In this document: positions 1 to 64,000 of the stretch, piece after piece
How positions within the stretch are numbered: the first letter of the stretch is position 1
Layout: every line of letters starts with the position of its first letter
Source: a virus
Lineage: Duplodnaviria; Heunggongvirae; Uroviricota; Caudoviricetes
Reading direction: 5' to 3' (one strand)
Virus record (IMG/VR): IMGVR_UViG_3300022555_000017
Span: 1-64,000 of that record
DNA: 64,000 nt
Made by a program: the position numbers and the translations under genes
The notes under the pieces: model-generated
Told to the model about the DNA's origin: nothing
Seen by the model: the letters and a program-made list of their open reading frames with translations, nothing else
Database searches by the model: none

Positions 1-66
1 TTGGATGAATAACCCCATGACCATTAATGGTTCGGGGCAAACAATCCATCGGGTTTTTCTCTGCGT

Positions 67-88
67 CCGATAACCGAGCGTAAGTACC
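67..88 (-). repeat. Inverted copy of a ~20-bp motif (GGTASTTACGCTCRGTTAA) that recurs directly at 428-447 and 509-530
   Basis: The reverse complement of 67-88 is ggtacttacgctcggttatcgg, which matches 509-530 at about 20 of 22 positions. Confidence 0.5.
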
Positions 89-103
89 TGTAATCATTGA
101 GCT

Positions 104-145
104 TCTTTGGTAATGAAATTTGCTTCGTTACCAAAGACCTTTTCC
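104..145 (+). terminator. Hairpin with a 10-bp perfect stem (tctttggtaa / ttaccaaaga) followed by a T-rich tract; possible intrinsic terminator
   Basis: The stem and T-rich tail can be read directly from the sequence. Confidence 0.35.
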
Positions 146-273
146 TTTAGCCATCAGAAAATCTCGTAAAAGTTTATATCACTTACAAATGTGTAGTGTA
201 CAATCATACAATCATATGGTATAATCATACAAATATTATAAATAAGAATAAACAATATCAGGAGTTTACAAGA

Positions 274-429
274 ATGGCAAAGAAACCAAAAGTAGTAGAA
301 CAAAAAGACTCGCCCTTGTGTTATACATTGAAGGACACTATAGACCCCACCTTATTATCTAAACTAACACTTGAAGTATCATCTCGACCTAAAAAAATAG
401 TACCCAAAAAAGTTAAAGGATTACAATAG
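274..429 (+). CDS. Small lysine-rich hypothetical protein (51 aa, internal ATG of ORF 196-429)
   Basis: A caggag RBS lies about 8 nt upstream of the ATG at 274, and a tggtataat extended -10-like element sits at 216-224. Confidence 0.3.
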   Translation: MAKKPKVVEQKDSPLCYTLKDTIDPTLLSKLTLEVSSRPKKIVPKKVKGLQ

Positions 430-605
430 GTTACGCTCAGTTAATAGTCATCTTATTATACCACATTTTCAGGATTTTTGTCAAGGATTATTTTCTTCAA
501 TCATATCAGGTAGTTACGCTCGGTTAATGATGATACTCATTCCTATTATATCACATACTTACGAAAAAGTCAAGGATTTTCTTTTTTATTAATCATATCA
601 AGGAT
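428..605 (+). repeat. Two imperfect ~85-bp direct repeats, each starting with GTTACGCTCRGTTAAT and containing TCAAGGATT motifs
   Basis: Copies at 430-445 and 514-529, with tcaaggatt at 481, 570 and 599; no ORF covers the region. Confidence 0.5.
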
Positions 606-672
606 TTACGAAAAATAGGAAAAAACAGAGTGTGTTTTGGCGCTAGCCAAGCTAAACCTTCTATCTAAAATC

Positions 673-699
673 GAACAGTTGTCTTTTTAACAACAGTTC
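673..699 (+). other. Perfect 10-bp stem hairpin (gaacagttgt ... acaacagttc) with a 7-nt loop in a non-coding region
   Basis: Read directly from the sequence. Confidence 0.4.
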
Positions 700-847
700 A
701 TTTGTAAGACAGACAAAGGAAACAATAAAAAGTAAAATAAAAAGACAGCTTTTGGCCCCCTAGCGAGATCAACTTCATATATCGTCAAAATACTCTAAAA
801 TCGTAAGTATCTGATATAATAAGGAAAATCAATAAAAATCTTTCTAC

Positions 848-876
848 TTGACAAATCTTATAAATAATGATATACT
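848..876 (+). promoter_or_regulatory. Sigma70-type promoter, TTGACA-17-TATACT
   Basis: ttgaca at 848-853, a 17-nt spacer, tatact at 871-876; the spacer also contains a tataaata late-promoter-like box. Confidence 0.5.
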
Positions 877-888
877 TATAATAATCAA

Positions 889-976
889 GTGGAGGGAAAG
901 GGTCAAAAGCTACAGCGTAAAATGGGGGCTAAGTGGAGGGAAAGGGTCAAAAGCTACAGCGTAAAATGGGGGCTAA
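889..976 (+). repeat. Perfect 44-bp tandem duplication (2 copies plus 9 bp of a third) spanning the start region of ORF 933-1313
   Basis: gtggagggaaagggtcaaaagctacagcgtaaaatgggggctaa occurs at 889-932 and again at 933-976. Confidence 0.9.
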
Positions 977-1313
977 GTGGAGGGATACCGAAAAGGAAGT
1001 AGTTGATTTAATAGAACAAATAAACAGATATATAAAGATTAAAAAGTATCTTAAAACTGGTTGGCAATGGATAGCCACAGATAAGGTAGGTAATAAACAG
1101 ACATTCCACAATCTAAGTAAGTTCTGTGAAAACAATAACTTACAAATGACTAATCTTATAAGAACACAAGAAGGTATGGAGAGAAAATGGCATAAGGGAT
1201 ATAGAGTGTCAAAGAGAGTATTAGAACAGGATAGTATTGATAAAATGGTTAAAATGTTAGAGAATATGGAAAAGAGATTTAATGAAATAGGCTTAAACTA
1301 CAAGGAGTTATAA
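933..1313 (+). CDS. Hypothetical protein (126 aa from the GTG at 933; alternative ATG start at 966)
   Basis: Long ORF downstream of the promoter at 848; the start codon is ambiguous because of the 44-bp duplication. Confidence 0.45.
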   Translation: MEGKGQKLQRKMGAKWRDTEKEVVDLIEQINRYIKIKKYLKTGWQWIATDKVGNKQTFHNLSKFCENNNLQMTNLIRTQEGMERKWHKGYRVSKRVLEQDSIDKMVKMLENMEKRFNEIGLNYKEL

Positions 1314-1314
1314 T

Positions 1315-1506
1315 ATGACAAAGACGATAGAAGAGATGATAAAAGAGAAGATAGATAAGGCTGTAGATAGTAAGATAGAAAAAATGATTGAAAAGATAGT
1401 GGATAGGATGATAAAAGAGAAGATAGCTAAGTTAATAAATGATGATAAAAATACATTGACTAAAAAGGATGAAGATGATATAATGAAAATGTTGGATGAA
1501 ATATAA
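1315..1506 (+). CDS. Small K/E/I-rich hypothetical protein with a reiterated (KEKI/EKMI) heptad-like pattern
   Basis: ORF tightly coupled to the upstream gene (TAATATGA). Confidence 0.35.
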   Translation: MTKTIEEMIKEKIDKAVDSKIEKMIEKIVDRMIKEKIAKLINDDKNTLTKKDEDDIMKMLDEI

Positions 1507-1519
1507 AGTGATAATGTGC

Positions 1520-1660
1520 GAGTTATCACCTATACAACGAGAGTGATAAGTCGGTATATATCACCCTATTCATGGGGGTTCACAAGGTATATACCTCTGG
1601 GCGCTTACAAGTGTTAAATACATGCATAGAAAATCCCTGCCATCCCCCATGAATAAAGGA
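1520..1660. other. ORF-free stretch with nested inverted repeats; candidate structured RNA or regulatory element
   Basis: attcatggggg (1569-1579) is the perfect complement of cccccatgaat (1644-1654); gttatcac / gtgataa at 1522-1549; palindrome ggtatatacc at 1586-1595. No ORF on either strand between 1507 and 1710. Confidence 0.35.
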
Positions 1661-1710
1661 TAGCAGAGGTCATATTAATAATAATCTAAAATCTATACTC
1701 TGGCATCCTG

Positions 1711-1989
1711 TTATTCATAAGGGATTGCTAGAGTTATCTGTATTAAACACGATTCATCCAGTTCTCGTAAGTCTTGTTTAGTGTCAGGCCCCATAGGTTT
1801 AATATATAACCAACGCACAGGAACATCACCTTTAGAATATACATTATAATACTGACATACTACAAAAGGCCCTTGGCCATGTTCTTTAATAAAGGCAATC
1901 AGGTCTTTATCTTTTACAATCTTTTTTAGAACTTGTACATCCCACGCAAGTATATCACCTGGCTTGTAACTATCTGTTTTAATTAGCAT
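1711..1989 (-). CDS. Hypothetical protein (92 aa)
   Basis: ORF in the minus-strand block, overlapping the next gene by a few codons. Confidence 0.4.
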   Translation of the reverse strand: MLIKTDSYKPGDILAWDVQVLKKIVKDKDLIAFIKEHGQGPFVVCQYYNVYSKGDVPVRWLYIKPMGPDTKQDLRELDESCLIQITLAIPYE

Positions 1990-2266
1990 ATCTTTCTTCT
2001 TCCGCCTTTTCTATTTGTTTTCTTAATAGTTCTATTGCTTCAACTCGACTTACTGGTTTACCTGTCCATTCAGCACTATATTCATCTATTAATTGCCTGT
2101 GATCTCTTTCCTTTTTCTCTTTCTCTTGTAGACCTAACTTAATGATTTCATTCATTATTTCCTCTGCAACCATTTCGTAAGTTGCATCAGTATTTTTTGT
2201 AAGTATCTCATAATCATAATCTTTTAGTTTTTGTGCAATTATTGAAATTAGTTGCTCTTTTTTCAT
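1979..2266 (-). CDS. Hypothetical protein (95 aa)
   Basis: ORF in the minus-strand gene block. Confidence 0.4.
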   Translation of the reverse strand: MKKEQLISIIAQKLKDYDYEILTKNTDATYEMVAEEIMNEIIKLGLQEKEKKERDHRQLIDEYSAEWTGKPVSRVEAIELLRKQIEKAEEERYAN

Positions 2267-2317
2267 GTCTTTACCCCATATTTTATATTATAACACTATT
2301 TTACCACATTTTATTTT

Positions 2318-2578
2318 TTAAATCAAGTGAAAACATAATTTATTTTTGGCCTTGATAAATCTGCGAGCGTTGGCTATGTGGTTTGTGTCGGGTGGTGGAG
2401 ATTTACTCTGCAATCCTGGTTCTGGTGTGGGAAGATATAATTCCACATTCATTTTCACATTCATTTTCACATTCATTTTCACATTCATTTTCACATTCAT
2501 TTTCACATTCATTTTCACATTCATTTTCACATTCATTTTCACATTCATTTTCACATTCATTTTCACATTCATTTTCAC
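2318..2578 (-). CDS. Hypothetical protein with N-terminal (MNVK)x11 encoded by a 12-bp tandem repeat; could equally be non-coding
   Basis: ORF in the same orientation as its neighbours; every repeat unit carries an in-frame ATG. Confidence 0.25.
   Translation of the reverse strand: MKMNVKMNVKMNVKMNVKMNVKMNVKMNVKMNVKMNVKMNVKMNVELYLPTPEPGLQSKSPPPDTNHIANARRFIKAKNKLCFHLI
2445..2578. repeat. 12-bp tandem repeat (cattttcacatt) in about 11 near-perfect copies
   Basis: Read directly from the sequence. Confidence 0.9.
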
Positions 2579-2597
2579 TTATTTTTGCGTCTGCATC

Positions 2598-2822
2598 CTA
2601 TATTCTATCTATGTGTGAGCACCAACCAGGATCATATGATCCTGTGCTTACATAGTAATGATAACATGGTCTTTTCACGTTCCAGTCACAGTTATGTGCA
2701 TTACATGGGCGTTTTATTATCCAATCTTTAAATATATTACTGTGAACATCTTGTAGGCTAAAACCATATTCAGCGTTTTGTATGTTTGTAAGTTTTTCTA
2801 AAAAGTTTGTATCGTCTATCAT
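2598..2822 (-). CDS. Cys-rich small paralog family, member 1 (short, 74 aa)
   Basis: Shares the RPCYHYY...GWC...DR motif with 2819-3112, 3815-4108 and 4105-4398. Confidence 0.5.
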   Translation of the reverse strand: MIDDTNFLEKLTNIQNAEYGFSLQDVHSNIFKDWIIKRPCNAHNCDWNVKRPCYHYYVSTGSYDPGWCSHIDRI

Positions 2823-3112
2823 AATGGTTTCTCAAATTCCTCTAAGATGTTTATTATACATATATTTTTAGGCTTAAATCTTTCTTTAAATCCGCACCAG
2901 CCCTTTGTACTATTAACAGAAAGTCTTATATAATGTTGAAAACATGGTCTACCATTTGCAAATGAGCAATAAGATTTTTCAGGATTTCCACATTCAGATT
3001 TTATAAACCATTCATCATACTCACCTTCATTATTTGTAAATGTATACCCTTCTTTTATCATCTGTTCTAAAGTTTTATAGTTGTCACCCATTTGTTCTTG
3101 TTGGCTTATCAT
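2819..3112 (-). CDS. Cys-rich small paralog family, member 2 (97 aa)
   Basis: GYTF...C...C...RPCFQHYI...KGWCGFKERFKPK; ATGA overlap with both neighbours. Confidence 0.55.
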   Translation of the reverse strand: MISQQEQMGDNYKTLEQMIKEGYTFTNNEGEYDEWFIKSECGNPEKSYCSFANGRPCFQHYIRLSVNSTKGWCGFKERFKPKNICIINILEEFEKPL

Positions 3113-3387
3113 ATTATGCTAAATTCCTTTAAAATAGAATATACATTTATTTCTGGTTTCTTAAATCTATCACTTATTCCACAATAACATGCTGGTTCGC
3201 GTTTTCCATCGACTAATATTTTCCAACCCATGCAATCTGTTTGGTGATGCTGAAGAAAACATCGTGCACTACATGGGCTTTCTATATCTATAGACCAGTT
3301 ATCTTTATCACAATAAGTATATCCGGCATTAATATATTGCGTTAATAATTTAAAGTTATCTTCATATTGCTTTTGAATCATATGCAA
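3109..3387 (-). CDS. Cys-rich small paralog family, member 3 (92 aa, divergent)
   Basis: GYTY...C..C...CMGW...CYCGISDRFKKPE. Confidence 0.5.
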   Translation of the reverse strand: MHMIQKQYEDNFKLLTQYINAGYTYCDKDNWSIDIESPCSARCFLQHHQTDCMGWKILVDGKREPACYCGISDRFKKPEINVYSILKEFSII

Positions 3388-3418
3388 ATTCTTCTATAAC
3401 TATATATTTTTTATTTTT

Positions 3419-3643
3419 TTACACTTTTCCATATTCATACCTTTTAACTTCAGTCCATTTAGCTTTAACTGGTGGATGTAACAAAGTATATATAGCATCT
3501 TCTGCTTCTTTTAGAGTTTCAAAAATATATACATCACCTGATAGTTTTTCATAATTTCGCCAGTCCTCAAAAGTTATTGAATTATCGGAATACTTATATT
3601 GTATCATATATTTTCCTTCTTTTTCTAATATTCTATATGTCAT
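3419..3643 (-). CDS. Small protein, family B; paralog of 4909-5139
   Basis: Shares the RILE..Y.IQ...W......TLKEA.DA....P.K.KWT.V pattern with 4909-5139. Confidence 0.45.
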   Translation of the reverse strand: MTYRILEKEGKYMIQYKYSDNSITFEDWRNYEKLSGDVYIFETLKEAEDAIYTLLHPPVKAKWTEVKRYEYGKV

Positions 3644-3818
3644 TATGGTTTCTAAATGCCTCCAATAGTCTTATTACAAATTGATTTTTATATTCATCTG
3701 TGCCTGTTATAACTACCTGTATTTCTATAACTTTTACTAGTTCATGTGTTGTATTCCATCCATTGCCTATTAGTTTATCATTAATCTCACATTTTAGTTC
3801 TTTTATTGTATTACTCAT
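3633..3818 (-). CDS. Hypothetical protein (61 aa)
   Basis: ORF within the operon-like array, overlapping its neighbours. Confidence 0.35.
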   Translation of the reverse strand: MSNTIKELKCEINDKLIGNGWNTTHELVKVIEIQVVITGTDEYKNQFVIRLLEAFRNHNDI

Positions 3819-4108
3819 AGCTTATTAAACTCTCCTTGTATATCTAAGTCTATTTTAGATTCAGGCTTTTTGAATCTGTCTACATATGCACACCAGCCCA
3901 TATCTCTTTGTACATCATTTATACAGTTATAGTAACATGGTCTGATTCTATTCCAACTACATTCTCTGCCTTTTAAATCACATGAGGCTTTTATAGTCCA
4001 TTCATCTATTTTATAATCATCACAATAATCATCAAGTCTAAATTCATATCCTTCATTGTGTAGTTTTAGAAGTTTTATGTAGTTTGCGTCTTTTATTATT
4101 TCATTCAT
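3815..4108 (-). CDS. Cys-rich small paralog family, member 4 (97 aa)
   Basis: GYEF...C...C...RPCYYNCI...MGWCAYVDRFKKPE. Confidence 0.55.
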   Translation of the reverse strand: MNEIIKDANYIKLLKLHNEGYEFRLDDYCDDYKIDEWTIKASCDLKGRECSWNRIRPCYYNCINDVQRDMGWCAYVDRFKKPESKIDLDIQGEFNKL

Positions 4109-4398
4109 AGTTCTACATTAAACTCCTTTAGTATATTAAAGTCTACATATCCTTTTGGCCTTATAAATCTGTCTTTAAATCCGCACCAACCTTTTACATC
4201 ATCTGTAGGTACAAATATGTAATATTTATAGCATGATCTGCCGTTTGCGAAGGCACATATAGATCCATCATCATTATCACACTCATATTTTATAGACCAT
4301 GATTCTAATATATCTTTATCAGCTGTATTATATTTGAATCCATTAGCCATCATTTGCTTTAATATGTCTAAGTTTTTTATTTGCTCTGGGCTTTTCAT
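4105..4398 (-). CDS. Cys-rich small paralog family, member 5 (97 aa)
   Basis: GFKY...C...C...RSCYKYYI...KGWCGFKDRFIRPK. Confidence 0.55.
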   Translation of the reverse strand: MKSPEQIKNLDILKQMMANGFKYNTADKDILESWSIKYECDNDDGSICAFANGRSCYKYYIFVPTDDVKGWCGFKDRFIRPKGYVDFNILKEFNVEL

Positions 4399-4640
4399 AT
4401 TGTTCTAAACAGTTCCCTTTCTATATTTGAAAATCTTATACAATCGTTAGGCTTGAATCTGTCTGTGAATGAGCACTTGCGATCATCTGTAAATATTTTA
4501 GACATAATCTTATAGTGATAACATTGATCATTGCTTGAGCAATAGCATATTGATTGTCTATCTGTCACATACCATGTCGAATCATCATTAAATGTATAGC
4601 CATCTTTCATCATTTGTTGTAACTTTTCTATGTATGTCAT
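4395..4640 (-). CDS. Cys-rich small paralog family, member 6 (81 aa, divergent)
   Basis: GYTF...CYC...CYHYKI...CSFTDRFKPND. Confidence 0.45.
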   Translation of the reverse strand: MTYIEKLQQMMKDGYTFNDDSTWYVTDRQSICYCSSNDQCYHYKIMSKIFTDDRKCSFTDRFKPNDCIRFSNIERELFRTI

Positions 4641-4642
4641 TT

Positions 4643-4909
4643 CTATAATGTAAACAGTTCCTTATCCAATACTAATGTCTTTATACATTTAGGTTCTTTG
4701 AATGAACTGTGATATGAACATTGTGCTTCACCCCTAGATTCTGGAATGATTGAGTGTCTATAACATTGTGATTCATTACAATGACTAGTTAAACAATATT
4801 TTATTGTTGCTTCTTCATCAATATGCCATGAATCATCACCCATAAACGTATAGCCATCTTTTTTACGTCCATCTAAAATTCTTCTATTAAAATCTTCAGA
4901 TGTTACCAT
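4643..4909 (-). CDS. Cys-rich small paralog family, member 7 (88 aa, divergent)
   Basis: GYTF...C..HC...CYRHSI...CSYHSSFKEPK. Confidence 0.45.
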   Translation of the reverse strand: MVTSEDFNRRILDGRKKDGYTFMGDDSWHIDEEATIKYCLTSHCNESQCYRHSIIPESRGEAQCSYHSSFKEPKCIKTLVLDKELFTL

Positions 4910-5139
4910 TATCTTTCCTCAACAACTGTCCATTTGATGGGTTTATTTCTTTTTATTATCAAGTCTAGTGCGTCTTGTGCTTCTTTAAGATATGCATAAT
5001 ATGTTATATAATATGTTATATAATATGTCGGCTCACCATACATTGCTTTATATGCACCTTCATCAGTCCAGAAAAATAACAAAAATCTTCTTTGTATTTT
5101 ATATCGGTTATCATATTCTAATATACGCCATTTCTTCAT
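4909..5139 (-). CDS. Small protein, family B; paralog of 3419-3643; contains a YYITYYITYY stretch from a 12-bp micro-repeat
   Basis: Protein similarity to 3419-3643; ataatatgttat occurs about 2.7 times at 4997-5029. Confidence 0.45.
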   Translation of the reverse strand: MKKWRILEYDNRYKIQRRFLLFFWTDEGAYKAMYGEPTYYITYYITYYAYLKEAQDALDLIIKRNKPIKWTVVEER

Positions 5140-5214
5140 ATTAAAAATAGTCCTTTCTTATTTTATTAGATATGATTATAACAGAAATGTAGATAAAAGT
5201 CAAGAAGAATATTT

Positions 5215-5595
5215 TTAGTTTAAGATGGTGAATTGATCTAGTATGTCGATATGAAATGATTCAGCTTTTATAACATTTTCATTATATTCATCTAAGAACA
5301 TAGTACATTCTGAAATAAATATATCAGCTTGTTCTTCAGTATCAAAGTTTAGAATGTTTAGTTTGTGTATGTCTAGTTCTATTACATATCTATTATCAGG
5401 TCTGTAAAATCTATGGTCATCTGGCATCACAACATCACATGGTTGAAAAGTTATAGTATTATCTTTGTAGGCCCAACTCCAACTATGTTCTAAGTATGTT
5501 AGGTGTGGGTCAACATCTGTAACTCTAACTTCTACTTGCCACATTTTAAACATGTCCAGATATTCTTTAATGAACTCTATTTGTAATGGTATCAT
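5215..5595 (-). CDS. Hypothetical protein (126 aa)
   Basis: ORF overlapping the upstream gene (ATGA). Confidence 0.45.
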   Translation of the reverse strand: MIPLQIEFIKEYLDMFKMWQVEVRVTDVDPHLTYLEHSWSWAYKDNTITFQPCDVVMPDDHRFYRPDNRYVIELDIHKLNILNFDTEEQADIFISECTMFLDEYNENVIKAESFHIDILDQFTILN

Positions 5596-6227
5596 ATATC
5601 ATCCTTTGTGAATTCATCTAAGATATATAGCATTTTCTCAAGTTCATTAGTTTCTTTAAGTTTACCTAATATACTTTCAAAATCAAAGTTAGACCATTTA
5701 TGATGTTCGATTCTTTCACTTTCTGGAAAGTATCTAGGTGCAAAAAAGCTTGGTATAATATATGGCTCGTTACTTGGATAGTTATTAGTAGGTAAATATT
5801 GTCTTTGCCAGTTTGATATAGGCATTTGGTATTGCATTGCACTTGATGGTGTAGTATAAGTTGCTGCTGCTGTTGATGTAGTTGCATAACTACTCCAGTT
5901 ATATCCTGATGGTATTGTAGTTGATGTATAATTTAATGTGCTCATATTTCTTTCATAATGTAATGCAAGTTCATTTAACCGTTCTTGTAGTATAGTAGAA
6001 TTATCTCTAGTCATATTATGCGATAGTGCAACAAATTTATATGTCAGTTTTTTTGTTAGTTCAAGCATTATTTCATTAGTTAAAGATTTTGTTATATAAT
6101 ATCTGTGCAATATACCTTCATACATTTCAGTAAGGTCATATTCATCATGGCATTTAAGCTTTAACATAGAACTAAATTCATTTATAAATCCAAGTTCATA
6201 TACTGATAAGTTAGACATTTTTAGCAT
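5592..6227 (-). CDS. Hypothetical protein (211 aa) with an S/T/Y-rich low-complexity centre
   Basis: Long ORF in the minus-strand block. Confidence 0.45.
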   Translation of the reverse strand: MLKMSNLSVYELGFINEFSSMLKLKCHDEYDLTEMYEGILHRYYITKSLTNEIMLELTKKLTYKFVALSHNMTRDNSTILQERLNELALHYERNMSTLNYTSTTIPSGYNWSSYATTSTAAATYTTPSSAMQYQMPISNWQRQYLPTNNYPSNEPYIIPSFFAPRYFPESERIEHHKWSNFDFESILGKLKETNELEKMLYILDEFTKDDI

Positions 6228-6418
6228 TTATAAGTATTTATTTCCCCGTTAATCTCTGCAATGTCACGCTCTAAATCTCTCTGAACAAATCTATAAGTTA
6301 CATTAGATATATCTGTAGTTGGTTTAGTTGAGTTAGCTAAAAAGTTAGATATGTTTGTATGTTCAGCAGTTGTATGTTCTAACATTTCATATAACACTTC
6401 AAGTTTAATACATTTCAT
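6221..6418 (-). CDS. Hypothetical protein (65 aa), first gene of the minus-strand block
   Basis: ORF adjacent to the divergent intergenic region 6419-6691. Confidence 0.3.
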   Translation of the reverse strand: MKCIKLEVLYEMLEHTTAEHTNISNFLANSTKPTTDISNVTYRFVQRDLERDIAEINGEINTYKC

Positions 6419-6691
6419 TTACTTATCTCCTATACTTTTTATTTCATTATAACACACACATTTCAAAATGTAAACATAAACACATAGAAGGATTTTATAT
6501 ATGTTAGGGGTGAAAGATAAGTCAATCAAACCATAGTCTAAAGTTCTGTGTCTGTAAGGTAAAATAGTAGTCATTTTATCATATAGAATAAGAGAAATAC
6601 AACAGTTTTTATTAGAAATGTATAGAATCAAAATATACAATTCATATGAAATAGTATAAATAATAATATATAATTTTAAGGAGTATATTAG

Positions 6692-8098
6692 ATGTCACGA
6701 TTGGATAACTATTTGATTGAAAAGATTTCTAAAATAGAGTATAATGATATTCTGAATGATAAGTCTGTTGTAATAGGAGCGGAATTTGAGTTCTATCAGA
6801 CTAGTCATAAAGATATGATTGGTTCTGGCAATAATGATGAAGATTGGGCTGATTTCTATTATTTTACAGAGCAAATGACAAAGTATGAAGCTGATATGGA
6901 AGATTATGAAGAAGCTGAAATGGCGTATGGAAATTATCAAAGTGAATATGATGATTGGGTAGAAGCAGGTAAAACATATGAAGAGCCAGAAGAACCAGAT
7001 GCGCCGAATAAGCCAGAGCCACCCGAAATACCAGAATATGTATTAAATGTTGAGAATACAAGAGAAATAAATAATATGATAGCGAGAGGTTATATACCTG
7101 ATCCTACTTATTATACAAATATGGAAAATGATAACCAAGAAGTAATAAACAGAATTGAATCTGAAGTAGGTGATTTGATAAGTGATACTGATAACTGGGA
7201 GTTTAAAGGCGATTCATCATTAGAAACAGAAGGTATATCAAGTCTTGGTATAGAGATTGCTACATCACCAATGACATTAGCTGAGTTTCTTGATGTAGTA
7301 CCTAAAGTATTTGATTATATAGATTATACTGATGATACTTGTGGATTTCATGTGTCTATTAGTTTTGAAGGCATGAACTTAAAGGATGATTTTGATTCAT
7401 TTAAGATAGCCTTATTCATGGAAGAAGAATATGTATATAAGTATTTTAAGTCCAGAAAGGGCAATCAGTATGCTAAATCAGCATTTAGTGATGTTATTAA
7501 AAAGGGAAACTTCAAGCCTGATATACTAAAAAATCTTATAGATAAGAAGAAGGCTAACAGATCAATAACAAGTAGTCACTACATGGGTATAAACATAGAA
7601 AATATAAGTGAATATGACACAGACAGTAGAGTAGAGTTTAGATACTTAGGCAATAAGGACTATCATAAGAAATGGCCTGAGATTAAGAATATCATTGTAA
7701 GATATGTATACTTTATGAAGTTAGCTTGTGATCCTAACTATAAAAAGAAAGAATACTTAACAAAGATACAGAGAATGATAAACAAGATAGAGTTTGTAAG
7801 ATTAGGCTCATTTATGGATGGTATTAAATCAATAATAGATGGCGGTAAATTTATAGATTGGAAGATAGATCAAATCAATAGTATGCTTGAAGGAGAGGGT
7901 GTAGCAAAAGATTTAGCTGAGAAGTATTTTAGTGATTTTGAATATGATACACTTCAAGATTATAATAGTGAAATGCTAAACGCATATCTTACAAAGGCGT
8001 ATAGAAAAATGCAACAAGATTATAAAATGATTGGTTCATCAATTAAACTAACAAGTCGTGAAAAAACTTTAATAGATGCATATGTACTAGGAGTGTAA
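6692..8098 (+). CDS. Large hypothetical protein, paralog A; possible glutamine-synthetase-like amidoligase fold (inference)
   Basis: taaggag RBS. Motifs VVIGAEFEF, EIATSP, CGFHVSIS and VEFRYLG..KKWPEI are shared with 8103-9377; acidic low-complexity insert. Confidence 0.5.
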   Translation: MSRLDNYLIEKISKIEYNDILNDKSVVIGAEFEFYQTSHKDMIGSGNNDEDWADFYYFTEQMTKYEADMEDYEEAEMAYGNYQSEYDDWVEAGKTYEEPEEPDAPNKPEPPEIPEYVLNVENTREINNMIARGYIPDPTYYTNMENDNQEVINRIESEVGDLISDTDNWEFKGDSSLETEGISSLGIEIATSPMTLAEFLDVVPKVFDYIDYTDDTCGFHVSISFEGMNLKDDFDSFKIALFMEEEYVYKYFKSRKGNQYAKSAFSDVIKKGNFKPDILKNLIDKKKANRSITSSHYMGINIENISEYDTDSRVEFRYLGNKDYHKKWPEIKNIIVRYVYFMKLACDPNYKKKEYLTKIQRMINKIEFVRLGSFMDGIKSIIDGGKFIDWKIDQINSMLEGEGVAKDLAEKYFSDFEYDTLQDYNSEMLNAYLTKAYRKMQQDYKMIGSSIKLTSREKTLIDAYVLGV

Positions 8099-8102
8099 GA
8101 TA

Positions 8103-9377
8103 ATGATACTATTAGAAAAGATAAGTAAGCAAGAGTTTGATGACGCACTTAAAAATCCAAGAATACGCATCGGAACGGAGTTTGAATTCATGGTGCCGTC
8201 ATTTATAGAAGCAAATGATGAAAAAATCAAATCAACTGAGAGTAGACAAGAACTTGAAGGTGAACTATCACAATATGATGAGGACTTAAATGTATGGGCT
8301 GAAGCTGGAGAAGTAGGGCCACCGCCAAAAATACCGCAAATGATTAAAGACCTTGATCCAACCCTGCAAGATGGTGATGAAATAGATGCTGAAGATTTTG
8401 AAGAGTTCTTTGCAGGTGCTAAACAAGACAAGGATGCATTATTTAAATCTCTAGTTAAAAACAATCTTAAAATGGATGAGTTCATGCCATCCAGCCAGTA
8501 TTGGGTTACAACAAACGAAAAGGGTAAGAAGGCAGATAAATGGGTGGTAAAGCCTGATGGTAGCCTTGGTATAGGTGGAGTTGAAGTTGTTACACCAGTA
8601 ATGCCATTGGCTGATTTCATGGATATAGTACCTAAGTTCTTTAGTCACATTGATAAGTATGGTGATACAAATGATTATTGTGGATTTCATATTGGCCTAA
8701 GTATAGATGGTATTGGTGATTTGTCTAAAGTGTTGGATGTTATCAAGTTAGCCCTATTTACTGATGAGGGATATATCTATAAGGCATTTAAGGAAAGAGA
8801 ATATAATAAGTATGCCAAGTCTGTACATTCAGCAATCAAATCAGGTGAAATAGTTGGTGGTGCATTAGAGCAGGTAATAGACATTGGTAAAGTGCAGAAA
8901 GAATACTCAAATGATCACATGATGGCCATTAATATAGAGCACTTAACAAACTATGGTAAGAATAAGAATAAATATATAGAGTTCAGATACTTAGGAGCAG
9001 GTAAGTATCATCAGAAATGGCCAGAGATAAGACGAATACTTGCAATGTATTCATACGCCTTGAGTATGGCTTGTGACCCTGAGTATAGAAAGAAAGAATA
9101 CTTGTTGAGATTGAATAGAGTTATAAACAAAGTTGAGTTATTTACAAATCTATATAACTATGTTATAATGAACAATGATGTAGGAAGGTCAGAGAAGGAA
9201 ATTGCTGATTTATTACGAATAGATATAAATAAAGATGAGTACTTAAAAAAGGCTAAGACACTAGCCAAATTTGTGAATCTATCTCCTATGGACATTGCTG
9301 ATATGTTAGAGAATAATGCCAATATGAATAAACAAACAGGTGAAGAGATAATGAATCTATACAAGGAGATAAGATAA
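8103..9377 (+). CDS. Large hypothetical protein, paralog B of 6692-8098; same amidoligase-like motifs
   Basis: IRIGTEFEF, EVVTPV, CGFHIGLS, IEFRYLG..QKWPEI, MACDPEYRKKEYL. Confidence 0.5.
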   Translation: MILLEKISKQEFDDALKNPRIRIGTEFEFMVPSFIEANDEKIKSTESRQELEGELSQYDEDLNVWAEAGEVGPPPKIPQMIKDLDPTLQDGDEIDAEDFEEFFAGAKQDKDALFKSLVKNNLKMDEFMPSSQYWVTTNEKGKKADKWVVKPDGSLGIGGVEVVTPVMPLADFMDIVPKFFSHIDKYGDTNDYCGFHIGLSIDGIGDLSKVLDVIKLALFTDEGYIYKAFKEREYNKYAKSVHSAIKSGEIVGGALEQVIDIGKVQKEYSNDHMMAINIEHLTNYGKNKNKYIEFRYLGAGKYHQKWPEIRRILAMYSYALSMACDPEYRKKEYLLRLNRVINKVELFTNLYNYVIMNNDVGRSEKEIADLLRIDINKDEYLKKAKTLAKFVNLSPMDIADMLENNANMNKQTGEEIMNLYKEIR

Positions 9378-9571
9378 TGTCAAGACTAAATAAATATATA
9401 AATGAAGAAAAGGAAAAAATATCTAAAGATGTTTCTGATGATGATAAGAAGATTGTTATAAAGATACAGAATGAAGTAGAGAATGAGAATGAAGATGAGA
9501 AATCTGGTTCAGGTGATACTGGATCATTAGAAAAGAAGATAGACAAAATACTAAAAATATTGGAGAAATAA
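9377..9571 (+). CDS. Small acidic/lysine-rich hypothetical protein
   Basis: ATGTCA overlap with the upstream stop. Confidence 0.35.
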   Translation: MSRLNKYINEEKEKISKDVSDDDKKIVIKIQNEVENENEDEKSGSGDTGSLEKKIDKILKILEK

Positions 9572-9718
9572 GATTATGCCATTATGTGCTAGATGTAGAG
9601 ATTTCTATTAAAACATAGGAAAGAAATAACATCTGATGATATAGAGAAGATGTTAGCTAAACAACAACACGGTAAGTTTCTAGCAGCAATATGGAAACTA
9701 GCAAAACTATAGGAGTAT

Positions 9719-10600
9719 ATGATAGAACTTAAATATAGTTTAAATGATATTAAGGAATATGTTGAAAGTTTTAGATATAAACTTTTATCTACTGAATATA
9801 TCGGTATTATGTCAAAATTAAAATTAAAATGCCCTGAAGGCCACATATTTGAAACAAGATATAATAATTTTAAAAACATTAATAGTAGATGCCCTGAATG
9901 TAAGGGTAATAGAAAACATACATTAGAAAAAGTTAAAGAACATATTGAAAGTTTTGATTATAAACTATTATCAACAGAATATAGAAATGCCGATACAAAA
10001 CTTGAATTAAAATGTCCTTCTGGCCATATTTTTGATATAAAGTATCGTAGCTTTCAACAAGGGCAAAGATGTATGGAATGCTCAGGTAAAAGAAAACATA
10101 CATTAGATGAAGTTAAAGAATATATTGGGGTGTATGATTATAAAGTTTTATCTACTGAATATATTAATTCATATACAAAATTAAAGTTGCAATGCCCTGA
10201 AGGTCATATATTTAATATGATGTATCGTAATTTTCAACAAGGAGTTAGATGTCCTGAATGTTGTAATAAAAAAGGATGGTCTAAACCAGAAAAGGAAATA
10301 GCAAAATATGTTAAAACAATATATTCCGACAAAGTTATAGAAAATGATAGAACACAAATTAAAAACTATTGGACAAGTGCAGGTTTAGAATTAGATATAT
10401 GGCTACCTGAAGTAAAAAAAGCAATAGAGTTTAATGGTTCTTATTGGCATTCAAATAACAAAACAAAATGGTATGATGAAATGAAGAAAAGGCAGTGTAT
10501 GAAAAATGAAATTGATTTATTAGTTATAAATGAACAAGATTGGTATGATGATAAAATGTGCCAACTAAATAAAATAAATGTTTTTATAGGAGAAATGTAA
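9719..10600 (+). CDS. Zn-ribbon-repeat (x3) plus Vsr/DUF559-like nuclease family protein; putative homing endonuclease
   Basis: Three ~45-aa repeats (Y(I/V)ESF.YKLLSTEY...L.CP.GH.F...FQQG.RC.EC) and a C-terminal PEKEIA...ENDRTQ...LELDIWLPE...AIEFNGSYWH...QDWYDDK domain. Confidence 0.7.
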   Translation: MIELKYSLNDIKEYVESFRYKLLSTEYIGIMSKLKLKCPEGHIFETRYNNFKNINSRCPECKGNRKHTLEKVKEHIESFDYKLLSTEYRNADTKLELKCPSGHIFDIKYRSFQQGQRCMECSGKRKHTLDEVKEYIGVYDYKVLSTEYINSYTKLKLQCPEGHIFNMMYRNFQQGVRCPECCNKKGWSKPEKEIAKYVKTIYSDKVIENDRTQIKNYWTSAGLELDIWLPEVKKAIEFNGSYWHSNNKTKWYDEMKKRQCMKNEIDLLVINEQDWYDDKMCQLNKINVFIGEM

Positions 10601-10601
10601 A

Positions 10602-10859
10602 ATGAGTAGATGCGTGAAATGCCATGAACTAATGCCACCAGAATTAACTATGGAAATAGAAAATGATAAAAAAATGTGTATTTTTTGTAAGAGAGATACC
10701 AATGAGATTATAAATAATGGCATAAAGATTACAAGGACAGAAACGATTAAAGAATATAAAATGTTTTTAGATGAATTAAGAGGGCGTGCTGATTTACTGC
10801 GTGACTATGAATCAGGTAAGATAGACTTAAAGAACATATCAAGGATCATAAAACCATAA
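10602..10859 (+). CDS. Small zinc-ribbon protein (CVKCH...CIFCKRD)
   Basis: Two Cys pairs; TAAAATG coupling to the upstream gene. Confidence 0.4.
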   Translation: MSRCVKCHELMPPELTMEIENDKKMCIFCKRDTNEIINNGIKITRTETIKEYKMFLDELRGRADLLRDYESGKIDLKNISRIIKP

Positions 10860-11009
10860 AGGAGAAGAATAATGATAGCTAACGAAGATAACATTAAAAT
10901 GATTGAGTTTTTACAAGCCGGTATATGTGATCTTGTGGAAACTAGTAAAGACCTAACTGATAAGATAGCACGATTACAAAATATCCTACTTGACCTTATA
11001 AAATATAAC

Positions 11010-11038
11010 TTGACAAATAGGTAAAAATGTAGTATCAT
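11010..11038 (+). promoter_or_regulatory. Sigma70-type promoter, TTGACA-17-TATCAT
   Basis: ttgaca at 11010-11015, 17-nt spacer, tatcat at 11033-11038; aaaggag RBS follows. Confidence 0.45.
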
Positions 11039-11065
11039 TAAAATAAAAAGGAGTGTATTTATATT

Positions 11066-11251
11066 ATGATGATATGTGTTGATGATTTTGAGATTATTCG
11101 TTTAAAGGTTATAAGTCTTAGACATGAGCTAGAAACACTGGAAGAAAGATTAAATGAGTTGAAGATGGAGCATTTAGAATCATATAATGATCTGATTGAT
11201 GATGATAATATATATGATATTGCAGTCGAGGATTGGGAAGGAAGGTATTAA
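11066..11251 (+). CDS. Hypothetical protein (61 aa)
   Basis: Promoter plus RBS immediately upstream. Confidence 0.4.
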   Translation: MMICVDDFEIIRLKVISLRHELETLEERLNELKMEHLESYNDLIDDDNIYDIAVEDWEGRY

Positions 11252-11254
11252 GCA

Positions 11255-11767
11255 ATGGAAAATGTTATTTTATTAAATGGTGACTTTACAATTTTGGGTT
11301 TCATAGGTTGGAAGAAAGCCATTAAGTTGATTGTAAAGAAGAGAGTTGAAGTCATTAGTTATTCTGAGCGTATTATTCATAATTTTGAAAATACTATTAG
11401 AATGGCGATTCCTGCGGTTTTGCGATTACTTAAAGTAGTTCGTAAGCTATTTGGTGTTAGAGTGCCATTAAGCAAAAGAAATGTTCTGATACGCGATGGC
11501 CATAAGTGTGCATACTGCGGTAAGGTAAATAAGAAAGGTATGACCATTGATCATGTATTGCCAAAATCAAAGGGTGGCAAAACATCATTTGATAACTTGG
11601 TAACTGCTTGTGTGCATTGTAACAACAAGAAGGACAACAAAACTTGCAAAGAAGCAGGAATATATCCAAAATTTAAGCCTTTCACACCAACTATAAATCA
11701 ATTCCTACAAATTCAATTAGAAGGTAATGGAATAGTTAAAACATTAAAAAATTTAGGTATTTTATAA
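11255..11767 (+). CDS. HNH endonuclease (free-standing)
   Basis: CAYCGK...DHVLPKSKGG...NLVTACVHCNNKK HNH motif. Confidence 0.75.
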   Translation: MENVILLNGDFTILGFIGWKKAIKLIVKKRVEVISYSERIIHNFENTIRMAIPAVLRLLKVVRKLFGVRVPLSKRNVLIRDGHKCAYCGKVNKKGMTIDHVLPKSKGGKTSFDNLVTACVHCNNKKDNKTCKEAGIYPKFKPFTPTINQFLQIQLEGNGIVKTLKNLGIL

Positions 11768-11769
11768 TA

Positions 11770-12285
11770 ATGCCTAAAAGGCTAGATTATATAGATGCTA
11801 AAGAATATATTGAGAATTTTAGTTATAAATTATTATCTACTGAATATATTAATGCTCTTTCTAAATTAAAATTACAATGCCCTGAAGGCCATACATTTAA
11901 AATGCATTATAGTCACTTTAAAAGAGGTATACGATGCCCTGAATGTGCATCAGCATTAAAATGGTCTAAGCCAGAAAAGGAAATAGCTGAATATATTAAA
12001 AAACATTATATAGGTGAAGTAATTGAAAATGATAGAACACAAATAACAAACCATAAAACTGGTAAGAACCTTGAACTTGATGTATGGCTACCAGAGTTGT
12101 CTAAAGCCATTGAATATAACGGACTTCATTGGCATAATAATGATAAAGTAAAGTGTCGTGATAATATAAAAAGAAAGCAATGTGTTGAAAAGAAAATAGA
12201 GTTACTTATAATAGAAGATAAAGATTGGTATGATGATAAAGTATGTTGTCTAAATAAAATAAATGAACTAATAGGTATTTTATAG
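11770..12285 (+). CDS. Zn-ribbon-repeat (x1) plus Vsr/DUF559-like nuclease family protein
   Basis: A single N-terminal repeat plus the conserved C-terminal nuclease domain. Confidence 0.7.
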   Translation: MPKRLDYIDAKEYIENFSYKLLSTEYINALSKLKLQCPEGHTFKMHYSHFKRGIRCPECASALKWSKPEKEIAEYIKKHYIGEVIENDRTQITNHKTGKNLELDVWLPELSKAIEYNGLHWHNNDKVKCRDNIKRKQCVEKKIELLIIEDKDWYDDKVCCLNKINELIGIL

Positions 12286-12699
12286 ATGAAAAAGATAAGC
12301 AGCATAACTGACAAGTTTTTTACATGGATTGCCGATAACTTAGGTACAGATATTGTTATAGTTTTATTTACACTAATAGCTATTGTACCACTATTTTATC
12401 AAACACCTAGAAATATTCTTGAATGGCAACAGTGGACTTCACAAACTGCTATACAATTAATAGCATTAGCTATTCTAGCCAAAGTATCTAAAATAGAAGG
12501 TGGTAAACAGAGTAAACTAATACAAGAAACACATGATATAACTATGAATGAAATTGGTGTAATGAAAGAAACACATGATACCGAATTAAAAGAAATAGTT
12601 ATGCTAAAGGATATGCATAAAACTTTAATAGAAGAAATGAAATTGTTAAAAGATGAACATAAAGTTATGAATAAGATTTTGAAGGCTGTTTGTAAATAA
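12286..12699 (+). CDS. Membrane protein (2 predicted TM helices) with a repeated ETHD(T/I)...E(I/M)...K C-terminal motif
   Basis: Hydrophobic stretches IVIVLFTLIAIVPLF and AIQLIALAILAKV. Confidence 0.45.
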   Translation: MKKISSITDKFFTWIADNLGTDIVIVLFTLIAIVPLFYQTPRNILEWQQWTSQTAIQLIALAILAKVSKIEGGKQSKLIQETHDITMNEIGVMKETHDTELKEIVMLKDMHKTLIEEMKLLKDEHKVMNKILKAVCK

Positions 12700-12774
12700 A
12701 ATATAATAAAAATATAGAAAAATAAGAGGATAGTTATTAATTTAACTATCCTTTTTGTTTACAAGTAACTGGTT

Positions 12775-13668
12775 ATGTGGTATAAATATAGGATGAGTAA
12801 AAAATATACAATAGAAGAAATAAAACTATACATTGAAAGTTTTGGATATACATTATTATCTACTGAATATAATAAAGCACTTTCTAAATTAGACCTTCAA
12901 TGTCCTGAAGGTCATTTATTTAAAATGAGATATAATAATTTTAAGAATCAAAGTCAACGATGCTCTATTTGTTTTGGTACACCTAAGAAAACAATAGAAG
13001 AAGTTAGAAATTATATTGAAAGTTTTAATTATAACCTTCTTTCTACTGTGTATATAAATAATAAAGAAAAATTAGTATTGCAATGCCCTGAAGGTCATAT
13101 AATAAAAATACGATTGGATAGTTTTAGTCATGGAACTAGATGTTCAATATGTTCTGGTAATGATAAAAATTCTATTGAAAAAATTAAAAAGCATATAGAA
13201 AGTTTTGATTATAAACTATTATCAACAGAGTATATAAATAATAAATCAAAAATAAAATTACAATGTAGTAAAAATCATACATATCAAGCTTCTTATCATA
13301 GATTTCAACAAGGTGATAGATGCCCTTTATGTGCAAATAGTGAAGGTAAATCAAAACCCGAAAAAGAAATTGTTGAACATATTAAAATAAATTACTATAA
13401 AGATATAATAGAAAATGATAGAACACAAGTTAAAAACTTTTGGTCTAATCGTAATTTGGAGCTGGATATATTTTTACCTGATATATCTAAAGCAATAGAA
13501 TTTAATGGTATATATTGGCATAAAAATAATAATGTAAAATGGAAAGATGAAATGAAAAGAAAACAATGTATTCAAAAAGGTATTGAGTTATTAGTTATAC
13601 AAGAGCAAGATTGGTATAATGATAAGTTATGTTGTTTAAATAAAATAAATGAGTTAATAGGTGCTTAA
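12775..13668 (+). CDS. Zn-ribbon-repeat (x3) plus Vsr/DUF559-like nuclease family protein (probable start ATG 12793)
   Basis: Family motifs; stop overlaps the next gene start (TAATGAATGA). Confidence 0.7.
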   Translation: MWYKYRMSKKYTIEEIKLYIESFGYTLLSTEYNKALSKLDLQCPEGHLFKMRYNNFKNQSQRCSICFGTPKKTIEEVRNYIESFNYNLLSTVYINNKEKLVLQCPEGHIIKIRLDSFSHGTRCSICSGNDKNSIEKIKKHIESFDYKLLSTEYINNKSKIKLQCSKNHTYQASYHRFQQGDRCPLCANSEGKSKPEKEIVEHIKINYYKDIIENDRTQVKNFWSNRNLELDIFLPDISKAIEFNGIYWHKNNNVKWKDEMKRKQCIQKGIELLVIQEQDWYNDKLCCLNKINELIGA

Positions 13669-14801
13669 TGAATGAATTACAAGTTGTTGAAAGAGGTATT
13701 TTTAATTTATTTTCGTTTTTAGGTGATAATAGTGGATGCGGACATATAAGAGTTATATTTCCTTACTTATATATACCACATTTGAGAGCTGAAGGATATA
13801 AGTTTGGTGCACAGTACTCTAGTTATTTTATTGATGATCTTAATTTTTACAAACAATTCACACTAGTACAGTTTCAAAGGTCAGCAACAAAAGATCAGTT
13901 GAACATGATTAAGCATTTCAAAAATCAGGTTCAGAAGTTTCATAAAATTGCTATAGTTTATGAAATAGATGATTTACTTACGGAAATTCCAGAATGGAAT
14001 TTTGCTTGTGCCTATTACAAAGAAAATCTTAAACACATTGAAGAAATGATGCAGATAGTTGATGGCATAACAGTATCAACAGAATATCTTAAAAATATAT
14101 ATACAAAATATAATTCAAAGATTGCCGTTGTTCCTAATCGTTTATGTAAGATGCTATGGGGTGAGATTGAGCCAGCACATGAACGAAGAGAGCCTAATAA
14201 GAAAATTCGTATTGGGTATCACGGTTCCGGTAATCATTTCTGTGATAGTAGGAGTAAAGAGTATAAAGATGGTATTCGCGGTGGTGATTTCAATGATAAA
14301 CTATTAAACTATATAAGAAAAACAGTCGATGATGTGCAGTGGGTATTTTCTGGTGCTATACCACCTGAGTTAAATGATGTTAGAGATAAGATAGAGTATC
14401 ATAACTGGGTAAATGTTTTAGAGTTTCCAAGTAAGGTTAAGTCACATAAACTTGATATATGCTTAGCACCATTAATAGATAACATATTCAATAGGAGCAA
14501 AAGCAATATAAAGTTATTAGAATCAGTAGCACTAGGTATACCAATAGTTTGTTCTGATCTTGAGTCATATAAGGAATCGTATCTTAAAACAAATGACGAT
14601 GATGAGTTTATAGGATATATTGAGAAATTGGTTGCTGATCAGGATTTTAGAAGGTTGACATTTGAGAAAAACTATGATACAATAGGTTTACAAGATAAGT
14701 TATGGTGGGAAGGTAGAGACAGAAATTATAGTAATGTCTATAAGTATGTTGATTCTTATCTATCATTATTTGGCAAGAGGTTAAAAGATGGCATTTATTG
14801 A
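13668..14801 (+). CDS. Putative GT-B fold glycosyltransferase (GT4-like)
   Basis: C-terminal LESVALGIPIVCSD resembles the E..G.PVV.S signature of GT-B glycosyltransferases; otherwise unassigned. Confidence 0.4.
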   Translation: MNELQVVERGIFNLFSFLGDNSGCGHIRVIFPYLYIPHLRAEGYKFGAQYSSYFIDDLNFYKQFTLVQFQRSATKDQLNMIKHFKNQVQKFHKIAIVYEIDDLLTEIPEWNFACAYYKENLKHIEEMMQIVDGITVSTEYLKNIYTKYNSKIAVVPNRLCKMLWGEIEPAHERREPNKKIRIGYHGSGNHFCDSRSKEYKDGIRGGDFNDKLLNYIRKTVDDVQWVFSGAIPPELNDVRDKIEYHNWVNVLEFPSKVKSHKLDICLAPLIDNIFNRSKSNIKLLESVALGIPIVCSDLESYKESYLKTNDDDEFIGYIEKLVADQDFRRLTFEKNYDTIGLQDKLWWEGRDRNYSNVYKYVDSYLSLFGKRLKDGIY

Positions 14802-15006
14802 AATAGTAAAAGGTAAAAAGTATATAGGAAGATTTAAGGCCTCTAGCATACTAACACAGTTTAGTGTTGTTGGTATATCAAAGACAAAGAAATATGTTCA
14901 ACTAAGAGGTATAAATAATTCTGGTGATTCTTATTTTAAGTGGGAAGATGTGGACAATTTAACTATATTAGATGAAATTGATGAATGTGAGGAAATGGAT
15001 GATTAG
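14788..15006 (+). CDS. Hypothetical protein (72 aa)
   Basis: ORF overlapping its neighbours. Confidence 0.35.
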   Translation: MAFIEIVKGKKYIGRFKASSILTQFSVVGISKTKKYVQLRGINNSGDSYFKWEDVDNLTILDEIDECEEMDD

Positions 15007-15604
15007 TATAGAAGATATATACGTTAAGTTTAGAAAGGCGCAGAGTGTTTATAGTAATAGACCATATAAGATACCAAAAGATATATCAGCATTCCTTGAG
15101 AAGAGATTGACCGAAGTAAATCTGAAGAATATGCAGAAACTAGCAGATGCATTGAATACAAACTATAGAAATGTAGATGTTGATAGGTATTTAGAATATG
15201 GTTTTGAATTGTTTGGTAAGAATTTTTCATATATAAAATTCCTTGATCCTAGATTGATAAACTTTTACATTATGAAGGATAAGAACTTTAAGAGAGATAT
15301 GGAGTTGACCATCGCTAACATAGATAAATCTATTGCATTTGTAAAAGATTTTATGTCAGTAGGTGCAGCATCTATTTACCTGAGATATGGACAGTTGAGG
15401 GATGGCTATGATAGCATTGCTATTCATCATTTCATTAAAGGTAAGATTGATAGATATTTTCTAACATGGCTTATCTTTAAGAACTATCTGGTACTTTTAG
15501 ATGGCGATAGAGAACTTATACCATTAATAACTGAGCAGTATCGAAACTACATTTTTGAACTGAAAAAGATGGGCCTACTTGATGATATAGACAGGAGAAC
15601 ATAA
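14972..15604 (+). CDS. Hypothetical protein (210 aa)
   Basis: ORF. Confidence 0.45.
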   Translation: MKLMNVRKWMISIEDIYVKFRKAQSVYSNRPYKIPKDISAFLEKRLTEVNLKNMQKLADALNTNYRNVDVDRYLEYGFELFGKNFSYIKFLDPRLINFYIMKDKNFKRDMELTIANIDKSIAFVKDFMSVGAASIYLRYGQLRDGYDSIAIHHFIKGKIDRYFLTWLIFKNYLVLLDGDRELIPLITEQYRNYIFELKKMGLLDDIDRRT

Positions 15605-15960
15605 TGATATATACATCGCATTATAGATCGCCTAAACTTAGAAAGGATATGAATCTGATTGCTATATCATATCTTCAACCACCTGACATCATGGCTAAGT
15701 TTGATATTGGTATATATAAACCTTTATGCCCAACTAAAAAACTAGTTATGGACTATAAACATGGATTACTTACTGTACCTGAATATACAACATTATACTA
15801 TGAACAAGTATTAGAAAAGTTAGACCCTTATATTGTATGCCTAGCATTAAATGGCAATGCTGTATTGTTGTGTTGGGAAAAACCTTTTGAGTTTTGTCAT
15901 AGACATCTTGTGGCTGAGTGGTTAAATAATAATCTGAATTGTGGAGTGAGAGAACTATGA
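15604..15960 (+). CDS. Hypothetical protein (118 aa)
   Basis: ATAATGA coupling to the upstream gene. Confidence 0.45.
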   Translation: MIYTSHYRSPKLRKDMNLIAISYLQPPDIMAKFDIGIYKPLCPTKKLVMDYKHGLLTVPEYTTLYYEQVLEKLDPYIVCLALNGNAVLLCWEKPFEFCHRHLVAEWLNNNLNCGVREL

Positions 15961-16098
15961 AATATAATAGGCGAAATGACAAATTGTGGAAAAACCCTGA
16001 ATTGGCTAAACAAATCCTTTATGGACTTGAAACAGAGGAAGAAAAGAAAAAGCGTAAGAAGAAGTATGAAGAAGAAAACTTGAATGAGGTAAAAAACG

Positions 16099-16362
16099 AT
16101 GGTTGAATGGTATATGAAGAAACCTGTTAAAATACAAGCAATACAATATGATGGTGAAAACTACCACGAATGTTCATTATTTTGTGATAAATTTATTTCC
16201 CTTGATTATGATACAAAAGAAATAAGGATTAAAACATTGGAAGGTGAGCATATTTGTAGTTTAGGTGATTTTATCATTAAGGGTATAAAGGATGAATTTT
16301 ATCCCTGTAAACCAGATATATTTCACTTGACTTATTCATTAGTTAGTGATATAATAGAATAA
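16099..16362 (+). CDS. Hypothetical protein (87 aa)
   Basis: ORF. Confidence 0.4.
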   Translation: MVEWYMKKPVKIQAIQYDGENYHECSLFCDKFISLDYDTKEIRIKTLEGEHICSLGDFIIKGIKDEFYPCKPDIFHLTYSLVSDIIE

Positions 16363-16382
16363 AAATAGAAAGGATGATATAA

Positions 16383-17255
16383 ATGATTGCATTATATTGC
16401 CATAATGATATGGACGGCAAATGCTCTGGTGCTATTGCATATAGAGAACTTAGTAAGCAATACGGTATAAATGAAATACTAATGTATGTTGTTGATTATG
16501 GAGATAAATTACCTACATTTAAGGCTGAAGATAGCTTAAAGGCTGTATACATAATGGATTTTAGTTTTGAACCTGAATATATGGATTATCTGATTTCATT
16601 AGTAGGTAGAGATAATGTTATATGGATTGATCATCATATTTCAGCTATTAAAAAGTTAAATGATTATAGAGATTTGAATGGACTTAGAAGTATTATTATG
16701 TCTGGTTGTATGTTGACATTTAGATATTTTTATCCAGATAAGTTTGCTCCTATGGTTATAGAGCTGGTTGAAGATTTTGATCTGTACATTTATAGATACG
16801 GTGATTTAACTAAAGGGTTTCAAGAATGGTCTAACTATAATGATACTGAGCCAACTAATATTATTTGGGATCGGTTGCTTACATCTAACTTTGACCAACT
16901 AGAAGAACTATCACAAGAAGGTCTAAGATTTAGAGAAATTAGATTATGGAAGTTAGAGAAGGACATTGAAAGATTAGCATATATTGATGAGATTGATGGC
17001 CATAAGTGTTTGAAGATGAACCTTACACAACTGGATAGTATTTCAGATGCAGGTGATTTTGTTATAAATATATTAGGGTATGATTTATTTTGGGCATATT
17101 CTGATTTTGTAATCAATGGTAAGTTACGAAGGACAAATCAGTTACGAAGTCATGTAATTGATGTATCTAAACTTGCAGATAAATTTGGCGGGGGTGGGCA
17201 CGCTCGTGCAGCAGGGTTTCTGTCTGATATAGGAGAAAGGAAAGGTGAATGTTGA
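16383..17255 (+). CDS. DHH/DHHA1 family phosphoesterase (NrnA/RecJ-like)
   Basis: CHNDMDGKCSGA (H.D.DG..S), IWIDHH (DHH) and GGGGHARAAGF (DHHA1 GGGH motif). Confidence 0.65.
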   Translation: MIALYCHNDMDGKCSGAIAYRELSKQYGINEILMYVVDYGDKLPTFKAEDSLKAVYIMDFSFEPEYMDYLISLVGRDNVIWIDHHISAIKKLNDYRDLNGLRSIIMSGCMLTFRYFYPDKFAPMVIELVEDFDLYIYRYGDLTKGFQEWSNYNDTEPTNIIWDRLLTSNFDQLEELSQEGLRFREIRLWKLEKDIERLAYIDEIDGHKCLKMNLTQLDSISDAGDFVINILGYDLFWAYSDFVINGKLRRTNQLRSHVIDVSKLADKFGGGGHARAAGFLSDIGERKGEC

Positions 17256-17823
17256 GGATAAAATAGACAAAATATTAGTTGAAGCATCACTATCAAGGAT
17301 ATGGCAGCACATTGAGAAAGGCAATTCTTTAGGTGTTATTACTGCTTTTCGGTCGAATGATCCAGACAATCTTAAAAAAAATAAAAAACTACAATCTGAA
17401 ATAAATGTAGCTGGATTTGGGTATTTTCCAATGAATGGTGTATACATAGAAGATTTTGGTAGTGATGAGCCAAAAAAGGTTGAAGAGAGTTCATTCTTTG
17501 TTATTAGTACACATCCAGAAAAATTAAGAGATTTTCTTATTAAAATGGGTAAGAAATATGAACAGGACAGCGTATTGTTTATGGATAATTCGGTAGAAGA
17601 TAAAGTTGCTGTTCTGATAGGTACAAAAGCTGATGCATGGCCTGGTTTGGGTGTTGTTCATACATTAGGCAAATGGCATCCTAATAAGATAAGAGATTTT
17701 TATTCCAAGTTAAAGGGAAGTAAATCATTTGTATTTGAAGATATAGATATAAATATGGATTTACCTACTGGTTTAATGGCTAGATCAGTAAAAAATAAAA
17801 TTGATTCTCAAGGTTTACAATAG
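17245..17823 (+). CDS. Hypothetical protein (192 aa), translationally coupled to the DHH phosphoesterase
   Basis: ORF overlapping the upstream stop. Confidence 0.45.
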   Translation: MNVEDKIDKILVEASLSRIWQHIEKGNSLGVITAFRSNDPDNLKKNKKLQSEINVAGFGYFPMNGVYIEDFGSDEPKKVEESSFFVISTHPEKLRDFLIKMGKKYEQDSVLFMDNSVEDKVAVLIGTKADAWPGLGVVHTLGKWHPNKIRDFYSKLKGSKSFVFEDIDINMDLPTGLMARSVKNKIDSQGLQ

Positions 17824-17847
17824 ATATAGAGTGTAGTATAATAAAGT

Positions 17848-18735
17848 ATGAAAAAATTAAATTATATTGATGTTAAAAATAATATAGAAAATTTTGGATA
17901 TAAGTTATTATCTGAAAAATATATAAATGCTTTGACTAAACTAGAAATGCAATGTCCTGAAGGTCACGATTTTGAGATAAAATATAATAATTTTCAACAA
18001 GGTCAAAGATGCTCTATTTGTTTTGGTACGCCTAAGAAAATATTAAATGAAATTAAAGAGTATATAGAAAGTTTTAATTATAAATTACTTTCTACTGAAT
18101 ATAAAGATAATAGAACTAAACTAGAATTACAATGTTCTGAAGGCCATATATTTAAAATGGCATATGGTAGTTTTAAAAATCAAAATTATAGATGCCCGGA
18201 ATGTGCTGGTAATAGAAAATTTATAATAGAAGATATTAAAGAATATATTGAAAGTTTTGACTATAAACTTTTATCAACTGAATATGTAAATATATTTTCC
18301 AAGTTAAAAATACAATGTTTAAAAGGTCATATATACGCTGTAACGTATAATAATTTTAAGAATCATAATAGAAGATGCCCAGAATGTTCAAATAGTAAAA
18401 TGTTTTCTAAACCAGAAAAGGAAATTGCTGAATATGTTAAAGAGAATTATACTGGTGATGTTGTAGAAAATGACAGAACACAAATAGTAAATTATTGGAC
18501 AGGTGTTGGATTAGAACTTGATGTTTGGATGCCAGAAGCAAGAAAAGCAATAGAATTTAATGGTTCTTATTGGCATAATAATGAAAATGCTAAATGGCAT
18601 GATGAAATAAAAAAGAAACAATGCATACAAAAGAAAATAGATTTATTAGTTATACAAGAGCAGGATTGGTATAATGATAAGGTATGTTGTTTAAATAAAA
18701 TAAATAATTTAGTTTACAATACGGTTGGAATATAG
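17848..18735 (+). CDS. Zn-ribbon-repeat (x3) plus Vsr/DUF559-like nuclease family protein
   Basis: Family motifs. Confidence 0.7.
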   Translation: MKKLNYIDVKNNIENFGYKLLSEKYINALTKLEMQCPEGHDFEIKYNNFQQGQRCSICFGTPKKILNEIKEYIESFNYKLLSTEYKDNRTKLELQCSEGHIFKMAYGSFKNQNYRCPECAGNRKFIIEDIKEYIESFDYKLLSTEYVNIFSKLKIQCLKGHIYAVTYNNFKNHNRRCPECSNSKMFSKPEKEIAEYVKENYTGDVVENDRTQIVNYWTGVGLELDVWMPEARKAIEFNGSYWHNNENAKWHDEIKKKQCIQKKIDLLVIQEQDWYNDKVCCLNKINNLVYNTVGI

Positions 18736-18785
18736 TATAATAAATTAAAAGATAAAAAATAAAATTATGTAGAAGGAGATTAAAT

Positions 18786-19703
18786 ATGTGCGCTTCAAAA
18801 TGGGTAGACAAGAATTTATTTGAGAATTTTGCAACAGAAAAGGAACAAGAAAAAGATAGGAGTGCTAATAAGCGATCAGATGTCGTGTGGCAAACTCCTG
18901 AAGCCGGAACTGAAGATAAACCCAAAATCTACGAAGGTCGTTTCCTACCAGATTTGAGAGGTAAATTCACTAAATCATATTTCTATCATATGTTTCAGAT
19001 GGGAGATAAGTGGCAGTTTGTCCTTTGTCCCAAGACATATGATTTTGATAACTTCTGCCCTTTCTGTTCATTGGTAAATAAACTATACATGGGTAGTAAA
19101 GCTGACAAAGACATTGCTCCCAAATATAAAAGAAAGGCAAGGAATGTATCTAATTGGTTTGTTGTTGATGATCCGAGAGATGCTGCAATTCAAGATGAAA
19201 CAAAGAAATCTACTGGTAAAGTAAAGTTGTATGAATACCCTGATAAGGTAGATGCTAAACTTAAAACTGAAATCCTTGATAAGAAAGAAGGATTGAGAGA
19301 GGCTATCTTTGATCCGTCCTCAGAAGGTCATAACTTTATTTTGAGAATAAAGCAGACAAAGAAAGATGCAAAAGGCAAGGCATATCCAGATTATGCAGAA
19401 TCAGCATTTTCTCGTAAGTCCTCAGCATTAGGTACTGATGCTGAAATTAAGAAAATTATGGAAAGCCGTTTTTCCATTGAGGATTACATTAAGACTCTTG
19501 AAATCAAACAGGAAGATATGATTAGGATTTTGAAGTCTGAAATGTTATGGGAACTGGTCAATGATGATGCTAACAAGTATTGGTCGGTAGATAGAGAAAA
19601 AGTGCCTGAATCAGTTGAAGAATCTGATGTACCTGATTTTAATGATGACATTGGTGAAGAAGAAACTGATGCTGATATTATGGCAAAGTTAGAAACAATA
19701 TAA
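18786..19703 (+). CDS. T4 gp32-like single-stranded DNA-binding protein
   Basis: RFLPDLRGKF, GDKWQFVLCPKT...DNFCPFC align to T4 gp32 (IRFLPS..NGKWYIETCSST..DSPVQVC); acidic C-terminal tail. Confidence 0.7.
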   Translation: MCASKWVDKNLFENFATEKEQEKDRSANKRSDVVWQTPEAGTEDKPKIYEGRFLPDLRGKFTKSYFYHMFQMGDKWQFVLCPKTYDFDNFCPFCSLVNKLYMGSKADKDIAPKYKRKARNVSNWFVVDDPRDAAIQDETKKSTGKVKLYEYPDKVDAKLKTEILDKKEGLREAIFDPSSEGHNFILRIKQTKKDAKGKAYPDYAESAFSRKSSALGTDAEIKKIMESRFSIEDYIKTLEIKQEDMIRILKSEMLWELVNDDANKYWSVDREKVPESVEESDVPDFNDDIGEEETDADIMAKLETI

Positions 19704-19730
19704 AAAAAGTAGAAAAGGAGAAAGAAAGTA

Positions 19731-20664
19731 ATGGCAAGTGGTAAAGTAAAGTGGTTTAATGACAGTAAGGGTTAATAAAGAATAAGATAAATAATCAAAG
19801 CATGAAATGGCAAAATAAATATAATATTGATATTGAAGAAGTACATACTAAAAACATGGAAGGATATAGTTTAACAGACTTATCTTCCATGTTTAATGTA
19901 CCTAAAACAACATTGAATAGATATTTAAAGAAAGCAGGATATAGAATACTAATGAATAGGAAGATTTTACCATATTCATATTATATCACAGTAACTGAAA
20001 AGGAAATTGATTACAATTATAAGAGAAATAATACTGGACGGTGGAAAAGAAATTTGATATTTCATTACGGCCATAAATGTATTATTTGTGAATATGATAA
20101 AATTGTTGAAGCACATCATATTAAACCTCTTTCAGATGGTGGTAAAACAAGTGTTGAAAATGGTATTTTATTATGCCCGAATTGTCATGCAGAAGTTCAT
20201 GCTGGATTATTAAACTTAACCGAGGCCCTTATAAAATTGGGTGAATTGCTGGAACATTCTTTAGAGAACAATCAGCAGCCAAGTCATGAAAGTAGGTATA
20301 TACCGAGAGTCATGGAAGGTTCAACGACTAATTCCCGAGCGAAAGCAGTAATGGAAACAAGAGCGCCCAAATCTCGTAGTAATAGAATAGGAAAAGATAT
20401 GTATATTTTAAATAATCCTTCCTTACGAGATATGATATAGTCTGATCTGCATATAAAAAATAAGTTGCAGAGTTATGGGATAAAGAGCCCATAAGATAAC
20501 AAATGTTCGGCTTCATTGAGAAGGCAGATGGTGGTGATGTGTTTGTTCATTTCAGTTCAATTCAAGGTGATGGATTCAAGTCACTTCAAGAAGGTGCGAG
20601 TGTAAGTTTTGATATTGAACAGGGTGCTAAAGGCCCATCAGCAGTTAATGTAAGAACTATCTAA
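19731..20664 (+). CDS. cspA: Cold-shock protein CspA-like, interrupted: exon 1 19731-19772 ([14 protein letters not shown]), exon 2 20506-20664 ([16 protein letters not shown]...); spliced product 66 aa
   Basis: Both halves are canonical CSD sequence (KWFN..KGFGFI, VFVHFS). aaaaggag RBS before 19731. Exon 1 ends in T and the intervening sequence ends in G, as in group I introns. Confidence 0.6.
19773..20505 (+). mobile_element. Putative group I intron (~733 nt) within cspA carrying an HNH homing endonuclease ORF
   Basis: In-frame stop immediately after exon 1, U at the 5' splice site, G at the 3' end, internal HNH ORF. Intron core structure (P3-P9) not verified. Confidence 0.5.
19802..20440 (+). 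CDS. HNH endonuclease (intron-encoded)
   Basis: CIICEY...[34 protein letters not shown] motif. Confidence 0.75.
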   Translation: MKWQNKYNIDIEEVHTKNMEGYSLTDLSSMFNVPKTTLNRYLKKAGYRILMNRKILPYSYYITVTEKEIDYNYKRNNTGRWKRNLIFHYGHKCIICEYDKIVEAHHIKPLSDGGKTSVENGILLCPNCHAEVHAGLLNLTEALIKLGELLEHSLENNQQPSHESRYIPRVMEGSTTNSRAKAVMETRAPKSRSNRIGKDMYILNNPSLRDMI

Positions 20665-20679
20665 GAAAGGAAGAAAGAT

Positions 20680-20898
20680 ATGAAAAAGATTTTTGAAAGA
20701 TTCCGTAACTGGTTAAACAAGTATATTAATCTTAAATTCATAACTATTACAGCTAAAATTATTATCGTTGGTTTATTATTGAGTACGGGATATTCATTAC
20801 TAAACACCGATAGTAATTTAGGTGTAGGAGTAGGAATAAGTATATTGGTTTTGGTATTGGCATGGATCGTTGCTAAAATATCTAACATCGTATTTTAA
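20680..20898 (+). CDS. Small membrane protein (2 TM helices)
   Basis: Hydrophobic segments; RBS gaaaggaag. Confidence 0.45.
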   Translation: MKKIFERFRNWLNKYINLKFITITAKIIIVGLLLSTGYSLLNTDSNLGVGVGISILVLVLAWIVAKISNIVF

Positions 20899-20913
20899 GA
20901 AAAGGAGAATAAA

Positions 20914-21777
20914 ATGTTTAAGAAACTGTTAGGTGGTATTGTTGGTGGTTTGTTACTTTTTAGTTTAGTTGGCTGTGGTTGTCAAAAAATTGAGCCAGGT
21001 CATGTTGGTATTCAAGTTAATAATCTTGGTTCAGATCGTGGTGTTCAAAGTTATACAATGAAAACAGGTCTTGTATTTTATATGCCTATTATGTCTACTA
21101 TTTTTGAATACCCAACATATATGCAAACTGCTAGTTGGACACACGACAAAAATGAAGGTAGTGAAAATAATGAAGAAATTACTTTCAATACTAAAGAAGG
21201 GTTGGTTGTAAGTGGTGATGTTTCTTTGGGTTATCAACTTATTGCATCAAAGGTTCCTAATTTTTATGTAACATTCAGGTCTGATGATCTTAATGGTTTT
21301 ACACATGGATTTTTGAGAAATATTGCAAGAGATGCCTTCAATGAAGTTGGTGCTAAATATTCTGTAGAAGATGTATATGGTGCCAAAAAAGAAGATTTCC
21401 TAAAAGAAGTAAAGGCATATGTAAATAGTCAAGTAGTTAAATTCGGTGTACAAATTGAACAGTTTGGTTTCATTGGGGCATTGAGGATTCCTGCTGGTGT
21501 AAAAGGTGCATTAGATGCTAAGATTCAGGCAACACAGGATGCTATCAGAGCAGAGAATCAGGTAAGACAGGCAAAAGCTGAAGCTGAAAAGAGAATTGCT
21601 GAAGCTGTAGGTATTTCAAAGGCAAATGAATTGATTACAACTTCCATTACAGATAAGTTAATTGAATGGAGAAGGTTGGAAGTTACTCAGCAAGCTGTCG
21701 CAAAATGGAATGGTGCAAGACCAATGGTTGAAGGTAATGGTTCTGGTCTATTATTAAATATTAATCCTAACAAGTAA
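20914..21777 (+). CDS. SPFH/band-7 (prohibitin/stomatin-like) domain lipoprotein
   Basis: Signal peptide with lipobox LVGC; SPFH-like core followed by a coiled-coil AENQVRQAKAEAEKRIAEA tail. Confidence 0.55.
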   Translation: MFKKLLGGIVGGLLLFSLVGCGCQKIEPGHVGIQVNNLGSDRGVQSYTMKTGLVFYMPIMSTIFEYPTYMQTASWTHDKNEGSENNEEITFNTKEGLVVSGDVSLGYQLIASKVPNFYVTFRSDDLNGFTHGFLRNIARDAFNEVGAKYSVEDVYGAKKEDFLKEVKAYVNSQVVKFGVQIEQFGFIGALRIPAGVKGALDAKIQATQDAIRAENQVRQAKAEAEKRIAEAVGISKANELITTSITDKLIEWRRLEVTQQAVAKWNGARPMVEGNGSGLLLNINPNK

Positions 21778-21804
21778 TTTAACGAAATATTATAGACAGA
21801 CTAA

Positions 21805-21832
21805 AGGGATACAAATCGTGTCCCTTTTTTCT
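21805..21832 (+). terminator. Rho-independent terminator
   Basis: agggatac-aaatc-gtgtccc stem-loop followed by tttttt. Confidence 0.6.
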
Positions 21833-22017
21833 TGCGCCTTATAGTGACAAAATGTTAAACTCATTGAATGGGTCATTAAATCTACATTACACAAATGAAC
21901 TTTATTTGATGTAAATATATTATAGTTCCTTATTATATATGATAAAACTTTTATTTTTGATTTTTAGTCTTTTGGTATGATAATCGTATATACAATGGTA
22001 AGAGATTAAAAAACTAA

Positions 22018-22311
22018 ATGAGTGGAGGATTTACAATGAAAAAGACATTAGGAACAATCGTAACAGGTTTAGCAATCGTAGGTATGACAGCTGGGGCGGC
22101 AATAGCAGGTTCAGTACTAACAGATAATTCGGTATTTCCGTATTTTCAGTTTGGTTGTTTAGTGCTAGGTGGATTGATTATAACAAGTTTAAAGGCAAAG
22201 TATTCAAAGATTTATATGGGTGAAGCAATTGGTAGTTTCGCAATGTATGCAGTATTAGTTGCATTGTTTACTAACCCTGTCATTGATGCAGTTAAAACTC
22301 TTTTGAGTTAG
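22018..22311 (+). CDS. Small membrane protein (3 TM helices)
   Basis: Hydrophobic profile. Confidence 0.45.
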   Translation: MSGGFTMKKTLGTIVTGLAIVGMTAGAAIAGSVLTDNSVFPYFQFGCLVLGGLIITSLKAKYSKIYMGEAIGSFAMYAVLVALFTNPVIDAVKTLLS

Positions 22312-22320
22312 GAGGTTGTT

Positions 22321-22530
22321 ATGTTAAACTATACTAAACTATTGTCTATGTGTGAATGGAGTGCATGGGGATTTACCATACCAGTATCTAGTATATTATT
22401 CGCATATACAGGATATAAAATAGATACATTTTTTAGTATAGAACCAACTTTTATGTTAGGATTTCTTTTTCTTGCAATATGTTTATGTTTAGGTAAATTG
22501 TTTAAAAATGTACAATTACAAATAAAATAA
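22321..22530 (+). CDS. Small membrane protein (2 TM helices)
   Basis: Hydrophobic profile; RBS ggagg. Confidence 0.45.
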   Translation: MLNYTKLLSMCEWSAWGFTIPVSSILFAYTGYKIDTFFSIEPTFMLGFLFLAICLCLGKLFKNVQLQIK

Positions 22531-22554
22531 ATGACTTCATATAATCTGTAAGAT

Positions 22555-22592
22555 ACCCTATAAAGTGTATTATACCTTTATAGGGTATTTTC
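22555..22592 (+). terminator. Rho-independent terminator
   Basis: taccctataaag ... ctttatagggta 12-bp perfect stem followed by tttt. Confidence 0.65.
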
Positions 22593-22657
22593 CTGCTTAA
22601 AATATAAATGATATAAATATAATGTATGAGTATTAAATATATTTTAAGAGGTGCGAT

Positions 22658-22924
22658 ATGAGATTAGAACAATATATAAAAGAGGCTGAAGGTAAAGAGG
22701 AACTTAAAAAATGGGGTCAGACTTTCGGCAAGCATCATGGTGTTGGCCCTACAGAGCATGGCTTTTTTGATATATGTGTAGAACATATGAAGGGAAAAAT
22801 TGATAACCCTGAAGCCTTTTGTGCGAGGGTAAAAGATTCTGCTTACGGGAGTACGATGTGGAGGGGCAAAGATAAATCCAAAAAGGAAATAGAAAAAGAT
22901 GTAAAGGAGCATCCCTTAAAATAA
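22658..22924 (+). CDS. Hypothetical protein (88 aa)
   Basis: RBS agaggtg. Confidence 0.4.
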   Translation: MRLEQYIKEAEGKEELKKWGQTFGKHHGVGPTEHGFFDICVEHMKGKIDNPEAFCARVKDSAYGSTMWRGKDKSKKEIEKDVKEHPLK

Positions 22925-22926
22925 TA

Positions 22927-23805
22927 ATGAATAAAAAATATACTATAGAAAATATTAAAAAAATAATGTTAGATTTTAGTTATGAACTATTATCTAATGA
23001 ATATAAAAATAATACATCAAAACTTAAAATAAAATGTGATAACAACCATATTTTTATTACTGATATGAAGCATTTTAAAAGAGGTCATAAATGCCCTGAA
23101 TGTTCTAAAAATAAAAAACACACTATTGAAAATATTAAAGAATATATAGAAAGTCTTAACTATAAACTTTTATCATCAGAATACATTAATACTCTTACAA
23201 AATTAACATTACAATGCCCTGAAGGCCATATTTATTTATCCACATATAGTAATTTTCAACAAGGAAAAAGATGTCCTGTTTGTTTTGGAACACCTAAGAA
23301 AACATTAGAAAATGTTAGTAAATATATTGAAATGTTTGGATATAAAGTTCTATCAACTGAATATATAACTAATAATACAAAATTAAAATTATCATGCCCC
23401 AATAATCATACTTTTAAGATGAGTTATAGTAGTTTTCATACAGGACAAAGATGCCCATTATGCTCTTATATAAATAGTGGTTCAATACCTGAAAAGGAAA
23501 TAGCTGAGTATACTAAAGCAATATATTCTGGTGAAGTTATAGAAAATGATAGAACACAAGTTAAAAACTATTTTACAAACTATCCATTGGAACTAGACAT
23601 ATATATACCAAAATCATCTAAAGCAATTGAATTTAACGGAAAATATTGGCATAATAATGACTATATAAAGTGGAAAGATGAAATGAAACGAAAACAATGT
23701 ATGAAAAGAGGAATTGATTTATTAGTGATAGATGAAAAGGAATGGTGTAAAAATAAGGATCAGATTTTTAAAAATATTAAGATATTTTTAAAGGAGATTA
23801 GATAA
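22927..23805 (+). CDS. Zn-ribbon-repeat (x3) plus Vsr/DUF559-like nuclease family protein
   Basis: Family motifs. Confidence 0.7.
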   Translation: MNKKYTIENIKKIMLDFSYELLSNEYKNNTSKLKIKCDNNHIFITDMKHFKRGHKCPECSKNKKHTIENIKEYIESLNYKLLSSEYINTLTKLTLQCPEGHIYLSTYSNFQQGKRCPVCFGTPKKTLENVSKYIEMFGYKVLSTEYITNNTKLKLSCPNNHTFKMSYSSFHTGQRCPLCSYINSGSIPEKEIAEYTKAIYSGEVIENDRTQVKNYFTNYPLELDIYIPKSSKAIEFNGKYWHNNDYIKWKDEMKRKQCMKRGIDLLVIDEKEWCKNKDQIFKNIKIFLKEIR

Positions 23806-23961
23806 ATGAAACTTAAAGACTACTTAGAAGCATCCAAAGCCGTGGATGAGAATGCTAAGAAATATATCTTTTCATGTAAGGCTTGTGAGTATGTTAAAAA
23901 ATGTAAGTTCAAAGTAATGACAGATACAATACCAGAAGATTGTCCAATGAAAAGAGGATAA

Positions 23962-24933
23962 ATGAGATTAGATAACTTTGTAAATGAAAGAGCACCTGTT
24001 ACTGATAGCATATTTGATGAAGAAATCAAAAATAATGATGAAGCATTAAAGATGCGCTTTGAAATGATTATACTGAAACTAAGAAGAGAGTGTTCTGAAA
24101 TCATAAGAGAATATAAAAAAAATAAGGCATATTTATATAGAGGTTACAACTCAAATCAGTTATATCTTACTAAAACACCAAGAATTGATAGGCGACCAAT
24201 GGATATGCCTAAAGAGGTACATGATTTATTTGATAATGCATTTAAAAAAGAATTTGGTTGGAAGGTTAGAAGCGAAGGTGCATTTGTAACTACACAGCAT
24301 CGTAAAGCTAATGGATATGGCGATGTTTATTTATTTTTTCCTGTGAATAGTTATAAGTATGTTTATAGTCCAACTGTTCATGATTTATTTGTAGATTATA
24401 TGCAAAATGGCATACTTAGAATGACAAATGACGATTATAGAAATGGGAAAATCGGTGAAGAATACTATGATAAATACAGGGAACATTATAATAAAAATGG
24501 TTACTGGACTACAAAAAATATAGAATTTAATACAAAGTTTTTTGAAGATTTTCATGGTAGTGGCGCAGACTTTAAGGCTATAGTAGATCATATGAAAGAG
24601 TTATATGGTAAGAAGATTGTATATAATATAGTAAACCAGATACTTTTCATGACTTATATAGATGGCGATAGTAAAAAGAAAATAAATTTTGATTGGACAC
24701 CTAATGTTAAAGAAGATGATTATTTCAATATGAGGGTAGAGGAAATAGATAAGCAAATTGATGGCGAAATAGATAAATATATGAATGGATATAAAGATTA
24801 TGGCTTATTTAATAACATACATAGTTTAGATAATCAAGAGATAAGCTTTAAGTGTGATAAGTTTTATATAGTTAGATTAGAAGAAATCATAGAACAATAT
24901 AAAGATTTGGATAATTTTATCAAGGAACTATAG
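23962..24933 (+). CDS. Hypothetical protein (323 aa)
   Basis: Long ORF. Confidence 0.5.
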   Translation: MRLDNFVNERAPVTDSIFDEEIKNNDEALKMRFEMIILKLRRECSEIIREYKKNKAYLYRGYNSNQLYLTKTPRIDRRPMDMPKEVHDLFDNAFKKEFGWKVRSEGAFVTTQHRKANGYGDVYLFFPVNSYKYVYSPTVHDLFVDYMQNGILRMTNDDYRNGKIGEEYYDKYREHYNKNGYWTTKNIEFNTKFFEDFHGSGADFKAIVDHMKELYGKKIVYNIVNQILFMTYIDGDSKKKINFDWTPNVKEDDYFNMRVEEIDKQIDGEIDKYMNGYKDYGLFNNIHSLDNQEISFKCDKFYIVRLEEIIEQYKDLDNFIKEL

Positions 24934-24935
24934 AC

Positions 24936-24964
24936 TTGACAAATCAGTATGTTTGTGGTATAAT
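24936..24964 (+). promoter_or_regulatory. Sigma70 consensus promoter, TTGACA-17-TGgTATAAT
   Basis: ttgaca at 24936-24941, 17-nt spacer ending in tgg, tataat at 24959-24964; aaaggag RBS follows. Confidence 0.6.
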
Positions 24965-24987
24965 AACATATTAAAGGAGTAGTGATT

Positions 24988-25224
24988 ATGAAAATTGAAG
25001 AAAAAATAGATAGGTATTTAAAGATGCTTGATGAAGAAGTAGGTGACGATCCTAGTGATAAAGAAATAGAAGCTATACAAAAACAAATAGAAATTTTAAC
25101 TAAAAGTAAAGAAAATATAGATGATCCTAAACGAAAAGCTGATGTGAATAAAAAAATAGCTAATTTGAAATATAAAATAGCAGATATAAAAGATAGAAAA
25201 GTCGAAGATAAAGAAGAAAAATAG
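24988..25224 (+). CDS. Small K/E-rich hypothetical protein
   Basis: Consensus promoter plus RBS upstream. Confidence 0.45.
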   Translation: MKIEEKIDRYLKMLDEEVGDDPSDKEIEAIQKQIEILTKSKENIDDPKRKADVNKKIANLKYKIADIKDRKVEDKEEK

Positions 25225-25472
25225 AGAGGATGCATCAATGACAAAACTACAAGAGTATTTAATTGAAATGCCTAGCATTGGTAGTAAATCTTCAGGTGAC
25301 GGATTGCAAAAAGAAGATAAAAGTAAGCTAGATAAAGTTGGAAAACAAATTGCAAAAGAATTAGAAGTAATGTTCAAAAAAAGAAATTAATAAGATAGAA
25401 GATGATATAGAAGATACAAAATATCATTATTTATTTTCCGCCACTATAAAACAGGCAGATATAAGTTATAAA

Positions 25473-25709
25473 ATGATAGAAGATAAAATTAATGAATATC
25501 TAACTGAAATGCCTAGTGTTGGTAGTAAATCTAGTGCATCAATAAAAAAAGAAACTAGAGATGCATTAGATAAAGTTGGAATGTTAAAAGGTAAAGAGTT
25601 AGAAAAAACTATTAAAAAAGAAATCTCTAAAATAGATGGGTATACTGAAAGACAAAAATATAGTTATTTATTTTCGGTAATCTTTGATAATACTTCGCAA
25701 TGGCTATAA
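25473..25709 (+). CDS. Small hypothetical protein; N-terminus paralogous to a ~50-aa ORF at 25238-25390
   Basis: INEYLTEMPSVGSKSSAS... versus LQEYLIEMPSIGSKSSGD... Confidence 0.4.
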   Translation: MIEDKINEYLTEMPSVGSKSSASIKKETRDALDKVGMLKGKELEKTIKKEISKIDGYTERQKYSYLFSVIFDNTSQWL

Positions 25710-25894
25710 TAGATGAATATAACTTTTATATAACAGAATACCCTGATATAGCTGAACTAGTAAATGAATTAGAAGATGCTTTAAAGTCTAATATAATAGA
25801 AACAGAAACTTCAGCTGTATTATATAGTGAATATAAAAAACTAAAAGAGATTGTTATAAAAATAAAAGAACTAGAGGAACTAATTTGTTTATGA
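25700..25894 (+). CDS. Hypothetical protein (64 aa)
   Basis: ORF overlapping its neighbours. Confidence 0.35.
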   Translation: MAIIDEYNFYITEYPDIAELVNELEDALKSNIIETETSAVLYSEYKKLKEIVIKIKELEELICL

Positions 25895-26703
25895 AAAGGT
25901 TATACATACAACACAGAACTACATTTGAATCAGAACATAAAATTATACACCCATATCCATTTAGAGAACTGAAAATAAAATTGGATATAAACTCACCTTC
26001 TCAACAGTATATGTATCGTTCATATTTATTAGATGAGCCATATGAAAAAGAAACTATAGATATTTTAACAAAGTATTTAACTAAAGAAGATATATTCATT
26101 GATATTGGTGCCCATATAGGTTATTTTACTATTCTAGGTGCATATTTAGCTGATAAAGTATATTCATTTGAACCTGATACGGATAATTATACACATCTTA
26201 TAGAAAATTGTGTATTAAATAAATTGCCAAATGTTAAAATTAATCAGTCAGTTGTAAGTGATCGCAATGGAAAGGCAACTTTTTATACAAATATAGATAA
26301 TGATGGTGGCCATGCTTTATGGAATCCAGGCTTACATGAATTTAATTATCTATGTAGAGAAAAGCAACTGGTAAAAACTATTACACAAGGAACATTAGAT
26401 ACATTTATATCTTTTCTAAATATAGTTAAGAATAAAGTTAAAGTTATAAAGATGGATACTGAAGGTGCTGAAGTTTTAATATTGAGAGGTATGAAAGATA
26501 TACTACAAAGTGAGTATCTAAAATTAGTTGTATGTGAATATAATTTATTTGGTATGCACAGACTAAGAACAGATGGCGATGAAATGTTTAATATAATGAC
26601 ATTTAATGGATTTAAACCGTATGATGAAAATATGAAACTTATAACACCAGAAAATAGTAAAGATAGAGAAAGAACAGAGAATATATTTTTTATAAGGGGA
26701 TAA
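25885..26703 (+). CDS. FkbM-family SAM-dependent methyltransferase
   Basis: IDIGAHIGYFT motif I-like segment and overall FkbM-like arrangement. Confidence 0.55.
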   Translation: MFMKRLYIQHRTTFESEHKIIHPYPFRELKIKLDINSPSQQYMYRSYLLDEPYEKETIDILTKYLTKEDIFIDIGAHIGYFTILGAYLADKVYSFEPDTDNYTHLIENCVLNKLPNVKINQSVVSDRNGKATFYTNIDNDGGHALWNPGLHEFNYLCREKQLVKTITQGTLDTFISFLNIVKNKVKVIKMDTEGAEVLILRGMKDILQSEYLKLVVCEYNLFGMHRLRTDGDEMFNIMTFNGFKPYDENMKLITPENSKDRERTENIFFIRG

Positions 26704-26712
26704 AGATAGGGT

Positions 26713-27768
26713 GTGGATAAAATAAAAGTGTTATTTATTTGTAAAAAAAGAGTGTCTAACTATGGTGTTAGTTATGGGCTTCTTAATTCTGCAACATTTG
26801 TTACTGAAATGCTAAATCATAAAGGAATAGATGCCAAAATAGTCGTGGTTGATGATAATAATGATATAGACAGAGAGGTTTATCAATATAAACCAACTCA
26901 TGTAATAGTTGAGGCATTATGGGTTATACCAGAAAAATTTGAAATCTTAAAAGCATTACATCCTAATGTTAAATGGATTGTTAGAATACATAGTAAGACA
27001 GCATTTTTAGCAGGAGAATCTATTGCGATTGATTGGATAAAAAAATACCTTGATTATAATGTAGAAGTTTCTTTTAATAATGAAGGAACTTGCAAAACAT
27101 TTAATCATTTATTTAAAAGAAACTTTGTATATTTACCTAATGTTTATCCTATTTGTGATGAAAATGAGTATAAAAACTATCCAAGTTCTGATTATATACA
27201 TATTGGCTGTTTTGGAGCATTGAGACTTCTAAAGAATCAATTACAACAAGCTCAAGCAGCTATTCTATTTGCTAGAAGAATTAAGAAAACACTTATTTTT
27301 CATATAAATGCAAGTGATATAGAGGATGCACAAAGCTCCATATTAAAAAATATTGAAGCGTTATTCTTGCATACTGGTAATATTTTAATTAAACATAAGT
27401 GGATGAAGCATGATGAGTTTGTAACTTTAATAAGACAAATGGATATAGGTCTTCAGGTTAGTTTATCAGAATCTTTTAACATTGTTTCAGCAGACTTTAT
27501 TTCTAATAGTATACCGATTGTAGTTTCAGAAAATATAGATTGGCTTCCTAAACAATTTCAAGCTGAACTAAATGTTGAGTCAATTGTAGAAAGGCTAGAA
27601 TATGTATGGAATTGGCGATATAATCCTTCGTTAATCAAATTTGCAGAAAGATGCTTAAATAGGTATTCAGAAAAATCAAGTAATGTATGGATTGAATATT
27701 TTTATAATGATATTAAACTAAGTTGGTGGCAAAAATTAATAAAAATAATAAAAAACTTATTTAGATAG
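26713..27768 (+). CDS. Hypothetical protein (351 aa), possibly a glycosyltransferase-like enzyme
   Basis: Long ORF; no firm motif. Confidence 0.45.
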   Translation: MDKIKVLFICKKRVSNYGVSYGLLNSATFVTEMLNHKGIDAKIVVVDDNNDIDREVYQYKPTHVIVEALWVIPEKFEILKALHPNVKWIVRIHSKTAFLAGESIAIDWIKKYLDYNVEVSFNNEGTCKTFNHLFKRNFVYLPNVYPICDENEYKNYPSSDYIHIGCFGALRLLKNQLQQAQAAILFARRIKKTLIFHINASDIEDAQSSILKNIEALFLHTGNILIKHKWMKHDEFVTLIRQMDIGLQVSLSESFNIVSADFISNSIPIVVSENIDWLPKQFQAELNVESIVERLEYVWNWRYNPSLIKFAERCLNRYSEKSSNVWIEYFYNDIKLSWWQKLIKIIKNLFR

Positions 27769-27785
27769 AAAGGAAATAATTTGTT

Positions 27786-28064
27786 ATGAGAGATTGTCCA
27801 AAATGCCAAGGTAGAGGGTGGTATCAATTCAATGGTGATGATCCAATGCTACTTACTTTATGCGAAATATGTCATCATGTAGGAAAATATAACGATTTTA
27901 TGTATGGAATATGCGGTAAATGTCATGGACAAGGTGAAATGGTTACTATAAATCAAAAAGGTATGAGGCAACAACAGAAATTAGTTAAATGTGGTAGTTG
28001 TAATGGTAAAGGACTAATTGAACTTCCTAAAAAATTGGAGACTAATGAAAATATCTTATGGTAA
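27786..28064 (+). CDS. DnaJ-type zinc-finger (CxxCxGxG x4) small protein
   Basis: CPKCQGRG, CEICHHVG, CGKCHGQG, CGSCNGKG. Confidence 0.55.
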   Translation: MRDCPKCQGRGWYQFNGDDPMLLTLCEICHHVGKYNDFMYGICGKCHGQGEMVTINQKGMRQQQKLVKCGSCNGKGLIELPKKLETNENILW

Positions 28065-28573
28065 ATGGAAAAAGTAAAGGTTCATCCTTTGAGAGAGATA
28101 CCTGCAAGTTTTTGACAAAATATTTTACAGGGAACGATAAGCCTTACGTCTTTTGGCGCAGTCCGTCAAGTGGTGCAATAGGAATAAGTAGTCCAAATGC
28201 TTCAGGTGATATAATAGCATTAGATGAAAAATATATGTGGTTCACAGACAAGTTTAATTTAGAGTTGAAAACTGGATATGCTGATGCTGATTTCCATAAA
28301 CATTTCAAAGATAACAAGAATAACACAATAGAAGATTTTTGGATACAATGTCAGAAGGATGCCAAATTAAAGAATAAGTATGGTATTCTTATCTTTAGAA
28401 AGAAAGGGTATCAAACCATCATAGGTATACAAGAAGATATATTTTTACAGTTAAAAACTTTTCCAACTAAATATATGTTAGTGAGTTTCTTGGAAATGCC
28501 TAAAATTGTATTTTTTGATTTTAATAAGTTTTTTGAAATTGTTAAACCTGAGCATTTACAAGCAATAAAATAA
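28058..28573 (+). CDS. Hjc-like Holliday junction resolvase (PD-(D/E)XK)
   Basis: KGSSFERDTCKFL...WRSPSSG...GDIIALDEK...LELKTG parallels archaeal Hjc (KGSAVER...RAPASGS...DIIAL...IEMK). Confidence 0.5.
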   Translation: MVNGKSKGSSFERDTCKFLTKYFTGNDKPYVFWRSPSSGAIGISSPNASGDIIALDEKYMWFTDKFNLELKTGYADADFHKHFKDNKNNTIEDFWIQCQKDAKLKNKYGILIFRKKGYQTIIGIQEDIFLQLKTFPTKYMLVSFLEMPKIVFFDFNKFFEIVKPEHLQAIK

Positions 28574-28588
28574 TGGAATGAGAATTAG

Positions 28589-28816
28589 ATGTCTAAAAAA
28601 TTAGAATGTAATGATGTTTGGCTACCAGAACTAAATAAAGCAATTGAGTTTAACGGCAGATATTGGCATAATAATGACATTTCAAGGTGGTACGATGAAA
28701 TGAAGGGAAGGCAATGTATTAAAAAAGGTATTGACTTATTAGTTATACAAGAACAAGATTGGTATAATGATAAACCACACTGCCTTAACAAAATAAATAA
28801 ACTTATAGGTGCATAA
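28589..28816 (+). pseudogene. Truncated remnant (75 aa) of the Zn-ribbon/Vsr-like nuclease family: C-terminal domain only
   Basis: Retains ...WLPELNKAIEFNGRYWHNND...IDLLVIQEQDWYNDK but lacks the Zn-ribbon repeats and the PEKEIA/ENDRTQ N-terminal part of the nuclease domain. Confidence 0.55.
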
Positions 28817-29253
28817 TGACTATAAATGAAAAGATTGATAAACTTATAGAAAAGTATTTAGGGTTATATCATTCTGGTGTTGAGGTTTTTACAAATCCTA
28901 CTATATTAGATATAAAAGAAATGAAAAAATGGTCTGAAATTAGATTTCTTATTAATGTAGATACAGATACTTGTTATGTATGGGACTCTCAAAGAGCTAT
29001 ACACCAAGAAATATTTAACAGTTTATTAAGTAAGCATGAGTTTACAGGTGATAGGGCTAATAGTTTTGCAGAGGTATATAATAGACCTGATATTATAGCA
29101 GGTTATGCTAAGTTAGAAGGTAATAAAATGGCTGTTAGATTTGCTTATGGTAATGATGTTGATCCTGATAGTGTAAAGTCTGATGTTAAAAAGTTATTTA
29201 AAAATCCTAATGAACTGTTTGCAAATGCAGCAACACCTGATGAATATAGGTAA
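28816..29253 (+). CDS. Hypothetical protein (145 aa)
   Basis: ATAATGA coupling to the upstream gene. Confidence 0.45.
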   Translation: MTINEKIDKLIEKYLGLYHSGVEVFTNPTILDIKEMKKWSEIRFLINVDTDTCYVWDSQRAIHQEIFNSLLSKHEFTGDRANSFAEVYNRPDIIAGYAKLEGNKMAVRFAYGNDVDPDSVKSDVKKLFKNPNELFANAATPDEYR

Positions 29254-29346
29254 AGGAGGATATTATGAAAAAACTGAAAAAGTTATGGGAGAAGTTTGTA
29301 ACAAAAATAAAAGCATTGATAGGAAAAATCAAAGGAGTGTAATATA

Positions 29347-29661
29347 ATGGGTGAGTTTACGAATGGTGAGAGTCCAACAACCGAGTTGGAACTACAAAGG
29401 ATTGATGTAGGTAATGATGTACCAGATGGTTTTGAAACTGATGTTGAAGGGTTGAAAGCAAACGGGCAGAAGGATGGCACACCTATTTTTGATGTGCCTA
29501 AAGATCAGTTCTATAATAACATGAAGGCTGATAGAAAAAGATTGAGGTTTGATAGTGATGCACCAGTTTCTCAATATCTAAGAGGAACTAAATATAGAAA
29601 ACCATTTTATATTAGTACAACAGATAGTGATGGACAAAAATTCTTGCGTAAAGTAAAATAA
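29347..29661 (+). CDS. Hypothetical protein (104 aa)
   Basis: ORF. Confidence 0.4.
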   Translation: MGEFTNGESPTTELELQRIDVGNDVPDGFETDVEGLKANGQKDGTPIFDVPKDQFYNNMKADRKRLRFDSDAPVSQYLRGTKYRKPFYISTTDSDGQKFLRKVK

Positions 29662-29663
29662 AA

Positions 29664-30542
29664 ATGATTGGTAAAAAATTAAATTATATAGAAGTTAAAC
29701 AATATATTGAAAGTTTTGATTATAAACTTTTATCAACAAATTATATAAATGCTTTAACAAAATTAGAATTACAATGTCCGAAAGATCATATATATTTTGG
29801 TGTATATGGTAATTTTCAACAAGGTATTAGATGCCCGGAATGCTCAGGTCTAAAAAGGAAAACTTTAAGAGGCGTAAAAGAATATATTGAAAGTTTTGGG
29901 TATGAATTATTATCCACTGAATATAAAAATAGTAAAGAAAAATTAGAATTACAATGTCCTAAAAAACATATATTTAAAATGAGTTATGTTTGTTTTCAAA
30001 GAGGGCAAAGATGCCCCGAATGCGATAAATCTAAAAAACTTACATTAAATAAAGTTAAACAATATATAGAAAATTTTGAATATAAACTTTTATCAACAGA
30101 GTATGTAAATAGTAAAACTAAATTAGAACTACAATGCCCTGAAAGTCATATTTATAATGTAATATACAATTCATTTCAGCAAGGTCAAAGATGCCCTAGT
30201 TGTGCTTCAGTTAAAGGATGGTCTAAACCTGAAAAGGAAATTGCTGAATATATTAAACAAAACTATATTGGTGAAGTTATGGAAAATGATAGAACACAAG
30301 TAAAGAACTATTGGTCGGGTAAAAATTTAGAATTAGACATATTTTTACCTGAATTAAATAAAGCTGTTGAATATAATGGTGAGTACTGGCATAATAATGA
30401 TAAATCAAGATGGTATGATGAAATGAAAAAGAAGCAATGTAAACAAAAAAATATAAATTTATTGGTTATACAAGAACAAGATTGGTATGATAATAAACCA
30501 TACTGTCTTAACAAAATAAATAACTTCATTGTAAATTTATGA
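29664..30542 (+). CDS. Zn-ribbon-repeat (x3) plus Vsr/DUF559-like nuclease family protein
   Basis: Family motifs; directly followed by another member. Confidence 0.7.
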   Translation: MIGKKLNYIEVKQYIESFDYKLLSTNYINALTKLELQCPKDHIYFGVYGNFQQGIRCPECSGLKRKTLRGVKEYIESFGYELLSTEYKNSKEKLELQCPKKHIFKMSYVCFQRGQRCPECDKSKKLTLNKVKQYIENFEYKLLSTEYVNSKTKLELQCPESHIYNVIYNSFQQGQRCPSCASVKGWSKPEKEIAEYIKQNYIGEVMENDRTQVKNYWSGKNLELDIFLPELNKAVEYNGEYWHNNDKSRWYDEMKKKQCKQKNINLLVIQEQDWYDNKPYCLNKINNFIVNL

Positions 30543-30597
30543 GATTGACTTTTCATCATGGTTGTGGTATAATAAATTAAAAAGTAAGAAAAGGAAT

Positions 30598-31479
30598 ATG
30601 CAAAAATTATCATATAATGAAATTAGAAAATATATAGAAAGTTTTAATTATAAATGGCTATCTGGTGAATATAAAGATAATAAATCCAAATTAAATATTC
30701 AATGCCCAGAAGAGCATATTTACAAGGCATCATATAATAGTTTTCATAGAGGACGCAGATGCCCTAAATGTTTTGGAACTCATAAAAAATCTAATGAAGA
30801 AGTCAAAAGTTATATAGAAAGTTTCAACTATAAACTTCTATCTACTGAATACAAAAATAGTAAAGAAAAATTAGAACTACAATGCCCAAAAGGTCATATT
30901 TATTTTGCAAGTTATGATGATTTTCAACAAGAACATAGATGCCCTGAATGTGCAAATAAAATGAAGGGAGATAGTCAACGATTAGAAATTAATAATGTGA
31001 AAGAATATATAGAGGGTTTTGGATATAAACTTTTATCAACAGAATATAAAAATGTTTTATCTAATTTGAGATTGGAATGTTTAAATGGTCATAAATTTTT
31101 AATGAGATATAATAGTTTTCAACAGGGACAACGATGCCCTAAATGTTCGTATATTGACAAAAGTTCAAAACCTGAAAAAGAAATTGCTAAATATGTTAAA
31201 ACTATTTATTCTGGTAAAATGATTGAAAACGACAGGACACAAGTAAAAAACTATTGGTCTAGTCGTAATTTAGAACTTGATATATTTTTACCTGAATTAT
31301 CTAAAGCAATTGAATTTAATGGTATATATTGGCATTCAAATGATAAAACGATGTGGTGTGATGAAATGAAGAAAAAACAATGCATACAAAAGGGTATTGA
31401 TTTATTTGTAATAGATGAAAAACATTGGCGTGATGATAAGGTATGTTGTTTAAGTAATATAACGAAATTTATAATGTAG
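30598..31479 (+). CDS. Zn-ribbon-repeat (x3) plus Vsr/DUF559-like nuclease family protein (ORF opens at 30562)
   Basis: Family motifs; tandem with 29664-30542. Confidence 0.7.
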   Translation: MQKLSYNEIRKYIESFNYKWLSGEYKDNKSKLNIQCPEEHIYKASYNSFHRGRRCPKCFGTHKKSNEEVKSYIESFNYKLLSTEYKNSKEKLELQCPKGHIYFASYDDFQQEHRCPECANKMKGDSQRLEINNVKEYIEGFGYKLLSTEYKNVLSNLRLECLNGHKFLMRYNSFQQGQRCPKCSYIDKSSKPEKEIAKYVKTIYSGKMIENDRTQVKNYWSSRNLELDIFLPELSKAIEFNGIYWHSNDKTMWCDEMKKKQCIQKGIDLFVIDEKHWRDDKVCCLSNITKFIM

Positions 31480-31495
31480 AAAGGAAATGTGTGTA

Positions 31496-32365
31496 ATGAC
31501 AAAATGCAATCTATTTGATATGAACAATCTGGCGGTTCGCTGTTTCTTTAGCAAGGACATAGAGGCAGATTCTCCCCACCCAAATATCCAACTATGGAAG
31601 TATTTCGTAATAGATTCAGTATACAACTCACTATTTAAGGATAAAACTACTGAAATTGTGCTTGCTGTTGATGATAGAAGGTCATGGAGAAAGAATGTAT
31701 TTCCAAGATATAAAGAAGGGAGAAAGGGTAAAAGAGAAGTAAGTAAAGTAGATTGGAATATTTTTTATACAGAATATGATAGTCTATTAGAAGAGATTAG
31801 AAATAACCTACCATTCAAAGTGATCCATGTAACTGAAGCAGAAGCCGATGATATTATTGGTGTTATTGCTCTATATGGAACAAAAGATAAGTATACTGTT
31901 GTGAGTAATGATGAAGATTACTTACAACTTTCATCTAGCAAAGTAAAAATCTATAATCCAATGAAAATGACATATGTTGAATGCCAAGACACTGAGAAAT
32001 TTATCATAGAAAAGAGCCTATTGGGCCAAAAGAAAGATGATATATTTAATATTAAAACTCCTGTTGATTGGCCTATAGACAAGAGAAAGCCAGGCTTTGG
32101 TGATGCAGCACTAGCTAAAGTTATGGAATACGGTTGGGAAAAGTGGTTAAAAGATAACAAACTTGAAGATAGATATGAACTGAATAGAACTCTTATTGAT
32201 TTTAAGAGAATACCAGTATATCTAAGAACAGGTATCTTAAATTGTTATGATAGTTATGTTTTACCTGATCCCAGTAATTGTTATGGATTTTTCAAGTCTA
32301 ATAATTTTAGAGGATACCTTGAAAATTTTCATAATGTAGAAAATAATCTTTTAAAAATGTATTAG
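31496..32365 (+). CDS. rnh: T4-type RNase H / FEN 5'-3' exonuclease
   Basis: AVDDRRSWRKNVFPRYKEGRKGKRE...VTEAEADDIIGVIA...VSNDEDYLQL aligns to T4 RNase H (CIDNAKSGYWRRDF..YKKNRGKARE..KYEADDHIAVL..SSDGDFTQL). Confidence 0.8.
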   Translation: MTKCNLFDMNNLAVRCFFSKDIEADSPHPNIQLWKYFVIDSVYNSLFKDKTTEIVLAVDDRRSWRKNVFPRYKEGRKGKREVSKVDWNIFYTEYDSLLEEIRNNLPFKVIHVTEAEADDIIGVIALYGTKDKYTVVSNDEDYLQLSSSKVKIYNPMKMTYVECQDTEKFIIEKSLLGQKKDDIFNIKTPVDWPIDKRKPGFGDAALAKVMEYGWEKWLKDNKLEDRYELNRTLIDFKRIPVYLRTGILNCYDSYVLPDPSNCYGFFKSNNFRGYLENFHNVENNLLKMY

Positions 32366-32373
32366 GAGGATAT

Positions 32374-32577
32374 ATGCGTACATTTTTTGTTGTAAATGCA
32401 ATGAACAAGGAGGCATTTGAAAAGGCATTTCAAGCACCTTACGGATTCTCATCATCCACACCATTTACTAGCTATGATCAGGCTGTAGAATATTGTTCTT
32501 GCAAGCCTAAGCAATTCATTGTAGTAAAGGTAGAAAGTGGCGAAGAAGAAGTAGTTTACGAAAATAAGGAAGGATAA
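32374..32577 (+). CDS. Hypothetical protein (67 aa)
   Basis: RBS aggagg. Confidence 0.4.
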   Translation: MRTFFVVNAMNKEAFEKAFQAPYGFSSSTPFTSYDQAVEYCSCKPKQFIVVKVESGEEEVVYENKEG

Positions 32578-32604
32578 GACTAAAATTTATTTTTGGGTCA
32601 AAAG

Positions 32605-32640
32605 TGGCTGTGATCAAAAATCACAGCCATTTCTGTCTTT
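32605..32640 (+). terminator. Rho-independent terminator
   Basis: tggctgtgat-caaaa-atcacagcca perfect 10-bp stem followed by tttctgtcttt. Confidence 0.65.
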
Positions 32641-32675
32641 ATTGATCAAAATAGATTTTAATAAAAATAAAAAAT

Positions 32676-33182
32676 ATGATAAATAAACTTACCAATAAGC
32701 TACCTCTCGCAGGATATGAAATTAGTTTTAATGATGATCCTACGATGAAAACAACGTGCTTGGTTTTATTTGCATCAGGCTGTGTTAGACATTGTAATGG
32801 ATGCCAAAATCCAGAACTGCAAATTATGGATGAAACAAAAATCATATCCATAAATCAAGTTAAAAAAATAATAAAAAGTAAACAAGTACTAATAGATAGC
32901 GTTGCCTTTAGTGGCGGAGATTTTATACCGTTATATAGTGAGCAATTAAAAGAATTAATTTGTTTCTGTAAAAATAATACATTGAAAACCATTATATATA
33001 CTGGTGAAACATACGATAAAATAAACGAATGGTTTAGAGAAAATTCTGATATTATTGTATCAGAGCCTTATGATAGTGACATGAAACAAGGTGGATTTCC
33101 AGCCTCTACAAATCAAAGAGTGTATATAAATGGAAAAGAAGTAGATGTGAAGAAATTACAGATTAATAATATGGGAGTATAG
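32676..33182 (+). CDS. nrdG: Anaerobic ribonucleotide reductase activating protein NrdG (radical SAM)
   Basis: TTCLVLFASGCVRHCNGCQNPEL (CxxxCxxC) matches E. coli NrdG TRCTLFVSGCVHECPGCYNKSTW, plus the FSGGD motif. Confidence 0.8.
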   Translation: MINKLTNKLPLAGYEISFNDDPTMKTTCLVLFASGCVRHCNGCQNPELQIMDETKIISINQVKKIIKSKQVLIDSVAFSGGDFIPLYSEQLKELICFCKNNTLKTIIYTGETYDKINEWFRENSDIIVSEPYDSDMKQGGFPASTNQRVYINGKEVDVKKLQINNMGV

Positions 33183-33878
33183 ATGCCTGCAAAATTAATT
33201 TATACAAATATTAAAAACTATATTGAAGATTTTAATTATAAACTTTTATCAACTGAATATGTAAATAATAAAGAAATATTAAAATTAAAATGCCCTCAGA
33301 ACCATTTATTTAATATGTCTTTTCATACTTTTAAAGATAATGGAAATAGATGCTTTGAATGTAGTGGGAAAAAAAGAAATATATTAAATGTGGTTAAAAA
33401 CTATATTGAAGATTTTAATTATAAACTTTTATCTACCAGTTATATAAAAGCTTTAGATAAATTGAAATTACAATGCCCTAAAGGCCATATATTTGAAATG
33501 CGATATAATGATTTTCAACAAGGCCATAGATGTCCAGAGTGTTCATTGGTATTAGGATGGTCTAAAGCTGAAAAGGAAATTGTTGAATATGTTAAAAGTA
33601 TATATTCTGGTAATATAATAGAAAATGATAGAACGGTATGTAAAAACTATTGGTCTGGAAAAAATCTCGAACTTGATATATATTTACCAGAAATACAAAA
33701 AGCTATTGAATACAATGGGCGACATTGGCATTCATTTGAACAAAAACAATGGTATGATGAAATGAAGAAAAAGCAATGTATTAAAAAAGGTATTAATTTA
33801 TTAGTCATACAAGAGCAAGATTGGTTAGATAATAAGATGTATCAATTAAATAAAATAAATAAACTAGTAGGAGTATAG
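33183..33878 (+). CDS. Zn-ribbon-repeat (x2) plus Vsr/DUF559-like nuclease family protein, inserted exactly between nrdG and nrdD
   Basis: Starts at the nucleotide after the nrdG stop and ends 5 nt before the nrdD start. Confidence 0.7.
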   Translation: MPAKLIYTNIKNYIEDFNYKLLSTEYVNNKEILKLKCPQNHLFNMSFHTFKDNGNRCFECSGKKRNILNVVKNYIEDFNYKLLSTSYIKALDKLKLQCPKGHIFEMRYNDFQQGHRCPECSLVLGWSKAEKEIVEYVKSIYSGNIIENDRTVCKNYWSGKNLELDIYLPEIQKAIEYNGRHWHSFEQKQWYDEMKKKQCIKKGINLLVIQEQDWLDNKMYQLNKINKLVGV

Positions 33879-33883
33879 AACAA

Positions 33884-35818
33884 ATGTTAAATCTTTCAAT
33901 GGATTATGACGAAGGGTTTTCAAACCTATATAACAAGTGGAACAGTAGTGAAAGAGGAAAAAAGTTTCTTGAGTTTATTGGTATATCAAGGGATAAGTTA
34001 GATATAGTATCAATGAGTAAGTTGTATTTCAGTAAGAGTGAAGAAGATAGGACAATAGATGTAAATGCTAATGTTGGAAGGATAACAAGTCCTAACAATT
34101 ATCAAGCAGAAGTATTCAAGGGTGTAACAAAGTTAAATGGTCTTTTTCTTTTGTGGCAACATATGTCAAAAAAGAGAGGGGAAGAAACAGCTAGCAGAGT
34201 AGTATCAGGTATTATATCAGGCGATTATTATTTCCATGATTTAACATCTTCAGGTGTTTTAGTTCCCTATTGTTTTGCTTGGGCATCTAACAATGTTTTA
34301 AGTGAAGGTCGTAAGTATGGACAGTTACAATCTAAGTCACCGAAGAGAAGTGATTCATTCATTGCCGTCTGTATTGAATCTATTTTTGATATGGCACAAG
34401 AACAAATGGGGGCATTAGCTATACCAGATTTTATTGTTAATCTAGCATATTTTTATAAGAAAGAAGGTATTGATCCAGAATCAGAAGAAGGTAAGTATAA
34501 GATAGAGAACGATTTCCAAAGAATAATCCATTCATTAAATCAACAGTATAGAACAAGTAATCAATCAGCATTTACAAACTTTTCATTATTTGATAGAGAA
34601 ATCTTTAGAACAACATTTGCTGATTATTCATATCCAGATGGTACAAGTTGTCTAGACCTAACAGAATATATACAATCAGTTCAAAAGGTTTATATTGAGT
34701 TTGTTGCTAAGAAAGACCCATCAACAAAACTGCCATATAGATTTCCCGTTAATACACTAAACATCTATACAACAGAAGATCGTGAAATAGTTGATCAAAA
34801 GTTCTTTGACGTTGTGTGTAAGAATAATACAGAAGGACTATTTAATATATTCATTAGTAGAGGAAAAGCTAAGTTAGCATCCTGCTGCAGATTATTAAGT
34901 GATCCTATTAAGTTGAGAGAGTTTGCGAGATTTGATTCGTTCGCTAATGCAGGTCTATCACTTGGTAGTGCTAGAGTAGTAACGGTTAATTTTGCTAGAA
35001 TAGGTAAGTTAGCTAAGAATGATAAAGATAAATATTTCTTTCTGTTAAGTGAAAGATTAAATGATGTTAGAATGTTACTGAAATGTCAGAGGCATTTACT
35101 TAAACAGAAGATTGATGAAGGATTTCTAAAGTTCTTTAAGATGGATTGGATGAATATGAAGATGTTCTTTTCAACATTCGGCATGACAGGACTCAATGAA
35201 AGTATGTTGTTCATGGGTATTGACATAAAGACAGATGAAGGTATTGAGTTTGCTAAGGAACTATTCTTCTTCATTGAAAAGAAACTTGATGAGTTCAGTA
35301 GAGAAGATAGTATTGCTTACAACCTTGAGCAAGTTCCAGCAGAAGGTGCGGCATCCATGTTGGCAAGAATGGATAAGTTGTATTTCAATGATGAAGATTA
35401 TCCTTATGAGATATATGCAAATCAGTTTATACCTCTATGGGAGAAGTCAGACATTGTTGAACGAGCTACATTAGATGGCAAGTTAGGTAGTTATATGAGT
35501 GGTGGTAGTATTTGTCACTTGAATATTGGTACTAAAGTAACTGAGAAACAAATGGGTAAGCTAATCAATCTAGCAATCAAGTCAGGTCTTGAGCATTTTG
35601 CGTTGAATCCTAACTATTTGAAATGTGAAAATGATTGTATAACTATTGGAAGTAATAATGTCGAAACTTGTCCTAAATGTGGTGGTGATATTGTTGAAGC
35701 CTATAGTCGTGTCGTTGGCTACTTTACACCTGTAACACAATGGGATAAAACCAGAAGGGCAAAGGATTATGCTAATAGAACATTTAATGATATTGATATA
35801 ATAGAAGGTTTGTGTTAA
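33884..35818 (+). CDS. nrdD: Anaerobic ribonucleoside-triphosphate reductase NrdD (class III RNR), uninterrupted
   Basis: C-terminal CPKCGG...RVVGYFTPV zinc ribbon and glycyl-radical motif; size and overall pattern match T4/E. coli NrdD. Confidence 0.85.
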   Translation: MLNLSMDYDEGFSNLYNKWNSSERGKKFLEFIGISRDKLDIVSMSKLYFSKSEEDRTIDVNANVGRITSPNNYQAEVFKGVTKLNGLFLLWQHMSKKRGEETASRVVSGIISGDYYFHDLTSSGVLVPYCFAWASNNVLSEGRKYGQLQSKSPKRSDSFIAVCIESIFDMAQEQMGALAIPDFIVNLAYFYKKEGIDPESEEGKYKIENDFQRIIHSLNQQYRTSNQSAFTNFSLFDREIFRTTFADYSYPDGTSCLDLTEYIQSVQKVYIEFVAKKDPSTKLPYRFPVNTLNIYTTEDREIVDQKFFDVVCKNNTEGLFNIFISRGKAKLASCCRLLSDPIKLREFARFDSFANAGLSLGSARVVTVNFARIGKLAKNDKDKYFFLLSERLNDVRMLLKCQRHLLKQKIDEGFLKFFKMDWMNMKMFFSTFGMTGLNESMLFMGIDIKTDEGIEFAKELFFFIEKKLDEFSREDSIAYNLEQVPAEGAASMLARMDKLYFNDEDYPYEIYANQFIPLWEKSDIVERATLDGKLGSYMSGGSICHLNIGTKVTEKQMGKLINLAIKSGLEHFALNPNYLKCENDCITIGSNNVETCPKCGGDIVEAYSRVVGYFTPVTQWDKTRRAKDYANRTFNDIDIIEGLC

Positions 35819-35938
35819 AAAAATTAGTATTAAAAGAAGTTAAACAATATATAGAAAAATTTGATTGTGAATTAATTTTAAATGAGAGTGTTTATAAACA
35901 ATTACGAAAAATACATACTTTCATTGAAAACATTTAAC

Positions 35939-35967
35939 TTGATCTTTTACTAAAAATGTAGTATAAT
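35939..35967 (+). promoter_or_regulatory. Sigma70 consensus promoter, TTGATC-17-TATAAT
   Basis: ttgatc at 35939-35944, 17-nt spacer, tataat at 35962-35967; aggag RBS then ATG at 35984. Confidence 0.55.
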
Positions 35968-35983
35968 GTACAAATAGGAGAAT

Positions 35984-36280
35984 ATGTGTATGTATCAAAA
36001 ACAACTATCGGGAACTGAAATCGCAAAGGAATTAGGCATAACAAGACAAGCTGTTTCAAATACATTAAAAAGGGCAATGAAAAAAGTATACATAGGTGTT
36101 CAAGATTTTGAAGAAACCTGGACGCCTTTCCAAGTTGCCTCAGCAATGATTGAGGCATTTGGTATCTCATCACAAGAGGAAGTGAACAAATTTTTTAGAT
36201 TATTTCCTCCTGAAATTAAGGAGCTTATAGAATTAGATGCCGAACACCGAAAAGGAAAAAAAGATAAGGATTTGTATTAA
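35984..36280 (+). CDS. Small sigma-70 region-4-like HTH protein (98 aa)
   Basis: LSGTEIAKELGITRQAVSNTLKRAMKKV resembles the sigma region 4 consensus LSY.EIA..LGIS.GTVKSRLHRARKKL. Confidence 0.5.
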   Translation: MCMYQKQLSGTEIAKELGITRQAVSNTLKRAMKKVYIGVQDFEETWTPFQVASAMIEAFGISSQEEVNKFFRLFPPEIKELIELDAEHRKGKKDKDLY

Positions 36281-36429
36281 TTGTTTTAACTGTAAACAAA
36301 AGGATAAGTTTCTCTATTGTAAAGAAGAATACTTTAATCCAACTATTTATAAGATAGCACAGTTATACACACCACAAGACCATGATTGTATAGACTACAT
36401 ATCTATGGACGATTAGAAAGGATTTAAAA

Positions 36430-37482
36430 ATGTTAAGTTTAGATGTTGTGAATGATTTTATGTATGAGCACTTCTCTAAGGTGACTACATCAAAGAATGG
36501 GTCACATTTTCATGCTCGCTGCATACTTTGTGGCGATTCCAAAACCAATCCAAACAAGAAGAGATTTCACCTAGAATATAATTCTGGGCAATCTGTATAT
36601 CATTGTTTCAATTGTAATGCTTCTGGCTCATTTCTTGAACTATATTCTATACTTAAAAATATTTCAATCAATGAAGCAAAGAAAGAACTATATCAATATA
36701 ATCCAGAAAATTTAATTCAAATCTTATCAACAAGAAAAAAAGAAAAATTTATAAAAGAAATTGAGCATGAAGTATTTAACTATATCTTAGATGATTGTGT
36801 TGGCTTAGATTATAATAATGGTGGCTATATTCAAATGCAGTATAAAAGCAAGTTAAAACAATTTAAAAATGATAGAAAAATTCCTGATAATTTTAAGCTT
36901 TTTATTGCTTATAGAGGCGAATATCAAGGTAGGGTTCTTCTTCCAATTTATGATGGTAATGATATTGTTTATTTTCAAGGTAGACTGCTTGAGAATGATG
37001 ATGATAGTGTAAAGTATAAAAATCCTACTTTACAAAAAGAAAGTATCATTCTAAATAAAGGTAAGTTTGATAGAAATAAATATATTGTGATTACTGAAGG
37101 TATCATTGATGCTCTTCAAATTGGAGATCAAGGGACAAGTTGTTTAGGTGCGACAATTAGTAATGAATTTATTGAGGAACTATTAACTTTTACTGATATG
37201 GGTGTCATTATTGCACTTGACAATGATGAACGAGGTAAAAAGGAAATGGTTAAGTTTATAAAGACTAATAAATACGCCTCCAATGTGAGATATTTTTTAT
37301 TTCCTAATAAATATAACTGTAAAGATTTTGGGGAGCTTGTAAATAAATATTCTGTAGATTCTCTATATGAGATGATTATTGAAAATTCACTTTCAAACTT
37401 TGAAGCTCTCATGAAATTGAAAATGGAGGATAGTGATAATGAAATTAACACAAAAAGGAACGGATTATATAGAAATAAATGA
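36430..37482 (+). CDS. DNA primase (T4 gp61-like: Zn-ribbon plus TOPRIM)
   Basis: HARCILCGDSKTNPNKKRFHL...YHCFNCNASGSF zinc-binding region; ITEGIIDALQ and DNDERG TOPRIM-like motifs. Confidence 0.7.
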   Translation: MLSLDVVNDFMYEHFSKVTTSKNGSHFHARCILCGDSKTNPNKKRFHLEYNSGQSVYHCFNCNASGSFLELYSILKNISINEAKKELYQYNPENLIQILSTRKKEKFIKEIEHEVFNYILDDCVGLDYNNGGYIQMQYKSKLKQFKNDRKIPDNFKLFIAYRGEYQGRVLLPIYDGNDIVYFQGRLLENDDDSVKYKNPTLQKESIILNKGKFDRNKYIVITEGIIDALQIGDQGTSCLGATISNEFIEELLTFTDMGVIIALDNDERGKKEMVKFIKTNKYASNVRYFLFPNKYNCKDFGELVNKYSVDSLYEMIIENSLSNFEALMKLKMEDSDNEINTKRNGLYRNK

Positions 37483-37891
37483 AGAATCATTAGATGATGA
37501 TATAATATTAAAAATACCTAAAATACATTTAATTAAGTTAAACTTTAGAGAACCCACCAAAGAAAAAATAGAAGATGCCATACAGTTATTTTATAATACC
37601 AATAGATTTGTAATAGCTAATAACACGAAAATATATAACGATACATTTAAGAATACGATTAAAAAATATTATGTTGAAAACCAACCAGACCAGAAATTGG
37701 TATCATTCTTTCGCAAAAATAATAAGGTTCTTTTAAACTTCAGTAATGTAAATGAAATTGAATTTAAATTTTTAATTTATTCACTTCTTGATGTATTAAA
37801 AAATGTTGAAGTGGTTCAAATGCCTAAAAAAGTATATCTGCAAAATATCCAATACTTTGAAAATTGGAATGGGAATGTGATAATAAATTAA
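37433..37891 (+). CDS. Hypothetical protein (152 aa)
   Basis: ORF overlapping the end of the primase gene. Confidence 0.4.
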   Translation: MIMKLTQKGTDYIEINEESLDDDIILKIPKIHLIKLNFREPTKEKIEDAIQLFYNTNRFVIANNTKIYNDTFKNTIKKYYVENQPDQKLVSFFRKNNKVLLNFSNVNEIEFKFLIYSLLDVLKNVEVVQMPKKVYLQNIQYFENWNGNVIIN

Positions 37892-38728
37892 ATGAAAATT
37901 CTTGCATTAGGCCCATATATGGGAAATTGGGAAAATGAAATTTGTAATTTTTATCCATACGCTAAATGGTTATGTGAAATTGTAAAATATGATGATGTTT
38001 TTATAGCTACACATTCTAACAGAGTATTTTTATATGATTGGATTAAAAAGAATAATCACTTAAATGTTTTTGAGAATCTAAGTCGTGACGAATTTTCACA
38101 GGTTGGTGCGACGCATAAGAATATATCACAGGAAGATTATACACTTATTTATAAGAAGTTTAAAAATGATGTATCAAGGTATTCAGTAAGTGGCAAGAAA
38201 AATATAGAGGTGTATAACATTCAATATACACCTCAAAATGTATTTTATCCATATCATAATAAGATATATGCTAAAATACAAATTGATTATGAAGAAAATA
38301 AAGAAAATATTGTTTATATACCAGACATTAAAGAAGATAAGAAAATTATAAACGAAATATATAATCAATTAATAAAGAAGTATAAAAATGTTGTTGTAGT
38401 AGGTGATATGAAAACGCATTTAAGCGACCATAATATTATATTAAAACATAGTGATTATTTTCAAAATGGCTATAAGTATATATTAAAAGAAATGATGAAT
38501 GCTAAGGCTGTAATATGCCCATTGGGCCATTGGTCTTTATTATGTAATATTCAAAAGATACCAGTATTTTCTTGGGGTATTCCTTCTGGCTTATATGGTG
38601 GATCAATGTATAACTTAGAGAATAGAAACTGTAAAAACTATAGATATGATATAAGTATGACGCCAGAAAAATTAGTTAGAATGTTTGATTTTTTCTTGGA
38701 AAATATAAAAATTAGGAAGGAGAAGTAA
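37892..38728 (+). CDS. Hypothetical protein (278 aa)
   Basis: ORF. Confidence 0.45.
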   Translation: MKILALGPYMGNWENEICNFYPYAKWLCEIVKYDDVFIATHSNRVFLYDWIKKNNHLNVFENLSRDEFSQVGATHKNISQEDYTLIYKKFKNDVSRYSVSGKKNIEVYNIQYTPQNVFYPYHNKIYAKIQIDYEENKENIVYIPDIKEDKKIINEIYNQLIKKYKNVVVVGDMKTHLSDHNIILKHSDYFQNGYKYILKEMMNAKAVICPLGHWSLLCNIQKIPVFSWGIPSGLYGGSMYNLENRNCKNYRYDISMTPEKLVRMFDFFLENIKIRKEK

Positions 38729-38729
38729 G

Positions 38730-38990
38730 ATGCCTTTATTTGATTACGAATGCCCAAAATGTGGTAATAAGTGTGAACTGTTTATTAATTTAAGTGAAAT
38801 AAATGATGTTGTTCTATGTGCTGAATGTGATGTTGAAATGACACAAAAATTTCCTGATACGATGTCGTTTGAACTTAAATATAATCCTAAGAAAGATAAA
38901 GTTGGTTGGTCTTACGATGGTTATAGTACAACACAAAGATATAGAGAAACTGATAAAATGGCAAAACATAATATATTTCCTATGAGTTAA
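38730..38990 (+). CDS. FmdB-type zinc-ribbon protein
   Basis: MPLFDYECPKCGN...CAECD. Confidence 0.5.
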   Translation: MPLFDYECPKCGNKCELFINLSEINDVVLCAECDVEMTQKFPDTMSFELKYNPKKDKVGWSYDGYSTTQRYRETDKMAKHNIFPMS

Positions 38991-39000
38991 AGAGGTAACA

Positions 39001-39972
39001 ATGAAAAAAATATTTGAAAGTGCCACATTTTCAACTGGAATGGAAGGTGCTATAACTTTAGCTTGGAATGGTGAAGATTTAGGTAAGTATGAAAAGCAGA
39101 AAGAACTTGCCATAAAAACTGTAGAATACTTAAAAGATAAGGGCTTAAAGGGGAAAGCTGAACATTTAACTAGTTATTACCCAACAACAGATTATTGGAA
39201 AGATATATTGAAAGGCTCTAAAACATCATCATCAAAAACAGATATAAAAATAGGAGATGCTAGAATTTCATTAAAAGTCGGCTCAGCTCAACTTATGTCT
39301 GGTGGTAAACAAGAATCAAACGCAACATTATATGCTGTAGCAAGTAAATTAAAACACAAAGAAGCTGTAGATAAAATATCAAATATTATCAATAATTTTG
39401 TTAAAGGTATAGCTGAAGATACAATAGGAAAAGCTAGAAAATATGATGACCTAATTAAAAAAGGTGATGACATACATAAACAGTTAAACGAAGCATTGAC
39501 AAATTTATTTAATAGTGATAATAGTTTTAAGATTGCTTTTTTAAAAGAATCTGTAAGTGGTCAAATAAAATTTGGTGAAGATAATATTGCTTGTGCTAAT
39601 TATATATTATCACTTAAAGATAAACAACCATATTTAAAGTATATTAATGATTCAACTATAAAAAGTATAGCTAGTCGTGTTAGAATAAATACATCCTATA
39701 AAACTGATAGTATGAGAGGAAAAAATATAGGTAAATATAGTTATAGATCAGTTTTAGGAATTTTAGTGGATAAAATTACTGAAGAACTTGAACATACAGA
39801 CCTTAACACATTAAATGAAAGTATGTTAAGTGATTTCTGGCAGAAGATAAAAGACTTTGTTAGTGACCTAATGGGTAAAATAAAAGAATACCTTTCAACA
39901 AGTATAGAAAATGTTTTTAGTTTTTTAGAAATAGAGCCTGTTGTTGAAATGGAGGGAGAGATTGAACTATGA
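39001..39972 (+). CDS. Hypothetical protein (323 aa)
   Basis: ORF. Confidence 0.45.
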   Translation: MKKIFESATFSTGMEGAITLAWNGEDLGKYEKQKELAIKTVEYLKDKGLKGKAEHLTSYYPTTDYWKDILKGSKTSSSKTDIKIGDARISLKVGSAQLMSGGKQESNATLYAVASKLKHKEAVDKISNIINNFVKGIAEDTIGKARKYDDLIKKGDDIHKQLNEALTNLFNSDNSFKIAFLKESVSGQIKFGEDNIACANYILSLKDKQPYLKYINDSTIKSIASRVRINTSYKTDSMRGKNIGKYSYRSVLGILVDKITEELEHTDLNTLNESMLSDFWQKIKDFVSDLMGKIKEYLSTSIENVFSFLEIEPVVEMEGEIEL

Positions 39973-40613
39973 GTATAAATGTTTTAGTACCGATGGACAA
40001 TGAAAAAATTATAGCAAAAATAGAAAGTCAGTTAGAAACGGATGATACTTTAACAGTATTTAATTTACCTGCATATCCTGCTAGAATTATAGATTCCCTT
40101 TTCTCAAAAACAAAAAATGATAGAATATTATTTATTAGCCCATTTACTTTTGTTATTGCTGATAATTTTATAGAAATGTTTAGAAAAAATGATTTACCTT
40201 TTAATATGTATTTAAGAACATGGGGTGAAGAAATAAATGATTTTGTAAAAGGATCAAAAGGAGATTTCAAATTTAGTGATTCCATATGCTTTTATAAAAA
40301 TAAATATCTGAGAAATTTAACCGATTATTCTAATACTTTATGTTTTGATGATATAATGAAATTATTTATCAAAACATCACATCTAAATATTTATGTACCT
40401 GATACAAGAATAGAAACTTGTAAGGTGATTGAAAAACTTGAAGAGCTTGATGCGATTGATGAAACTAAAGAAATAGTACCTGAAGTGGTAGTTGATGAAC
40501 CTGTACTTAAAAAATCTACGGCTAAAGCTAAAAAGGCATCTGTTAAAACAACTGAAAAGAAAACTGAAGAAGTTAATGTAAAGGAGTGCAATTCTAATAG
40601 CTGGATGGACTAA
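39969..40613 (+). CDS. Hypothetical protein (214 aa) with a K/T/E-rich C-terminal tail
   Basis: ORF; ATGA coupling to the upstream gene. Confidence 0.45.
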   Translation: MSINVLVPMDNEKIIAKIESQLETDDTLTVFNLPAYPARIIDSLFSKTKNDRILFISPFTFVIADNFIEMFRKNDLPFNMYLRTWGEEINDFVKGSKGDFKFSDSICFYKNKYLRNLTDYSNTLCFDDIMKLFIKTSHLNIYVPDTRIETCKVIEKLEELDAIDETKEIVPEVVVDEPVLKKSTAKAKKASVKTTEKKTEEVNVKECNSNSWMD

Positions 40614-41341
40614 TGAAAATTGTTATTTTTTCTTGTGGTTATAACTGTTCTAAATATGTTAAAAATCATTTAGATTCTGTAAAAAATCAGACATTTAAAG
40701 ATTATGTACACATTCTCGTAGATGATTGCTCTGTTGATGGGACATTGGATATAATTTGTCAAAATAGAGACAATAATATGTTTATTCATCGTACAGGTAA
40801 AAATCAAAAATGGATTCAAAATGCAATAAATTTTCTTTCAGTATCAGATGATGATATTGTTATTATATTAGACATGGATGATTGGCTTGCTGATATTCAT
40901 GTCTTTGAAGATATTATAAAAGCATATGAAGAAACAAATTGCTGGATGACATACAGTAAATTCTATTATACATCCAAAAAATCAACATCAGATTGGATAC
41001 CACCATATTCAGAACAAACGCTAAAAGATTCATCATTTAGAAAAAGTATATGGTCATTCACGCATCTCAGAACCTTTAAAGGATTTCTCTGGAATAAACT
41101 CAACAAAGAAGATTTAAAAGATAAAAATGGTAAATATTTCAAGTATGCTTATGACCAAGCTATATTCTTTCCTATGCTTGAAATGTCATCACCAGATAAA
41201 ATCCAAAGAATAGATAAAGTTCAGTATATATACAATGATAACAATCCTTTACAAGTAGAAAAGTTGAATCGTAAAGAGCAAGAAGAAATAGCAAAATGTG
41301 TAAGATCAAAAAAACCATATCAAAGGCTTATAAATGGATAG
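40613..41341 (+). CDS. GT2-family glycosyltransferase
   Basis: IVIFSCGYNCSKYVKNHLDSVKNQTFKDYVHILVDDCSVDGT is a canonical GT-A/GT2 N-terminus. Confidence 0.7.
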   Translation: MKIVIFSCGYNCSKYVKNHLDSVKNQTFKDYVHILVDDCSVDGTLDIICQNRDNNMFIHRTGKNQKWIQNAINFLSVSDDDIVIILDMDDWLADIHVFEDIIKAYEETNCWMTYSKFYYTSKKSTSDWIPPYSEQTLKDSSFRKSIWSFTHLRTFKGFLWNKLNKEDLKDKNGKYFKYAYDQAIFFPMLEMSSPDKIQRIDKVQYIYNDNNPLQVEKLNRKEQEEIAKCVRSKKPYQRLING

Positions 41342-42830
41342 AAGAATATTAATAATAAGTAATCTTTATAACTGTGAAAAGTATGTAGAAAAGCATATAA
41401 AAAGTATATTAAAACAATCATATAGTAACTGGAATCTAATTTTAATAAATGATGGCTGTACTGATAATACTGATAGAGCTGTAAGAAACTATATGCCAAA
41501 ACTTCCTAAAATAGAATATGTTGTTAATGAATCTCAAAAGGGAATGGCATTAAATGTCTATAAAAATGTACTTAAATATACATCTGATGAAAATACTGAT
41601 GATATAATTTATATAATGAATGGTGCTGATTGGCTACCGCATGAGAATGTTTTCAAGCAACTAAATGAACTATATGAAAAGGGTTGTTTAGCAACTTGTG
41701 GCGGATCAATGCTAAGCAATAAAAAAAGATATTTCTATAACTATTTCTATGACGATATTATTAATAAAATGTATAGAAAAGATGGAGAATTTTATAGTCC
41801 TGTAACATTTAACGCAATGTTATTTTATAAATTAAAAACTTATGACTTATTTAAAAATGATTATTCATCAATAGGTTGTTACAAAGAAGCTATTGAATAT
41901 TCCATAATTGATATGGTGCCTAAGGAATCAATATCATTTATTAAAAATGAACCAATATATGTTTTTAATGTTGAATATAATAAAAGAGAAAAATGCGATA
42001 AAGTTGCAAGAGAATATTATAAATCTCTATCATTTAATGAAATAAATGTAGAACATGATAATATAGATGAAGAAGAAATACCTGAAGGTGATAATGTGCA
42101 TTTTATAGTATTCGCATCAGGGTATAATTGTGAAAAATGGATTAATAAACATATTGATAGTATATTGAGCCAGACATATAAAAATTTTACATATATTATT
42201 GTTGATGATCAAACAACAGATGGTACATATAAGAAGATTTGCGAATATAAAGATGAAAGAATAAAAGTATATAGACCACTAGTAAATCAAAAATGGTGTA
42301 AAAATGCGTGGGATTATTTAAGGCCAAATATAGTAAATGATGAAGATGTTGTTGTCGTTGTCGATTTAGATGACTGGCTTTCGCATGATACGGTACTAGA
42401 AAAATTAAATAAAATATACAAAAAAGAACATTGTTGGGTAACTTATGGTAGCCATACAAGAGTTAGTACTGAAAGAGCTAGAACTAATCCTGTATCACAA
42501 ATAATTTTAGATAACAAATTATACAGAAACACAGATTGGGAATACTCACATTTAAAAACATTTAAGGCATTTTTATATTTAAATATAGAAGAAAAAGATT
42601 TTAAATCATCTGATGGTGAATGGTTATTACACACATATGATAAAGCATTAATGTTTCCTATACTTGAAATGTCACCAGCGGATAAGATAAAGCATATAAA
42701 AGAGATATTGTATGTTTATAATAATGAAAATCCGCTAAATGTAGGTAAAGTAAACAGAAAAGATGGTAAAAAAACATATGGTGTATGGTTAAGAGAGCAG
42801 CCAGTATATCCAGAACTAGTGAGGGAATAA
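41334..42830 (+). CDS. Tandem double GT2-family glycosyltransferase (two GT-A domains, 498 aa)
   Basis: ILIISNLYNCEKYVEKHIKSILKQSYSNWNLILINDGCTDNT and HFIVFASGYNCEKWINKHIDSILSQTYKNFTYIIVDDQTTDGT. Confidence 0.7.
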   Translation: MDRRILIISNLYNCEKYVEKHIKSILKQSYSNWNLILINDGCTDNTDRAVRNYMPKLPKIEYVVNESQKGMALNVYKNVLKYTSDENTDDIIYIMNGADWLPHENVFKQLNELYEKGCLATCGGSMLSNKKRYFYNYFYDDIINKMYRKDGEFYSPVTFNAMLFYKLKTYDLFKNDYSSIGCYKEAIEYSIIDMVPKESISFIKNEPIYVFNVEYNKREKCDKVAREYYKSLSFNEINVEHDNIDEEEIPEGDNVHFIVFASGYNCEKWINKHIDSILSQTYKNFTYIIVDDQTTDGTYKKICEYKDERIKVYRPLVNQKWCKNAWDYLRPNIVNDEDVVVVVDLDDWLSHDTVLEKLNKIYKKEHCWVTYGSHTRVSTERARTNPVSQIILDNKLYRNTDWEYSHLKTFKAFLYLNIEEKDFKSSDGEWLLHTYDKALMFPILEMSPADKIKHIKEILYVYNNENPLNVGKVNRKDGKKTYGVWLREQPVYPELVRE

Positions 42831-43768
42831 TGAATATACTTGTTGATGGTGGCGAAGGTCATGTTTTAACTCAAAGAATAACGCCATATTTAAATAAAAT
42901 TGGGCATTCTATTGTTAAATATCCCTCTAACTATGATATACATTTAGCTTTCGTTAGATTTTCATACAATTCTAATGTGCCTAGAATAGTTAGGATTGAT
43001 GGTATATATTACGATACAGATATAAATTATAATAATAGAAATTCTGGTATAAGTATGTCGCATTCATCAGCAAAAGGTATTATTTATCAAAGTGACTTTT
43101 CAAGAATGATGTGCGAAAGATATTTGAGCCCTCGTAAAAAAGATACTATATATTCTATAATTCATAATGGTATTGATCCAATGTGGTGCGGGGAATCAGT
43201 AGAACATAAAGCATTTAATATAGTTGTATCTGCAAAATGGAGGCGTCATAAAAGATTATTAGAAACAATTAATATATTTTTAAAATTTAATAAAATCATA
43301 CCAAATTCTAATCTTCTTATATTGGGTAAATTACATGACAATAAAGAAATTAAACATTCCAACATAAAATACTTTGGTCATTTAGATTATATTCAAATGA
43401 AAGATGTATTCAAATATTCTGATGTATCTATGCACTTATCTAAAAAAGATTCATGCCCAAATACCGTTGTTGAAACAATTGGCGCTGGAATACCAACAAT
43501 AACAACAAATTCATGTGGCGGTGCAGTTGAAATGTGTAAACTAACTGAAGGTTGTATTATTGTAGATGGCGATGGTTCATATTTAGATACTGATCCATGT
43601 AGACCATATAGTGATGAATATAATAAACTATCAAAGGAGGTAGAAGATAATTTAATTGAGGCATTATTAAAAATAGAAAAGGATAAACGACGAGTTATAG
43701 TACCAGAACAATTAACAGCTGAATACACAGCAAATAAATATGTCGAGCTTATAAAAAGTTGTATGTAA
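42830..43768 (+). CDS. GT-B fold (GT4-like) glycosyltransferase (ORF opens at 42785)
   Basis: SCPNTVVETIGAGIPTITTNS resembles the GT4 E..(A)G.P(V/T)I signature. Confidence 0.5.
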   Translation: MNILVDGGEGHVLTQRITPYLNKIGHSIVKYPSNYDIHLAFVRFSYNSNVPRIVRIDGIYYDTDINYNNRNSGISMSHSSAKGIIYQSDFSRMMCERYLSPRKKDTIYSIIHNGIDPMWCGESVEHKAFNIVVSAKWRRHKRLLETINIFLKFNKIIPNSNLLILGKLHDNKEIKHSNIKYFGHLDYIQMKDVFKYSDVSMHLSKKDSCPNTVVETIGAGIPTITTNSCGGAVEMCKLTEGCIIVDGDGSYLDTDPCRPYSDEYNKLSKEVEDNLIEALLKIEKDKRRVIVPEQLTAEYTANKYVELIKSCM

Positions 43769-43827
43769 AAAACATATTGACAATTAACCTCAGATATGTT
43801 AGAATAATACATTAAAGGAGGTACTTA

Positions 43828-44334
43828 TTGATCTACTTCGCATCAGATTACCATTTCAATCACTCGCAAATTATAGATTATTGTAAAAGACCATTTAAAG
43901 ATGTAGAAGAAATGAACAATACAATAATAGAAAATCATAATAGAATCGTTAAAGATGATGATATAGTAGTCTTTTTAGGAGATTTTTGTTTTAAAGATGG
44001 TATTGAATACCTAAGTAAAATGAAAGGTCATTTTCAACTAATAAAAGGAAATCACGATAGAAGAAATGGTTTACCTTGTTTGTTTAAAAAAGCAATATTC
44101 ACACAGTACAATTATAAAATAATGGTAGCACATGATCCAGACACAGTATTTCCTGGCTTTGATTTATATTTTGTAGGCCATGTTCACGACCATTGGAAGT
44201 TTAAAAGAGTTATAAGAGATAAAAAGAAAATGGATATGATAAATGTATCAGTAGATGTATGGGATTTTAAGCCAGTATCTATTGATCAACTTGTTAATTT
44301 TTATAGAGAATGTAAAACGAATGGGAGAAAATAA
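43828..44334 (+). CDS. Calcineurin-like metallophosphoesterase (TTG start)
   Basis: DYHFNH, GDFCF, GNHD and GHVHDHW metal-binding motifs; aaaggagg RBS. Confidence 0.65.
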   Translation: MIYFASDYHFNHSQIIDYCKRPFKDVEEMNNTIIENHNRIVKDDDIVVFLGDFCFKDGIEYLSKMKGHFQLIKGNHDRRNGLPCLFKKAIFTQYNYKIMVAHDPDTVFPGFDLYFVGHVHDHWKFKRVIRDKKKMDMINVSVDVWDFKPVSIDQLVNFYRECKTNGRK

Positions 44335-44335
44335 T

Positions 44336-44710
44336 ATGATAGAAGAAATTGTTGATGATGTAGAAATTGTTTTGGGCACTGTAATTGATTTAAAAGGATT
44401 TTCTTTGGGATTTATAAAGAACATTCAAGAGGCATTAAAAGTCAATTCATCCTTTCAGGATTTCCAAGACGATTTTGATAAGGGAATGTATACGGATGAA
44501 ATGGAAGCATACCTTAATGACAATACTAGTGAGTTTAAAGTATGTTATGATGATATAAATGAATCGTTTATATTTTACATTCCCATGAACTCAGAAGATA
44601 TTGAAGATAAAACTATCAGAGAACTAAAAGAAAAATTGATTGGTGATATGGAAATATTTACTTTATTTATATCATATGATGATGTAGATATTTTTGCACT
44701 AGAGGATTAA
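44336..44710 (+). CDS. Hypothetical acidic protein (124 aa)
   Basis: gggag RBS before the ATG at 44336. Confidence 0.4.
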   Translation: MIEEIVDDVEIVLGTVIDLKGFSLGFIKNIQEALKVNSSFQDFQDDFDKGMYTDEMEAYLNDNTSEFKVCYDDINESFIFYIPMNSEDIEDKTIRELKEKLIGDMEIFTLFISYDDVDIFALED

Positions 44711-44711
44711 C

Positions 44712-45677
44712 ATGGATAGATTTATATGGAAAAATGGTGAGATTCTACCTGAATATGAAGCAACAGTGAGTATATATGATTCTGCAATGATGCTTGGCGA
44801 TACAATTTTTACTATGCTCAGAACATTCAATAAAGAATTATACCTCATTGATGAACACCTTGAAAGATTATTTGATAACTTAAAATACGTTAGAATGTCT
44901 ATACCATATGATAAATATGAAATAAAAAATGCACTATATGATGTAATGGATGCCAATAAGTTCAATGATGATGATGAACACAGACTGATGATAAACTGCA
45001 CGCGGGGTTTATTATCACTATATCAAGATGTTGAACACTCTAAAGGCCCTAATGTTATAATTGCCGATTTTCCCTTAAAATGGACGGTAGCAGGAATGGG
45101 AAAGCTATTCGATGAAGGTATCAATATGATAACCCCAAATCAAAGGTCTATCCCTTCTCGTTTGCTTGATGCTAAAGTAAAATGTAGATCAAGATTACAT
45201 TACCTAATGGCTAATATTGAAGTATCACAATATGCAGGTGAAAATAACTGGGCATTATTGTTAGACGAAGATGGATTTGTAGCAGAAGGAACCGGTGATA
45301 ACTTCTTTATTGTTAAAGATAAGATTATATATACACCTGAACCTCGTAATATACTTAGAGGTATTACAAGAAAAAGAATAATGAAAATGGCTCATGTAGT
45401 CGAAAAAAATATTGATATATATGATGTAATGACTGCTGATGAAGCGTTTATTTCAGGTACGCCTTTTGTTGTTCTACCAGTAGTATCATTAAATGGTGTT
45501 AAAATAGGAACAGGTAAAACAAAAGACTATACAGAGTTTTGGTATTTATTATCAAAATGGTGCTGCGAATATGGTGTTAATATTAAAGAGCAAATACAAG
45601 AATGGGATAAAAAATATGTAGAACTACAATCAAGAAAAGGTGCTTCACCATATAAATTTAAGGAGAATAAAATATGA
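44712..45677 (+). CDS. Class IV (BCAT/DAAT-type) PLP aminotransferase
   Basis: FIWKNGEI...EHLERL and LLDEDGFVAEGTGDNFFIVKDKIIYTP align to IlvE (IWFNGE...EHMQRL, MLDVNGYISEGAGENLFEVKDGVLFTP). Confidence 0.75.
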   Translation: MDRFIWKNGEILPEYEATVSIYDSAMMLGDTIFTMLRTFNKELYLIDEHLERLFDNLKYVRMSIPYDKYEIKNALYDVMDANKFNDDDEHRLMINCTRGLLSLYQDVEHSKGPNVIIADFPLKWTVAGMGKLFDEGINMITPNQRSIPSRLLDAKVKCRSRLHYLMANIEVSQYAGENNWALLLDEDGFVAEGTGDNFFIVKDKIIYTPEPRNILRGITRKRIMKMAHVVEKNIDIYDVMTADEAFISGTPFVVLPVVSLNGVKIGTGKTKDYTEFWYLLSKWCCEYGVNIKEQIQEWDKKYVELQSRKGASPYKFKENKI

Positions 45678-46333
45678 AAAATATCTCAGTTGTAATACCC
45701 GCAAGAGGCGGAAGTGTAGGAATACCAAATAAGAATATGATGCTGATAAATAATAGACCATTATTAACATATACTATAGAAAAAGCATTAAATCTAAATG
45801 CTGACAATATTTATGTAAGTACAAATGATGAAGATATAAAAAACTATGTCAATAATAATTATAGAAATATTATTATTGATGATAGACCAGATGAACTAGC
45901 AACAAGTGCATCGACAATGGAAGAACTTATATCGTATATGTTAGGAAAATATAACATGGATATATTAATTCTATTACAACCCACATCACCGCAAATTGAT
46001 GCCGAATATATACATAAAGGTGTTCTTGATGTTTTAAGAGGTTATGATTCAGCACTTAGTATCTATAGAACGGATGAAAATGATGTTTTAATGTGGGATT
46101 TGGATACAAAAATACCTTTAAACTATGATCTAAAAAATCGTGGAAATAGACAGGAAAGAAAAGATAAATATGCTGTTGAAACTGGTGGCTTTTATATTAC
46201 TACTAAAGAACAATTTATAACAAGTAATTGTAGAATAGGTGGTAATATTTCATTCATTGAAATCCCATTTTGGCAATCGTTTGAGATAGATGAAATGATA
46301 GATGCTCTAATGATAGCAAAACTAATGAGGTAA
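45674..46333 (+). CDS. Acylneuraminate cytidylyltransferase family (NeuA/PseF-like CMP-nonulosonic acid synthetase)
   Basis: N-terminal ISVVIPARGGSVGIPNKN is the CTP_transf_3 P-loop-like motif. Confidence 0.6.
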   Translation: MKNISVVIPARGGSVGIPNKNMMLINNRPLLTYTIEKALNLNADNIYVSTNDEDIKNYVNNNYRNIIIDDRPDELATSASTMEELISYMLGKYNMDILILLQPTSPQIDAEYIHKGVLDVLRGYDSALSIYRTDENDVLMWDLDTKIPLNYDLKNRGNRQERKDKYAVETGGFYITTKEQFITSNCRIGGNISFIEIPFWQSFEIDEMIDALMIAKLMR

Positions 46334-46336
46334 AAT

Positions 46337-47134
46337 ATGCTAAATGGTCTTGGATATACGAATGTAGAATTAAGCTCAGTATGTAATAAAAGTTGCTGGA
46401 TGTGTGGAAGGCGTAAAAGAGATAAAGAACAACGTGGCGATGAATATGGATTTATGGAATATGAAACTGCTATAAAAATTGCAAATGAAATACCAGCTGG
46501 AACCATGATTCAGTTGCATAATAATGGTGAAGGTCTTATGCATCCAGAATTTGGTAAGATGTTAAAATTATTTAAACATTGTATAACTAATATTGTATCT
46601 AATGGAAAACTTATACTTAAAAAAGCCGATGAAATAATTGATCATCTTGATATACTTACAATTTCTATCATACAAGGTGATGATGGTGAAGAACAAATAG
46701 ATCAATATACTATATTAAAAAAGTTTTTACTATTAAAAGGTGATAAAAAACCTAATGTTATTTTAAGATTTCTTGGTGATTGTGATGAGAGAACTTATAA
46801 TGATTTTAACTTACTTCATGTAAATAGAGTTTTACATATACCTGATGGAAGTAGAAATTATACTAAAACACCTACCATACCAGAACATGGAGTCTGCACA
46901 GACCTCTTAAATCATCTTGCTATTGATCGTCACGGTGATGTGAGTTGCTGTGTTAGATTTGATCCTAATAGAATGCTTGTATTAGGCAATATAATGTATT
47001 CTTCTTTAGATGAATTATGGAATTGCGAAAAAAGATTAAGTATGATTAAAAAACACATAGAGGGCAAACGATCAGAAGTGCCGTATTGCGGTAATCAATG
47101 CGAGTTCTGGGGCATTGCAACTTCGGGAAAATAA
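46337..47134 (+). CDS. Radical SAM protein with a Cys-rich (SPASM-like) C-terminus
   Basis: CNKSCWMC (CxxxCxxC); C-terminal CC...C...C..C cluster. Confidence 0.55.
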   Translation: MLNGLGYTNVELSSVCNKSCWMCGRRKRDKEQRGDEYGFMEYETAIKIANEIPAGTMIQLHNNGEGLMHPEFGKMLKLFKHCITNIVSNGKLILKKADEIIDHLDILTISIIQGDDGEEQIDQYTILKKFLLLKGDKKPNVILRFLGDCDERTYNDFNLLHVNRVLHIPDGSRNYTKTPTIPEHGVCTDLLNHLAIDRHGDVSCCVRFDPNRMLVLGNIMYSSLDELWNCEKRLSMIKKHIEGKRSEVPYCGNQCEFWGIATSGK

Positions 47135-47887
47135 ATGCATTATAAAATGGCAGATTTTGTAAAATTAAAACAAACTGATACAGTATTTTTAATTGGAAGT
47201 GGATCATCACTAAATGAAATAACAGAGGATCAATGGTCTATAATAAATAGTTATGATAATATGGGTGTAAATAATATATTTTATCACCCATTTTTTATAC
47301 CTAAATCACTTCATTTAGAACTTAAAAAATATGATTGGGGTATTGCAAAAGAAAGACTTGAAGAAAAATGGGAATTGGGTTGGAAAAATGTAAATTATAT
47401 TTTCCCAATCGAAAGATATGCATATATATCAGGTGCTATAGGGCATGAAAAAAAGGCTAAAATTTTTACTTATAGATATGAAAGAAGAGGATTTCATCCT
47501 AAAAAACATCCAGATACAAAAATAGATGCAAATTTTAATCCCGATAAAATTTTATATAAATCATATGATACTAGTGTTTCAACTATTATACAAATGTTAT
47601 ATTTAATGGGGTATAAAAATATAATACTTTGGGGTTTAGATATGAGAGATAGTAAATATTTTTGGACTGATATGGAACCTGAAGTTAGAGGATTAGTTCA
47701 TGATTTATGGAACAAACAAAGAGAAGGAAAAGATAAAAATACACCACATAATGCATCTCATTTACAAGATTATATAACAGATTTTAATGATAAATTTATG
47801 AAGCCAAAAAGAAGAGAGATTTTTGTTGGTCATAAATCAACATTATTATATCCAAAACTACAATATATTGATATAGATAAATTATAA
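47135..47887 (+). CDS. DUF115/MptE-like (Maf-like) domain protein, paralog 1
   Basis: VFLIGSGSSL near the N-terminus resembles the GSGPS motif of DUF115/Maf proteins; paralogous to the next gene. Confidence 0.4.
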   Translation: MHYKMADFVKLKQTDTVFLIGSGSSLNEITEDQWSIINSYDNMGVNNIFYHPFFIPKSLHLELKKYDWGIAKERLEEKWELGWKNVNYIFPIERYAYISGAIGHEKKAKIFTYRYERRGFHPKKHPDTKIDANFNPDKILYKSYDTSVSTIIQMLYLMGYKNIILWGLDMRDSKYFWTDMEPEVRGLVHDLWNKQREGKDKNTPHNASHLQDYITDFNDKFMKPKRREIFVGHKSTLLYPKLQYIDIDKL

Positions 47888-48621
47888 TGCATAATATTAC
47901 AGAACTTCTTAACTATAAAAAAAGTAATATAGCTGTAATTTTAGGCAGTGGATCGTCAATAAATGACATAACAGAACAAGAATGGGAAAAATTAAAAACC
48001 TTTGATCTTTGGGCATTAAATAACTGGGTTTACCATCCTTCAGTAATACCCAATTTTTATCATATAGAAGTTAAACATTATGATGCAGAAATTGTTAAAA
48101 GAAGATTGGAAGAAAAATGGGATAAGTATAAAGATGTTATATATTTAGTGCCTTCTATAAGACAAGATGTAGTAGATGTTATAGGGCATGAAAATGAAGC
48201 TAAAATATTTTATTATGAATATATTAAAAGAAATATATATAAAAATAAAATAAATGCTAATTATAATATAAAAATAAAAGGTATTTTTGTAAGATCATAT
48301 AATACATCATTATCATTATTAATAGATATGTTATATAAATTAAAATATAGATATATTATTTTAGCAGGCGTAGATTTATTGGATTCAAGATATTTTTGGA
48401 CTAATGGCGATCCTAATATATATGGTGAAGTACATCAACAATGGAATAAAGAAATTAGTGGAGGTAAAATTGATGCCCCTCATAAAACTCACCATATTTC
48501 AAATTTCATAATTGATTTTAATAATCAGCATATGAAATCTAAAAAAAGAGAAATATTTTTAATAACTAAAAAATCAAAACTTTATCCAGATTTAAATTGT
48601 ATTAAAATAGAGAATATATGA
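47887..48621 (+). CDS. DUF115/MptE-like (Maf-like) domain protein, paralog 2
   Basis: IAVILGSGSSI...; clearly paralogous to 47135-47887 (EEKW, GHE.EAKIF.Y, YFWT, PKRREIF). Confidence 0.4.
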   Translation: MHNITELLNYKKSNIAVILGSGSSINDITEQEWEKLKTFDLWALNNWVYHPSVIPNFYHIEVKHYDAEIVKRRLEEKWDKYKDVIYLVPSIRQDVVDVIGHENEAKIFYYEYIKRNIYKNKINANYNIKIKGIFVRSYNTSLSLLIDMLYKLKYRYIILAGVDLLDSRYFWTNGDPNIYGEVHQQWNKEISGGKIDAPHKTHHISNFIIDFNNQHMKSKKREIFLITKKSKLYPDLNCIKIENI

Positions 48622-49358
48622 TAGAAAAAAATATAACTATATGCCCCTTATGCCATAGTAAAAGTAATAGAGTAGTGTATAATATAAATTTCACAACATT
48701 ACAATGTAATGATTGTCAATTATATTTTCATAAAAATTATTATACAAAAGAAGAATTATTTAGGTTTTATTCTACAAATTATGGTGTTAGTAGAGGAAAA
48801 AGAGCAAATATAAAAAATCCTGAAAGAATTTTATTTAATGAAAGTAAATATGAATTTTTAAAGGAGAGAAATTGTAGATTAAGATTTATGCCTGTTATAG
48901 ATTCATTTACAGAAAAAAGGAATATACTAGAAATCGGTGCTGATGCAGGTGGCGCTACAAGATATATGATAAAAAGGGGTCATAATGTAGAAGCTGTAGA
49001 ATTATTTAAAGATTATGCTGATAAGCTTACAAAAGAAGGCATTAAAGTTTATAATGATCTATTTGAAAATATTAATTTTAATAAAAAATATGATTTAATT
49101 GTTGCATTAGAAGTGATTGAACACTTTTCAGACCCGTTAAAATGTATAAATAAAATATATAATTTATTAAATACGGATGGTTATTTTATATTTGAAACAC
49201 CTGTAGCAAAAGATGGTTTAGTTGATTCTGCATCATATAGTATAAGACCTTCGCATTATTGTGTATTTAATTCAACTTCTCTAAGTATATTATTAAAAGA
49301 TTTTAAAAATTTACCAAAATTTAATGAAGGCAATGAGGTATATAAAATTAAAAAATGA
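48618..49358 (+). CDS. Class I SAM-dependent methyltransferase with N-terminal Cys4 zinc ribbon
   Basis: CPLCHS...CNDC; LEIGADAGGATRYM (motif I). Confidence 0.55.
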   Translation: MIEKNITICPLCHSKSNRVVYNINFTTLQCNDCQLYFHKNYYTKEELFRFYSTNYGVSRGKRANIKNPERILFNESKYEFLKERNCRLRFMPVIDSFTEKRNILEIGADAGGATRYMIKRGHNVEAVELFKDYADKLTKEGIKVYNDLFENINFNKKYDLIVALEVIEHFSDPLKCINKIYNLLNTDGYFIFETPVAKDGLVDSASYSIRPSHYCVFNSTSLSILLKDFKNLPKFNEGNEVYKIKK

Positions 49359-49663
49359 GTAGATATGAAGATAAAACGATAGAAAAATTATTAGAAGAAC
49401 TTGAAATTGAAGGTGAATTTTTAGATAAAGAGTTAGCAAATATAACAGGAAAAGATAAAATATCACCGGCGGGTGTAGTAAGATCAGTAACAGATGAAGA
49501 AAGAAATACGAAAAAAAGATGGATATGCTCAATTTTAAGAGATATTTATAATCATTCAGATAATGATGATGTAAAAAAATATACAATAGAAGCAGCAATT
49601 CAAGCTAAAAAAATGACAAGAAAATTAGCAGAATATAAAGCAAAGGAATTAAAAAATGAATAA
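49355..49663 (+). CDS. Hypothetical protein (102 aa)
   Basis: ORF, translationally coupled. Confidence 0.4.
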   Translation: MSRYEDKTIEKLLEELEIEGEFLDKELANITGKDKISPAGVVRSVTDEERNTKKRWICSILRDIYNHSDNDDVKKYTIEAAIQAKKMTRKLAEYKAKELKNE

Positions 49664-50228
49664 TATATGTATGTATGGTAGTTATACTGATTATATACCA
49701 TTGCTGAAAGAATATAAAGGTGGTTCTTTTTTAGATGTAGGTGGTAATAATGGTAAAGCAGAAGCATATGCAGAAGGATTTAAATATTTTGTTTTAGAAC
49801 TTTCGCAACCAAAGCATCCACATGAAAATACGATTATAGGGGATATATGTAATTGCCAAGAAATTAAAGATGATTCCTATGATGTAGTATATTCCAATGA
49901 TGTATTTGAGCATCTTTTAGAACCTTGGTCAGCGGCTGAGCACATTATTAGAATATGTAAACCTGGCGGACTAATCATAACAAGTACTGTTTTTTCTTGG
50001 AGATTTCATCCTGTTCCTGTAGATACATTTAGATATACGCATCAAGGACTTGAATATCTTTTTACAAGAACTGGTAAGGTACAAAGTTTAATAAGTAAAT
50101 ATGATATAAGAAAGAGAAGGAAAGATTCAAGAGGTAAAGGTGAATTTGATTTGCCTCCTATTGATGAATTAGGTGGCTGGCGAGAAAATTGGAAAGTACT
50201 ATATGTTTGTAAGAAAAATAAACAATAG
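49656..50228 (+). CDS. Class I SAM-dependent methyltransferase
   Basis: FLDVGGNNGK (motif I), VVYSNDVFEHL, CKPGGLI. Confidence 0.55.
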   Translation: MNNICMYGSYTDYIPLLKEYKGGSFLDVGGNNGKAEAYAEGFKYFVLELSQPKHPHENTIIGDICNCQEIKDDSYDVVYSNDVFEHLLEPWSAAEHIIRICKPGGLIITSTVFSWRFHPVPVDTFRYTHQGLEYLFTRTGKVQSLISKYDIRKRRKDSRGKGEFDLPPIDELGGWRENWKVLYVCKKNKQ

Positions 50229-50237
50229 GAGTAATAT

Positions 50238-51089
50238 ATGAATAATGTGTTATTAGTTGGCGAAATTGGCTTGAATGGAAATGGGGATTTAGAAATAACC
50301 AAAAAACTAATTAATATCTGTCATGCGTTCGGCGTTGACTATGTTAAATTTCAAAAAAGAACATTAGATAAATGTTATACACAAGAAGAACTTAATAAAC
50401 CAAGAGAAAGTCCGTGGGGTACAACAACAAGAGAGCAAAAACAAGGTTTAGAATATAGTAAGGAAGAGTATAATGAAATAGATAAATATTGTAAAATGGT
50501 TGGTATAAAATGGTTTGCATCCGTTTGGGATATAGAATCTGTAAATTTTATTGAAAGTTATGATGTTCCATTTATAAAGATACCATCAGCATTGATCTCA
50601 CACATTGAACTACTGAACTCCGTCAAAAGGTCAGGAATACCTGTTATCATATCAACTGGTATGAGTGAGTGGGAAGAAATTAAAACAGCTATTTCCATTT
50701 TAGGTGATAATCTTAAATATGTTCTACACACAACTTCAAGTTATCCTACCCCTGTTGATGAAATGAATTTAAATAAGATAACAACATTAAAAGATTCAGC
50801 TCCTATTAGTGGTAGCTATAAGATAGGATTTTCAAATCATCACCAAGGAACATTCTTTTGCACAGTTGCAGCAGTTTTGGGTGCTGAGATGATAGAATTT
50901 CATGTAACTTTAGATAGGGCAATGTATGGGTCTGATCAGGCGGCCAGTATTGAGCCAAATGGTATAAGACTTATTGTAGATCACATAAGAGATTTAGATG
51001 TTGCAATGGGTGATGGATATTGGAAAAGGAAAATAGAACCATCAGAAATACCAGTAATAAAAAAATTAAAAAGAAATCTTGACTTTTAA
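50238..51089 (+). CDS. NeuB/PseI-family nonulosonic acid (sialic/pseudaminic/legionaminic) synthase, short form (no obvious SAF domain)
   Basis: N-terminal VGEIGLNGNGDLEITKKLINICHAFGVDYVKFQKR matches the NeuB TIM-barrel N-terminus (IAEIG.NH.G.L..A..LI..A...GADAVKFQ). Confidence 0.6.
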   Translation: MNNVLLVGEIGLNGNGDLEITKKLINICHAFGVDYVKFQKRTLDKCYTQEELNKPRESPWGTTTREQKQGLEYSKEEYNEIDKYCKMVGIKWFASVWDIESVNFIESYDVPFIKIPSALISHIELLNSVKRSGIPVIISTGMSEWEEIKTAISILGDNLKYVLHTTSSYPTPVDEMNLNKITTLKDSAPISGSYKIGFSNHHQGTFFCTVAAVLGAEMIEFHVTLDRAMYGSDQAASIEPNGIRLIVDHIRDLDVAMGDGYWKRKIEPSEIPVIKKLKRNLDF

Positions 51090-51125
51090 ATAAAAATAGA
51101 GTATACTGAGGTTAAATAATAAAGA

Positions 51126-52037
51126 ATGTTAAATAAAAAATATAATTTAAATACAGTTAGAGAGTATATAGAAAGTTTTAGTTATAAACTTTTATCAACT
51201 GAATATAAAGATAACAAATCTAAATTATTATTACAATGTCCTAAAAATCATATAATAAAATTATCACTTCATAATTTTAAAGAAAATAGATGTTCTATAT
51301 GTTCAAATAAAAAACCTGATTTATATGAAATTAGTAACTATGTTGAAAGTTTCAATTATAAAGTTATATCTACAGAATATACAAATAAAAAAAATAAATT
51401 AAAAATACAATGTTCTGAAGGGCATATTTATGAAAGTAGTTATAACAGTTTTAAAAATGGTATTAGATGCCACTTATGTAAAGATAAAAAACTAAAAAAG
51501 GAAAAATTACACACTAATATTTTATATAATAAAAAGAAAACTTTAAAAGAAGTTAAAGAATATATTGAAAGTTTTGGTTATAATCTTTTATTTACAGAAT
51601 ATATAAATGCTAGGTCTAAATTAAAGTTAAAATGCCCTTCTGAGCATATATATAATGTAAAATGGCCAGATTTTAAAAACAATCATAGATGTCCTGAATG
51701 TGCATCGGTTAAGGGATGGTCTAAGCCAGAAAAAGAAATAGCTGAATATGTTAAAACAATATATTTAAATAATATTATAGAAAATGATAGAACACAAATA
51801 AAGAACTATTGGACAAATAAAAATTTAGAACTGGATATTTGGCTACCAGAAATAAGAAAAGCAATAGAGTTTAATGGTTCTTATTGGCATAATAATGATA
51901 AGTCAAGATGGTATGATGAAATAAAAAAGAAACAATGCATACAAAAAGGTATTGATTTATTAGTTATAAATGAACAAGATTGGTATGATGATAAAAAACT
52001 TCAATTGAATAATATTGGAGGATTTATCAATGTTTGA
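51126..52037 (+). CDS. Zn-ribbon-repeat (x3) plus Vsr/DUF559-like nuclease family protein
   Basis: Family motifs; located at the 3' end of the glycan cluster. Confidence 0.7.
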   Translation: MLNKKYNLNTVREYIESFSYKLLSTEYKDNKSKLLLQCPKNHIIKLSLHNFKENRCSICSNKKPDLYEISNYVESFNYKVISTEYTNKKNKLKIQCSEGHIYESSYNSFKNGIRCHLCKDKKLKKEKLHTNILYNKKKTLKEVKEYIESFGYNLLFTEYINARSKLKLKCPSEHIYNVKWPDFKNNHRCPECASVKGWSKPEKEIAEYVKTIYLNNIIENDRTQIKNYWTNKNLELDIWLPEIRKAIEFNGSYWHNNDKSRWYDEIKKKQCIQKGIDLLVINEQDWYDDKKLQLNNIGGFINV

Positions 52038-52260
52038 TGATATTATTATAGACAAAAAGAAAGTATATAAAGAAAGATTAAATGAAAAAATACAAAATAT
52101 TTTAGATAGTTTTAAATTGGAGCCTGATGATTCTAAAACTAGAAGTATTTTATATAATACACTACAACTTTTTTTAGAAGAGGAAAAAAAGAACAAACGA
52201 ATACAAAATTATTTATTAAAAATAACTGAAAAAAATATAAAAATTGAGGTTAATGTCTAA
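52030..52260 (+). CDS. Hypothetical protein (76 aa)
   Basis: ggagg RBS before the ATG at 52030. Confidence 0.4.
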   Translation: MFDDIIIDKKKVYKERLNEKIQNILDSFKLEPDDSKTRSILYNTLQLFLEEEKKNKRIQNYLLKITEKNIKIEVNV

Positions 52261-52496
52261 TGTATGATGATCTGATAATGACTAAAAGACCTCTTGTTGG
52301 CGAAGAATACAATAGAGTATCAAAGGAATTACACCAAGGATGCTATGAATTATTGATAGAGCATTTAGGCGAAGATAAAAAGATTATACAAAATTTATTA
52401 GAAGGGTATATCAATTCAATATTAGAAGATTATGATACAAAATTTATTATTGAATTTGATATAGAAAAGTATAAAATAAACATAATTTTTAAGTAG
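52260..52496 (+). CDS. Hypothetical protein (78 aa)
   Basis: ORF, translationally coupled. Confidence 0.4.
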   Translation: MYDDLIMTKRPLVGEEYNRVSKELHQGCYELLIEHLGEDKKIIQNLLEGYINSILEDYDTKFIIEFDIEKYKINIIFK

Positions 52497-52510
52497 AAAG
52501 GAGAGGTAAA

Positions 52511-52696
52511 ATGTTTGAAGATATTTTTGGGGATTTTGACAGACAAGTAGAAAGAATAACTAACATTGATGATGGCGCTGGGCAGGTTCAAGCAGTTGAT
52601 GATGTTTGGAAAACTGATGTTTGGTCTACTGCTGATGAAGTTAATCCAGATTATGTTTGGGGTAGAGTTAATCCAGATTATGTCTGGCGAAGTTGA
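52511..52696 (+). CDS. Hypothetical protein (61 aa) with a duplicated NPDYVWGRV / NPDYVWRS C-terminus from a 27-bp tandem duplication
   Basis: ggagagg RBS; last plus-strand gene before the convergent junction; overlaps the 3' end of the minus-strand gene. Confidence 0.35.
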   Translation: MFEDIFGDFDRQVERITNIDDGAGQVQAVDDVWKTDVWSTADEVNPDYVWGRVNPDYVWRS

Positions 52697-53343
52697 TCTA
52701 AAATAGGTTCAATAAAATCACGATGTATCAGCTTTTTAGTTGAATAAAATTCTTCATTACTACCAGCTGATATATCGTTTTTTGTGCTCATTGCAATAAA
52801 AGAAGTACTAAAGCATAAACCGCCAATATAACCATGCTTATACAGTTTCAAAACCATTGCCCAGTCCGACATTCGATGTATAGTTTCATCAGTTACAAAT
52901 CCACCAACTTCTTCTACTATTTTAGAATCATACATACTGTTGGATGATATATAATTACCTTTTAATAGTTTCTTTATATCATATTCCATTGGAGGAAATT
53001 TTATATTTACATGGCCAGAATATTCAAATGGGCAATACGAAAATGCTAGATGTGATTTTTTGATTACAGAATGGAGTTTATCAAGCATATTTCTACCCAA
53101 AATTATATCCCTATCAATGATCTGAATATAGTTGGGTAGAAAATTGAATTGTTTTTTAAATTGATCTAAACCTGCTTGAACATTGGTTGCGTGTTTACCT
53201 GAACCTTCATATGAAATCCAAGTGAAATCTATATCGTTCTTCTTTATAGATGTTTTGGTTTCACTACTAATCTTATGCCCTGTAAGTAAAGGCGTAAGCA
53301 CCAGAAGTTCTTTTGATTTACTTTCCTTTAAAACATTTAACAT
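52678..53343 (-). CDS. Hypothetical protein (221 aa), possible glycosyltransferase-like
   Basis: ORF. Confidence 0.45.
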   Translation of the reverse strand: MLNVLKESKSKELLVLTPLLTGHKISSETKTSIKKNDIDFTWISYEGSGKHATNVQAGLDQFKKQFNFLPNYIQIIDRDIILGRNMLDKLHSVIKKSHLAFSYCPFEYSGHVNIKFPPMEYDIKKLLKGNYISSNSMYDSKIVEEVGGFVTDETIHRMSDWAMVLKLYKHGYIGGLCFSTSFIAMSTKNDISAGSNEEFYSTKKLIHRDFIEPILDQLRQT

Positions 53344-53636
53344 TAAAGTAGTGTCGTAACAGGATTTTCAACCTTTACAAGTTCTTCGGATTCTTTCTGA
53401 ACATACCCTGTAAATCTGGCTGAAAATCTCTTCTTATCATCTATCAAATAACTTACATTATACTTCTTCTCATCATGTATAAGCAAATCGCCATAAGAAG
53501 GTAAAAGGCCATTCAAAGATTCAGCAGTAAATGAATACTCACCCGGCTTCAAATACATTACCTTATATTGCCCTTCAACTACATCATTTAACTGAGGTAA
53601 AAATATACTTTCAACAAATCCTTTTTTATTAGACAT
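53343..53636 (-). CDS. Hypothetical protein (97 aa)
   Basis: ORF overlapping its neighbours. Confidence 0.4.
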   Translation of the reverse strand: MSNKKGFVESIFLPQLNDVVEGQYKVMYLKPGEYSFTAESLNGLLPSYGDLLIHDEKKYNVSYLIDDKKRFSARFTGYVQKESEELVKVENPVTTLL

Positions 53637-53937
53637 TATTATCTCCAGACATTCCTTTTACTAATGTATCTAATAGACTATTCATATTAGATGTATTCTT
53701 TTCAATTGATTTACTATACTTCTTATAGCCCATCTCATCAATGGTTTCAGCTTCATCGGATAATCGTACAATTTCAAAGGCCATCAAAACATCTACAATA
53801 CTTGACAATCTTTCATACTCATCTTTCAAATCTTCTTCTTCTTTAATACCATCCCTTGTAATCTCTATTTGTGGCTTGATATTATTAAAATTACCTGTAT
53901 TGATTGTCATACTCCTAGACACAGTTATTTTTAACAT
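53629..53937 (-). CDS. Hypothetical protein (102 aa)
   Basis: ORF. Confidence 0.4.
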   Translation of the reverse strand: MLKITVSRSMTINTGNFNNIKPQIEITRDGIKEEEDLKDEYERLSSIVDVLMAFEIVRLSDEAETIDEMGYKKYSKSIEKNTSNMNSLLDTLVKGMSGDNNV

Positions 53938-53951
53938 ATTATACTCCTTTT

Positions 53952-54365
53952 TTAATAAAATATTTCAGCTAAAATCATTTCAGCCATTTTTAATCTATCC
54001 ATTTGATTTTGAACATTTAATCCTTGTGTATTAACAGCAAACTCTATCATATCAGCAATTTTAATCAGATAGATTTTCTCTAATGCACTATTTTTCAAAA
54101 AACAATCCAACATATACATTTTAGCCAAATCAAAATCTAATACAACTGCTGATGGTACTACTTGTGTAGGAACTGATGGTTGTATTTGCTGGCCAACAGT
54201 ACCTGAAATCGTATGGATTTTTTTTATTGACGGGGATGAAGGCACCGCTTGTGTTTTACTACCATTATAAGGTTTAACAGTAGCGTCTTGCCCTTCACAC
54301 TCACATTCAACTTTATCTATATCACTACATTTGTTTTCTTCATTCATTACCAGATCATCAAACAT
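53952..54365 (-). CDS. Hypothetical protein (137 aa)
   Basis: ORF. Confidence 0.4.
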   Translation of the reverse strand: MFDDLVMNEENKCSDIDKVECECEGQDATVKPYNGSKTQAVPSSPSIKKIHTISGTVGQQIQPSVPTQVVPSAVVLDFDLAKMYMLDCFLKNSALEKIYLIKIADMIEFAVNTQGLNVQNQMDRLKMAEMILAEIFY

Positions 54366-54376
54366 AATTATTCTCC

Positions 54377-55243
54377 TTACATATCACTTAAATAGTTTTT
54401 TATTAGATTAGCTGTATATACAACATCCATTTCAGGGTAATAGTTCTTTATATCCACATAAATCTGATGTATAATACCAACATAACAAAGATCATAACTC
54501 TTTACATTATACCAAACACTAAAATCATTCTCAACAATACTTTCAAATGCGTTATAGTATCTATTCTCTATCGGGATTAAAGGAATACAATTATTCTCTA
54601 ATGCTTTTACAAAATCTGAATGGAGATAACCGCACATATTTTGATTGAATGTATTGATTAAAATAGTAGCTTTCAGATCGCAAAACTCTATAGGTTTCTT
54701 TTTAACACTAAAATCTACATAGTTATTTTCATGCCTTATATCAGCATCATAGTTTACTTCTAATCCGCCATACATTTCAGATACATAATACTTATCAAAG
54801 GCTTGTATTCTATCACTTATAGAACCCTTATAACCCAATGGTGTTCGTTTCCAGTTGCAAAATTGAATGCCATTTAATGTTTTAATCTTCAACCAAAAAG
54901 GTAGATAACGAAATCCTCGCCTATGATTTAAATATGGCTCAAAAAATACAACATTAAACTTCTTCAGCCAGCTATATTCTTTCTCAGTCATTGATGCTTG
55001 ACTATCAAAAATAATTATAGGCTTTTTCGTCCTTGTAAATTCTTCAACAAGTTCCGTTTGTTTTAAGATCAACTTTCCTTTATTAGAGTTCTTTTTATCA
55101 TGCTCTGTTTTAATCCAGTTTAGAAAAATAGCATCACACTCTTCATTTGAATCTGATGCTAATTCCTTCACCTTCATTACTGGGTCTTTATTCAACTCAC
55201 AAATTAAACTACCATCATTAACATTAAAAATCCCAAGTATCAT
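54377..55243 (-). CDS. Hypothetical protein (288 aa)
   Basis: ORF. Confidence 0.45.
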   Translation of the reverse strand: MILGIFNVNDGSLICELNKDPVMKVKELASDSNEECDAIFLNWIKTEHDKKNSNKGKLILKQTELVEEFTRTKKPIIIFDSQASMTEKEYSWLKKFNVVFFEPYLNHRRGFRYLPFWLKIKTLNGIQFCNWKRTPLGYKGSISDRIQAFDKYYVSEMYGGLEVNYDADIRHENNYVDFSVKKKPIEFCDLKATILINTFNQNMCGYLHSDFVKALENNCIPLIPIENRYYNAFESIVENDFSVWYNVKSYDLCYVGIIHQIYVDIKNYYPEMDVVYTANLIKNYLSDM

Positions 55244-55264
55244 TATTTATTAAACCATTTCCTA

Positions 55265-56761
55265 TTATATTCTGGCCCATTTAACAATCAAATCGTTGAC
55301 TTCTGTAAACCAACCATTCTTTTCCTCATGCTCATATTCATAAATAAAATCTATAACATGATCCGAAAAGCCATTTATTAATGTCCAGTTTTTATCATAT
55401 GTTAGACCTGAATCATATGTTGCAATGTTCATAATATAACCCTTACTATTATTAGAAGGTAATGCTCTACCATCTGTTGATTGCTCATCTGTTATAACAA
55501 TCACTCTATCATACTCTTCTTTACTCTTTAAATCGTTCAAAGAAGTTCTTAAAGCTGTTCCCATGTTAGGCTGATTATTAATAATAGAATCAGCTAATTC
55601 AAAACCATGATAGTTATTTCCTACAAGGGCTAATCTATCAGAAAAGGTATATACAACACATTCATCGCACACTTCTCTTAAAAGAATAGCAAGTGCTGTT
55701 GCGGTATCAATCCTTTTTGTTTCAGACTTCCTTGCAGTAGCCCAAGTCATTGAACCAGATACATCAACAAGTAATGCAGTTTTACCAGATAACTTGTTAA
55801 ATGTTCTAACACACTTTAACATCATATCTTCAAGTTCTTTCTTAATATCTACATCTGAAATATTCTTATATGCAGTATAGAATCTGAAAGGGAAAAGTTT
55901 TTCAACATTAGCCTTATGTAAAGCATCTATAATCGTATACTTATCAAGACCAGCTTCTATCATACCTCTTATATTTTTGATCAAAGCCATAGCACCTAAC
56001 TTATTATTCTTAATCAAATCCTCAAAAACATCTTTCTTATTTTCACCGGAAGATAAACGCACTTCCCAAGTATCAGGGATTTCTAATTTAGAATATTCAC
56101 CATAAAATGCCTTGATTGGAAATCCTGCTTTTGTTACTGTTGGAAAGAAATCTTTATTTACCAACTGAGCAAACATCTTTCCTTTTGTCATATTTTCAGG
56201 TTTAGCGTGGCACAAAAATGCCGCATCCCTCAACTGAACAGAGCCAGGGCCACTATCATTCTTATTCCATTTAGCTATCTGATACTCATTGAACTTATTG
56301 AAAGCCTTTGAAATACCTTTCTTTACCTGAGCAGACAAAGAAGAATCTTTATCACTACCAGACCAATATAGTTTTAAGAACTCAATTATTTCATCAGGTC
56401 TTTGAATAATCTGATTTAAAGTATTACTTAAAATAGAAGGGGTATATGTCTTAGTATTACGAGCAAGCTCACGAATTAAAAGCAATGGTATTTTTCTTAA
56501 ATGGAACTTATCTCTAGCTTCTATCGCAAGAGAGGCAACCATATAAGGATCGCATTGTTTAACCAATTCTTTTATTCTATTTGTACAAGATGCGCCTGAT
56601 TCATAAAATGAATTTTCATTTAATAGGCAAGATAATACTGAACGTCTTAACTGAGCTTCTGAACTTAAATTTTCAAACATAACATATTCTCCTTGAGTAA
56701 AGATTTGAGGAACAAATTGCATTGAGTGTTTTTTCATTTTGTAGTTGAAGTAACTCAACAC
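55265..56761 (-). CDS. von Willebrand factor A (vWA) domain protein, possibly CobT-like
   Basis: MIDAS motif LLVDVSGSMTW with downstream T and D residues; large N-terminal extension. Confidence 0.5.
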   Translation of the reverse strand: MLSYFNYKMKKHSMQFVPQIFTQGEYVMFENLSSEAQLRRSVLSCLLNENSFYESGASCTNRIKELVKQCDPYMVASLAIEARDKFHLRKIPLLLIRELARNTKTYTPSILSNTLNQIIQRPDEIIEFLKLYWSGSDKDSSLSAQVKKGISKAFNKFNEYQIAKWNKNDSGPGSVQLRDAAFLCHAKPENMTKGKMFAQLVNKDFFPTVTKAGFPIKAFYGEYSKLEIPDTWEVRLSSGENKKDVFEDLIKNNKLGAMALIKNIRGMIEAGLDKYTIIDALHKANVEKLFPFRFYTAYKNISDVDIKKELEDMMLKCVRTFNKLSGKTALLVDVSGSMTWATARKSETKRIDTATALAILLREVCDECVVYTFSDRLALVGNNYHGFELADSIINNQPNMGTALRTSLNDLKSKEEYDRVIVITDEQSTDGRALPSNNSKGYIMNIATYDSGLTYDKNWTLINGFSDHVIDFIYEYEHEEKNGWFTEVNDLIVKWARI

Positions 56762-56811
56762 TCCGCCATCAAATTATATTAAAATAGGGAACAAACAGAA
56801 TGAGCGTCTTT

Positions 56812-56958
56812 TCATTTCAAGTGAAGTATCTCATTCTAACACCACTATAATCTTTTTTATTAAAGAGGAACAATTAAAAAAGAGATTATCAGGAGTTTCA
56901 CCCGAATCCTTTTATTGTTACATTTTTGATTATTAGTCAAATTTCAAGTGAAGTAACT
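56812..56958. repeat. Direct repeat of atttcaagtgaagtaWctc (two copies about 130 bp apart) in the intergenic region upstream of the vWA gene
   Basis: Copies at 56812-56830 and 56940-56958; candidate regulatory sites. Confidence 0.4.
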
Positions 56959-57007
56959 CTTCTTATACACCATCTTTAACTTTGAATATATTATAACATA
57001 TTACTTT

Positions 57008-57274
57008 TTATTTGTCAATCTTTTCTTTTACTTTTTCTTCTTTTATTTTTTTCTTTCCAAGAGCATTTTCAATAATAAAATCTCTTACTGGAAATGACAA
57101 AGCATCTAAACGGCAGTGTAACCCCTGAGCTATAATATTTATAGGGCCAACTACTGTTGCAATATGCCTTACCGCTTCTGCCAAATCAAATGCAGCAATA
57201 AATGCTGTAAAGCTGTTGAAATTTGGAATCTTTTCGTATTCAATTCTATACACATTAACTGTTTTTCCTGCCAT
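57008..57274 (-). CDS. Hypothetical protein (88 aa)
   Basis: ORF. Confidence 0.4.
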   Translation of the reverse strand: MAGKTVNVYRIEYEKIPNFNSFTAFIAAFDLAEAVRHIATVVGPINIIAQGLHCRLDALSFPVRDFIIENALGKKKIKEEKVKEKIDK

Positions 57275-57343
57275 CTTAAACTCCTATTAAACCTTTTATT
57301 TTATTCAAACAACATAACTTATCATTATACCAATCTTTGTCAT

Positions 57344-57547
57344 TTAGCCTTCTATTATATCTTCATAACAAGGTTCATAAACATATGAATTTTTTTCTTT
57401 ATCAATTTTAGTAATCTTATAATACGATATAAAACCACTAGTTATTGATTCTTCTATTTTATCTAACATACTTTCTGATATAAAAATTTCGCCAATCTCA
57501 ACTTTTTTCGGCTCTGTTTTTAACATTCTAACTTCAGATGATTTCAT
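57344..57547 (-). CDS. Hypothetical protein (67 aa)
   Basis: ORF. Confidence 0.35.
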   Translation of the reverse strand: MKSSEVRMLKTEPKKVEIGEIFISESMLDKIEESITSGFISYYKITKIDKEKNSYVYEPCYEDIIEG

Positions 57548-57681
57548 TATTTCTTTTTTCCTTTTTTCTTTTTACTTTTAGGTGCTACTTGTTGCTCTTT
57601 ATCTTGTTTCTTTTTATTTCCCATAATAGATTTCCTCCTGTAAATATGTTTAATCTATTTATGAGAAAATTAAAATAAATA

Positions 57682-58815
57682 TTATTTCTTTGTTTTTTTC
57701 TTTGTCGTTACAGGATTTTCAGCTAAAGCGACATCTAACTCTTCTGAAGTTTTAACATCAACATTTTCAAGTAACTTCTCTGCTGCTTCCACCATTTCAT
57801 TATGCGTAGAATAACCAGTATTTTTCAACCACTCATCAACTTCTTCTAATAATTCAGGATGATTGGCTAAATTAGCTGTTGCATTATCAAATCCTTGTCC
57901 TAAAACTTCCCCAGTTTTTGTAATCTTAAACCATGCGCCACCTTGAGTTACAATGCCAGCTTCTATCAATAGATCAACAATGCCAGCATATATATCAATA
58001 CCCTTATTATAATCTATTTTAATAATTGCATCCTGATATGGTGGATACATACGATTCTTTATTGTCGTAGCCTTGATAATACTCTCACCTTCATTACTCT
58101 TTTCCTTTTTAAGTGATAAAAGAATACTTGGAAACATTCTCATTGCCTTACCACCGCCAATCTGATCCGGTAATGGAACCTGCCCTGGCCTACTATACAT
58201 ATGACCAGTTATAATACCGATAGAACCAGTTTCGATAATAACATTCAGCATCATTTTTAGCATTGAACGAATTTTCTTCTGTAGCTGACCTTGATCTGCT
58301 TTAGGTTCACCCTTCAAAGCATCAGCCATAACTTTATCTTGATCTAAACCACCAACAGAATCTAATCCTATTATTCCCTTTTGACCTGTTGCTAAAAGCT
58401 TTTCTTTAATCTGTGCCAAAGTTATTTTTACATTATCAACATATGGTGTATAAAAATACTGAGATTTCTTTGTATTTAATCCCCATCTTTTAGCAAAATC
58501 ATTACCACAGCCTAGTTCTGAATCCATAATAAATGGAATATAGCCTTGCTTTTGCCCTTCTAACATACATAAAACCATAAAAGATGATTTCATTGTATGT
58601 TCAGGCCCTACAATACCAACGAGATTTTTATGCGGAATACCCTTATGTAATGAGCCAGATATAATCCTATTCAAATCCAATGCAGGTGTTTTAACCCATT
58701 CAGTGACATTACCAATAGTAGATTCTGATAATGTTGAAATGTGAATACTTGGTAATGCTTTTTGCAATCCGGCTAATATATTATCAAATACTTCCTGATC
58801 TATTTCTTCTGTCAT
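57682..58815 (-). CDS. uvsX: UvsX/RecA-like recombinase
   Basis: SGSLHKGIPHKNLVGIVGPEHTMKSSF...IMDSELG parallels T4 UvsX SGEITGGMQSGLLILAGPSKSFKSNF...FYDSEFG. Confidence 0.65.
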   Translation of the reverse strand: MTEEIDQEVFDNILAGLQKALPSIHISTLSESTIGNVTEWVKTPALDLNRIISGSLHKGIPHKNLVGIVGPEHTMKSSFMVLCMLEGQKQGYIPFIMDSELGCGNDFAKRWGLNTKKSQYFYTPYVDNVKITLAQIKEKLLATGQKGIIGLDSVGGLDQDKVMADALKGEPKADQGQLQKKIRSMLKMMLNVIIETGSIGIITGHMYSRPGQVPLPDQIGGGKAMRMFPSILLSLKKEKSNEGESIIKATTIKNRMYPPYQDAIIKIDYNKGIDIYAGIVDLLIEAGIVTQGGAWFKITKTGEVLGQGFDNATANLANHPELLEEVDEWLKNTGYSTHNEMVEAAEKLLENVDVKTSEELDVALAENPVTTKKKTKK

Positions 58816-58830
58816 TTATATAACCTCTTT

Positions 58831-61020
58831 TTATATTTTAGATAAAACTGAAAATCCCTGCGACTTATTTACCATATAAGCGTTATTAAATTCCAGATCA
58901 TCTATTTCTTGTCTATGTGTTACTATATAAATTTTACTACTATCATCTCTCTGTTTACCTTTAATAATCCTTAGCATTTGTTTCAAACCAGATGAATCTA
59001 TTGATGAATCCAATATTTCATCTAAAACCAATATATCAGGCCATATACCAGCCTGTAAACGAGAAATATCTAAAAAAGCTAACTGCATTGATAAATCTAT
59101 GCTTCTAGCCTCACCACCACTTAAATTACCATAAGAGCAATTAAATATTCCTGGCCCTTCTATCGTTTCATTTAACCAAGCATCTAATATAAGATAAAAG
59201 TTTACACCACTTTCAGCCAGATAATAATTTACCTGTTTATTCAAATAGGGAAGAAATGATGATATAGCATATTGTTTTATATTTTCATCTTTACATATTA
59301 ATTTTAAATAATTTAAATGATCGACTATAAGATTTAAACTTACATTATCCTTCTCTAACTTTTTTATTTCTTTATTATTTTTACTTCTATTATCTTCAAT
59401 ATCAGATAATAATTTTAGTAAATCTCTTTTTCTCTTTGTTTCTTGATCTACTTTCTCTAAAAGGATTCTCTTTTCTATCTCTAAATTATTAATGATTTTT
59501 AAAGATTCTTCAAATGATTCTATATCTATTCTAGTTTCAGTAATCGTAATCTTTATTTCTTGTAATTCCATATCAACTTTTAATCTTTCTTCTTCAACTT
59601 TTAATAGAAAAAATTGTATCTTTTCTACTTCTCTTTCAAGTCTTTCTAAATCATATGATAAGGCATCCTCTGAATAATTCTTTAACTCTAGTTCCAGCTC
59701 AATCTTTTTTATTTTAATTCTATTTAACTCTTTACTTTCAATATTTATCTTCTCTAAGCTTTCTTTATTTTCTTTCAGTAATAATTCTAACACATCTAAT
59801 TTAATTTGTAAATCACTACTACATACCATTCTAATATTGATTTTATTAAATAGTTTATCCTTACAATCATCGGTTATTGCTGTGTTACATAACGGACATT
59901 GATCAGATGCTTCTATTATACTCAAATCACTTCTAAGATTCAGTAAAACGCCTTCATTAACATTAATAGTATCTTTCAAAATAGAATATTCATCCATCAC
60001 ACCTTTAATCTCTGTATCTTTTAACGATATAGTATTACTCAACTCTAAAATTAACTTGTCTATATCTGGATAAGTAGATTCGTAGGAATCATATTCTTTT
60101 TTTAAGGTAGTATACTTTTCATTGATTTTTATTCCCTCCTTGATTAAACTTATCTCTTCCTTCTTATTAGTAATCATATTTTTATATTCTTCTATTTGAC
60201 TATCATATATAGAAATACTCTTACTACATTCAAATTCTTTGTCTAAATATGAAGTTCTTTCAAGTATAGCTTCTTCATATTCTCTTCTCAGTGACACCTT
60301 ATCATATGTCTTTAATTTATTTTCAATCTCTTTTAATGTATCTTCTGATGAACTAATTTTATTAATCATTTCAAGAAGTTCATTACCTTTAATACCTAAA
60401 CTTACATCAACGGATTTATATTGACCCATAGATAAATTATTCATACTTATCTTATCCAAATTTATCTGCAAATACTTATTGCCTTTCTCTACAAGTTTAG
60501 AATACATTTCAAGAGAAAATATCCGTTCAAGAAACTGCCTCTTCTTTCCCGTATCTAACTTTAGTATAGGTGTTAAATTGTTAAGATTAGTATGGATTAG
60601 ATTAATAAAAGATAGAAAATCAAATCCCAATATTTCTTTTTCAAAGAACTTTTGATAATCTCTCGCATCAGACAATAATGGTATTAAAGAACCATTTTCA
60701 TATATTTCTAATTTATCTGGTTTTATTGCTCTTAATATGGAATAATTTTTAGTATCTTTTATAAAATTTAATATGACTTCACAGTTCTTTTTATTTTTCC
60801 AGTTTATTATCTGTTCTTTTTTAACTGGCTTATTTGTTCTACCAAATAAAGCAAATGGTATTGTCTCCATAACAGAACTTTTACCTGAAGCGTTTGATCG
60901 TTTTTTATCATGGTCAAAACCAAATATGGCATTAATACCAGGCTCAAAAATTAAATGTTGAGGCGAATTACCATAACTGAAAAAATTCTTAAAAGTAGTA
61001 TCTTGAAAATCTAATATCAT
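58831..61020 (-). CDS. T4 gp46-like SbcC/Rad50 recombination ATPase
   Basis: N-terminal Walker A FGFDHDKKRSNASGKSS; long coiled-coil with a CPLC zinc hook; C-terminal LSGGEARSIDLSMQLAF...LVLDEILD signature and Walker B. Confidence 0.75.
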   Translation of the reverse strand: MILDFQDTTFKNFFSYGNSPQHLIFEPGINAIFGFDHDKKRSNASGKSSVMETIPFALFGRTNKPVKKEQIINWKNKKNCEVILNFIKDTKNYSILRAIKPDKLEIYENGSLIPLLSDARDYQKFFEKEILGFDFLSFINLIHTNLNNLTPILKLDTGKKRQFLERIFSLEMYSKLVEKGNKYLQINLDKISMNNLSMGQYKSVDVSLGIKGNELLEMINKISSSEDTLKEIENKLKTYDKVSLRREYEEAILERTSYLDKEFECSKSISIYDSQIEEYKNMITNKKEEISLIKEGIKINEKYTTLKKEYDSYESTYPDIDKLILELSNTISLKDTEIKGVMDEYSILKDTINVNEGVLLNLRSDLSIIEASDQCPLCNTAITDDCKDKLFNKINIRMVCSSDLQIKLDVLELLLKENKESLEKINIESKELNRIKIKKIELELELKNYSEDALSYDLERLEREVEKIQFFLLKVEEERLKVDMELQEIKITITETRIDIESFEESLKIINNLEIEKRILLEKVDQETKRKRDLLKLLSDIEDNRSKNNKEIKKLEKDNVSLNLIVDHLNYLKLICKDENIKQYAISSFLPYLNKQVNYYLAESGVNFYLILDAWLNETIEGPGIFNCSYGNLSGGEARSIDLSMQLAFLDISRLQAGIWPDILVLDEILDSSIDSSGLKQMLRIIKGKQRDDSSKIYIVTHRQEIDDLEFNNAYMVNKSQGFSVLSKI

Positions 61021-61253
61021 TAGATAAAATCATCATTATCTATGTCATTATCAATATCATAGCCGAATGATTCATATGCCTCATCAAAGGCTTCATCAAG
61101 TCCGATACATTCCTGAAGAGTATCGCAATCATACTCTTCAAATCCTGTTATAAGAACCTTATACACCTTAACCCTTGTATCAAAATCCTCTATCTCAATT
61201 TTAATACCATATATCACATCTTCCATTAAATTAGAACCAGTAGCCCATCCCAT
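61020..61253 (-). CDS. Small acidic hypothetical protein (77 aa)
   Basis: ORF. Confidence 0.35.
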   Translation of the reverse strand: MGWATGSNLMEDVIYGIKIEIEDFDTRVKVYKVLITGFEEYDCDTLQECIGLDEAFDEAYESFGYDIDNDIDNDDFI

Positions 61254-61256
61254 AGT

Positions 61257-61772
61257 TTATTCCTCCTGATCTCTTATTTGTTCATATATACTTGAAGCTA
61301 AATCAGCTACACGACTTGCCCAGCTAGGATCATCTGTATTCAATGATACTTCCTCATGGAAATCTGAAAAATCATGTGGAATTAATTTATAAGGGTTTTT
61401 AGCATCTAAATCTACATAACAATGTCTTAATTCATGCCTAAGTATTCTAACTCTATCATCCCTTGTAATATTATCCCATGCAATTTTATCAACAGTTAAA
61501 ATATAATCAAAACCTTCTTCTATTCTATCATCAGCAGTTAGTGTTCTTAAAAGATCATTTGTTTTTCTTATCTGAGCTAAAATTACCAGACCTTCTTTTG
61601 TTCTCTTCTTTAAATCAAAAAGGCAACAAATCTGTGCGCTTCTAAGTTCAGGAAAAAAATCTGCTCTCACATCTGTTAATAATGCCTTTAATAAATCCGA
61701 TGCATCTTCAAATCTACTCATTAGTCTGTACCTCACATTCACAATTTTCACCGCAAGTTTCACCACAATCAC
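61257..61772 (-). CDS. Hypothetical protein with an HExxH motif (RHELRH); possible SprT-like metallopeptidase
   Basis: The HELRH motif is the only handle. Confidence 0.35.
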   Translation of the reverse strand: MIVVKLAVKIVNVRYRLMSRFEDASDLLKALLTDVRADFFPELRSAQICCLFDLKKRTKEGLVILAQIRKTNDLLRTLTADDRIEEGFDYILTVDKIAWDNITRDDRVRILRHELRHCYVDLDAKNPYKLIPHDFSDFHEEVSLNTDDPSWASRVADLASSIYEQIRDQEE

Positions 61773-62010
61773 ATTCTTTTTCTGTAAGTTCTTTATTTAA
61801 CTGAATAGGATATACCCAATCAATTCTATTTGGTTTAAATGGCTCATCTACTACAATTTGAATATAAAAATAATTTTCAGATATACAAGCAGCCATAGCC
61901 TTATCTACTGTACTATAAAGACCAACTACAGCCCAAGTTACATTACCGTCTGGCGTAGAACCATATTCACCAACCAAATAAGCCTTCAACTTAAACAAAT
62001 TCTTAAACAT
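61714..62010 (-). CDS. Hypothetical protein (98 aa) with a C-terminal CDCGETCGENCECE cysteine cluster
   Basis: ORF. Confidence 0.35.
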   Translation of the reverse strand: MFKNLFKLKAYLVGEYGSTPDGNVTWAVVGLYSTVDKAMAACISENYFYIQIVVDEPFKPNRIDWVYPIQLNKELTEKECDCGETCGENCECEVQTNE

Positions 62011-62021
62011 TTTTATCTCCT

Positions 62022-62990
62022 TTATTTAATTTTGCTATATACCTTATACCAATCTACAAATTCCTTTATACCATCTTCTATAGAGAACTTAGGTTCATAC
62101 CCTAACTCTCTTTTAACCATTGTTAAATCTGATAATGATTCAACTATCTCACCTTTAGGTAGATCAACATATTCTCTTTTTGCTTCAATACCAGTAGTTT
62201 TTTCTATTATATCAAGTAGTTCTTTTAGCTGAACCATTTCACCACGACCCAAGTTATATAGTTTATAATCTATTGGCCTTTCAAATGCTAACATGAAACC
62301 ATTAATAATGTCATCTATATAAGTAAAGTCCCTATACATATTTCCATTATTATTTATTACCACTTTAGTACCATTATACACTGCTTTAACCCATTTGTAA
62401 ACTACCATATCTGGACGGCCCCAAGGCCCATAAACTGTAAAAAACCTTAGCCCTGTTGTTTTTATACCGAAATTTTTATTAAAAGCGTATGCTTCCATTT
62501 CATTAAATTTCTTTGTTGCGGCGTATGTATTCAATGGGCGTTCCGTACTATCTGTTTCCTTATAAGGCGGCACTAAATCACCATAAACACTACTACTTGA
62601 CGCATATACAAAGTTCTTTACATTATAATTTTTAGCAGCATTGATTATATTTGTAAACCCATAGCAGTTAGTTAAGATATATGGTTCAGGATTTGTTAAA
62701 GAATACTGAACCCCGGCATATGCTGCTAAGTTGCATACATAGTTGGGCTTTTCTTTCTTAAAAATCCAATCTACATTATCTCTTGATGCTATATCCATTT
62801 CATAGTTCTTAAATGATGGATTTTTTACAATCTGTTTAATCCTTTCTCTCTTTAGCATTGCATCATAATATGTATTAAAGTTATCAACACCAACAACTTT
62901 TACACCTAACTTTAATAGTTTCCTACATAAATGAAACCCTATAAAACCAGCTGAACCTGTTACTAAAACTTTATCATCCTTTTCAAACAT
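62022..62990 (-). CDS. NAD-dependent epimerase/dehydratase (SDR family, nucleotide-sugar 4-epimerase-like)
   Basis: VLVTGSAGFIGFHLCRKLL Rossmann motif and YAASKKFNE-type Y..K catalytic dyad (YAATKKFNE). Confidence 0.7.
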   Translation of the reverse strand: MFEKDDKVLVTGSAGFIGFHLCRKLLKLGVKVVGVDNFNTYYDAMLKRERIKQIVKNPSFKNYEMDIASRDNVDWIFKKEKPNYVCNLAAYAGVQYSLTNPEPYILTNCYGFTNIINAAKNYNVKNFVYASSSSVYGDLVPPYKETDSTERPLNTYAATKKFNEMEAYAFNKNFGIKTTGLRFFTVYGPWGRPDMVVYKWVKAVYNGTKVVINNNGNMYRDFTYIDDIINGFMLAFERPIDYKLYNLGRGEMVQLKELLDIIEKTTGIEAKREYVDLPKGEIVESLSDLTMVKRELGYEPKFSIEDGIKEFVDWYKVYSKIK

Positions 62991-62991
62991 A

Positions 62992-63984
62992 TTATTCTCC
63001 TATAATCAACTTATCTATTAGTTTATTCATTACATTCCTTTTTAAGTTCTCAGGAAAGTCTAACTTATCTATGTACTCCAATAAAATCTCTTTATTATCT
63101 TTAACTTGTATATCTTCTAACTTTAAATCTGATGCTATAACATTTATATTACTAAAATCTACTGTCAGTTCCATTGGATTGTGCATCTGTATCTCATCAA
63201 TAAGTTTTTCATTCTCTAACTTGCCATAATCCCTATCAAAAATTAACTTAACAACATTACCAGTTATAGTTGATGGGACTATTTTATTATCTGTAAACAA
63301 CTTAACATACTTAGGTGCGTCATCATATAGTACAAACTCTAACTTATCATTTATTAAAGTATAATAGCCTCTTACAGAACCAACATCATTAAAAGTTAAA
63401 TGATATGGCGCCCCCATATATATTATATTTCCTTTTGTTGAAGGCGTATGAAAATGACCTGTCAATACAAGGTCATAATTTTCTAAATCAGTATACTCTA
63501 AATTAGCTCCCTTAAATGGTGTGCTACCAGCTATGTTAAAACCATTTATTTCAAGATGCCCAAACAGATATTTATACTCACTACTTTTTATATATGCTGG
63601 ATTGTATAACCAAGGAGCTAATAGAGAATCATCCAGTTCTGTTGTTGAATCTATTATTTTAACATTATCAAACAGTTCAAAGAACATTAAACTATGAATC
63701 TTAGAACTATCTTTATAATATATATCATGATTTCCTAATACAATAATCAGCTCTAGTCCGGCATCTTCAATCATATCAAGTATTTCATATGATATAGCTA
63801 AAGTTAAAATGTTTATCTGCTTTCTTGTATCGTGCCAATCGCCTAAATGTAGGATTGTTTTTACATTCTTTCGTACACAAGTATCAATAACATTCTTAAA
63901 AAAGTTGAAGGTAACATTATGCCATATATCAGAAAACTTATGTGACCCTAAATGAGTATCTGTGATTATTACACAATCCCTCAT
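62992..63984 (-). CDS. T4 gp47-like SbcD/Mre11 nuclease
   Basis: Calcineurin-like motifs DTHLG, GDWHD and GNHD; located upstream of gp46 as in T4. Confidence 0.75.
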   Translation of the reverse strand: MRDCVIITDTHLGSHKFSDIWHNVTFNFFKNVIDTCVRKNVKTILHLGDWHDTRKQINILTLAISYEILDMIEDAGLELIIVLGNHDIYYKDSSKIHSLMFFELFDNVKIIDSTTELDDSLLAPWLYNPAYIKSSEYKYLFGHLEINGFNIAGSTPFKGANLEYTDLENYDLVLTGHFHTPSTKGNIIYMGAPYHLTFNDVGSVRGYYTLINDKLEFVLYDDAPKYVKLFTDNKIVPSTITGNVVKLIFDRDYGKLENEKLIDEIQMHNPMELTVDFSNINVIASDLKLEDIQVKDNKEILLEYIDKLDFPENLKRNVMNKLIDKLIIGE

Positions 63985-64000
63985 TTTTTATAATCATCCT

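Follow-up and report, generated by a model that had tools for sequence, protein, structure and literature searches.

Phage group I introns that carry HNH endonucleases are known from the DNA polymerase genes of Bacillus phages SPO1 and SP82 (I-HmuI and I-HmuII) and of Pf-WMP3 (I-PfoP3I) (PMC3428280; PMC3984707). [quoted passage not shown] In collaborative homing, a free-standing endonuclease and an ORF-less intron have one target in common, as do F-CphI and the psbA intron of cyanophage S-PM2, or mobE and the nrdB intron of phage T4 (PMC6083498, PMC2790892; PMC3984707).

We analyzed 64,000 nucleotides of viral DNA (IMG/VR record IMGVR_UViG_3300022555_000017, positions 1 to 64,000), hereafter the window. 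The window is AT-rich (29% G+C) and comes from a large phage genome, distantly T4-like, whose genes here include gp32 (18786-19703), NrdD (33884-35818), and an SbcC-like ATPase. The gp32 is only about 30% identical to cyanophage proteins, and the phage collection held no close relative of the window. Within the window, a cold-shock protein gene (csp) is split by an insert of 733 nt. We propose that the insert is very probably a mobile, self-splicing group I intron in a phage cspA-type gene, with an HNH endonuclease that most likely serves in homing. As read from the sequence, it would work like the usual mobile group I introns with HNH homing endonucleases, such as those of SPO1/SP82, Twort, and Pf-WMP3.

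Like the SPO1/SP82 and Pf-WMP3 introns, the csp intron lies in a conserved part of a phage protein gene, has a stop codon directly after the 5' exon, and carries an HNH gene. Its ORF also overlaps part of the ribozyme core, a layout that the review describes in general terms (PMC3984707, legend of Fig. 2b), so overlap as such was already known. A csp gene in a phage is not new either: tblastn found csp-like genes in 80 phage records, several of them annotated as cold-shock proteins, and the claim in a preliminary description of this locus that a phage-borne csp is itself notable does not hold. What is new is the csp host gene, an ORF in the P1 loop that is fused in frame to the whole core, and the family picture across related loci. 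Unlike the SPO1/SP82 and Pf-WMP3 introns, this one interrupts a gene that is absent from the hosts named in those parts of the review (PMC3984707), it has its ORF in the P1 loop and has no P2, its reading frame runs through the entire core (and is open in 15 of 15 homologues), and its HNH motif is of the type seen in solved structures of McrA, IscB, and a group II maturase. A search of full-text literature, with incomplete coverage, found no report of an intron in a csp gene. The csp gene, which encodes a small RNA chaperone, joins a short list of phage genes that host group I introns. The interruption is a family-wide phenomenon rather than a one-off, with at least 15 diverged introns at one site and other lineages at a site 17 nt away.

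The main features of the locus, by position in the window, are:

19731-19772, + strand: csp exon 1, with 14 codons from the ATG at 19731 to a final GGT; its last 8 nt form the 5' strand of P1
19773-20505, + strand: group I intron of 733 nt, preceded by U (T19772), opening with UAA UAA and closing with the terminal G (omega G) at 20505
19802-20440, + strand: HNH endonuclease ORF of 212 aa, with residues 1-139 in the P1 loop and residues 140-212 from the ribozyme core
20078-20203, + strand: codons for the catalytic HNH motif (residues 93-134), of a zinc-finger type like that of McrA and IscB
20220-20232, + strand: internal guide sequence, 5'-CCGAG/GCCCUUAU-3', directly upstream of AAAA-P3
20237-20505, + strand: ribozyme core, P3-P9.1, from Rfam, a hand-defined structure, and covariation
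20506-20664, + strand: csp exon 2, with 52 codons and a stop (20662-20664); its first 5 nt, UUCGG (20506-20510), are in P10

Exon 1 is followed directly by in-frame TAA TAA (19773-19778). When the two exons are joined, they encode a CspA-type protein of 66 amino acids, which matches the Pfam cold-shock domain (CSD; PF00313) with E = 1e-29 across residues 3-65 (profile positions 2-65 of 66). The spliced product has what defines the CspA family: a single CSD of about 65-70 amino acids, RNP1 (KGFGFI), and RNP2 (VFVHF). The insertion point lies within the sequence that encodes RNP1, after the GGT of the K-G codons and before F-G-F-I, and KGFGFI is absent unless the exons are joined. The preliminary description had given these exon coordinates, the 66-aa CspA product, the 733-nt insert after a U and ending in G, and the HNH ORF at 19802-20440, and all of these are correct by the sequence and by Pfam. 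According to tblastn, the window contains these two pieces of csp and no others, and at least 15 diverged sequences on other contigs are split at the identical codon boundary. Because of these two findings, the split csp is not a chance resemblance.

Gene callers annotate these csp loci as a 53-aa CSD fragment and a "McrA-like" HNH protein. Intact csp genes are thereby overlooked in phage and metagenome annotation. The best Csp homologues of the spliced product are also 66 aa long, are 76-85% identical, and are in bacterial chromosomal contexts; contexts were looked up for the three top matches (P0048, P0052, and P0053), and all three are chromosomal. We considered naming the phage's host from the closest bacterial Csps, but rejected this because Csp is too conserved. 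A scan of 18700-21900 for promoters and terminators gave results at chance level.

The insert contains a group I ribozyme core, as the preliminary description of a group I-like intron had anticipated. In a scan of the whole window with gathering scores, Rfam model RF00028 matched 20163-20464 with 60.8 bits (the gathering score is 50), and this was the only intron found. A local scan of a 351-nt stretch gave 55.8 bits (E = 1e-13) at 20187-20464. An E-value scan of the 2.5 kb around the site found no group I match, but this is due to the speed filters rather than to absence of the core; detection depends on which filters are used. The classical elements can be read in the sequence: P is AAUUGCUGGAA, Q is AAUCAGCAGCC, R is GUUCAACGACUA, and S is GAUAUAGUCU. 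The parts of the core, by position in the window, are:

20237-20243 with 20364-20370, + strand: P3
20247-20252 with 20272-20277, + strand: P4
20257-20260 with 20265-20268, + strand: P5
20279-20319, + strand: P6/P6a/P6b
20320-20330, + strand: R element and 5' strand of P7
20331-20357, + strand: extra stem P7.1, with an inner GNRA hairpin
20371-20378 with 20424-20431, + strand: P8
20434-20443, + strand: S element and 3' strand of P7
20446-20451 with 20466-20471, + strand: P9
20473-20479 with 20488-20494, + strand: P9.1

The core makes up the 3' 40% of the insert and shares sequence with the final third of the HNH ORF. The intron lacks a P2, and P1 has to close over a loop of 447 nt. One extra stem with an inner GNRA hairpin lies between P7 and the 3' strand of P3. 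Subgroup IA2, which is typical of phage introns, has extra helices P7.1/P7.2 at this place but also has a P2, so the intron is at most IA2-like. When the core and a mini-intron were folded by minimum free energy, P3-P9 appeared without P1 and P7, as one would expect of a pseudoknotted RNA. The P1-P10 fold that had been suggested as a check was therefore set by hand, as a structure of 14 helices, and is supported by covariation. By all of the sequence-level criteria for the class, the insert is a group I intron.

The boundaries of the intron are specified by its guide sequence. P1 forms between 20225-20232 and the final 8 nt of exon 1, GUAAGGGU (19765-19772), and has 8 base pairs including the wobble pair U19772.G20225. 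P10 forms between 20220-20224 and the opening 5 nt of exon 2, UUCGG (20506-20510). Overall, the guide is complementary to the ligated exon junction at 13 of 13 positions, with the wobble G in place. When the intron was shuffled, an equal guide score arose anywhere in it in just 2 of 3,000 shuffles. The proposed boundaries are exactly those that the predicted P1 and P10 pairings specify, and the predicted ligated junction is ...AAGGGU/UUCGGC... (in DNA, ...GACAGUAAGGGU/UUCGGCUUCAUU...).

To compare this intron with its relatives, we gathered homologous loci by a protein search with the HNH ORF, which found 47 homologues, by context look-ups, and by one metagenome scan. The HNH family is strictly associated with csp: csp exon 2 lies downstream of the ORF in every family locus with enough flanking sequence, and the 14-codon exon 1 lies upstream wherever the flank reaches far enough. 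The neighborhoods are otherwise unrelated. The window has gp32 and Band_7; L015 has PrkA/DUF444/SpoVR; L017 has a CCA-adding enzyme and an RNA ligase; and L020 has DNA polymerase A and a nucleotide kinase. The insertion point, after the GGT of the K-G codons, is common to 15 distinct introns, and all 15 have the wobble G and the terminal G.

Across the 15 introns, the guide sequences track changes in the exons. Where exon 2 starts with UUCGG, the guide has CCGAG; UUUGG goes with CCAAG, UAUGG with UCAUG, and UACGG with UCGUA. Similarly, the exon 1 end GUAAGGGU goes with the guide GCCCUUAU, AAAAGGGU with GCCCUUUU, and CUAAAGGU with GCCUUUAU.

We tested the structure for covariation in aligned mini-introns from the 15 homologues, using 75 pairs in 14 helices (P1, P10, P3-P6b, a bulged P7, P7.1 and its inner GNRA hairpin, P8, P9, and P9.1), among them those of the P3/P7 pseudoknot. 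In this alignment of 383 columns, 94.0% of cells are paired, versus 33-39% if the partners are slid by 1-3 columns, and in 43 of the 75 pairs both partners have changed. The covariation score reaches 0.495, versus about 0.09 for the control, and none of 500 shuffles reached the observed values. Compensatory changes occur in two pairs of P1 and in two pairs of P10 (where 90.7% of cells are paired), and P3 has double changes in 4 pairs. In P7, a switch between A-U and G-C beside the bulge co-varies perfectly (6 versus 9 sequences), and all 5 pairs of the extra stem P7.1 co-vary. This is strong evidence that the RNA fold, including the helices that would bind the exons, is under selection, which implies that the intron probably splices.

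We also considered that csp might be a pseudogene that was destroyed by insertion of a free-standing HNH gene, with no splicing and no functional Csp; the preliminary description had kept this as its fallback. The HNH ORF does fill most of the insert, the gene callers annotate just a 53-aa CSD fragment, and the window is full of free-standing endonuclease genes. However, the insert has an intact ribozyme core that scores above the Rfam gathering score, and its guide matches both exon ends and changes in step with them across 15 homologues. Furthermore, both exons are intact, in frame, and conserved at every locus, which would be unexpected for a dead gene. We consider a destroyed csp to be exceedingly improbable.

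Instead, we propose that the intron removes itself by two guanosine-initiated transesterifications. The guide at 20220-20232 would hold the end of exon 1 (in P1) and the start of exon 2 (in P10). A free guanosine bound in P7 would attack after U19772, and the released exon 1 would then attack after G20505, which would join the exons and restore the 66-aa cold-shock protein. A ribosome on the unspliced RNA would halt at the UAA UAA after exon 1, leaving the ribozyme free to fold.

The HNH ORF matches PF01844 (E = 6.7e-11) at residues 93-134, and many PHROG families of "HNH endonuclease" match as well. Matches of the motif to PDB profiles are the HNH domains of McrA, IscB, and a group II intron maturase. 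C96, H105, N120, C125, N127, H129, and H133 are invariant in 26 homologues. Residues 1-139, which comprise a weak helix-turn-helix match and the HNH domain, fill the P1 loop, between the 5' splice site and the guide. From residue 140, the reading frame crosses P10/P1, P3, P4-P6, P7, P7.1, and P8. The last 73 codons are ribozyme core, and the UAG stop codon (20438-20440) lies inside the S element and the 3' strand of P7. The preliminary description was right that the insert carries an HNH ORF, and this ORF is not confined to a peripheral loop set apart from the ribozyme.

The frame of this tail is open for 57-84 codons in 15 of 15 homologues, while the other two frames have 3-11 stop codons each. 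Differences in the length of variable loops among the homologues are multiples of three. Conserved peptides in the tail are translated RNA elements, with NQQPS read from Q and EGSxT from R. Divergence at codon positions 1/2/3 is 0.37/0.27/0.57 in the HNH part, but 0.30/0.30/0.33 in the tail. Because divergence is protein-like in the HNH part and flat across codon positions in the tail, we conclude that the tail evolves as RNA and yet is kept free of stop codons. This overlap is notable for how far it extends and how well it is conserved. The locus is a clear case, found in nature, of about 70 codons that are translated into protein but evolve as RNA.

The overlap also suggests competition between the two products. 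The ORF runs across P3-P8 and stops in P7, so a single RNA molecule should not be able to fold as a ribozyme while the endonuclease is being translated from it: a ribosome that is translating the endonuclease would have to unfold the ribozyme, and synthesis and splicing would compete for each transcript.

Some features of the ORF could instead indicate a decaying relic, in which the ribozyme or the endonuclease is inactive and the element persists by descent alone. The tail lacks a protein-type codon signature, the ORF has no clear ribosome-binding site (in the window sequence, no obvious Shine-Dalgarno sequence is seen at the HNH start codon), and the related locus L037 has a visibly decayed HNH gene. 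But every element of the catalytic core is intact, as are the wobble pair and the terminal G, and all of these show compensatory evolution; the HNH domain has a clear protein-coding pattern, and its invariant catalytic residues are retained in the 26 homologues. This makes a relic very unlikely, and we favor an active mobile intron.

If the intron is mobile, then the target of the HNH endonuclease is most likely the intron-less csp of co-infecting relatives, which it would nick or cut close to the insertion site, and repair from the intron-bearing copy would spread the intron (homing). A second sample of the same phage, L011, bears on this. It differs from the window at 3 scattered positions in 6.6 kb, and also in a patch of exon 2, at +6 to +32 nt, where there are six substitutions and one codon has been inserted. 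No differences lie in the intron, in exon 1, or in the five P10 bases. A short foreign patch beside the insertion site would be expected from co-conversion in homing, or from the repair of a cut close by, so it is suggestive of either.

We looked for intron-less alleles and for other carriers of the endonuclease. A protein search with the spliced Csp did not find an intron-less csp allele of this phage or a close relative (the best match was 85% identical). Scans of viral contigs with gp32 and the HNH protein found distant relatives only and no syntenic intron-less allele; loci with a 44%-identical gp32 had no csp nearby. In 185,579 species genomes, a scan with an HNH profile found no member of the HNH family, only motif-level matches.

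Alternatively, the intron might splice while the HNH protein is not, or not only, the homing enzyme for this site. It might act in competition between phages (marker exclusion), or it might attack the host's csp while the intron protects the phage's copy. The target encodes the most conserved part of all bacterial Csps, the phage Csp is 76-85% identical to chromosomal Csps, and the sequence that encodes RNP1 in host csp genes resembles the phage's ligated-exon junction. The failure of the protein search to find an intron-less phage allele would also fit with this explanation, as would the presence of free-standing members of the HNH family beside csp. However, the strict linkage of the HNH family to csp introns and the conversion-like patch in the flanking exon are what ordinary homing predicts. 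We think that a role other than homing is unlikely, and that homing is the better explanation for the endonuclease.

Outside the window, the alignment of HNH proteins shows two forms. The long form (about 190-222 aa) is intron-borne, while the short form (162-177 aa) is without the tail that derives from RNA. The window and at least 15 other loci have the ORF inside the intron. In L021, L036, L107, and L109, the short form is encoded by a separate gene that ends at or just before the start of csp, and the intron has no ORF; the Rfam group I scores of the introns in L021 and L036 are 82.7 and 69.4 bits. In gene arrangement, these four loci resemble collaborative homing, with a short HNH gene immediately upstream of the interrupted gene. 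Unlike in collaborative homing, the HNH gene of the window is inside the intron, and both states are seen for one endonuclease family and one target gene.

Some csp introns are at a second insertion site (site B), 17 nt upstream of the window's site (site A). The csp genes of L034 and L035 contain two introns, with a micro-exon of 17 nt between them. In L034, exon 1 (157-181) is followed by a 198-nt site-B intron, the micro-exon (380-396), a site-A intron with an HNH gene, and exon 2; the guide of the site-B intron matches its junction at 10 of 10 positions. Several closely spaced group I introns in one gene are also found in orf142 of Staphylococcus phage Twort. The csp genes of L034 and L035 resemble orf142 in this respect, but their micro-exon is just 17 nt, and the window has no such twin introns.

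The sole DNA-level match to the csp intron in the phage collection is to introns of Flavobacterium psychrophilum phages (FpV/FPSV, genus Fipvunavirus), with 74% identity over the P3-P7 part of the core. The Flavobacterium phage intron scores 59.3 bits in Rfam and, in the core, shares about 61% identity with the csp introns. It differs in its host gene, which is another, unannotated gene, in having no ORF, and in having a P2 hairpin. Mean identity between site-A and site-B introns is 55%, versus 61% between site-A introns and the Flavobacterium phage intron. Since site-A and site-B introns are no closer to each other than to this unrelated intron, a recent common origin for them is unsupported, and we treat them as probably separate lineages that share a short, highly conserved target. 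L109 is an exception among the site-B introns, as it has the P7.1 element in common with site-A introns.

In L037, the decayed short HNH gene adjoins an uninterrupted csp. It is possible, and we suggest this tentatively, that the csp genes of uncultured phages form a natural series in which an endonuclease and an intron merge. The series would comprise one HNH family, one 30-nt stretch, and five states: a free-standing endonuclease with a site-B intron, a decayed endonuclease with an uninterrupted csp, a fused site-A intron, twin introns, and a conversion patch. Should the free-standing and intron-borne enzymes prove to cut one and the same sequence in csp, no natural record of the passage from collaborative homing to a composite mobile intron would be more complete. 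Having both versions of the enzyme at one target makes the origin of composite mobile introns testable.

RNA chaperones of the class to which Csp belongs have been used in folding assays of group I introns (literature). The spliced Csp might therefore help its own intron at low temperature; alternatively, the host's csp might be a target of the endonuclease. We also noticed that the window contains about 10 copies or fragments of a free-standing endonuclease-like gene of about 290 aa, and this phage genome is clearly permissive to selfish nucleases.

In four related loci from other contigs, a short form of the HNH endonuclease family encoded by the window's csp intron (that is, the form without the RNA-derived tail) is a free-standing gene immediately 5' of csp, and its stop codon lies at, or overlaps, the start region of csp:

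Free-standing short HNH genes with csp in related loci
L021, 2501-3480: short HNH gene and csp
L036, 2142-3131: short HNH gene and csp
L107, 510-1480: short HNH gene and csp
L109, 227-1240: short HNH gene and csp

This layout resembles collaborative homing, in which a free-standing endonuclease and an ORF-less intron share the same target. Another related locus (L037, 1001-1710) has an uninterrupted csp (MEEMKVYTGEIVWFNDKRGYGFCKPDDG...) and, beside it, a decayed short HNH gene that lacks a start codon and has a disrupted HNH motif. A different phage that also has the csp intron (L015) carries a second HNH gene slightly upstream, and its SpoVR-like gene has mid-gene matches to Pfam LAGLIDADG_3 that may reflect either an intein or an endonuclease insertion:

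Further endonuclease-related features of L015
2069-2698: second HNH gene
6240-6633: SpoVR-like gene with LAGLIDADG_3 matches

Two related csp genes, in L034 (157-1197) and L035 (1-1031), each contain two group I introns. A compact intron without an ORF occupies the upstream site (site B), and an intron with an HNH gene occupies the insertion point used in the window (site A). The introns are separated by a 17-nt micro-exon (TTAATAATAAAAAGGGT / TCAATAACAAAAAGGGT).

The final three bases of the window's intron (20503-20505) are AUG, in the frame of exon 2, and the intron ends in AUG, UUG, or GUG in 13 of 17 homologues. Because the terminal AUG is in frame, the product predicted by gene callers is a 53-aa CSD fragment (MFGFIEK...). 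At the other end of the intron, the 5' splice site falls within GGUUAA (19770-19775), a hexamer whose complement, UUAACC (20214-20219), occurs slightly upstream of the guide sequence. Their predicted pairing would compete with P1, the helix between the end of exon 1 and the guide sequence, and RNAfold favours it in a mini-construct. The complementarity may be coincidental, as UUAACC also encodes a conserved peptide.

Between the window and a second sample of the same phage (L011), the start of exon 2 shows six substitutions and a one-codon insertion (20511-20537 versus 3710-3739 of L011). This patch is confined to the 32 nt of exon 2 that adjoin the 3' splice site; outside it, there are just 3 differences in 6.6 kb. 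The patch looks like a short gene-conversion tract.

The window also contains about 10 paralogous copies or fragments of a free-standing endonuclease-like gene of roughly 290 aa:

Endonuclease-like paralogues in the window, all on the + strand
9746-10588
11794-12273
12799-13659
17848-18732
22933-23757
28613-28807
29673-30536
30598-31473
33189-33869
51135-52028

They are 48-72% identical to each other, match PHROG 559/681/3339 ("HNH/homing endonuclease"), and contain repeated zinc-ribbon/CapR-like modules. This density of selfish nuclease genes in 64 kb is unusual.

Elsewhere in the window, a gene on the - strand (55265-56761) encodes a Ro60/TROVE and vWA protein (Pfam TROVE, E = 1.1e-22). The Rfam scan of the window gave no matches resembling a Y RNA.

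Finally, Flavobacterium phage FPSV-F12 has an unannotated group I intron (MK764441.1, about 31474-31707, or L010 2471-2704; RF00028, 59.3 bits). It lies between two "hypothetical protein" CDSs, and a small minus-strand CDS is annotated across it. The element is common to 22 Flavobacterium psychrophilum phage records.

Follow-up and report, generated by a model that had tools for sequence, protein, structure and literature searches.

A probable Hef-type homing endonuclease gene, present or absent between nrdG and nrdD in an uncultured T4-like phage

What is an endonuclease-like reading frame doing between the two genes of an anaerobic ribonucleotide reductase? The question is raised by a stretch of viral DNA of 64,000 nucleotides (positions 1 to 64,000 of IMG/VR record IMGVR_UViG_3300022555_000017, hereafter the window) that belongs to a T4-like phage, uncultured and about 190-197 kb in size. 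There, a reading frame that we name hef#9 begins with an ATG on the base right after the nrdG stop codon (TAG at 33180-33182, a gap of 0 nt) and finishes with a TAG, followed by five nucleotides (AACAA) and by the ATG of nrdD. The initial annotation had placed it exactly, and had seen in this tight fit the typical footprint of an intergenic homing endonuclease gene. The spacing is as it said, but as evidence standing alone it carries little weight: in 32 of the 63 consecutive plus-strand gene junctions of the window, at most 5 nt separate the two genes. Tight packing is thus unremarkable in this genome, and the case rests on comparison with relatives. Our reading, to which we give a probability of about 0.85, is that we are dealing with a free-standing, Hef-type homing endonuclease gene, combining two treble-clef zinc modules, presumably used for DNA recognition, with a Vsr-like EDxHD nuclease of predicted activity and predicted cut site, and that it was inserted at the nrdG-nrdD junction as a promoter-less cassette coinciding exactly with its reading frame. 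The features of the locus are collected in Table 1.

Table 1. Features at and around the nrdG-nrdD junction (window coordinates)
Feature	Position	Strand	Description
Terminator-like hairpin	32602-32632	+	Upstream of nrdG
nrdG	32676-33182	+	Class III (anaerobic) ribonucleotide reductase activase, 168 aa
Direct repeat GGAGTATAGA, left copy	33174-33183	+	10 nt; spans the final nrdG codons and stop
hef#9	33183-33878	+	Probable homing endonuclease gene of Hef type (EDxHD, Vsr-like), free-standing, 231 aa
Zinc module 1	33189-33365	+	aa 3-61; ligands C37, H41, C57, C60; treble-clef, matches CapR/DUF4379
Zinc module 2	33384-33554	+	aa 68-124; ligands C98, H102, C117, C120
Vsr-like nuclease domain	33564-33872	+	aa 128-230
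Direct repeat GGAGTATAGA, right copy	33870-33879	+	10 nt; spans the final hef codons and stop
Dense substitution patch versus scaffold L001	33880-33925	+	14 differences in 46 nt
nrdD	33884-35818	+	Anaerobic ribonucleotide reductase catalytic subunit, 644 aa, intact

The identity of the two neighbours, as first annotated, holds. NrdG matches Fer4_12 (E=1.6e-14), with a weaker radical-SAM match under Pfam's cut-off, and carries CVRHCNGC, an instance of the CxxxCxxC motif; NrdD hits PF13597 (E=6e-87), and its C-terminal part bears the glycyl-radical motif RVVGY. A glycyl-radical NrdD and a CxxxCxxC NrdG, encoded side by side in relatives, make this a class III operon. The intervening gene lies on the same strand as both and is free-standing, without an intron or intein of its own. 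No terminator-like site is found at the nrdG/hef or hef/nrdD junctions, nor within hef or nrdD; two weak overlapping matches lie within nrdG (32900-32917). Since neither junction carries a terminator-like site, hef reads as a promoter-less cassette of the nrdG-nrdD transcription unit. A scan for sigma-70-type promoters returned 22 sites against 23 expected, hence no enrichment, and RNA structure masking the start of hef or of nrdD was not significant (z-scores of -0.4 to -0.7).

The predicted protein would place hef#9 in a recognised lineage of homing endonucleases, Hef / EDxHD with a Vsr-like nuclease, and points to the corresponding cleavage activity. Its AlphaFold model (pLDDT 86) displays two tandem zinc modules, both of the Cys-His-Cys-Cys type; the first is a putative DNA-binding unit, and the ligands of the second are invariant across the family alignment. 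The pair is mirrored in the DNA by an internal direct repeat of 125 nt (33211-33335 and 33394-33518, 76% identical, 183 nt apart), which bears out an early description of the gene as a two-repeat version. The catalytic domain has a Vsr-like nuclease fold. Its EDxHD residues, E130 (33570), D165 (33675), N178 (33714), H183 (33729) and D192 (33756), are invariant or nearly so in an alignment of 37 family sequences. Measured against E170, D196, N208, H213 and D222 of I-Bth0305I, the D-N, N-H and H-D distances come to 13, 5 and 9 residues, as compared with 12, 5 and 9, the equivalence of E130 with E170 being founded on conservation and position. When a family profile was run against the whole PDB, the sole match was 3R3P, the catalytic domain of I-Bth0305I (E=4.6e-5), in an alignment that covers the N-H-D part. 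Among PHROGs, phrog_559 (E=1e-44) and phrog_3339 (E=8e-23) match, and are annotated as endonuclease or homing endonuclease. With tblastn, 390 phage records match hef#9; the best-scoring GenBank proteins come from Campylobacter and other phages, share 35-38% identity with the query across 94-96% of it (E~1e-24) and bear the name Hef or Hef-like homing endonuclease, so that the Hef assignment is a comparison with proteins thus annotated and not with the characterised U5 Hef itself. All catalytic and zinc-ligand residues are present, and the gene is intact. The suspicion that an endonuclease-like frame at this place was an intergenic homing endonuclease gene is therefore supported, with cleavage predicted from the lineage.

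The comparison with an empty allele came from the metagenome scaffold L001. There 5 nt separate the stop of nrdG from the start of nrdD, the empty site reading GGAGTATAG, then AGCAA, then ATG. Positions 1-723 of L001 correspond to 32461-33183 of the window at 99.7% identity and positions 714-5568 to 33870-38710 at 98.1%; what is missing is exactly the 696-nt hef frame. The junction alignment that the initial annotation had proposed thus reveals a precise absence with conserved flanks. In hef#9 we would see a free-standing homing endonuclease gene, of predicted activity, that is polymorphic for presence and absence. That polymorphism was also expected to define the target: it fixes the insertion site exactly, though not the site of cleavage or recognition, which is predicted.

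Relatives were located by exact-protein look-ups. Among the close ones, those without hef amount to one contig, L001, which comes from another sample series than the hef-carrying contigs. In the gene tables of all the places listed, a gene product lies directly upstream of nrdD, either the 231-aa gene or, where the contig begins inside it, a cut frame. Set against a single contig without it, this puts hef#9 near fixation in the close relatives that were sampled. Further away, in L002-L006, L007 and L009 (NrdD protein 61-81% identical), there is no family member at the junction; nrdG and nrdD are adjacent, or an unrelated small frame lies between them, such as the 94-aa one of L007. An orthologue at this place in all relatives, which would have made hef a stable resident, is thus not what L001 and these genomes display. 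No GenBank phage matched the region in a DNA search at near identity (the best NrdD match there is 31%), and nothing came up when IMG/VR and JGI metagenome contigs were scanned with protein patterns and 25-mers.

The empty site differs from the filled one in a second respect. Just past the insert, the beginning of nrdD harbours the dense patch of Table 1, far above a background of ~0.17% (P~1e-28); in its codons seven changes are synonymous and one non-synonymous, a TCA/AGT serine switch being among them. The window-type patch accompanies hef in 11/11 hef-carrying sequences with DNA available (the window, L010-L014 and L024-L028), L014 and L028 departing from it by at most one or two single bases; a single hef-less haplotype enters this comparison. 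Contigs in which a 639-aa nrdD is called 20 nt after hef had looked like hef-carrying recombinants with the L001-type patch. They proved to be of the window type, two of them 100% identical to the window, and only the start chosen by the gene caller differs. On the left flank there is no tract of differences, nrdG being identical, as it is across at least 23 metagenome contigs. Judging from the sequences, the patch is a candidate co-conversion tract, cleavage-site region, or both.

Homing would link these observations as follows. In a genome devoid of hef, the Hef protein would introduce a double-strand break at the junction or close by, with the opening ~50 nt of nrdD as the likeliest place. 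Phage recombination would then repair the break from a co-infecting genome carrying hef, copying the gene together with the adjacent 5' sequence of nrdD, and the diverged patch, the split junction or both would subsequently shield hef-carrying genomes from being cut again. To be sure, the lack of co-conversion on the left is not obviously predicted if the donor was a divergent nrdG-hef-nrdD segment; it requires that the left junction was resolved within the 10-mer, or that leftward resection was minimal. No divergent donor lineage with the window-type patch was found.

Who benefits is a separate matter. The same gene and the same mechanism might be retained chiefly for an advantage to the phage, for example by excluding the markers of competitors or degrading rival genomes, and the free-standing endonucleases of T4 have indeed been tied to marker exclusion (PMC2988022). 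Near fixation among close relatives would fit this rationale, as would a sweep-like pattern of variation around hef, with 0/507 segregating sites in nrdG and 2/1935 in nrdD against 28/879 in RNase H. Yet a homing element nearing fixation yields an identical pattern, sequence being unable to separate benefit from drive, and we consider it unlikely that benefit is the main reason for the gene's retention.

The same near-uniformity can be read in another way. Hef is found in nearly all sampled close relatives, within an nrdG-hef-nrdD block that is almost monomorphic among its carriers; it could be a long-standing, possibly domesticated, resident of the operon that L001 lost secondarily, by slippage or recombination between the 10-nt repeats, which allow a precise deletion leaving one copy. 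Slippage would, however, leave a right side of the window type, and L001 differs at 14 of the 46 following nucleotides, starting 1 nt past the repeat. The outgroup L007 matches the L001-type patch at 4 codons and the window-type patch at 2, favouring the former as native. All the more distant relatives examined lack a family member at the junction, and turnover is also what the window suggests with its ten paralogues, its mosaic patches and its decayed remnant. We regard a secondary loss as highly improbable.

The repeats themselves invite a third interpretation. The two copies of GGAGTATAGA are spaced exactly 696 nt apart, and L001 has a single copy. The left one provides hef with a ribosome-binding site (GGAG, 5 nt ahead of its ATG) and the right one serves as that of nrdD; because the 10-mer, now in two copies, includes the stop of nrdG along with the ribosome-binding site of nrdD, each of the three genes retains a stop or a ribosome-binding site. 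An exact repeat flanking an insert and found once in the empty site is also what a transposition-like or illegitimate "moron" insertion with a 10-bp target-site duplication would leave behind, with a spread that owes nothing to the nuclease. A repeat, of 13 nt, likewise flanks a second family member (11770-12285), and the unrelated frame of L007 indicates that the site takes other insertions. GGAGTA is nevertheless a frequent ribosome-binding motif in this phage, and non-cognate pairs of upstream sequence and gene end share up to 10 nt through it, so that the 10-mer, partly made of this common motif, is no proof of a specific insertion mechanism, and its value as a mark of transposition is weakened. 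The right copy, moreover, consists of the final codons of the frame, which ends like its paralogues (I/V-G-x-stop) and hence does not look like a neutral target duplication. The only frame in the insert is the nuclease, with no transposase, integrase or terminal inverted repeat, and a target-site duplication would leave the linked 46-nt patch unexplained. Transposition has, in our opinion, very slim odds. An empty site for the member at 11770-12285 was also sought; that member is present in 24/24 contigs. As for the junction of L001 being an artefact of assembly or scaffolding, the scaffold does contain a single run of N at another place, facing window position ~37762, and hef paralogues do break assemblies, many contigs ending within hef#8, but this is hardly credible, a 10-nt repeat being too short for assembly collapse, the junction being followed by a distinct, coding-compatible haplotype with 14 mostly synonymous differences, and L001 having its own haplotype at the 3' end of nrdD too.

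As a homing endonuclease gene, hef#9 is of a known kind, Hef / EDxHD, and makes a well-documented but ordinary case; no new kind of system is revealed. The niche itself has been occupied before. T4 carries mobC between nrdG and nrdD, and segH replaces it in several T4-related phages (PMC2988022). The free-standing endonuclease genes of T4 are promoter-less cassettes abutting or overlapping the upstream frame, and co-conversion accompanies their mobility (PMC2988022; PMC3322345). Hef#9 shares with mobC and segH the junction in T4-like phages and this cassette style (PMC2988022), but these encode HNH and GIY-YIG enzymes, respectively, where hef#9 encodes a Vsr-like EDxHD one, and their DNA-binding domains differ as well; we see here an independent colonisation of the same junction, which brings a third nuclease family to the nrdG/nrdD site of T4-like phages and supports the view that homing elements repeatedly target ribonucleotide reductase genes. 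Another case in point is hef of the T-even phage U5, which, in the accounts given where the original work is cited, lies between nrdA and nrdB and whose product cleaves nrdB (Sandegren, Nord & Sjoberg 2005, cited in PMC2988022, PMC3322345). Both genes are free-standing and read as co-transcribed between two ribonucleotide reductase genes, and by the same accounts U5 Hef cuts the neighbouring one near its own locus; the best annotated matches of hef#9 also bear its name or Hef-like. The settings differ, class I (nrdA/nrdB) for U5 and class III (nrdG/nrdD) here, the host phages are unrelated at the DNA level, and activity was demonstrated for U5 Hef, while it is predicted for hef#9.

Hef-type enzymes were placed in the EDxHD family by Taylor et al. 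2011 (PMC3239194). The prototype of that family, I-Bth0305I (PDB 3R3P; PMC3239194), has the same catalytic-domain fold and catalytic residues as hef#9, but resides in a group I intron of recA and binds DNA through NUMOD / helix-turn-helix elements, whereas hef#9 is free-standing with two treble-clef zinc modules. Closer in architecture are the Hef-like genes of Campylobacter phages, such as Hef73 of NCTC12673, which couple zinc modules to the nuclease at the identity and coverage given above for the best matches, and which are likewise present as many paralogues per T4-like genome, with 10-16 matches each; they belong to another phage lineage, having no DNA match to the window. What the present locus adds is a pair of alleles, filled and empty, giving an exact insertion site, a candidate target or immunity region of 46 nt, and ready substrates with which the cleavage site of a zinc-module Hef enzyme could be mapped for the first time.

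That the gene belongs to a family, as initially annotated, is plain from tblastn, which finds ten paralogues on the plus strand of the window (52-66% identical) and a short hef remnant directly after nrdD. Most of them have three zinc modules where hef#9 has two. Within the first module of hef#9, a mosaic patch of 90 nt (33251-33341, 11 aa) varies among hef-carrying contigs, and RNase H, the gene that follows hef#8, has at its 5' end a mostly synonymous patch similar to that of nrdD. A tentative generalisation, on balance doubtful, is that family members are cassettes that fit themselves in and recognise DNA through a modular array open to re-assortment: insertion would duplicate the upstream stop and the downstream ribosome-binding site (10-13 nt), keeping three genes expressed, one to three treble-clef modules would be swapped among paralogues by gene conversion, and each copy would leave the gene downstream recoded over a short stretch of its 5' end. 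Module exchange, if it occurs, would direct copies to further intergenic junctions and would explain growth to at least ten copies per genome; the zinc modules of Hef would then constitute a natural programmable recognition code joined to a Vsr-like nuclease. For annotation, the consequence is that multi-copy frames labelled "hypothetical" in this phage are probably mobile nuclease genes, and that they are break points of its metagenome assemblies. The closest two-module homologues were also considered as possible residents of nrd loci elsewhere; P0163 lies in an unrelated context (Mom-like / PrkA).

In one close metagenome relative, the contig L001 (ENA ERZ19039528), nrdD directly follows nrdG, and the gene that separates them in the window, here called hef, is missing as a unit. 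The NrdD of L001 is 99% identical to that of the window. At the DNA level, L001 1-723 matches window 32461-33183 with 99.7% identity and L001 714-5568 matches window 33870-38710 with 98.1% identity, the two alignments sharing an overlap of 10 nt. The empty site reads ...AATATGGGAGTATAG/AGCAA/ATGTTG..., that is, nrdG stop, 5 nt and nrdD ATG. The filled site reads ...GGAGTATAG/ATGCCT...(hef)...GTAGGAGTATAG/AACAA/ATGTTA..., so that the insert is exactly 696 nt, the complete hef ORF. The initial annotation had taken this gene for a mobile insertion, as opposed to a stable resident with an orthologue in all relatives. The precise absence between conserved flanks bears this out, and the more distant relatives, too, lack a family member here. 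The coordinates in that annotation proved exact, and the flanking genes are confirmed by Pfam matches and motifs. The nrdG product matches Fer4_12 (E=1.6e-14) and has the motif CVRHCNGC, with a weaker radical-SAM match under Pfam's cut-off; that of nrdD matches the NRDD family (E=6e-87) and carries the glycyl-radical motif RVVGY close to its C-terminus.

Genes of the nrdG-nrdD locus and members of the hef family in the window
Feature	Position	Strand	Remarks
nrdG	32676-33182	+	168 aa; stop TAG at 33180-33182
hef (paralogue 9)	33183-33878	+	231 aa; ATG on the base right after the nrdG stop; own stop TAG
nrdD	33884-35818	+	644 aa; ATG preceded by AACAA after the hef TAG
paralogue 1	9719-10600	+	
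paralogue 2	11770-12285	+	
paralogue 3	12775-13668	+	
paralogue 4	17848-18735	+	
paralogue 5	22927-23805	+	
paralogue 6	28589-28816	+	fragment
paralogue 7	29664-30542	+	
paralogue 8	30598-31479	+	
paralogue 10	51126-52037	+	

The host phage lineage is absent from reference collections; GenBank phages and IMG/VR, searched for the phage, gave no match, and metagenome relatives were obtained by protein search with nrdD. An exact look-up of NrdG returned at least 23 contigs carrying it, with the 231-aa gene at spacings of 0 and 5 nt in 10/10 places listed. A second variant of the NrdD start was listed at ten more places, where the upstream neighbour of nrdD is the 231-aa gene, or a cut ORF if the contig begins inside the gene; for the five with DNA, the match to the window begins within hef and continues from there. 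Among the close relatives, L001 alone was found to lack hef. Further away, the nrdG-nrdD gap is 30 nt in L002-L005 (NrdD 65% identical) and 25 nt in L006 (63%), while in L009 (61%) nothing but a 42-aa ORF separates the two genes. In L007 (81%), an unrelated 94-aa ORF (1175-1459, no Pfam match) begins 1 nt past the nrdG stop. The uninterrupted pair is the ancestral state, and the junction takes different inserts in different lineages. In L007 1481-4039, the nrdD frame departs from NrdD after ...KLASC and runs on, intein-like, as CFSGDE... to its stop, followed by a 372-aa ORF with C2H2 / Ros-MucR-type zinc fingers.

The tight spacing, proposed at the outset as a sign of insertion, is real but not special by itself in this genome, where the gap is at most 5 nt at 32 of 63 consecutive plus-strand gene junctions. 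The window has 29% G+C, and T4-type replication and recombination genes, e.g. RNase H and primase, lie on the same strand as hef. A terminator-like hairpin is located upstream of nrdG (32602-32632), and two overlapping weak terminator-like matches lie in the nrdG interior (32900-32917). Because terminator-like sites were found neither at the nrdG/hef and hef/nrdD junctions nor within hef or nrdD, and promoter-like matches showed no enrichment in our scan, we consider hef to be embedded in the nrdG-nrdD transcription unit. The free-standing endonucleases of T4 are promoter-less cassettes using upstream promoters, with start codons adjoining or overlapping the ORF before them, and they display co-conversion and marker exclusion (PMC2988022).

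The insert is bounded by the 10-mer GGAGTATAGA, which contains the nrdG stop and the nrdD Shine-Dalgarno sequence and occurs twice in the 64-kb window, at both insert edges, and once in L001. At the filled site, hef is served by the left copy, with GGAG 5 nt ahead of its ATG, and nrdD by the right copy; a more speculative reading, for which the evidence is only suggestive, is that the cassette systematically duplicates the stop and ribosome-binding site on insertion. The corresponding stretch upstream of nrdD in L007 is AGGAGTAT. Transposition as the source of the 10-nt repeat is not proven by the repeat itself: since the ribosome-binding motif GGAGTA is common in the phage and non-cognate upstream/end pairs are alike over up to 10 nt, we read the repeat as microhomology or functional constraint. 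Neither a transposase nor terminal inverted repeats were found at the insert.

Where the window and L001 differ, the differences fall into tight clusters. The left flank shows 2 in 723 nt, none of them within nrdG. Directly right of the insert, the 46 nt at 33880-33925 hold 14 differences (P~1e-28 against a background of 0.17%), followed by a single one over the next ~1100 nt. In codons, this patch comprises seven synonymous changes and one non-synonymous (S5G), including a TCA/AGT switch of serine and a CTT/TTA switch of leucine. Such a pattern fits recombinational import of an old, diverged, functional nrdD 5' end and does not fit mutation in situ. The window-type patch is present in each of the eleven hef-carrying sequences for which there is DNA (the window, L010-L014 and L024-L028), with one or two bases changed in L014 and in L028, so that hef and patch are completely linked. 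The outgroup L007 sides with L001 at four codons and with the window at two, which lends slight weight to the hef-linked patch being the imported version. Because the patch begins 1 nt past the repeat, L001 cannot derive from a genome of window type that simply lost hef by slippage. At the 3' end of nrdD, 35031-35816 differs at 58 of 786 nt (7.4%; changed codons 46 synonymous, 6 non-synonymous), and the ~2900 nt beyond show few differences only. The L001 difference at 35816 abolishes the nrdD stop codon, lengthening NrdD by 3 aa.

The hef product is predicted to be a two-module zinc protein with a Vsr-like nuclease domain. The gene has a 125-nt direct repeat in its interior (33211-33335 / 33394-33518; 76% identity, 61 codons apart). 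In an AlphaFold model built from a 37-sequence alignment (mean pLDDT 86), tandem modules at aa 3-61 and aa 68-124 are followed by an alpha/beta domain at aa 128-230. Each module has Cys-His-Cys-Cys ligands (C37/H41/C57/C60 and C98/H102/C117/C120), invariant or near-invariant across the family, and both match the treble-clef Pfam models DUF4379 and CapR, barely over the cut-offs. Foldseek pairs the C-terminal domain with 3R3P (probability 1.0, TM 0.72), which is also the sole match of the family profile in the whole PDB (E=4.6e-5). Residues E130, D165, N178, H183 and D192 are invariant or nearly so in the family; the D-N, N-H and H-D spacings are 13, 5 and 9, versus 12, 5 and 9 in I-Bth0305I (D196, N208, H213, D222). 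The EDxHD family was defined by Taylor et al. (2011), with phage Hef-type homing endonucleases counted within it (PMC3239194). The best annotated GenBank-phage matches come from Campylobacter phages ('Hef73', 'putative Hef-like homing endonuclease', 'homing endonuclease'), with 35-38% identity across 94-96% of the query and 10-16 matches per genome; others are in Klebsiella phages, Bacillus AR9, Dickeya LIMEstone1 (F-LimIII) and further phages. Among PHROGs, there is a match to families with an endonuclease annotation (E=1e-44).

What the comparison shows is an intact gene encoding an EDxHD nuclease with zinc modules; its presence or absence is exact at a conserved junction, and a recombination patch linked to it lies downstream. 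Judged by the features open to comparison, hef belongs to the Hef-type branch of EDxHD homing endonucleases and would work in the same way. On the model of the free-standing homing endonucleases (PMC2988022), its protein would cleave a co-infecting genome that lacks hef, at the junction or close to it. After resection of the break, phage recombination enzymes would use the hef-carrying genome as repair template, and hef would be copied along with the stretch from insertion site to cut. Because the patch is one-sided, the cut may be placed within the first ~50 nt of nrdD, at roughly even odds. The main loose end of this cut-and-copy scheme is the absence of a left-hand tract, and no donor lineage of the patch was found among the relatives recovered. 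In T4, mobC (HNH) sits at this same junction (PMC2988022), known also as host site of segH (GIY-YIG), and U5 hef is described, in the accounts of PMC2988022 and PMC3322345, as cutting nrdB. What is new at the nrdG/nrdD junction is an occupant from a third nuclease family. The case is valuable for its cleanly matched natural alleles, one filled and one empty, and for a candidate target region that is delimited.

A similar trace lies next to paralogue 8. Window and L012-L014 differ in a patch at the RNase H 5' end (31507-31561), where the changed codons are synonymous in 11 cases and non-synonymous in 1; it spans 28-82 nt past the paralogue 8 stop and has the same signature as at nrdD. A second dense patch (31384-31430) lies at the end of that paralogue. 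Segregating sites counted in 30946-36757 among six hef-carrying sequences (window, L010-L014) number 0/507 in nrdG, 2/1935 in nrdD and 0 in the next 932 nt, versus 28/879 in RNase H and 62/480 in the end of paralogue 8, compatible with nrdG-hef-nrdD being one recently spread haplotype. Zinc module 1 of hef (33251-33341) carries 20 substitutions, giving 11 amino-acid changes, that split the sequences into two sets (window, L014, L024 and L027 vs L010-L013), otherwise 99.6% identical over the 7.9-kb region. Pieces of this patch resemble paralogues (18266-18292, 100% over 27 nt; 30833-30890, 90%), which suggests gene conversion between paralogues in the presumed DNA-recognition module. Of the ten paralogues in the window, the full-length copies have one to three zinc modules; on suggestive evidence only, these may constitute a recognition array open to re-assortment.

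The one-module paralogue 2 begins 2 nt after the end of a gene for an HNH endonuclease (11255-11767; PF01844, E=7e-15); the two share their last 13 nt, TAGGTATTTTATA, and both are present in 24/24 related contigs. Overlapping the nrdD stop, a remnant of ~25 codons of a Hef N-terminus (35812-35937; KKLVLKEVKQYIEKFDCELILNESVY, compared with KKLNYIEVKQYIESFDYKLLSTNYI in paralogue 7) resembles a second insertion, now decayed, on the opposite side of nrdD; it is unchanged in L001, and the divergent tract ending at 35816 stops exactly there. Many related contigs of 17.2-17.7 kb begin or stop inside paralogue 8, and L021 has a 175-aa product in place of the 293-aa paralogue 1. Assemblies break at this multi-copy family, and polymorphism extends to copies other than hef. 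Elsewhere, on the minus strand, an ORF at 2318-2572 starts with ~10 tandem MNVK copies from a 12-nt tandem repeat, with a mirror ORF on the plus strand. Also on the minus strand, at least seven small paralogous ORFs (74-97 aa) at 3109-5139, with common endings ...ILKEFxxx and an N-terminal 'GYTF' motif, make up a second expanded small-gene family of the window, not related to Hef.

What the first reader, a model, noticed from the sequence alone, without database searches (positions are those of the whole stretch)
40613..51089. About 10.5-kb phage-encoded nonulosonic acid and glycan modification island
A contiguous co-directional cluster contains GT2 at 40613, a double GT2 at 41334, GT4 at 42830, a metallophosphoesterase, a class IV aminotransferase, a NeuA/PseF-like CMP-sugar synthetase, a radical SAM/SPASM enzyme, two DUF115/Maf-like paralogs, two SAM methyltransferases (one zinc-ribbon-fused) and a short NeuB/PseI-like synthase. 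Additional sugar genes lie elsewhere in the window: a GT-B at 13668, an FkbM methyltransferase at 25885 and an SDR epimerase at 62022. The combination of NeuB, NeuA and Maf-like proteins is the signature of pseudaminic/legionaminic-type nonulosonic acid synthesis and transfer. Candidate roles are decoration of virion proteins, the host surface or other targets. The pathway looks non-canonical because it has a class IV aminotransferase where PseC/DegT would be expected, a radical SAM enzyme, and a NeuB without a SAF domain. It may therefore make a novel modified sugar.
Basis: partly seen in the sequence, partly recalled or inferred. Interest (0 to 1): 0.8.

Follow-up and report, generated by a model that had tools for sequence, protein, structure and literature searches.

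The report
Phage operon for an unusual sialic-acid-like sugar
A roughly 197-kb T4-like phage from anoxic lake water carries an operon that probably makes, activates and attaches a modified nine-carbon acidic sugar. Its biosynthetic core is an uncharacterised four-gene module that is also widespread in anaerobic bacteria and archaea.

Summary
Positions 40613-51089 form one tightly packed, co-directional block in a T4-like phage. It encodes GT2, a double GT2, GT4, a metallophosphoesterase, a class IV aminotransferase, a CMP-sugar synthetase, a radical SAM enzyme, two paralogous 250-aa proteins, two methyltransferases and a 283-aa NeuB.

The pseudaminic/legionaminic reading is not supported. No PseB/C/H/G or LegB/C/H/G/NeuC equivalents were found. 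The CMP-synthetase also carries the arginine that specifies Kdn (C5-OH) in a characterised enzyme.

The Maf-like, GT4 and GT2 genes are phage-specific additions. All island proteins are soluble, which favours a cytoplasmic acceptor, probably virion proteins; this was not tested.

Verdict: real, recurrent in uncultured phages, and a new variant of a known kind.

The parts
40613..41341 (+). GT2-family glycosyltransferase (242 aa), soluble
   Evidence: Pfam PF00535, 1.9e-16. No hydrophobic 19-aa segment. Weak relatives (24-29% identity) in related viral islands L002, L123 and L125. Absent from the cellular cassettes, 0 of 80.
41334..42830 (+). Protein with two GT2 domains (498 aa)
   Evidence: Pfam PF00535 with two stretches, 8.9e-33; residues 11-149 and about 267-362.
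42830..43768 (+). GT4-type (GT-B, Glycos_transf_1) glycosyltransferase. The ORF could also start at 42785.
   Evidence: Pfam PF00534, 6e-10. Gene callers on identical contigs start it at the position equivalent to 42830, giving 312 aa. 29-53% identical orthologs lie in the same viral islands as the Maf-like gene, directly beside it in several of them.
43777..43805 (+). Best sigma-70-like promoter match of the region (TTGACA-17-TAGAAT, with an extended -10 TG). It lies in the only sizeable intergenic gap of the island.
   Evidence: 11 of 12 positions match. The total number of such matches in the region is not above chance, so only its position and quality single it out.
43828..44334 (+). Small metallophosphoesterase (168 aa, TTG start after an AAGGAGG ribosome-binding site). 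It is a candidate phosphatase for a phosphorylated ulosonate intermediate; this role is inferred.
   Evidence: Pfam Metallophos_2 at 23 bits, below the cut-off of 27. All five calcineurin-type motifs are present. It is not conserved in related islands or in the cellular cassettes.
44336..44710 (+). Acidic 124-aa protein (32 D+E, 9 K+R), function unknown
   Evidence: No Pfam hit.
44712..45677 (+). Fold-type IV (class IV) PLP aminotransferase of a distinct, NeuB-linked subfamily
   Evidence: Pfam PF01063, 2.5e-42. Best NCBIfam model is a branched-chain aminotransferase at 186 bits against a cut-off of 363. Lysine residues (a K-V-K motif) at the PLP-lysine position and the AEGTGDN motif are conserved. 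45-61% identical orthologs sit next to SAF-less NeuB, CMP-synthetase and rSAM genes in phages and bacteria.
45674..46333 (+). CMP-ulosonate synthetase (NeuA/CMAS family) with a Kdn-type arginine in the pocket for the sugar's C5 substituent
   Evidence: Pfam PF02348, 8.7e-17. Best solved relative is 9t4z, the Prymnesium CMP-Kdn synthetase, at 1.5e-22. Arg187 aligns with the gate-keeper Arg196 of that enzyme. The arginine is kept in 50 of 59 loci read (seven of them contigs of this same phage).
46337..47134 (+). BtrN-like 'twitch' radical SAM enzyme (265 aa); proposed to oxidise a sugar hydroxyl to a ketone
47135..47887 (+). Minimal Maf/sialyltransferase-fold protein A (250 aa); proposed CMP-ulosonate transferase
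47887..48621 (+). Minimal Maf/sialyltransferase-fold protein B (244 aa), a paralog of A (43% identity)
   Evidence: Related islands carry one copy that is closer to A or to B depending on the contig.
48618..49358 (+). SAM methyltransferase with an N-terminal four-cysteine zinc ribbon
   Evidence: Pfam PF13489, 1e-17, plus a cysteine-cluster hit. 56-61% identical orthologs in viral islands L032 and L125, and 23-30% identical relatives in 10 of 46 cellular cassettes.
49355..49663 (+). 102-aa protein of unknown function, conserved in the closest viral islands
   Evidence: tblastn 36-42% identity in L032, L123 and L124, in the same relative position. No Pfam hit.
49656..50228 (+). Second SAM methyltransferase (190 aa)
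   Evidence: Pfam PF13489, 5e-12.
50238..51089 (+). SAF-less NeuB-family ulosonate synthase (283 aa)
   Evidence: Pfam PF03102, 1.5e-65. NCBIfam NeuB_NnaB 210 bits and PseI 149 bits, both below their cut-offs. Best PDB hit is the 290-aa SAF-less 6ncs. The conserved motifs of the family align with solved NeuBs: GEIGLNGNG, KFQ, KIPS, SNHH, IEFH.
62022..62990 (-). SDR sugar epimerase/dehydratase, 11 kb away on the other strand. Its link to the island is uncertain.
   Evidence: Pfam Epimerase, 1.5e-54. The best NCBIfam models (dTDP-glucose dehydratase, TviC, GalE) are all below cut-off.
25885..26703 (+). FkbM-family methyltransferase, outlying. Relatives lie inside some related islands.
   Evidence: Pfam PF05050, 4.9e-15. 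Relatives with 29% identity in L003, L023/L024 and L122, and a Methyltransf_21 gene in L033.

Best explanation
The island is a phage operon that synthesises, CMP-activates, tailors and transfers a modified nine-carbon 2-keto-3-deoxy sugar acid (a nonulosonic acid).

Proposed steps:
1. The SAF-less NeuB condenses phosphoenolpyruvate with a host hexose. A Kdn-type route from mannose or mannose-6-phosphate is the most likely; in that case the small metallophosphoesterase may remove the phosphate.
2. The NeuA-type enzyme makes the CMP-sugar. Its binding pocket carries the arginine that, in a characterised enzyme, selects a small polar C5 substituent rather than an N-acetyl group.
3. The BtrN-like radical SAM enzyme oxidises one hydroxyl to a ketone, and the class IV aminotransferase converts the ketone to an amine. 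The order of this step relative to CMP activation is unknown.
4. The two SAM methyltransferases methylate the product.
5. The two minimal Maf/sialyltransferase-fold paralogs transfer the CMP-sugar. GT4 and the three GT2 domains build the underlying glycan or extend it.

Every protein of the island is soluble, and there is no flippase, polymerase or lipid-carrier enzyme. The acceptor is therefore most likely a cytoplasmic macromolecule, and phage structural proteins are the leading candidate.

Shown here: the family and fold assignments, the catalytic motifs, the gene linkage and the co-occurrence statistics.
Inferred: the substrates, the position that is aminated, the order of the steps and the acceptor.
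For: Families and motifs.

Genetic linkage:
- In 46 of 46 GTDB loci of at least 15 kb, the rSAM ortholog lies within 10 kb of a SAF-less NeuB ortholog. A CMP-synthetase is present in 39-46 of the 46.
- 32 of 46 carry an aminotransferase: 13 class IV, 20 class III, and only 1 with both. A further 8 carry a short-chain reductase instead. This is the pattern expected if a keto intermediate is either transaminated or reduced.
- Cellular orthologs of the class IV aminotransferase also sit next to NeuB and the CMP-synthetase.

Kdn-type hint: the best solved relative of the CMP-synthetase is a CMP-Kdn synthetase. The gate-keeper arginine is conserved in 50 of 59 loci read (seven of them contigs of this same phage). 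HAD phosphatase and SIS isomerase genes occur in some cellular cassettes.

Transfer genes travel with NeuB in viruses: all 9 of 9 viral loci found with the Maf-like profile have NeuB within 10 kb, usually with rSAM, GT4 and the CMP-synthetase. Their GC content spans 0.26-0.49.

Soluble proteins only.

Operon-like packing.
Against: - No biochemical data exist for any member of the rSAM, class IV aminotransferase or SAF-less NeuB subfamilies concerned.
- The aminotransferase is about 40% identical to genuine branched-chain aminotransferases. It could instead supply an amino-acid-derived acyl group.
- The arginine argument rests on one characterised enzyme and on a sequence alignment.
- The metallophosphoesterase is not conserved in related islands.
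- One close relative (L032) has the rSAM, class IV aminotransferase, GT4, Maf-like and zinc-ribbon methyltransferase genes but no NeuB or CMP-synthetase within 10 kb.
- Nothing in the window identifies the acceptor.
Confidence: 0.55

Rival explanations
1. This is a canonical pseudaminic or legionaminic acid pathway. The missing early steps (dehydratase, DegT aminotransferase, acetyltransferase, NDP-sugar hydrolase) are provided by the host, and the phage supplies only the late enzymes and the Maf transferases.
For: NeuB + NeuA + Maf-like is the combination seen in flagellin glycosylation islands. The weak best NCBIfam hit of the CMP-synthetase is PseF, at 62 bits. An SDR with weak LegB similarity (113 bits) lies at 62022. 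A Lake Biwa virus with neuA/B/C plus pseA/pglC/pglD has been reported.
Against: All the Pse/Leg equivalog scores are far below their cut-offs. NeuB scores higher with the Neu/Leg-type model than with PseI. The CMP-synthetase keeps the arginine that clashes with a C5 N-acetyl group in the characterised CMP-Kdn synthetase. The orthologous cellular cassettes usually lack the Pse/Leg early genes and carry rSAM, aminotransferase, glyoxalase, SIS and HAD genes instead.
Confidence: 0.12
2. The island is an auxiliary metabolic cluster that remodels the host cell surface during infection (capsule, lipopolysaccharide, S-layer or flagellin). The effect would be to block superinfection or alter recognition, rather than to decorate the virion.
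For: This is the usual reading of viral polysaccharide genes. The cellular cassettes sit in surface-glycan loci next to AglB, flippases and LIC12162-family proteins. Maf enzymes modify flagellin in the cytoplasm, so a host protein could be the acceptor.
Against: The phage brings six transferase domains of its own, and none of the membrane or export machinery. Their orthologs are absent from the cellular cassettes, with only 1 of 80 loci positive, and that contig looks viral. The phage looks lytic and T4-like, and the scanned ORFs gave no integrase-family hit.
Confidence: 0.2
3. The glycosyltransferases hypermodify phage DNA, as T4-like phages do with glucose or arabinose, and the ulosonic acid is part of a DNA-linked glycan.
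For: The island lies among replication and nucleotide-metabolism genes: primase, gp32, NrdDG, UvsX. Diverse phage glycosyltransferases that decorate DNA are known.
Against: None of the ORFs scanned in the window gave a thymidylate-synthase-like hydroxymethylase or TET-type dioxygenase hit. The two papers on DNA glycosylation that I read do not mention ulosonic acids. Maf and sialyltransferase-fold enzymes are known to act only on protein or glycan acceptors. An acid-labile, negatively charged sugar on DNA has no precedent.
Confidence: 0.05
4. The aminotransferase and the radical SAM enzyme are unrelated passengers: an ordinary branched-chain aminotransferase and a peptide-maturing SPASM enzyme that happen to lie in a sugar island.
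For: The best named matches are branched-chain aminotransferases and SPASM peptide or cofactor maturases.
Against: Co-occurrence with NeuB is 46 of 46 for the rSAM. The class IV aminotransferase is adjacent to NeuB in both cellular contexts examined. No precursor-peptide gene was evident. The closest structure is BtrN, which modifies a sugar-like substrate, not a peptide maturase.
Confidence: 0.05

Closest known systems
Kdn (2-keto-3-deoxy-D-glycero-D-galacto-nononic acid) pathway of Bacteroides thetaiotaomicron and Prymnesium parvum: Kdn-9-P synthase, phosphatase, CMP-Kdn synthetase (PMC6200933, PMC12934254)
   Same: A NeuB-family synthase and a CMAS-family CMP-synthetase. The phage CMP-synthetase's best solved relative is PpNeuA (1.5e-22), and it keeps the Kdn gate-keeper arginine. 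No hexosamine-processing genes are needed.
   Different: There is no HAD phosphatase in the phage; it has a metallophosphoesterase instead. The radical SAM enzyme, aminotransferase and methyltransferases are additional, so the end product would not be plain Kdn. The substrate of this NeuB has not been tested.
Maf (motility accessory factor) flagellin nonulosonic acid transferases of Campylobacter, Helicobacter, Aeromonas and Magnetospirillum (PDB 5mu5; PF01973/DUF115)
   Different: The proteins are only 244-250 aa against about 600 aa, and the N- and C-terminal Maf domains are missing. They fall below the Pfam threshold and share 13% identity with 5mu5. The family is essentially viral. The acceptor is unknown and need not be flagellin.
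BtrN (butirosin) and SpeY (spectinomycin) twitch radical SAM dehydrogenases, each paired with an aminotransferase
   Same: Size of about 250-270 aa. The CX3CX2C motif plus a single four-cysteine auxiliary cluster with matching spacing. Best sequence and fold match. A neighbouring aminotransferase, as in aminocyclitol pathways. The BtrN/BtrS logic is cited from my own knowledge of those pathways.
   Different: 21% identity. The context is ulosonic acid synthesis, not aminoglycoside synthesis. The partner aminotransferase is class IV or class III, not DegT-type. Activity is untested.
Kdo8N biosynthesis in Shewanella (KdnB oxidase plus KdnA aminotransferase acting on Kdo). Cited from my own knowledge, not checked here.
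   Same: The concept of late-stage oxidation and transamination of a completed 2-keto-3-deoxy sugar acid.
   Different: A metal-dependent alcohol dehydrogenase-type oxidase instead of a radical SAM enzyme; an eight-carbon acid; no sequence relationship was tested.
Virus-encoded glycosylation: mycobacteriophage virion glycosylation and the autonomous glycosylation machinery of giant viruses (PMC4691112, listed and not read; mycobacteriophage work from my own knowledge), and viral neuA/B/C clusters noted in lake viromes (10.1101/655167)
   Same: The virus carries both sugar-nucleotide synthesis genes and soluble glycosyltransferases. DUF115/MptE-like and GT29-like proteins are already annotated in uncultured phages and in a mimivirid.
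   Different: None of those reports describes the rSAM/class IV aminotransferase/SAF-less NeuB module or the minimal Maf-like family. No phage ulosonic acid has been demonstrated chemically in the papers I could search.

Membership tests
NeuB / nonulosonate synthase family (PF03102) | Profile match above the curated threshold across the TIM-barrel domain | tested here: met
   221.5 bits against a cut-off of 22.1, residues 24-260.
NeuB / nonulosonate synthase family (PF03102) | Conserved PEP- and metal-binding motifs | tested here: met
   GEIGLNGNG, KFQ, KIPS, SNHH and IEFH align with the same motifs of 6ncs and 1vli. Checked by eye on the HMMER alignment.
NeuB / nonulosonate synthase family (PF03102) | C-terminal SAF (antifreeze-like) domain, as in N. 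meningitidis NeuB, PseI and LegI | tested here: not met
   The protein is 283 aa with no SAF hit. About 30% of the family also lacks this domain.
Specific equivalogs NeuB_NnaB (TIGR03569) and PseI (TIGR03586) | Score above NCBIfam's equivalog cut-off | tested here: not met
   210.6 bits against 399.65, and 149.1 bits against 340.25.
CMP-sialic acid / ulosonate synthetase (PF02348) | Profile match above threshold | tested here: met
   62.1 bits against 22.6. PDB relatives are PpNeuA, mouse CMAS and NmCSS.
CMP-Kdn-specific synthetases | Arginine at the position of PpNeuA Arg196 in the C5 pocket | tested here: met
   Arg187 aligns with it in the motif CRIGG, against CRLGE in PpNeuA. The arginine is present in 50 of 59 loci read (seven of them contigs of this same phage). 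This rests on a sequence alignment only.
PseF equivalog (TIGR03584) | Score above the equivalog cut-off | tested here: not met
   62.2 bits against 205.7.
Pseudaminic acid pathway | PseB, PseC (DegT), PseH and PseG present | tested here: not met
   No DegT, GNAT/hexapeptide or PseG-type hit in the ORFs I scanned (all but one ORF of at least 100 aa outside overlaps on the opposite strand). The only SDR scores 34.5 bits against PseB's cut-off of 407.75. The host could supply these enzymes.
Legionaminic / neuraminic acid pathway | LegB/C/H plus a hydrolysing 2-epimerase (LegG/NeuC, PF02350) | tested here: not met
   No Epimerase_2 hit in the window. The SDR scores 113.5 bits against LegB's cut-off of 475.
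Maf / DUF115 / MptE-like (PF01973) | Profile match above the gathering score | tested here: not met
   15.7 and 14.5 bits against 34.6. Distant family members give repeated sub-threshold hits to the same part of the model.
Maf / DUF115 / MptE-like (PF01973) | Sialyltransferase-like fold of the central Maf domain | tested here: met
Maf / DUF115 / MptE-like (PF01973) | Full Maf architecture (about 600 aa with flanking domains) and a flagellin acceptor | tested here: not met
   244-250 aa, a single domain. The acceptor cannot be tested here.
Twitch-type radical SAM dehydrogenases (BtrN-like) | CX3CX2C radical SAM cluster motif | tested here: met
   C16, C20 and C23 are invariant in 31 sequences.
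Twitch-type radical SAM dehydrogenases (BtrN-like) | A single auxiliary cluster bound by four cysteines in a shortened SPASM (twitch) domain | tested here: met
   C187, C205, C251 and C255 are invariant. C205, C251 and C255 align with cysteines of BtrN. The assignment of BtrN's cluster ligands comes from my own knowledge.
Twitch-type radical SAM dehydrogenases (BtrN-like) | Closest fold is BtrN | tested here: met
Twitch-type radical SAM dehydrogenases (BtrN-like) | Two-electron oxidation of a secondary alcohol to a ketone | not testable with these tools
   Supported only indirectly, by the alternation of class III aminotransferase, class IV aminotransferase and SDR genes next to the enzyme.
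Branched-chain amino acid aminotransferase (IlvE equivalogs) | Score above the NCBIfam cut-off | tested here: not met
   186.5 bits against 363, 164 against 245.55, and 147 against 279. It is a fold-type IV PLP enzyme (145.7 bits against 28.5), with family-specific changes at positions that line the substrate pocket in E. coli IlvE (the reference sequence was written from memory).
Calcineurin-like metallophosphoesterases | Five metal-binding motifs | tested here: met
   SDYH, GDF, GNHD, AHD and GHVH. The Pfam score is below the cut-off.

The most novel reading that the evidence does not exclude
The four genes SAF-less NeuB, CMP-synthetase, BtrN-like radical SAM enzyme and class IV (or, in other lineages, class III) aminotransferase encode a previously unrecognised route to amino-nonulosonic acids. 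In this route a Kdn-type acid is built first and aminated afterwards, by oxygen-independent radical oxidation followed by transamination. The known Neu, Pse and Leg pathways instead assemble the acid from an amino-hexose.

The route would be widespread in anaerobic bacteria and archaea. Large phages would have captured it and coupled it to a virus-specific family of minimal Maf-like transferases to glycosylate their own particles.
Probability: 0.3. Interest if true: 0.85.

Novelty: new variant of a known kind. Interest (0 to 1): 0.7.

Why it matters
Nonulosonic acids are key surface sugars in host-microbe and phage-host recognition. All characterised bacterial routes to the amino forms start from amino-hexoses.

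The linkage found here points to a different, oxygen-independent chemistry that is present in many uncultured anaerobic lineages and is not annotated as a pathway anywhere I could search. It comprises a radical SAM dehydrogenase-like enzyme, interchangeable class III or class IV aminotransferases, a SAF-less NeuB and a CMP-synthetase.

The phage version is compact and self-contained: about 7 kb, soluble enzymes, and its own transferases. That makes it a convenient system for reconstituting the pathway, and a source of small sialyltransferase-fold enzymes.

If virions carry the sugar, this would be, as far as I could find, the first chemically defined ulosonic acid decoration of a bacteriophage. 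That would bear on adsorption, on immune or defence evasion, and on particle stability.

Tried and rejected
- Megablast of the island against 50,697 deposited phage genomes found nothing. UvsX is under 30% identical to anything there. NeuB has only three tblastn hits in that collection.
- A single-sequence pattern scan of viral contigs with MafA found nothing. The alignment-based scan worked.
- A profile of the Maf-like family against PDB sequences gave no significant hit. Only structure comparison resolved it.
- PHROGs and NCBIfam gave nothing for the Maf-like proteins.
- I first read the HMMER alignment as showing loss of the carboxylate-binding arginine of branched-chain aminotransferases. 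A MAFFT alignment places a conserved arginine there (DDEHR), so I dropped that argument.
- DNA hypermodification was considered and set aside: none of the ORFs scanned gave a hydroxymethylase or dioxygenase hit, and the DNA-glycosylation papers I read make no mention of ulosonic acids.
- A role for the metallophosphoesterase as a conserved pathway member was rejected, because it is absent from every related island.
- Literature searches for a radical SAM enzyme linked to NeuB, or for a chemically shown phage nonulosonic acid, returned nothing relevant. The one exception is an annotation-level note of neuA/B/C in a Lake Biwa virus.
- No tRNA genes were found.
- I could not identify the host.

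Full report
**What the window is**

The 64-kb window has about 29% G+C. It encodes a T4-like replication and recombination set:
- gp32
- UvsX
- gp46-like and gp47-like nuclease subunits
- RNase H
- primase
- NrdD and NrdG
- a Ro60/TROVE protein
- many homing-endonuclease-like genes

It has no tRNA genes. It has no near relative among 50,697 deposited phage genomes.

Identical proteins occur on at least 23 metagenomic contigs, the longest being 197,316 bp. Some record names carry 'BUCK21', and one sample is JGI 3300009502. From memory I believe these are oxygen-stratified freshwater lakes; I did not verify this. The anaerobic ribonucleotide reductase and the radical SAM enzymes fit an anoxic habitat.

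**Checking the observation**

They overlap or abut (gaps of -8 to +9 nt), apart from one 59-nt gap at 43769-43827. That gap holds the best sigma-70-like promoter match of the region.

Profile searches confirm the following:
- GT2 (40613)
- a double GT2 (41334)
- a GT4-type enzyme (42830)
- a class IV aminotransferase (44712)
- a CTP_transf_3 cytidylyltransferase (45674)
- a SPASM/radical SAM protein (46337)
- two class I SAM methyltransferases (48618, with a four-cysteine N-terminus, and 49656)
- a NeuB domain that fills a 283-aa protein, so there is no SAF domain (50238)

The metallophosphoesterase is below the Pfam threshold, but it has all five metal-binding motifs.

Two small ORFs were not mentioned: 44336-44710, which is very acidic, and 49355-49663.

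**The 'Maf-like' paralogs**

The proteins at 47135 and 47887 are 43% identical to each other. Sequence methods barely see what they are:
- Pfam PF01973 gives E 0.014 and 0.031, far below the gathering score.
- PHROGs and NCBIfam give nothing.
- A family profile finds nothing in PDB sequences.

Only 18 close homologs exist among 5.8 billion proteins, and none has a precomputed Pfam domain. A profile search finds 1,263 more distant representatives. Some of these are fused to GT2 or TPR domains, and several again give faint PF01973 hits.

These are single-domain proteins of 244-250 aa, however, and not full-length Maf proteins of about 600 aa. Structure search of viral proteins shows that DUF115/MptE-like and GT29-like proteins are already annotated in uncultured phages and in a mimivirid.

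**The radical SAM enzyme**

Its only significant match among PDB sequences is BtrN, the radical SAM dehydrogenase of butirosin biosynthesis (E 6e-7).

The family is large, with at least 1,468 homologs of about 265 aa that are 50-60% identical. It has seven invariant cysteines:
- C16, C20 and C23, forming the CX3CX2C motif
- C187, C205, C251 and C255

C205, C251 and C255 align with cysteines of BtrN in the HMMER alignment. The spacing matches the four ligands of BtrN's single auxiliary cluster as I remember them.

Fold does not fix the chemistry. The same neighbourhood of structures includes decarboxylases, epimerases and dehydratases.

**A conserved module across domains**

The genomic context is the strongest evidence. 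Several individual loci set the pattern:

- In Methanolobus the rSAM ortholog lies beside a 276-aa NeuB, a CTP_transf_3 gene, a class III aminotransferase, a glyoxalase-fold protein and a methyltransferase. The cluster sits next to AglB and a flippase.
- On an 868-kb contig the rSAM ortholog lies with a short NeuB, a CMP-synthetase, an SDR, a glyoxalase-fold protein and methyltransferases.
- Orthologs of the phage's class IV aminotransferase form a family of more than 5,000 proteins, the closest ones 56-60% identical.
- In a mouse-gut Lachnospiraceae contig and in a Desulfobaccales contig, these aminotransferase orthologs also sit beside a short NeuB and a CMP-synthetase. HAD phosphatase, SIS isomerase, SDR and radical SAM genes lie nearby.

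A scan of one genome per GTDB species with the rSAM profile returned 80 loci from more than 15 phyla. These include Omnitrophota, Lentisphaerota, Planctomycetota, Desulfobacterota, Patescibacteria, Woesearchaeota and Methanoperedens.

Counts among the 46 loci of at least 15 kb:

| Feature within 10 kb of the rSAM ortholog | Loci (of 46) |
|---|---|
| NeuB ortholog, 39-54% identical to the phage's | 46 |
| CMP-synthetase | 39-46, depending on the query |
| Class IV aminotransferase | 13 |
| Class III aminotransferase (always with the glyoxalase-fold gene) | 20 |
| Both aminotransferase classes | 1 |
| No aminotransferase, but an adh_short reductase | 8 |
| None of the three | 6 |

A typical gene order is NeuB, CMP-synthetase, class IV aminotransferase, rSAM.

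Two unrelated aminotransferase classes, or a reductase, alternate next to the same radical SAM enzyme. This is what one expects if that enzyme makes a keto intermediate that is then transaminated or reduced. The conclusion is an inference from linkage, not a demonstration.

**Which sugar**

No Pse or Leg early enzymes were found. The scan covered all but one ORF of at least 100 aa outside overlaps on the opposite strand; 933-1313 was not scanned.
- The lone SDR at 62022 is far below the PseB and LegB cut-offs.
- There is no Epimerase_2, DegT or acetyltransferase hit.

The CMP-synthetase's best solved relative is the CMP-Kdn synthetase of Prymnesium parvum: 83.7 bits, against 57.5 for mouse CMAS and 33.3 for the meningococcal enzyme. 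That enzyme's preference for Kdn over Neu5Ac depends on Arg196, and the R196L mutation switches the specificity (PMC12934254). Using Gln110, Tyr183 and Arg196 to set the numbering offset, Arg187 of the phage enzyme aligns with Arg196. The same arginine is present in 50 of 59 loci read (seven of them contigs of this same phage).

Kdn is made from mannose-6-phosphate and PEP by a NeuB-family enzyme, followed by a phosphatase (PMC6200933). HAD and SIS genes occur in part of the cellular cassettes.

I therefore favour a Kdn-type core that is aminated and methylated later. I rate this sub-claim at about even odds. The amine may or may not be at C5, and whether tailoring precedes or follows CMP activation is open.

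The absence of a SAF domain is common, at about 30% of known synthases (PMC8208679), and is not in itself remarkable.

**What is specific to phages**

The Maf-like, GT4 and GT2 genes are absent from the cellular cassettes. Only 1 of 80 loci has them. That one is a 179-kb contig binned as 'Candidatus Borrarchaeum', and its gene content looks viral.

In IMG/VR, all nine loci found with the Maf-like profile have NeuB within 10 kb. Most also carry the rSAM, GT4 and CMP-synthetase genes, and five carry the class IV aminotransferase. Further NeuB-anchored viral loci show the same set. Across all these viral loci the G+C content runs from 0.26 to 0.55. The island therefore recurs in phages of different hosts.

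None of the island's proteins has a hydrophobic segment. There is no flippase, polymerase or lipid-carrier transferase.

Taken together, the phage brings six soluble transferase domains and no export machinery. This favours glycosylation of a cytoplasmic acceptor. Phage structural proteins are the most economical guess, and host proteins such as flagellin are the alternative. I could not test this.

**Comparison with what is known**

The island works like a combination of three known systems:
- a Kdn-type synthesis and activation pathway
- the BtrN-plus-aminotransferase logic of aminocyclitol antibiotics
- Maf-type transfer

It does not qualify as a Pse, Leg or Neu5Ac pathway on the defining features I could test.

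Viral neuA/B/C clusters have been noted once at annotation level, in a Lake Biwa virus. I found no paper that links a radical SAM enzyme to NeuB, or that shows an ulosonic acid on a phage.

I class the finding as a new variant of a known kind.

**Limits**

- All functional statements rest on homology, predicted structures and gene linkage.
- The E. coli IlvE reference sequence and the list of BtrN cluster ligands come from memory.
- One close relative (L032) lacks NeuB and the CMP-synthetase within 10 kb. They may lie elsewhere on that 219-kb contig.
- The host is unknown.

Noticed in passing
window 19731-20664 (+): A cold-shock (CspA-like) gene appears to be split by a group I intron. Rfam RF00028 matches 20163-20464 at 60.8 bits. 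Exon 1 is 19731-19772 ([14 protein letters not shown], ending in T). The intron is about 19773-20505 (ending in G) and carries an HNH endonuclease ORF at 19802-20440. Exon 2 is 20506-20664. Joining the two exons gives a 66-aa Csp-like protein.
   Followed up: partly
window 9719-10600, 12775-13668, 17848-18735, 22927-23805, 29664-30542, 30562-31479, 33183-33878, 51126-52037 (all +): At least eight paralogous ORFs carry CapR-homology, treble-clef zinc-finger and (in several) REase_MTES_1575-like hits. They are scattered between conserved genes: one lies between nrdG and nrdD, one directly follows NeuB, and one directly precedes the GT-B gene at 13668. They look like a family of homing-endonuclease-like mobile genes. 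Two free-standing HNH genes are also present, at 11255 and 19802.
   Followed up: partly
window 17245-17823 (+): An S-adenosylmethionine lyase family protein (PF23780, 8e-12) is encoded by a phage that also encodes a radical SAM sugar enzyme, NrdG and at least three SAM methyltransferases. How SAM degradation and SAM use are reconciled, for example by timing, is unexplained.
   Followed up: no
window 6692-8098 and 8103-9377 (+): Two tandem amidoligase-like ORFs (Pfam Amidoligase_2 for the second; both match phrog_33777, and the first also phrog_7469, amidoligase enzyme). Function unknown.
   Followed up: no
window 55265-56761 (-): A phage-encoded Ro60/TROVE protein with a vWA domain. Rfam at gathering threshold found no Y RNA in the window.
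   Followed up: partly
window 62022-62990 (-): An SDR sugar epimerase/dehydratase gene lies in the roughly 2-kb interval between the gp46-like gene (58831-61020) and the gp47-like gene (62992-63984), an interval that also holds the phage metallopeptidase gene at 61257-61772; the SDR abuts the gp47-like gene. gp46 and gp47 are usually adjacent in T4-like phages (my own knowledge).
   Followed up: no
L033/L041 (GenBank JAHQJS010000001.1, 179,096 bp): This contig was deposited as part of a 'Candidatus Borrarchaeum weybense' (Asgard archaeon) genome bin. It carries the same Maf-like/GT4/CMP-synthetase/rSAM/NeuB island, and its flanks are filled with small unannotated ORFs, like a large virus. It may be a mis-binned virus or a virus of that archaeon.
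   Followed up: no
L029 (Methanolobus sp. WCC1 contig), locus coordinates 3114-18748: The archaeal version of the cassette lies beside the oligosaccharyltransferase AglB. It adds a split transketolase, a transaldolase/FSA-like enzyme and a SIS isomerase upstream of the rSAM-NeuB-CMP-synthetase genes. This suggests an unusual sugar-phosphate precursor, and that the product enters N-glycans.
   Followed up: no
window 20914-21777 (+) and 16383-17255 (+): An SPFH/Band 7 protein with a lipoprotein-like N-terminus, and a DHH-family phosphoesterase-like protein below Pfam cut-off (24.3 vs 28.1 bits), both encoded among the replication genes.
   Followed up: no
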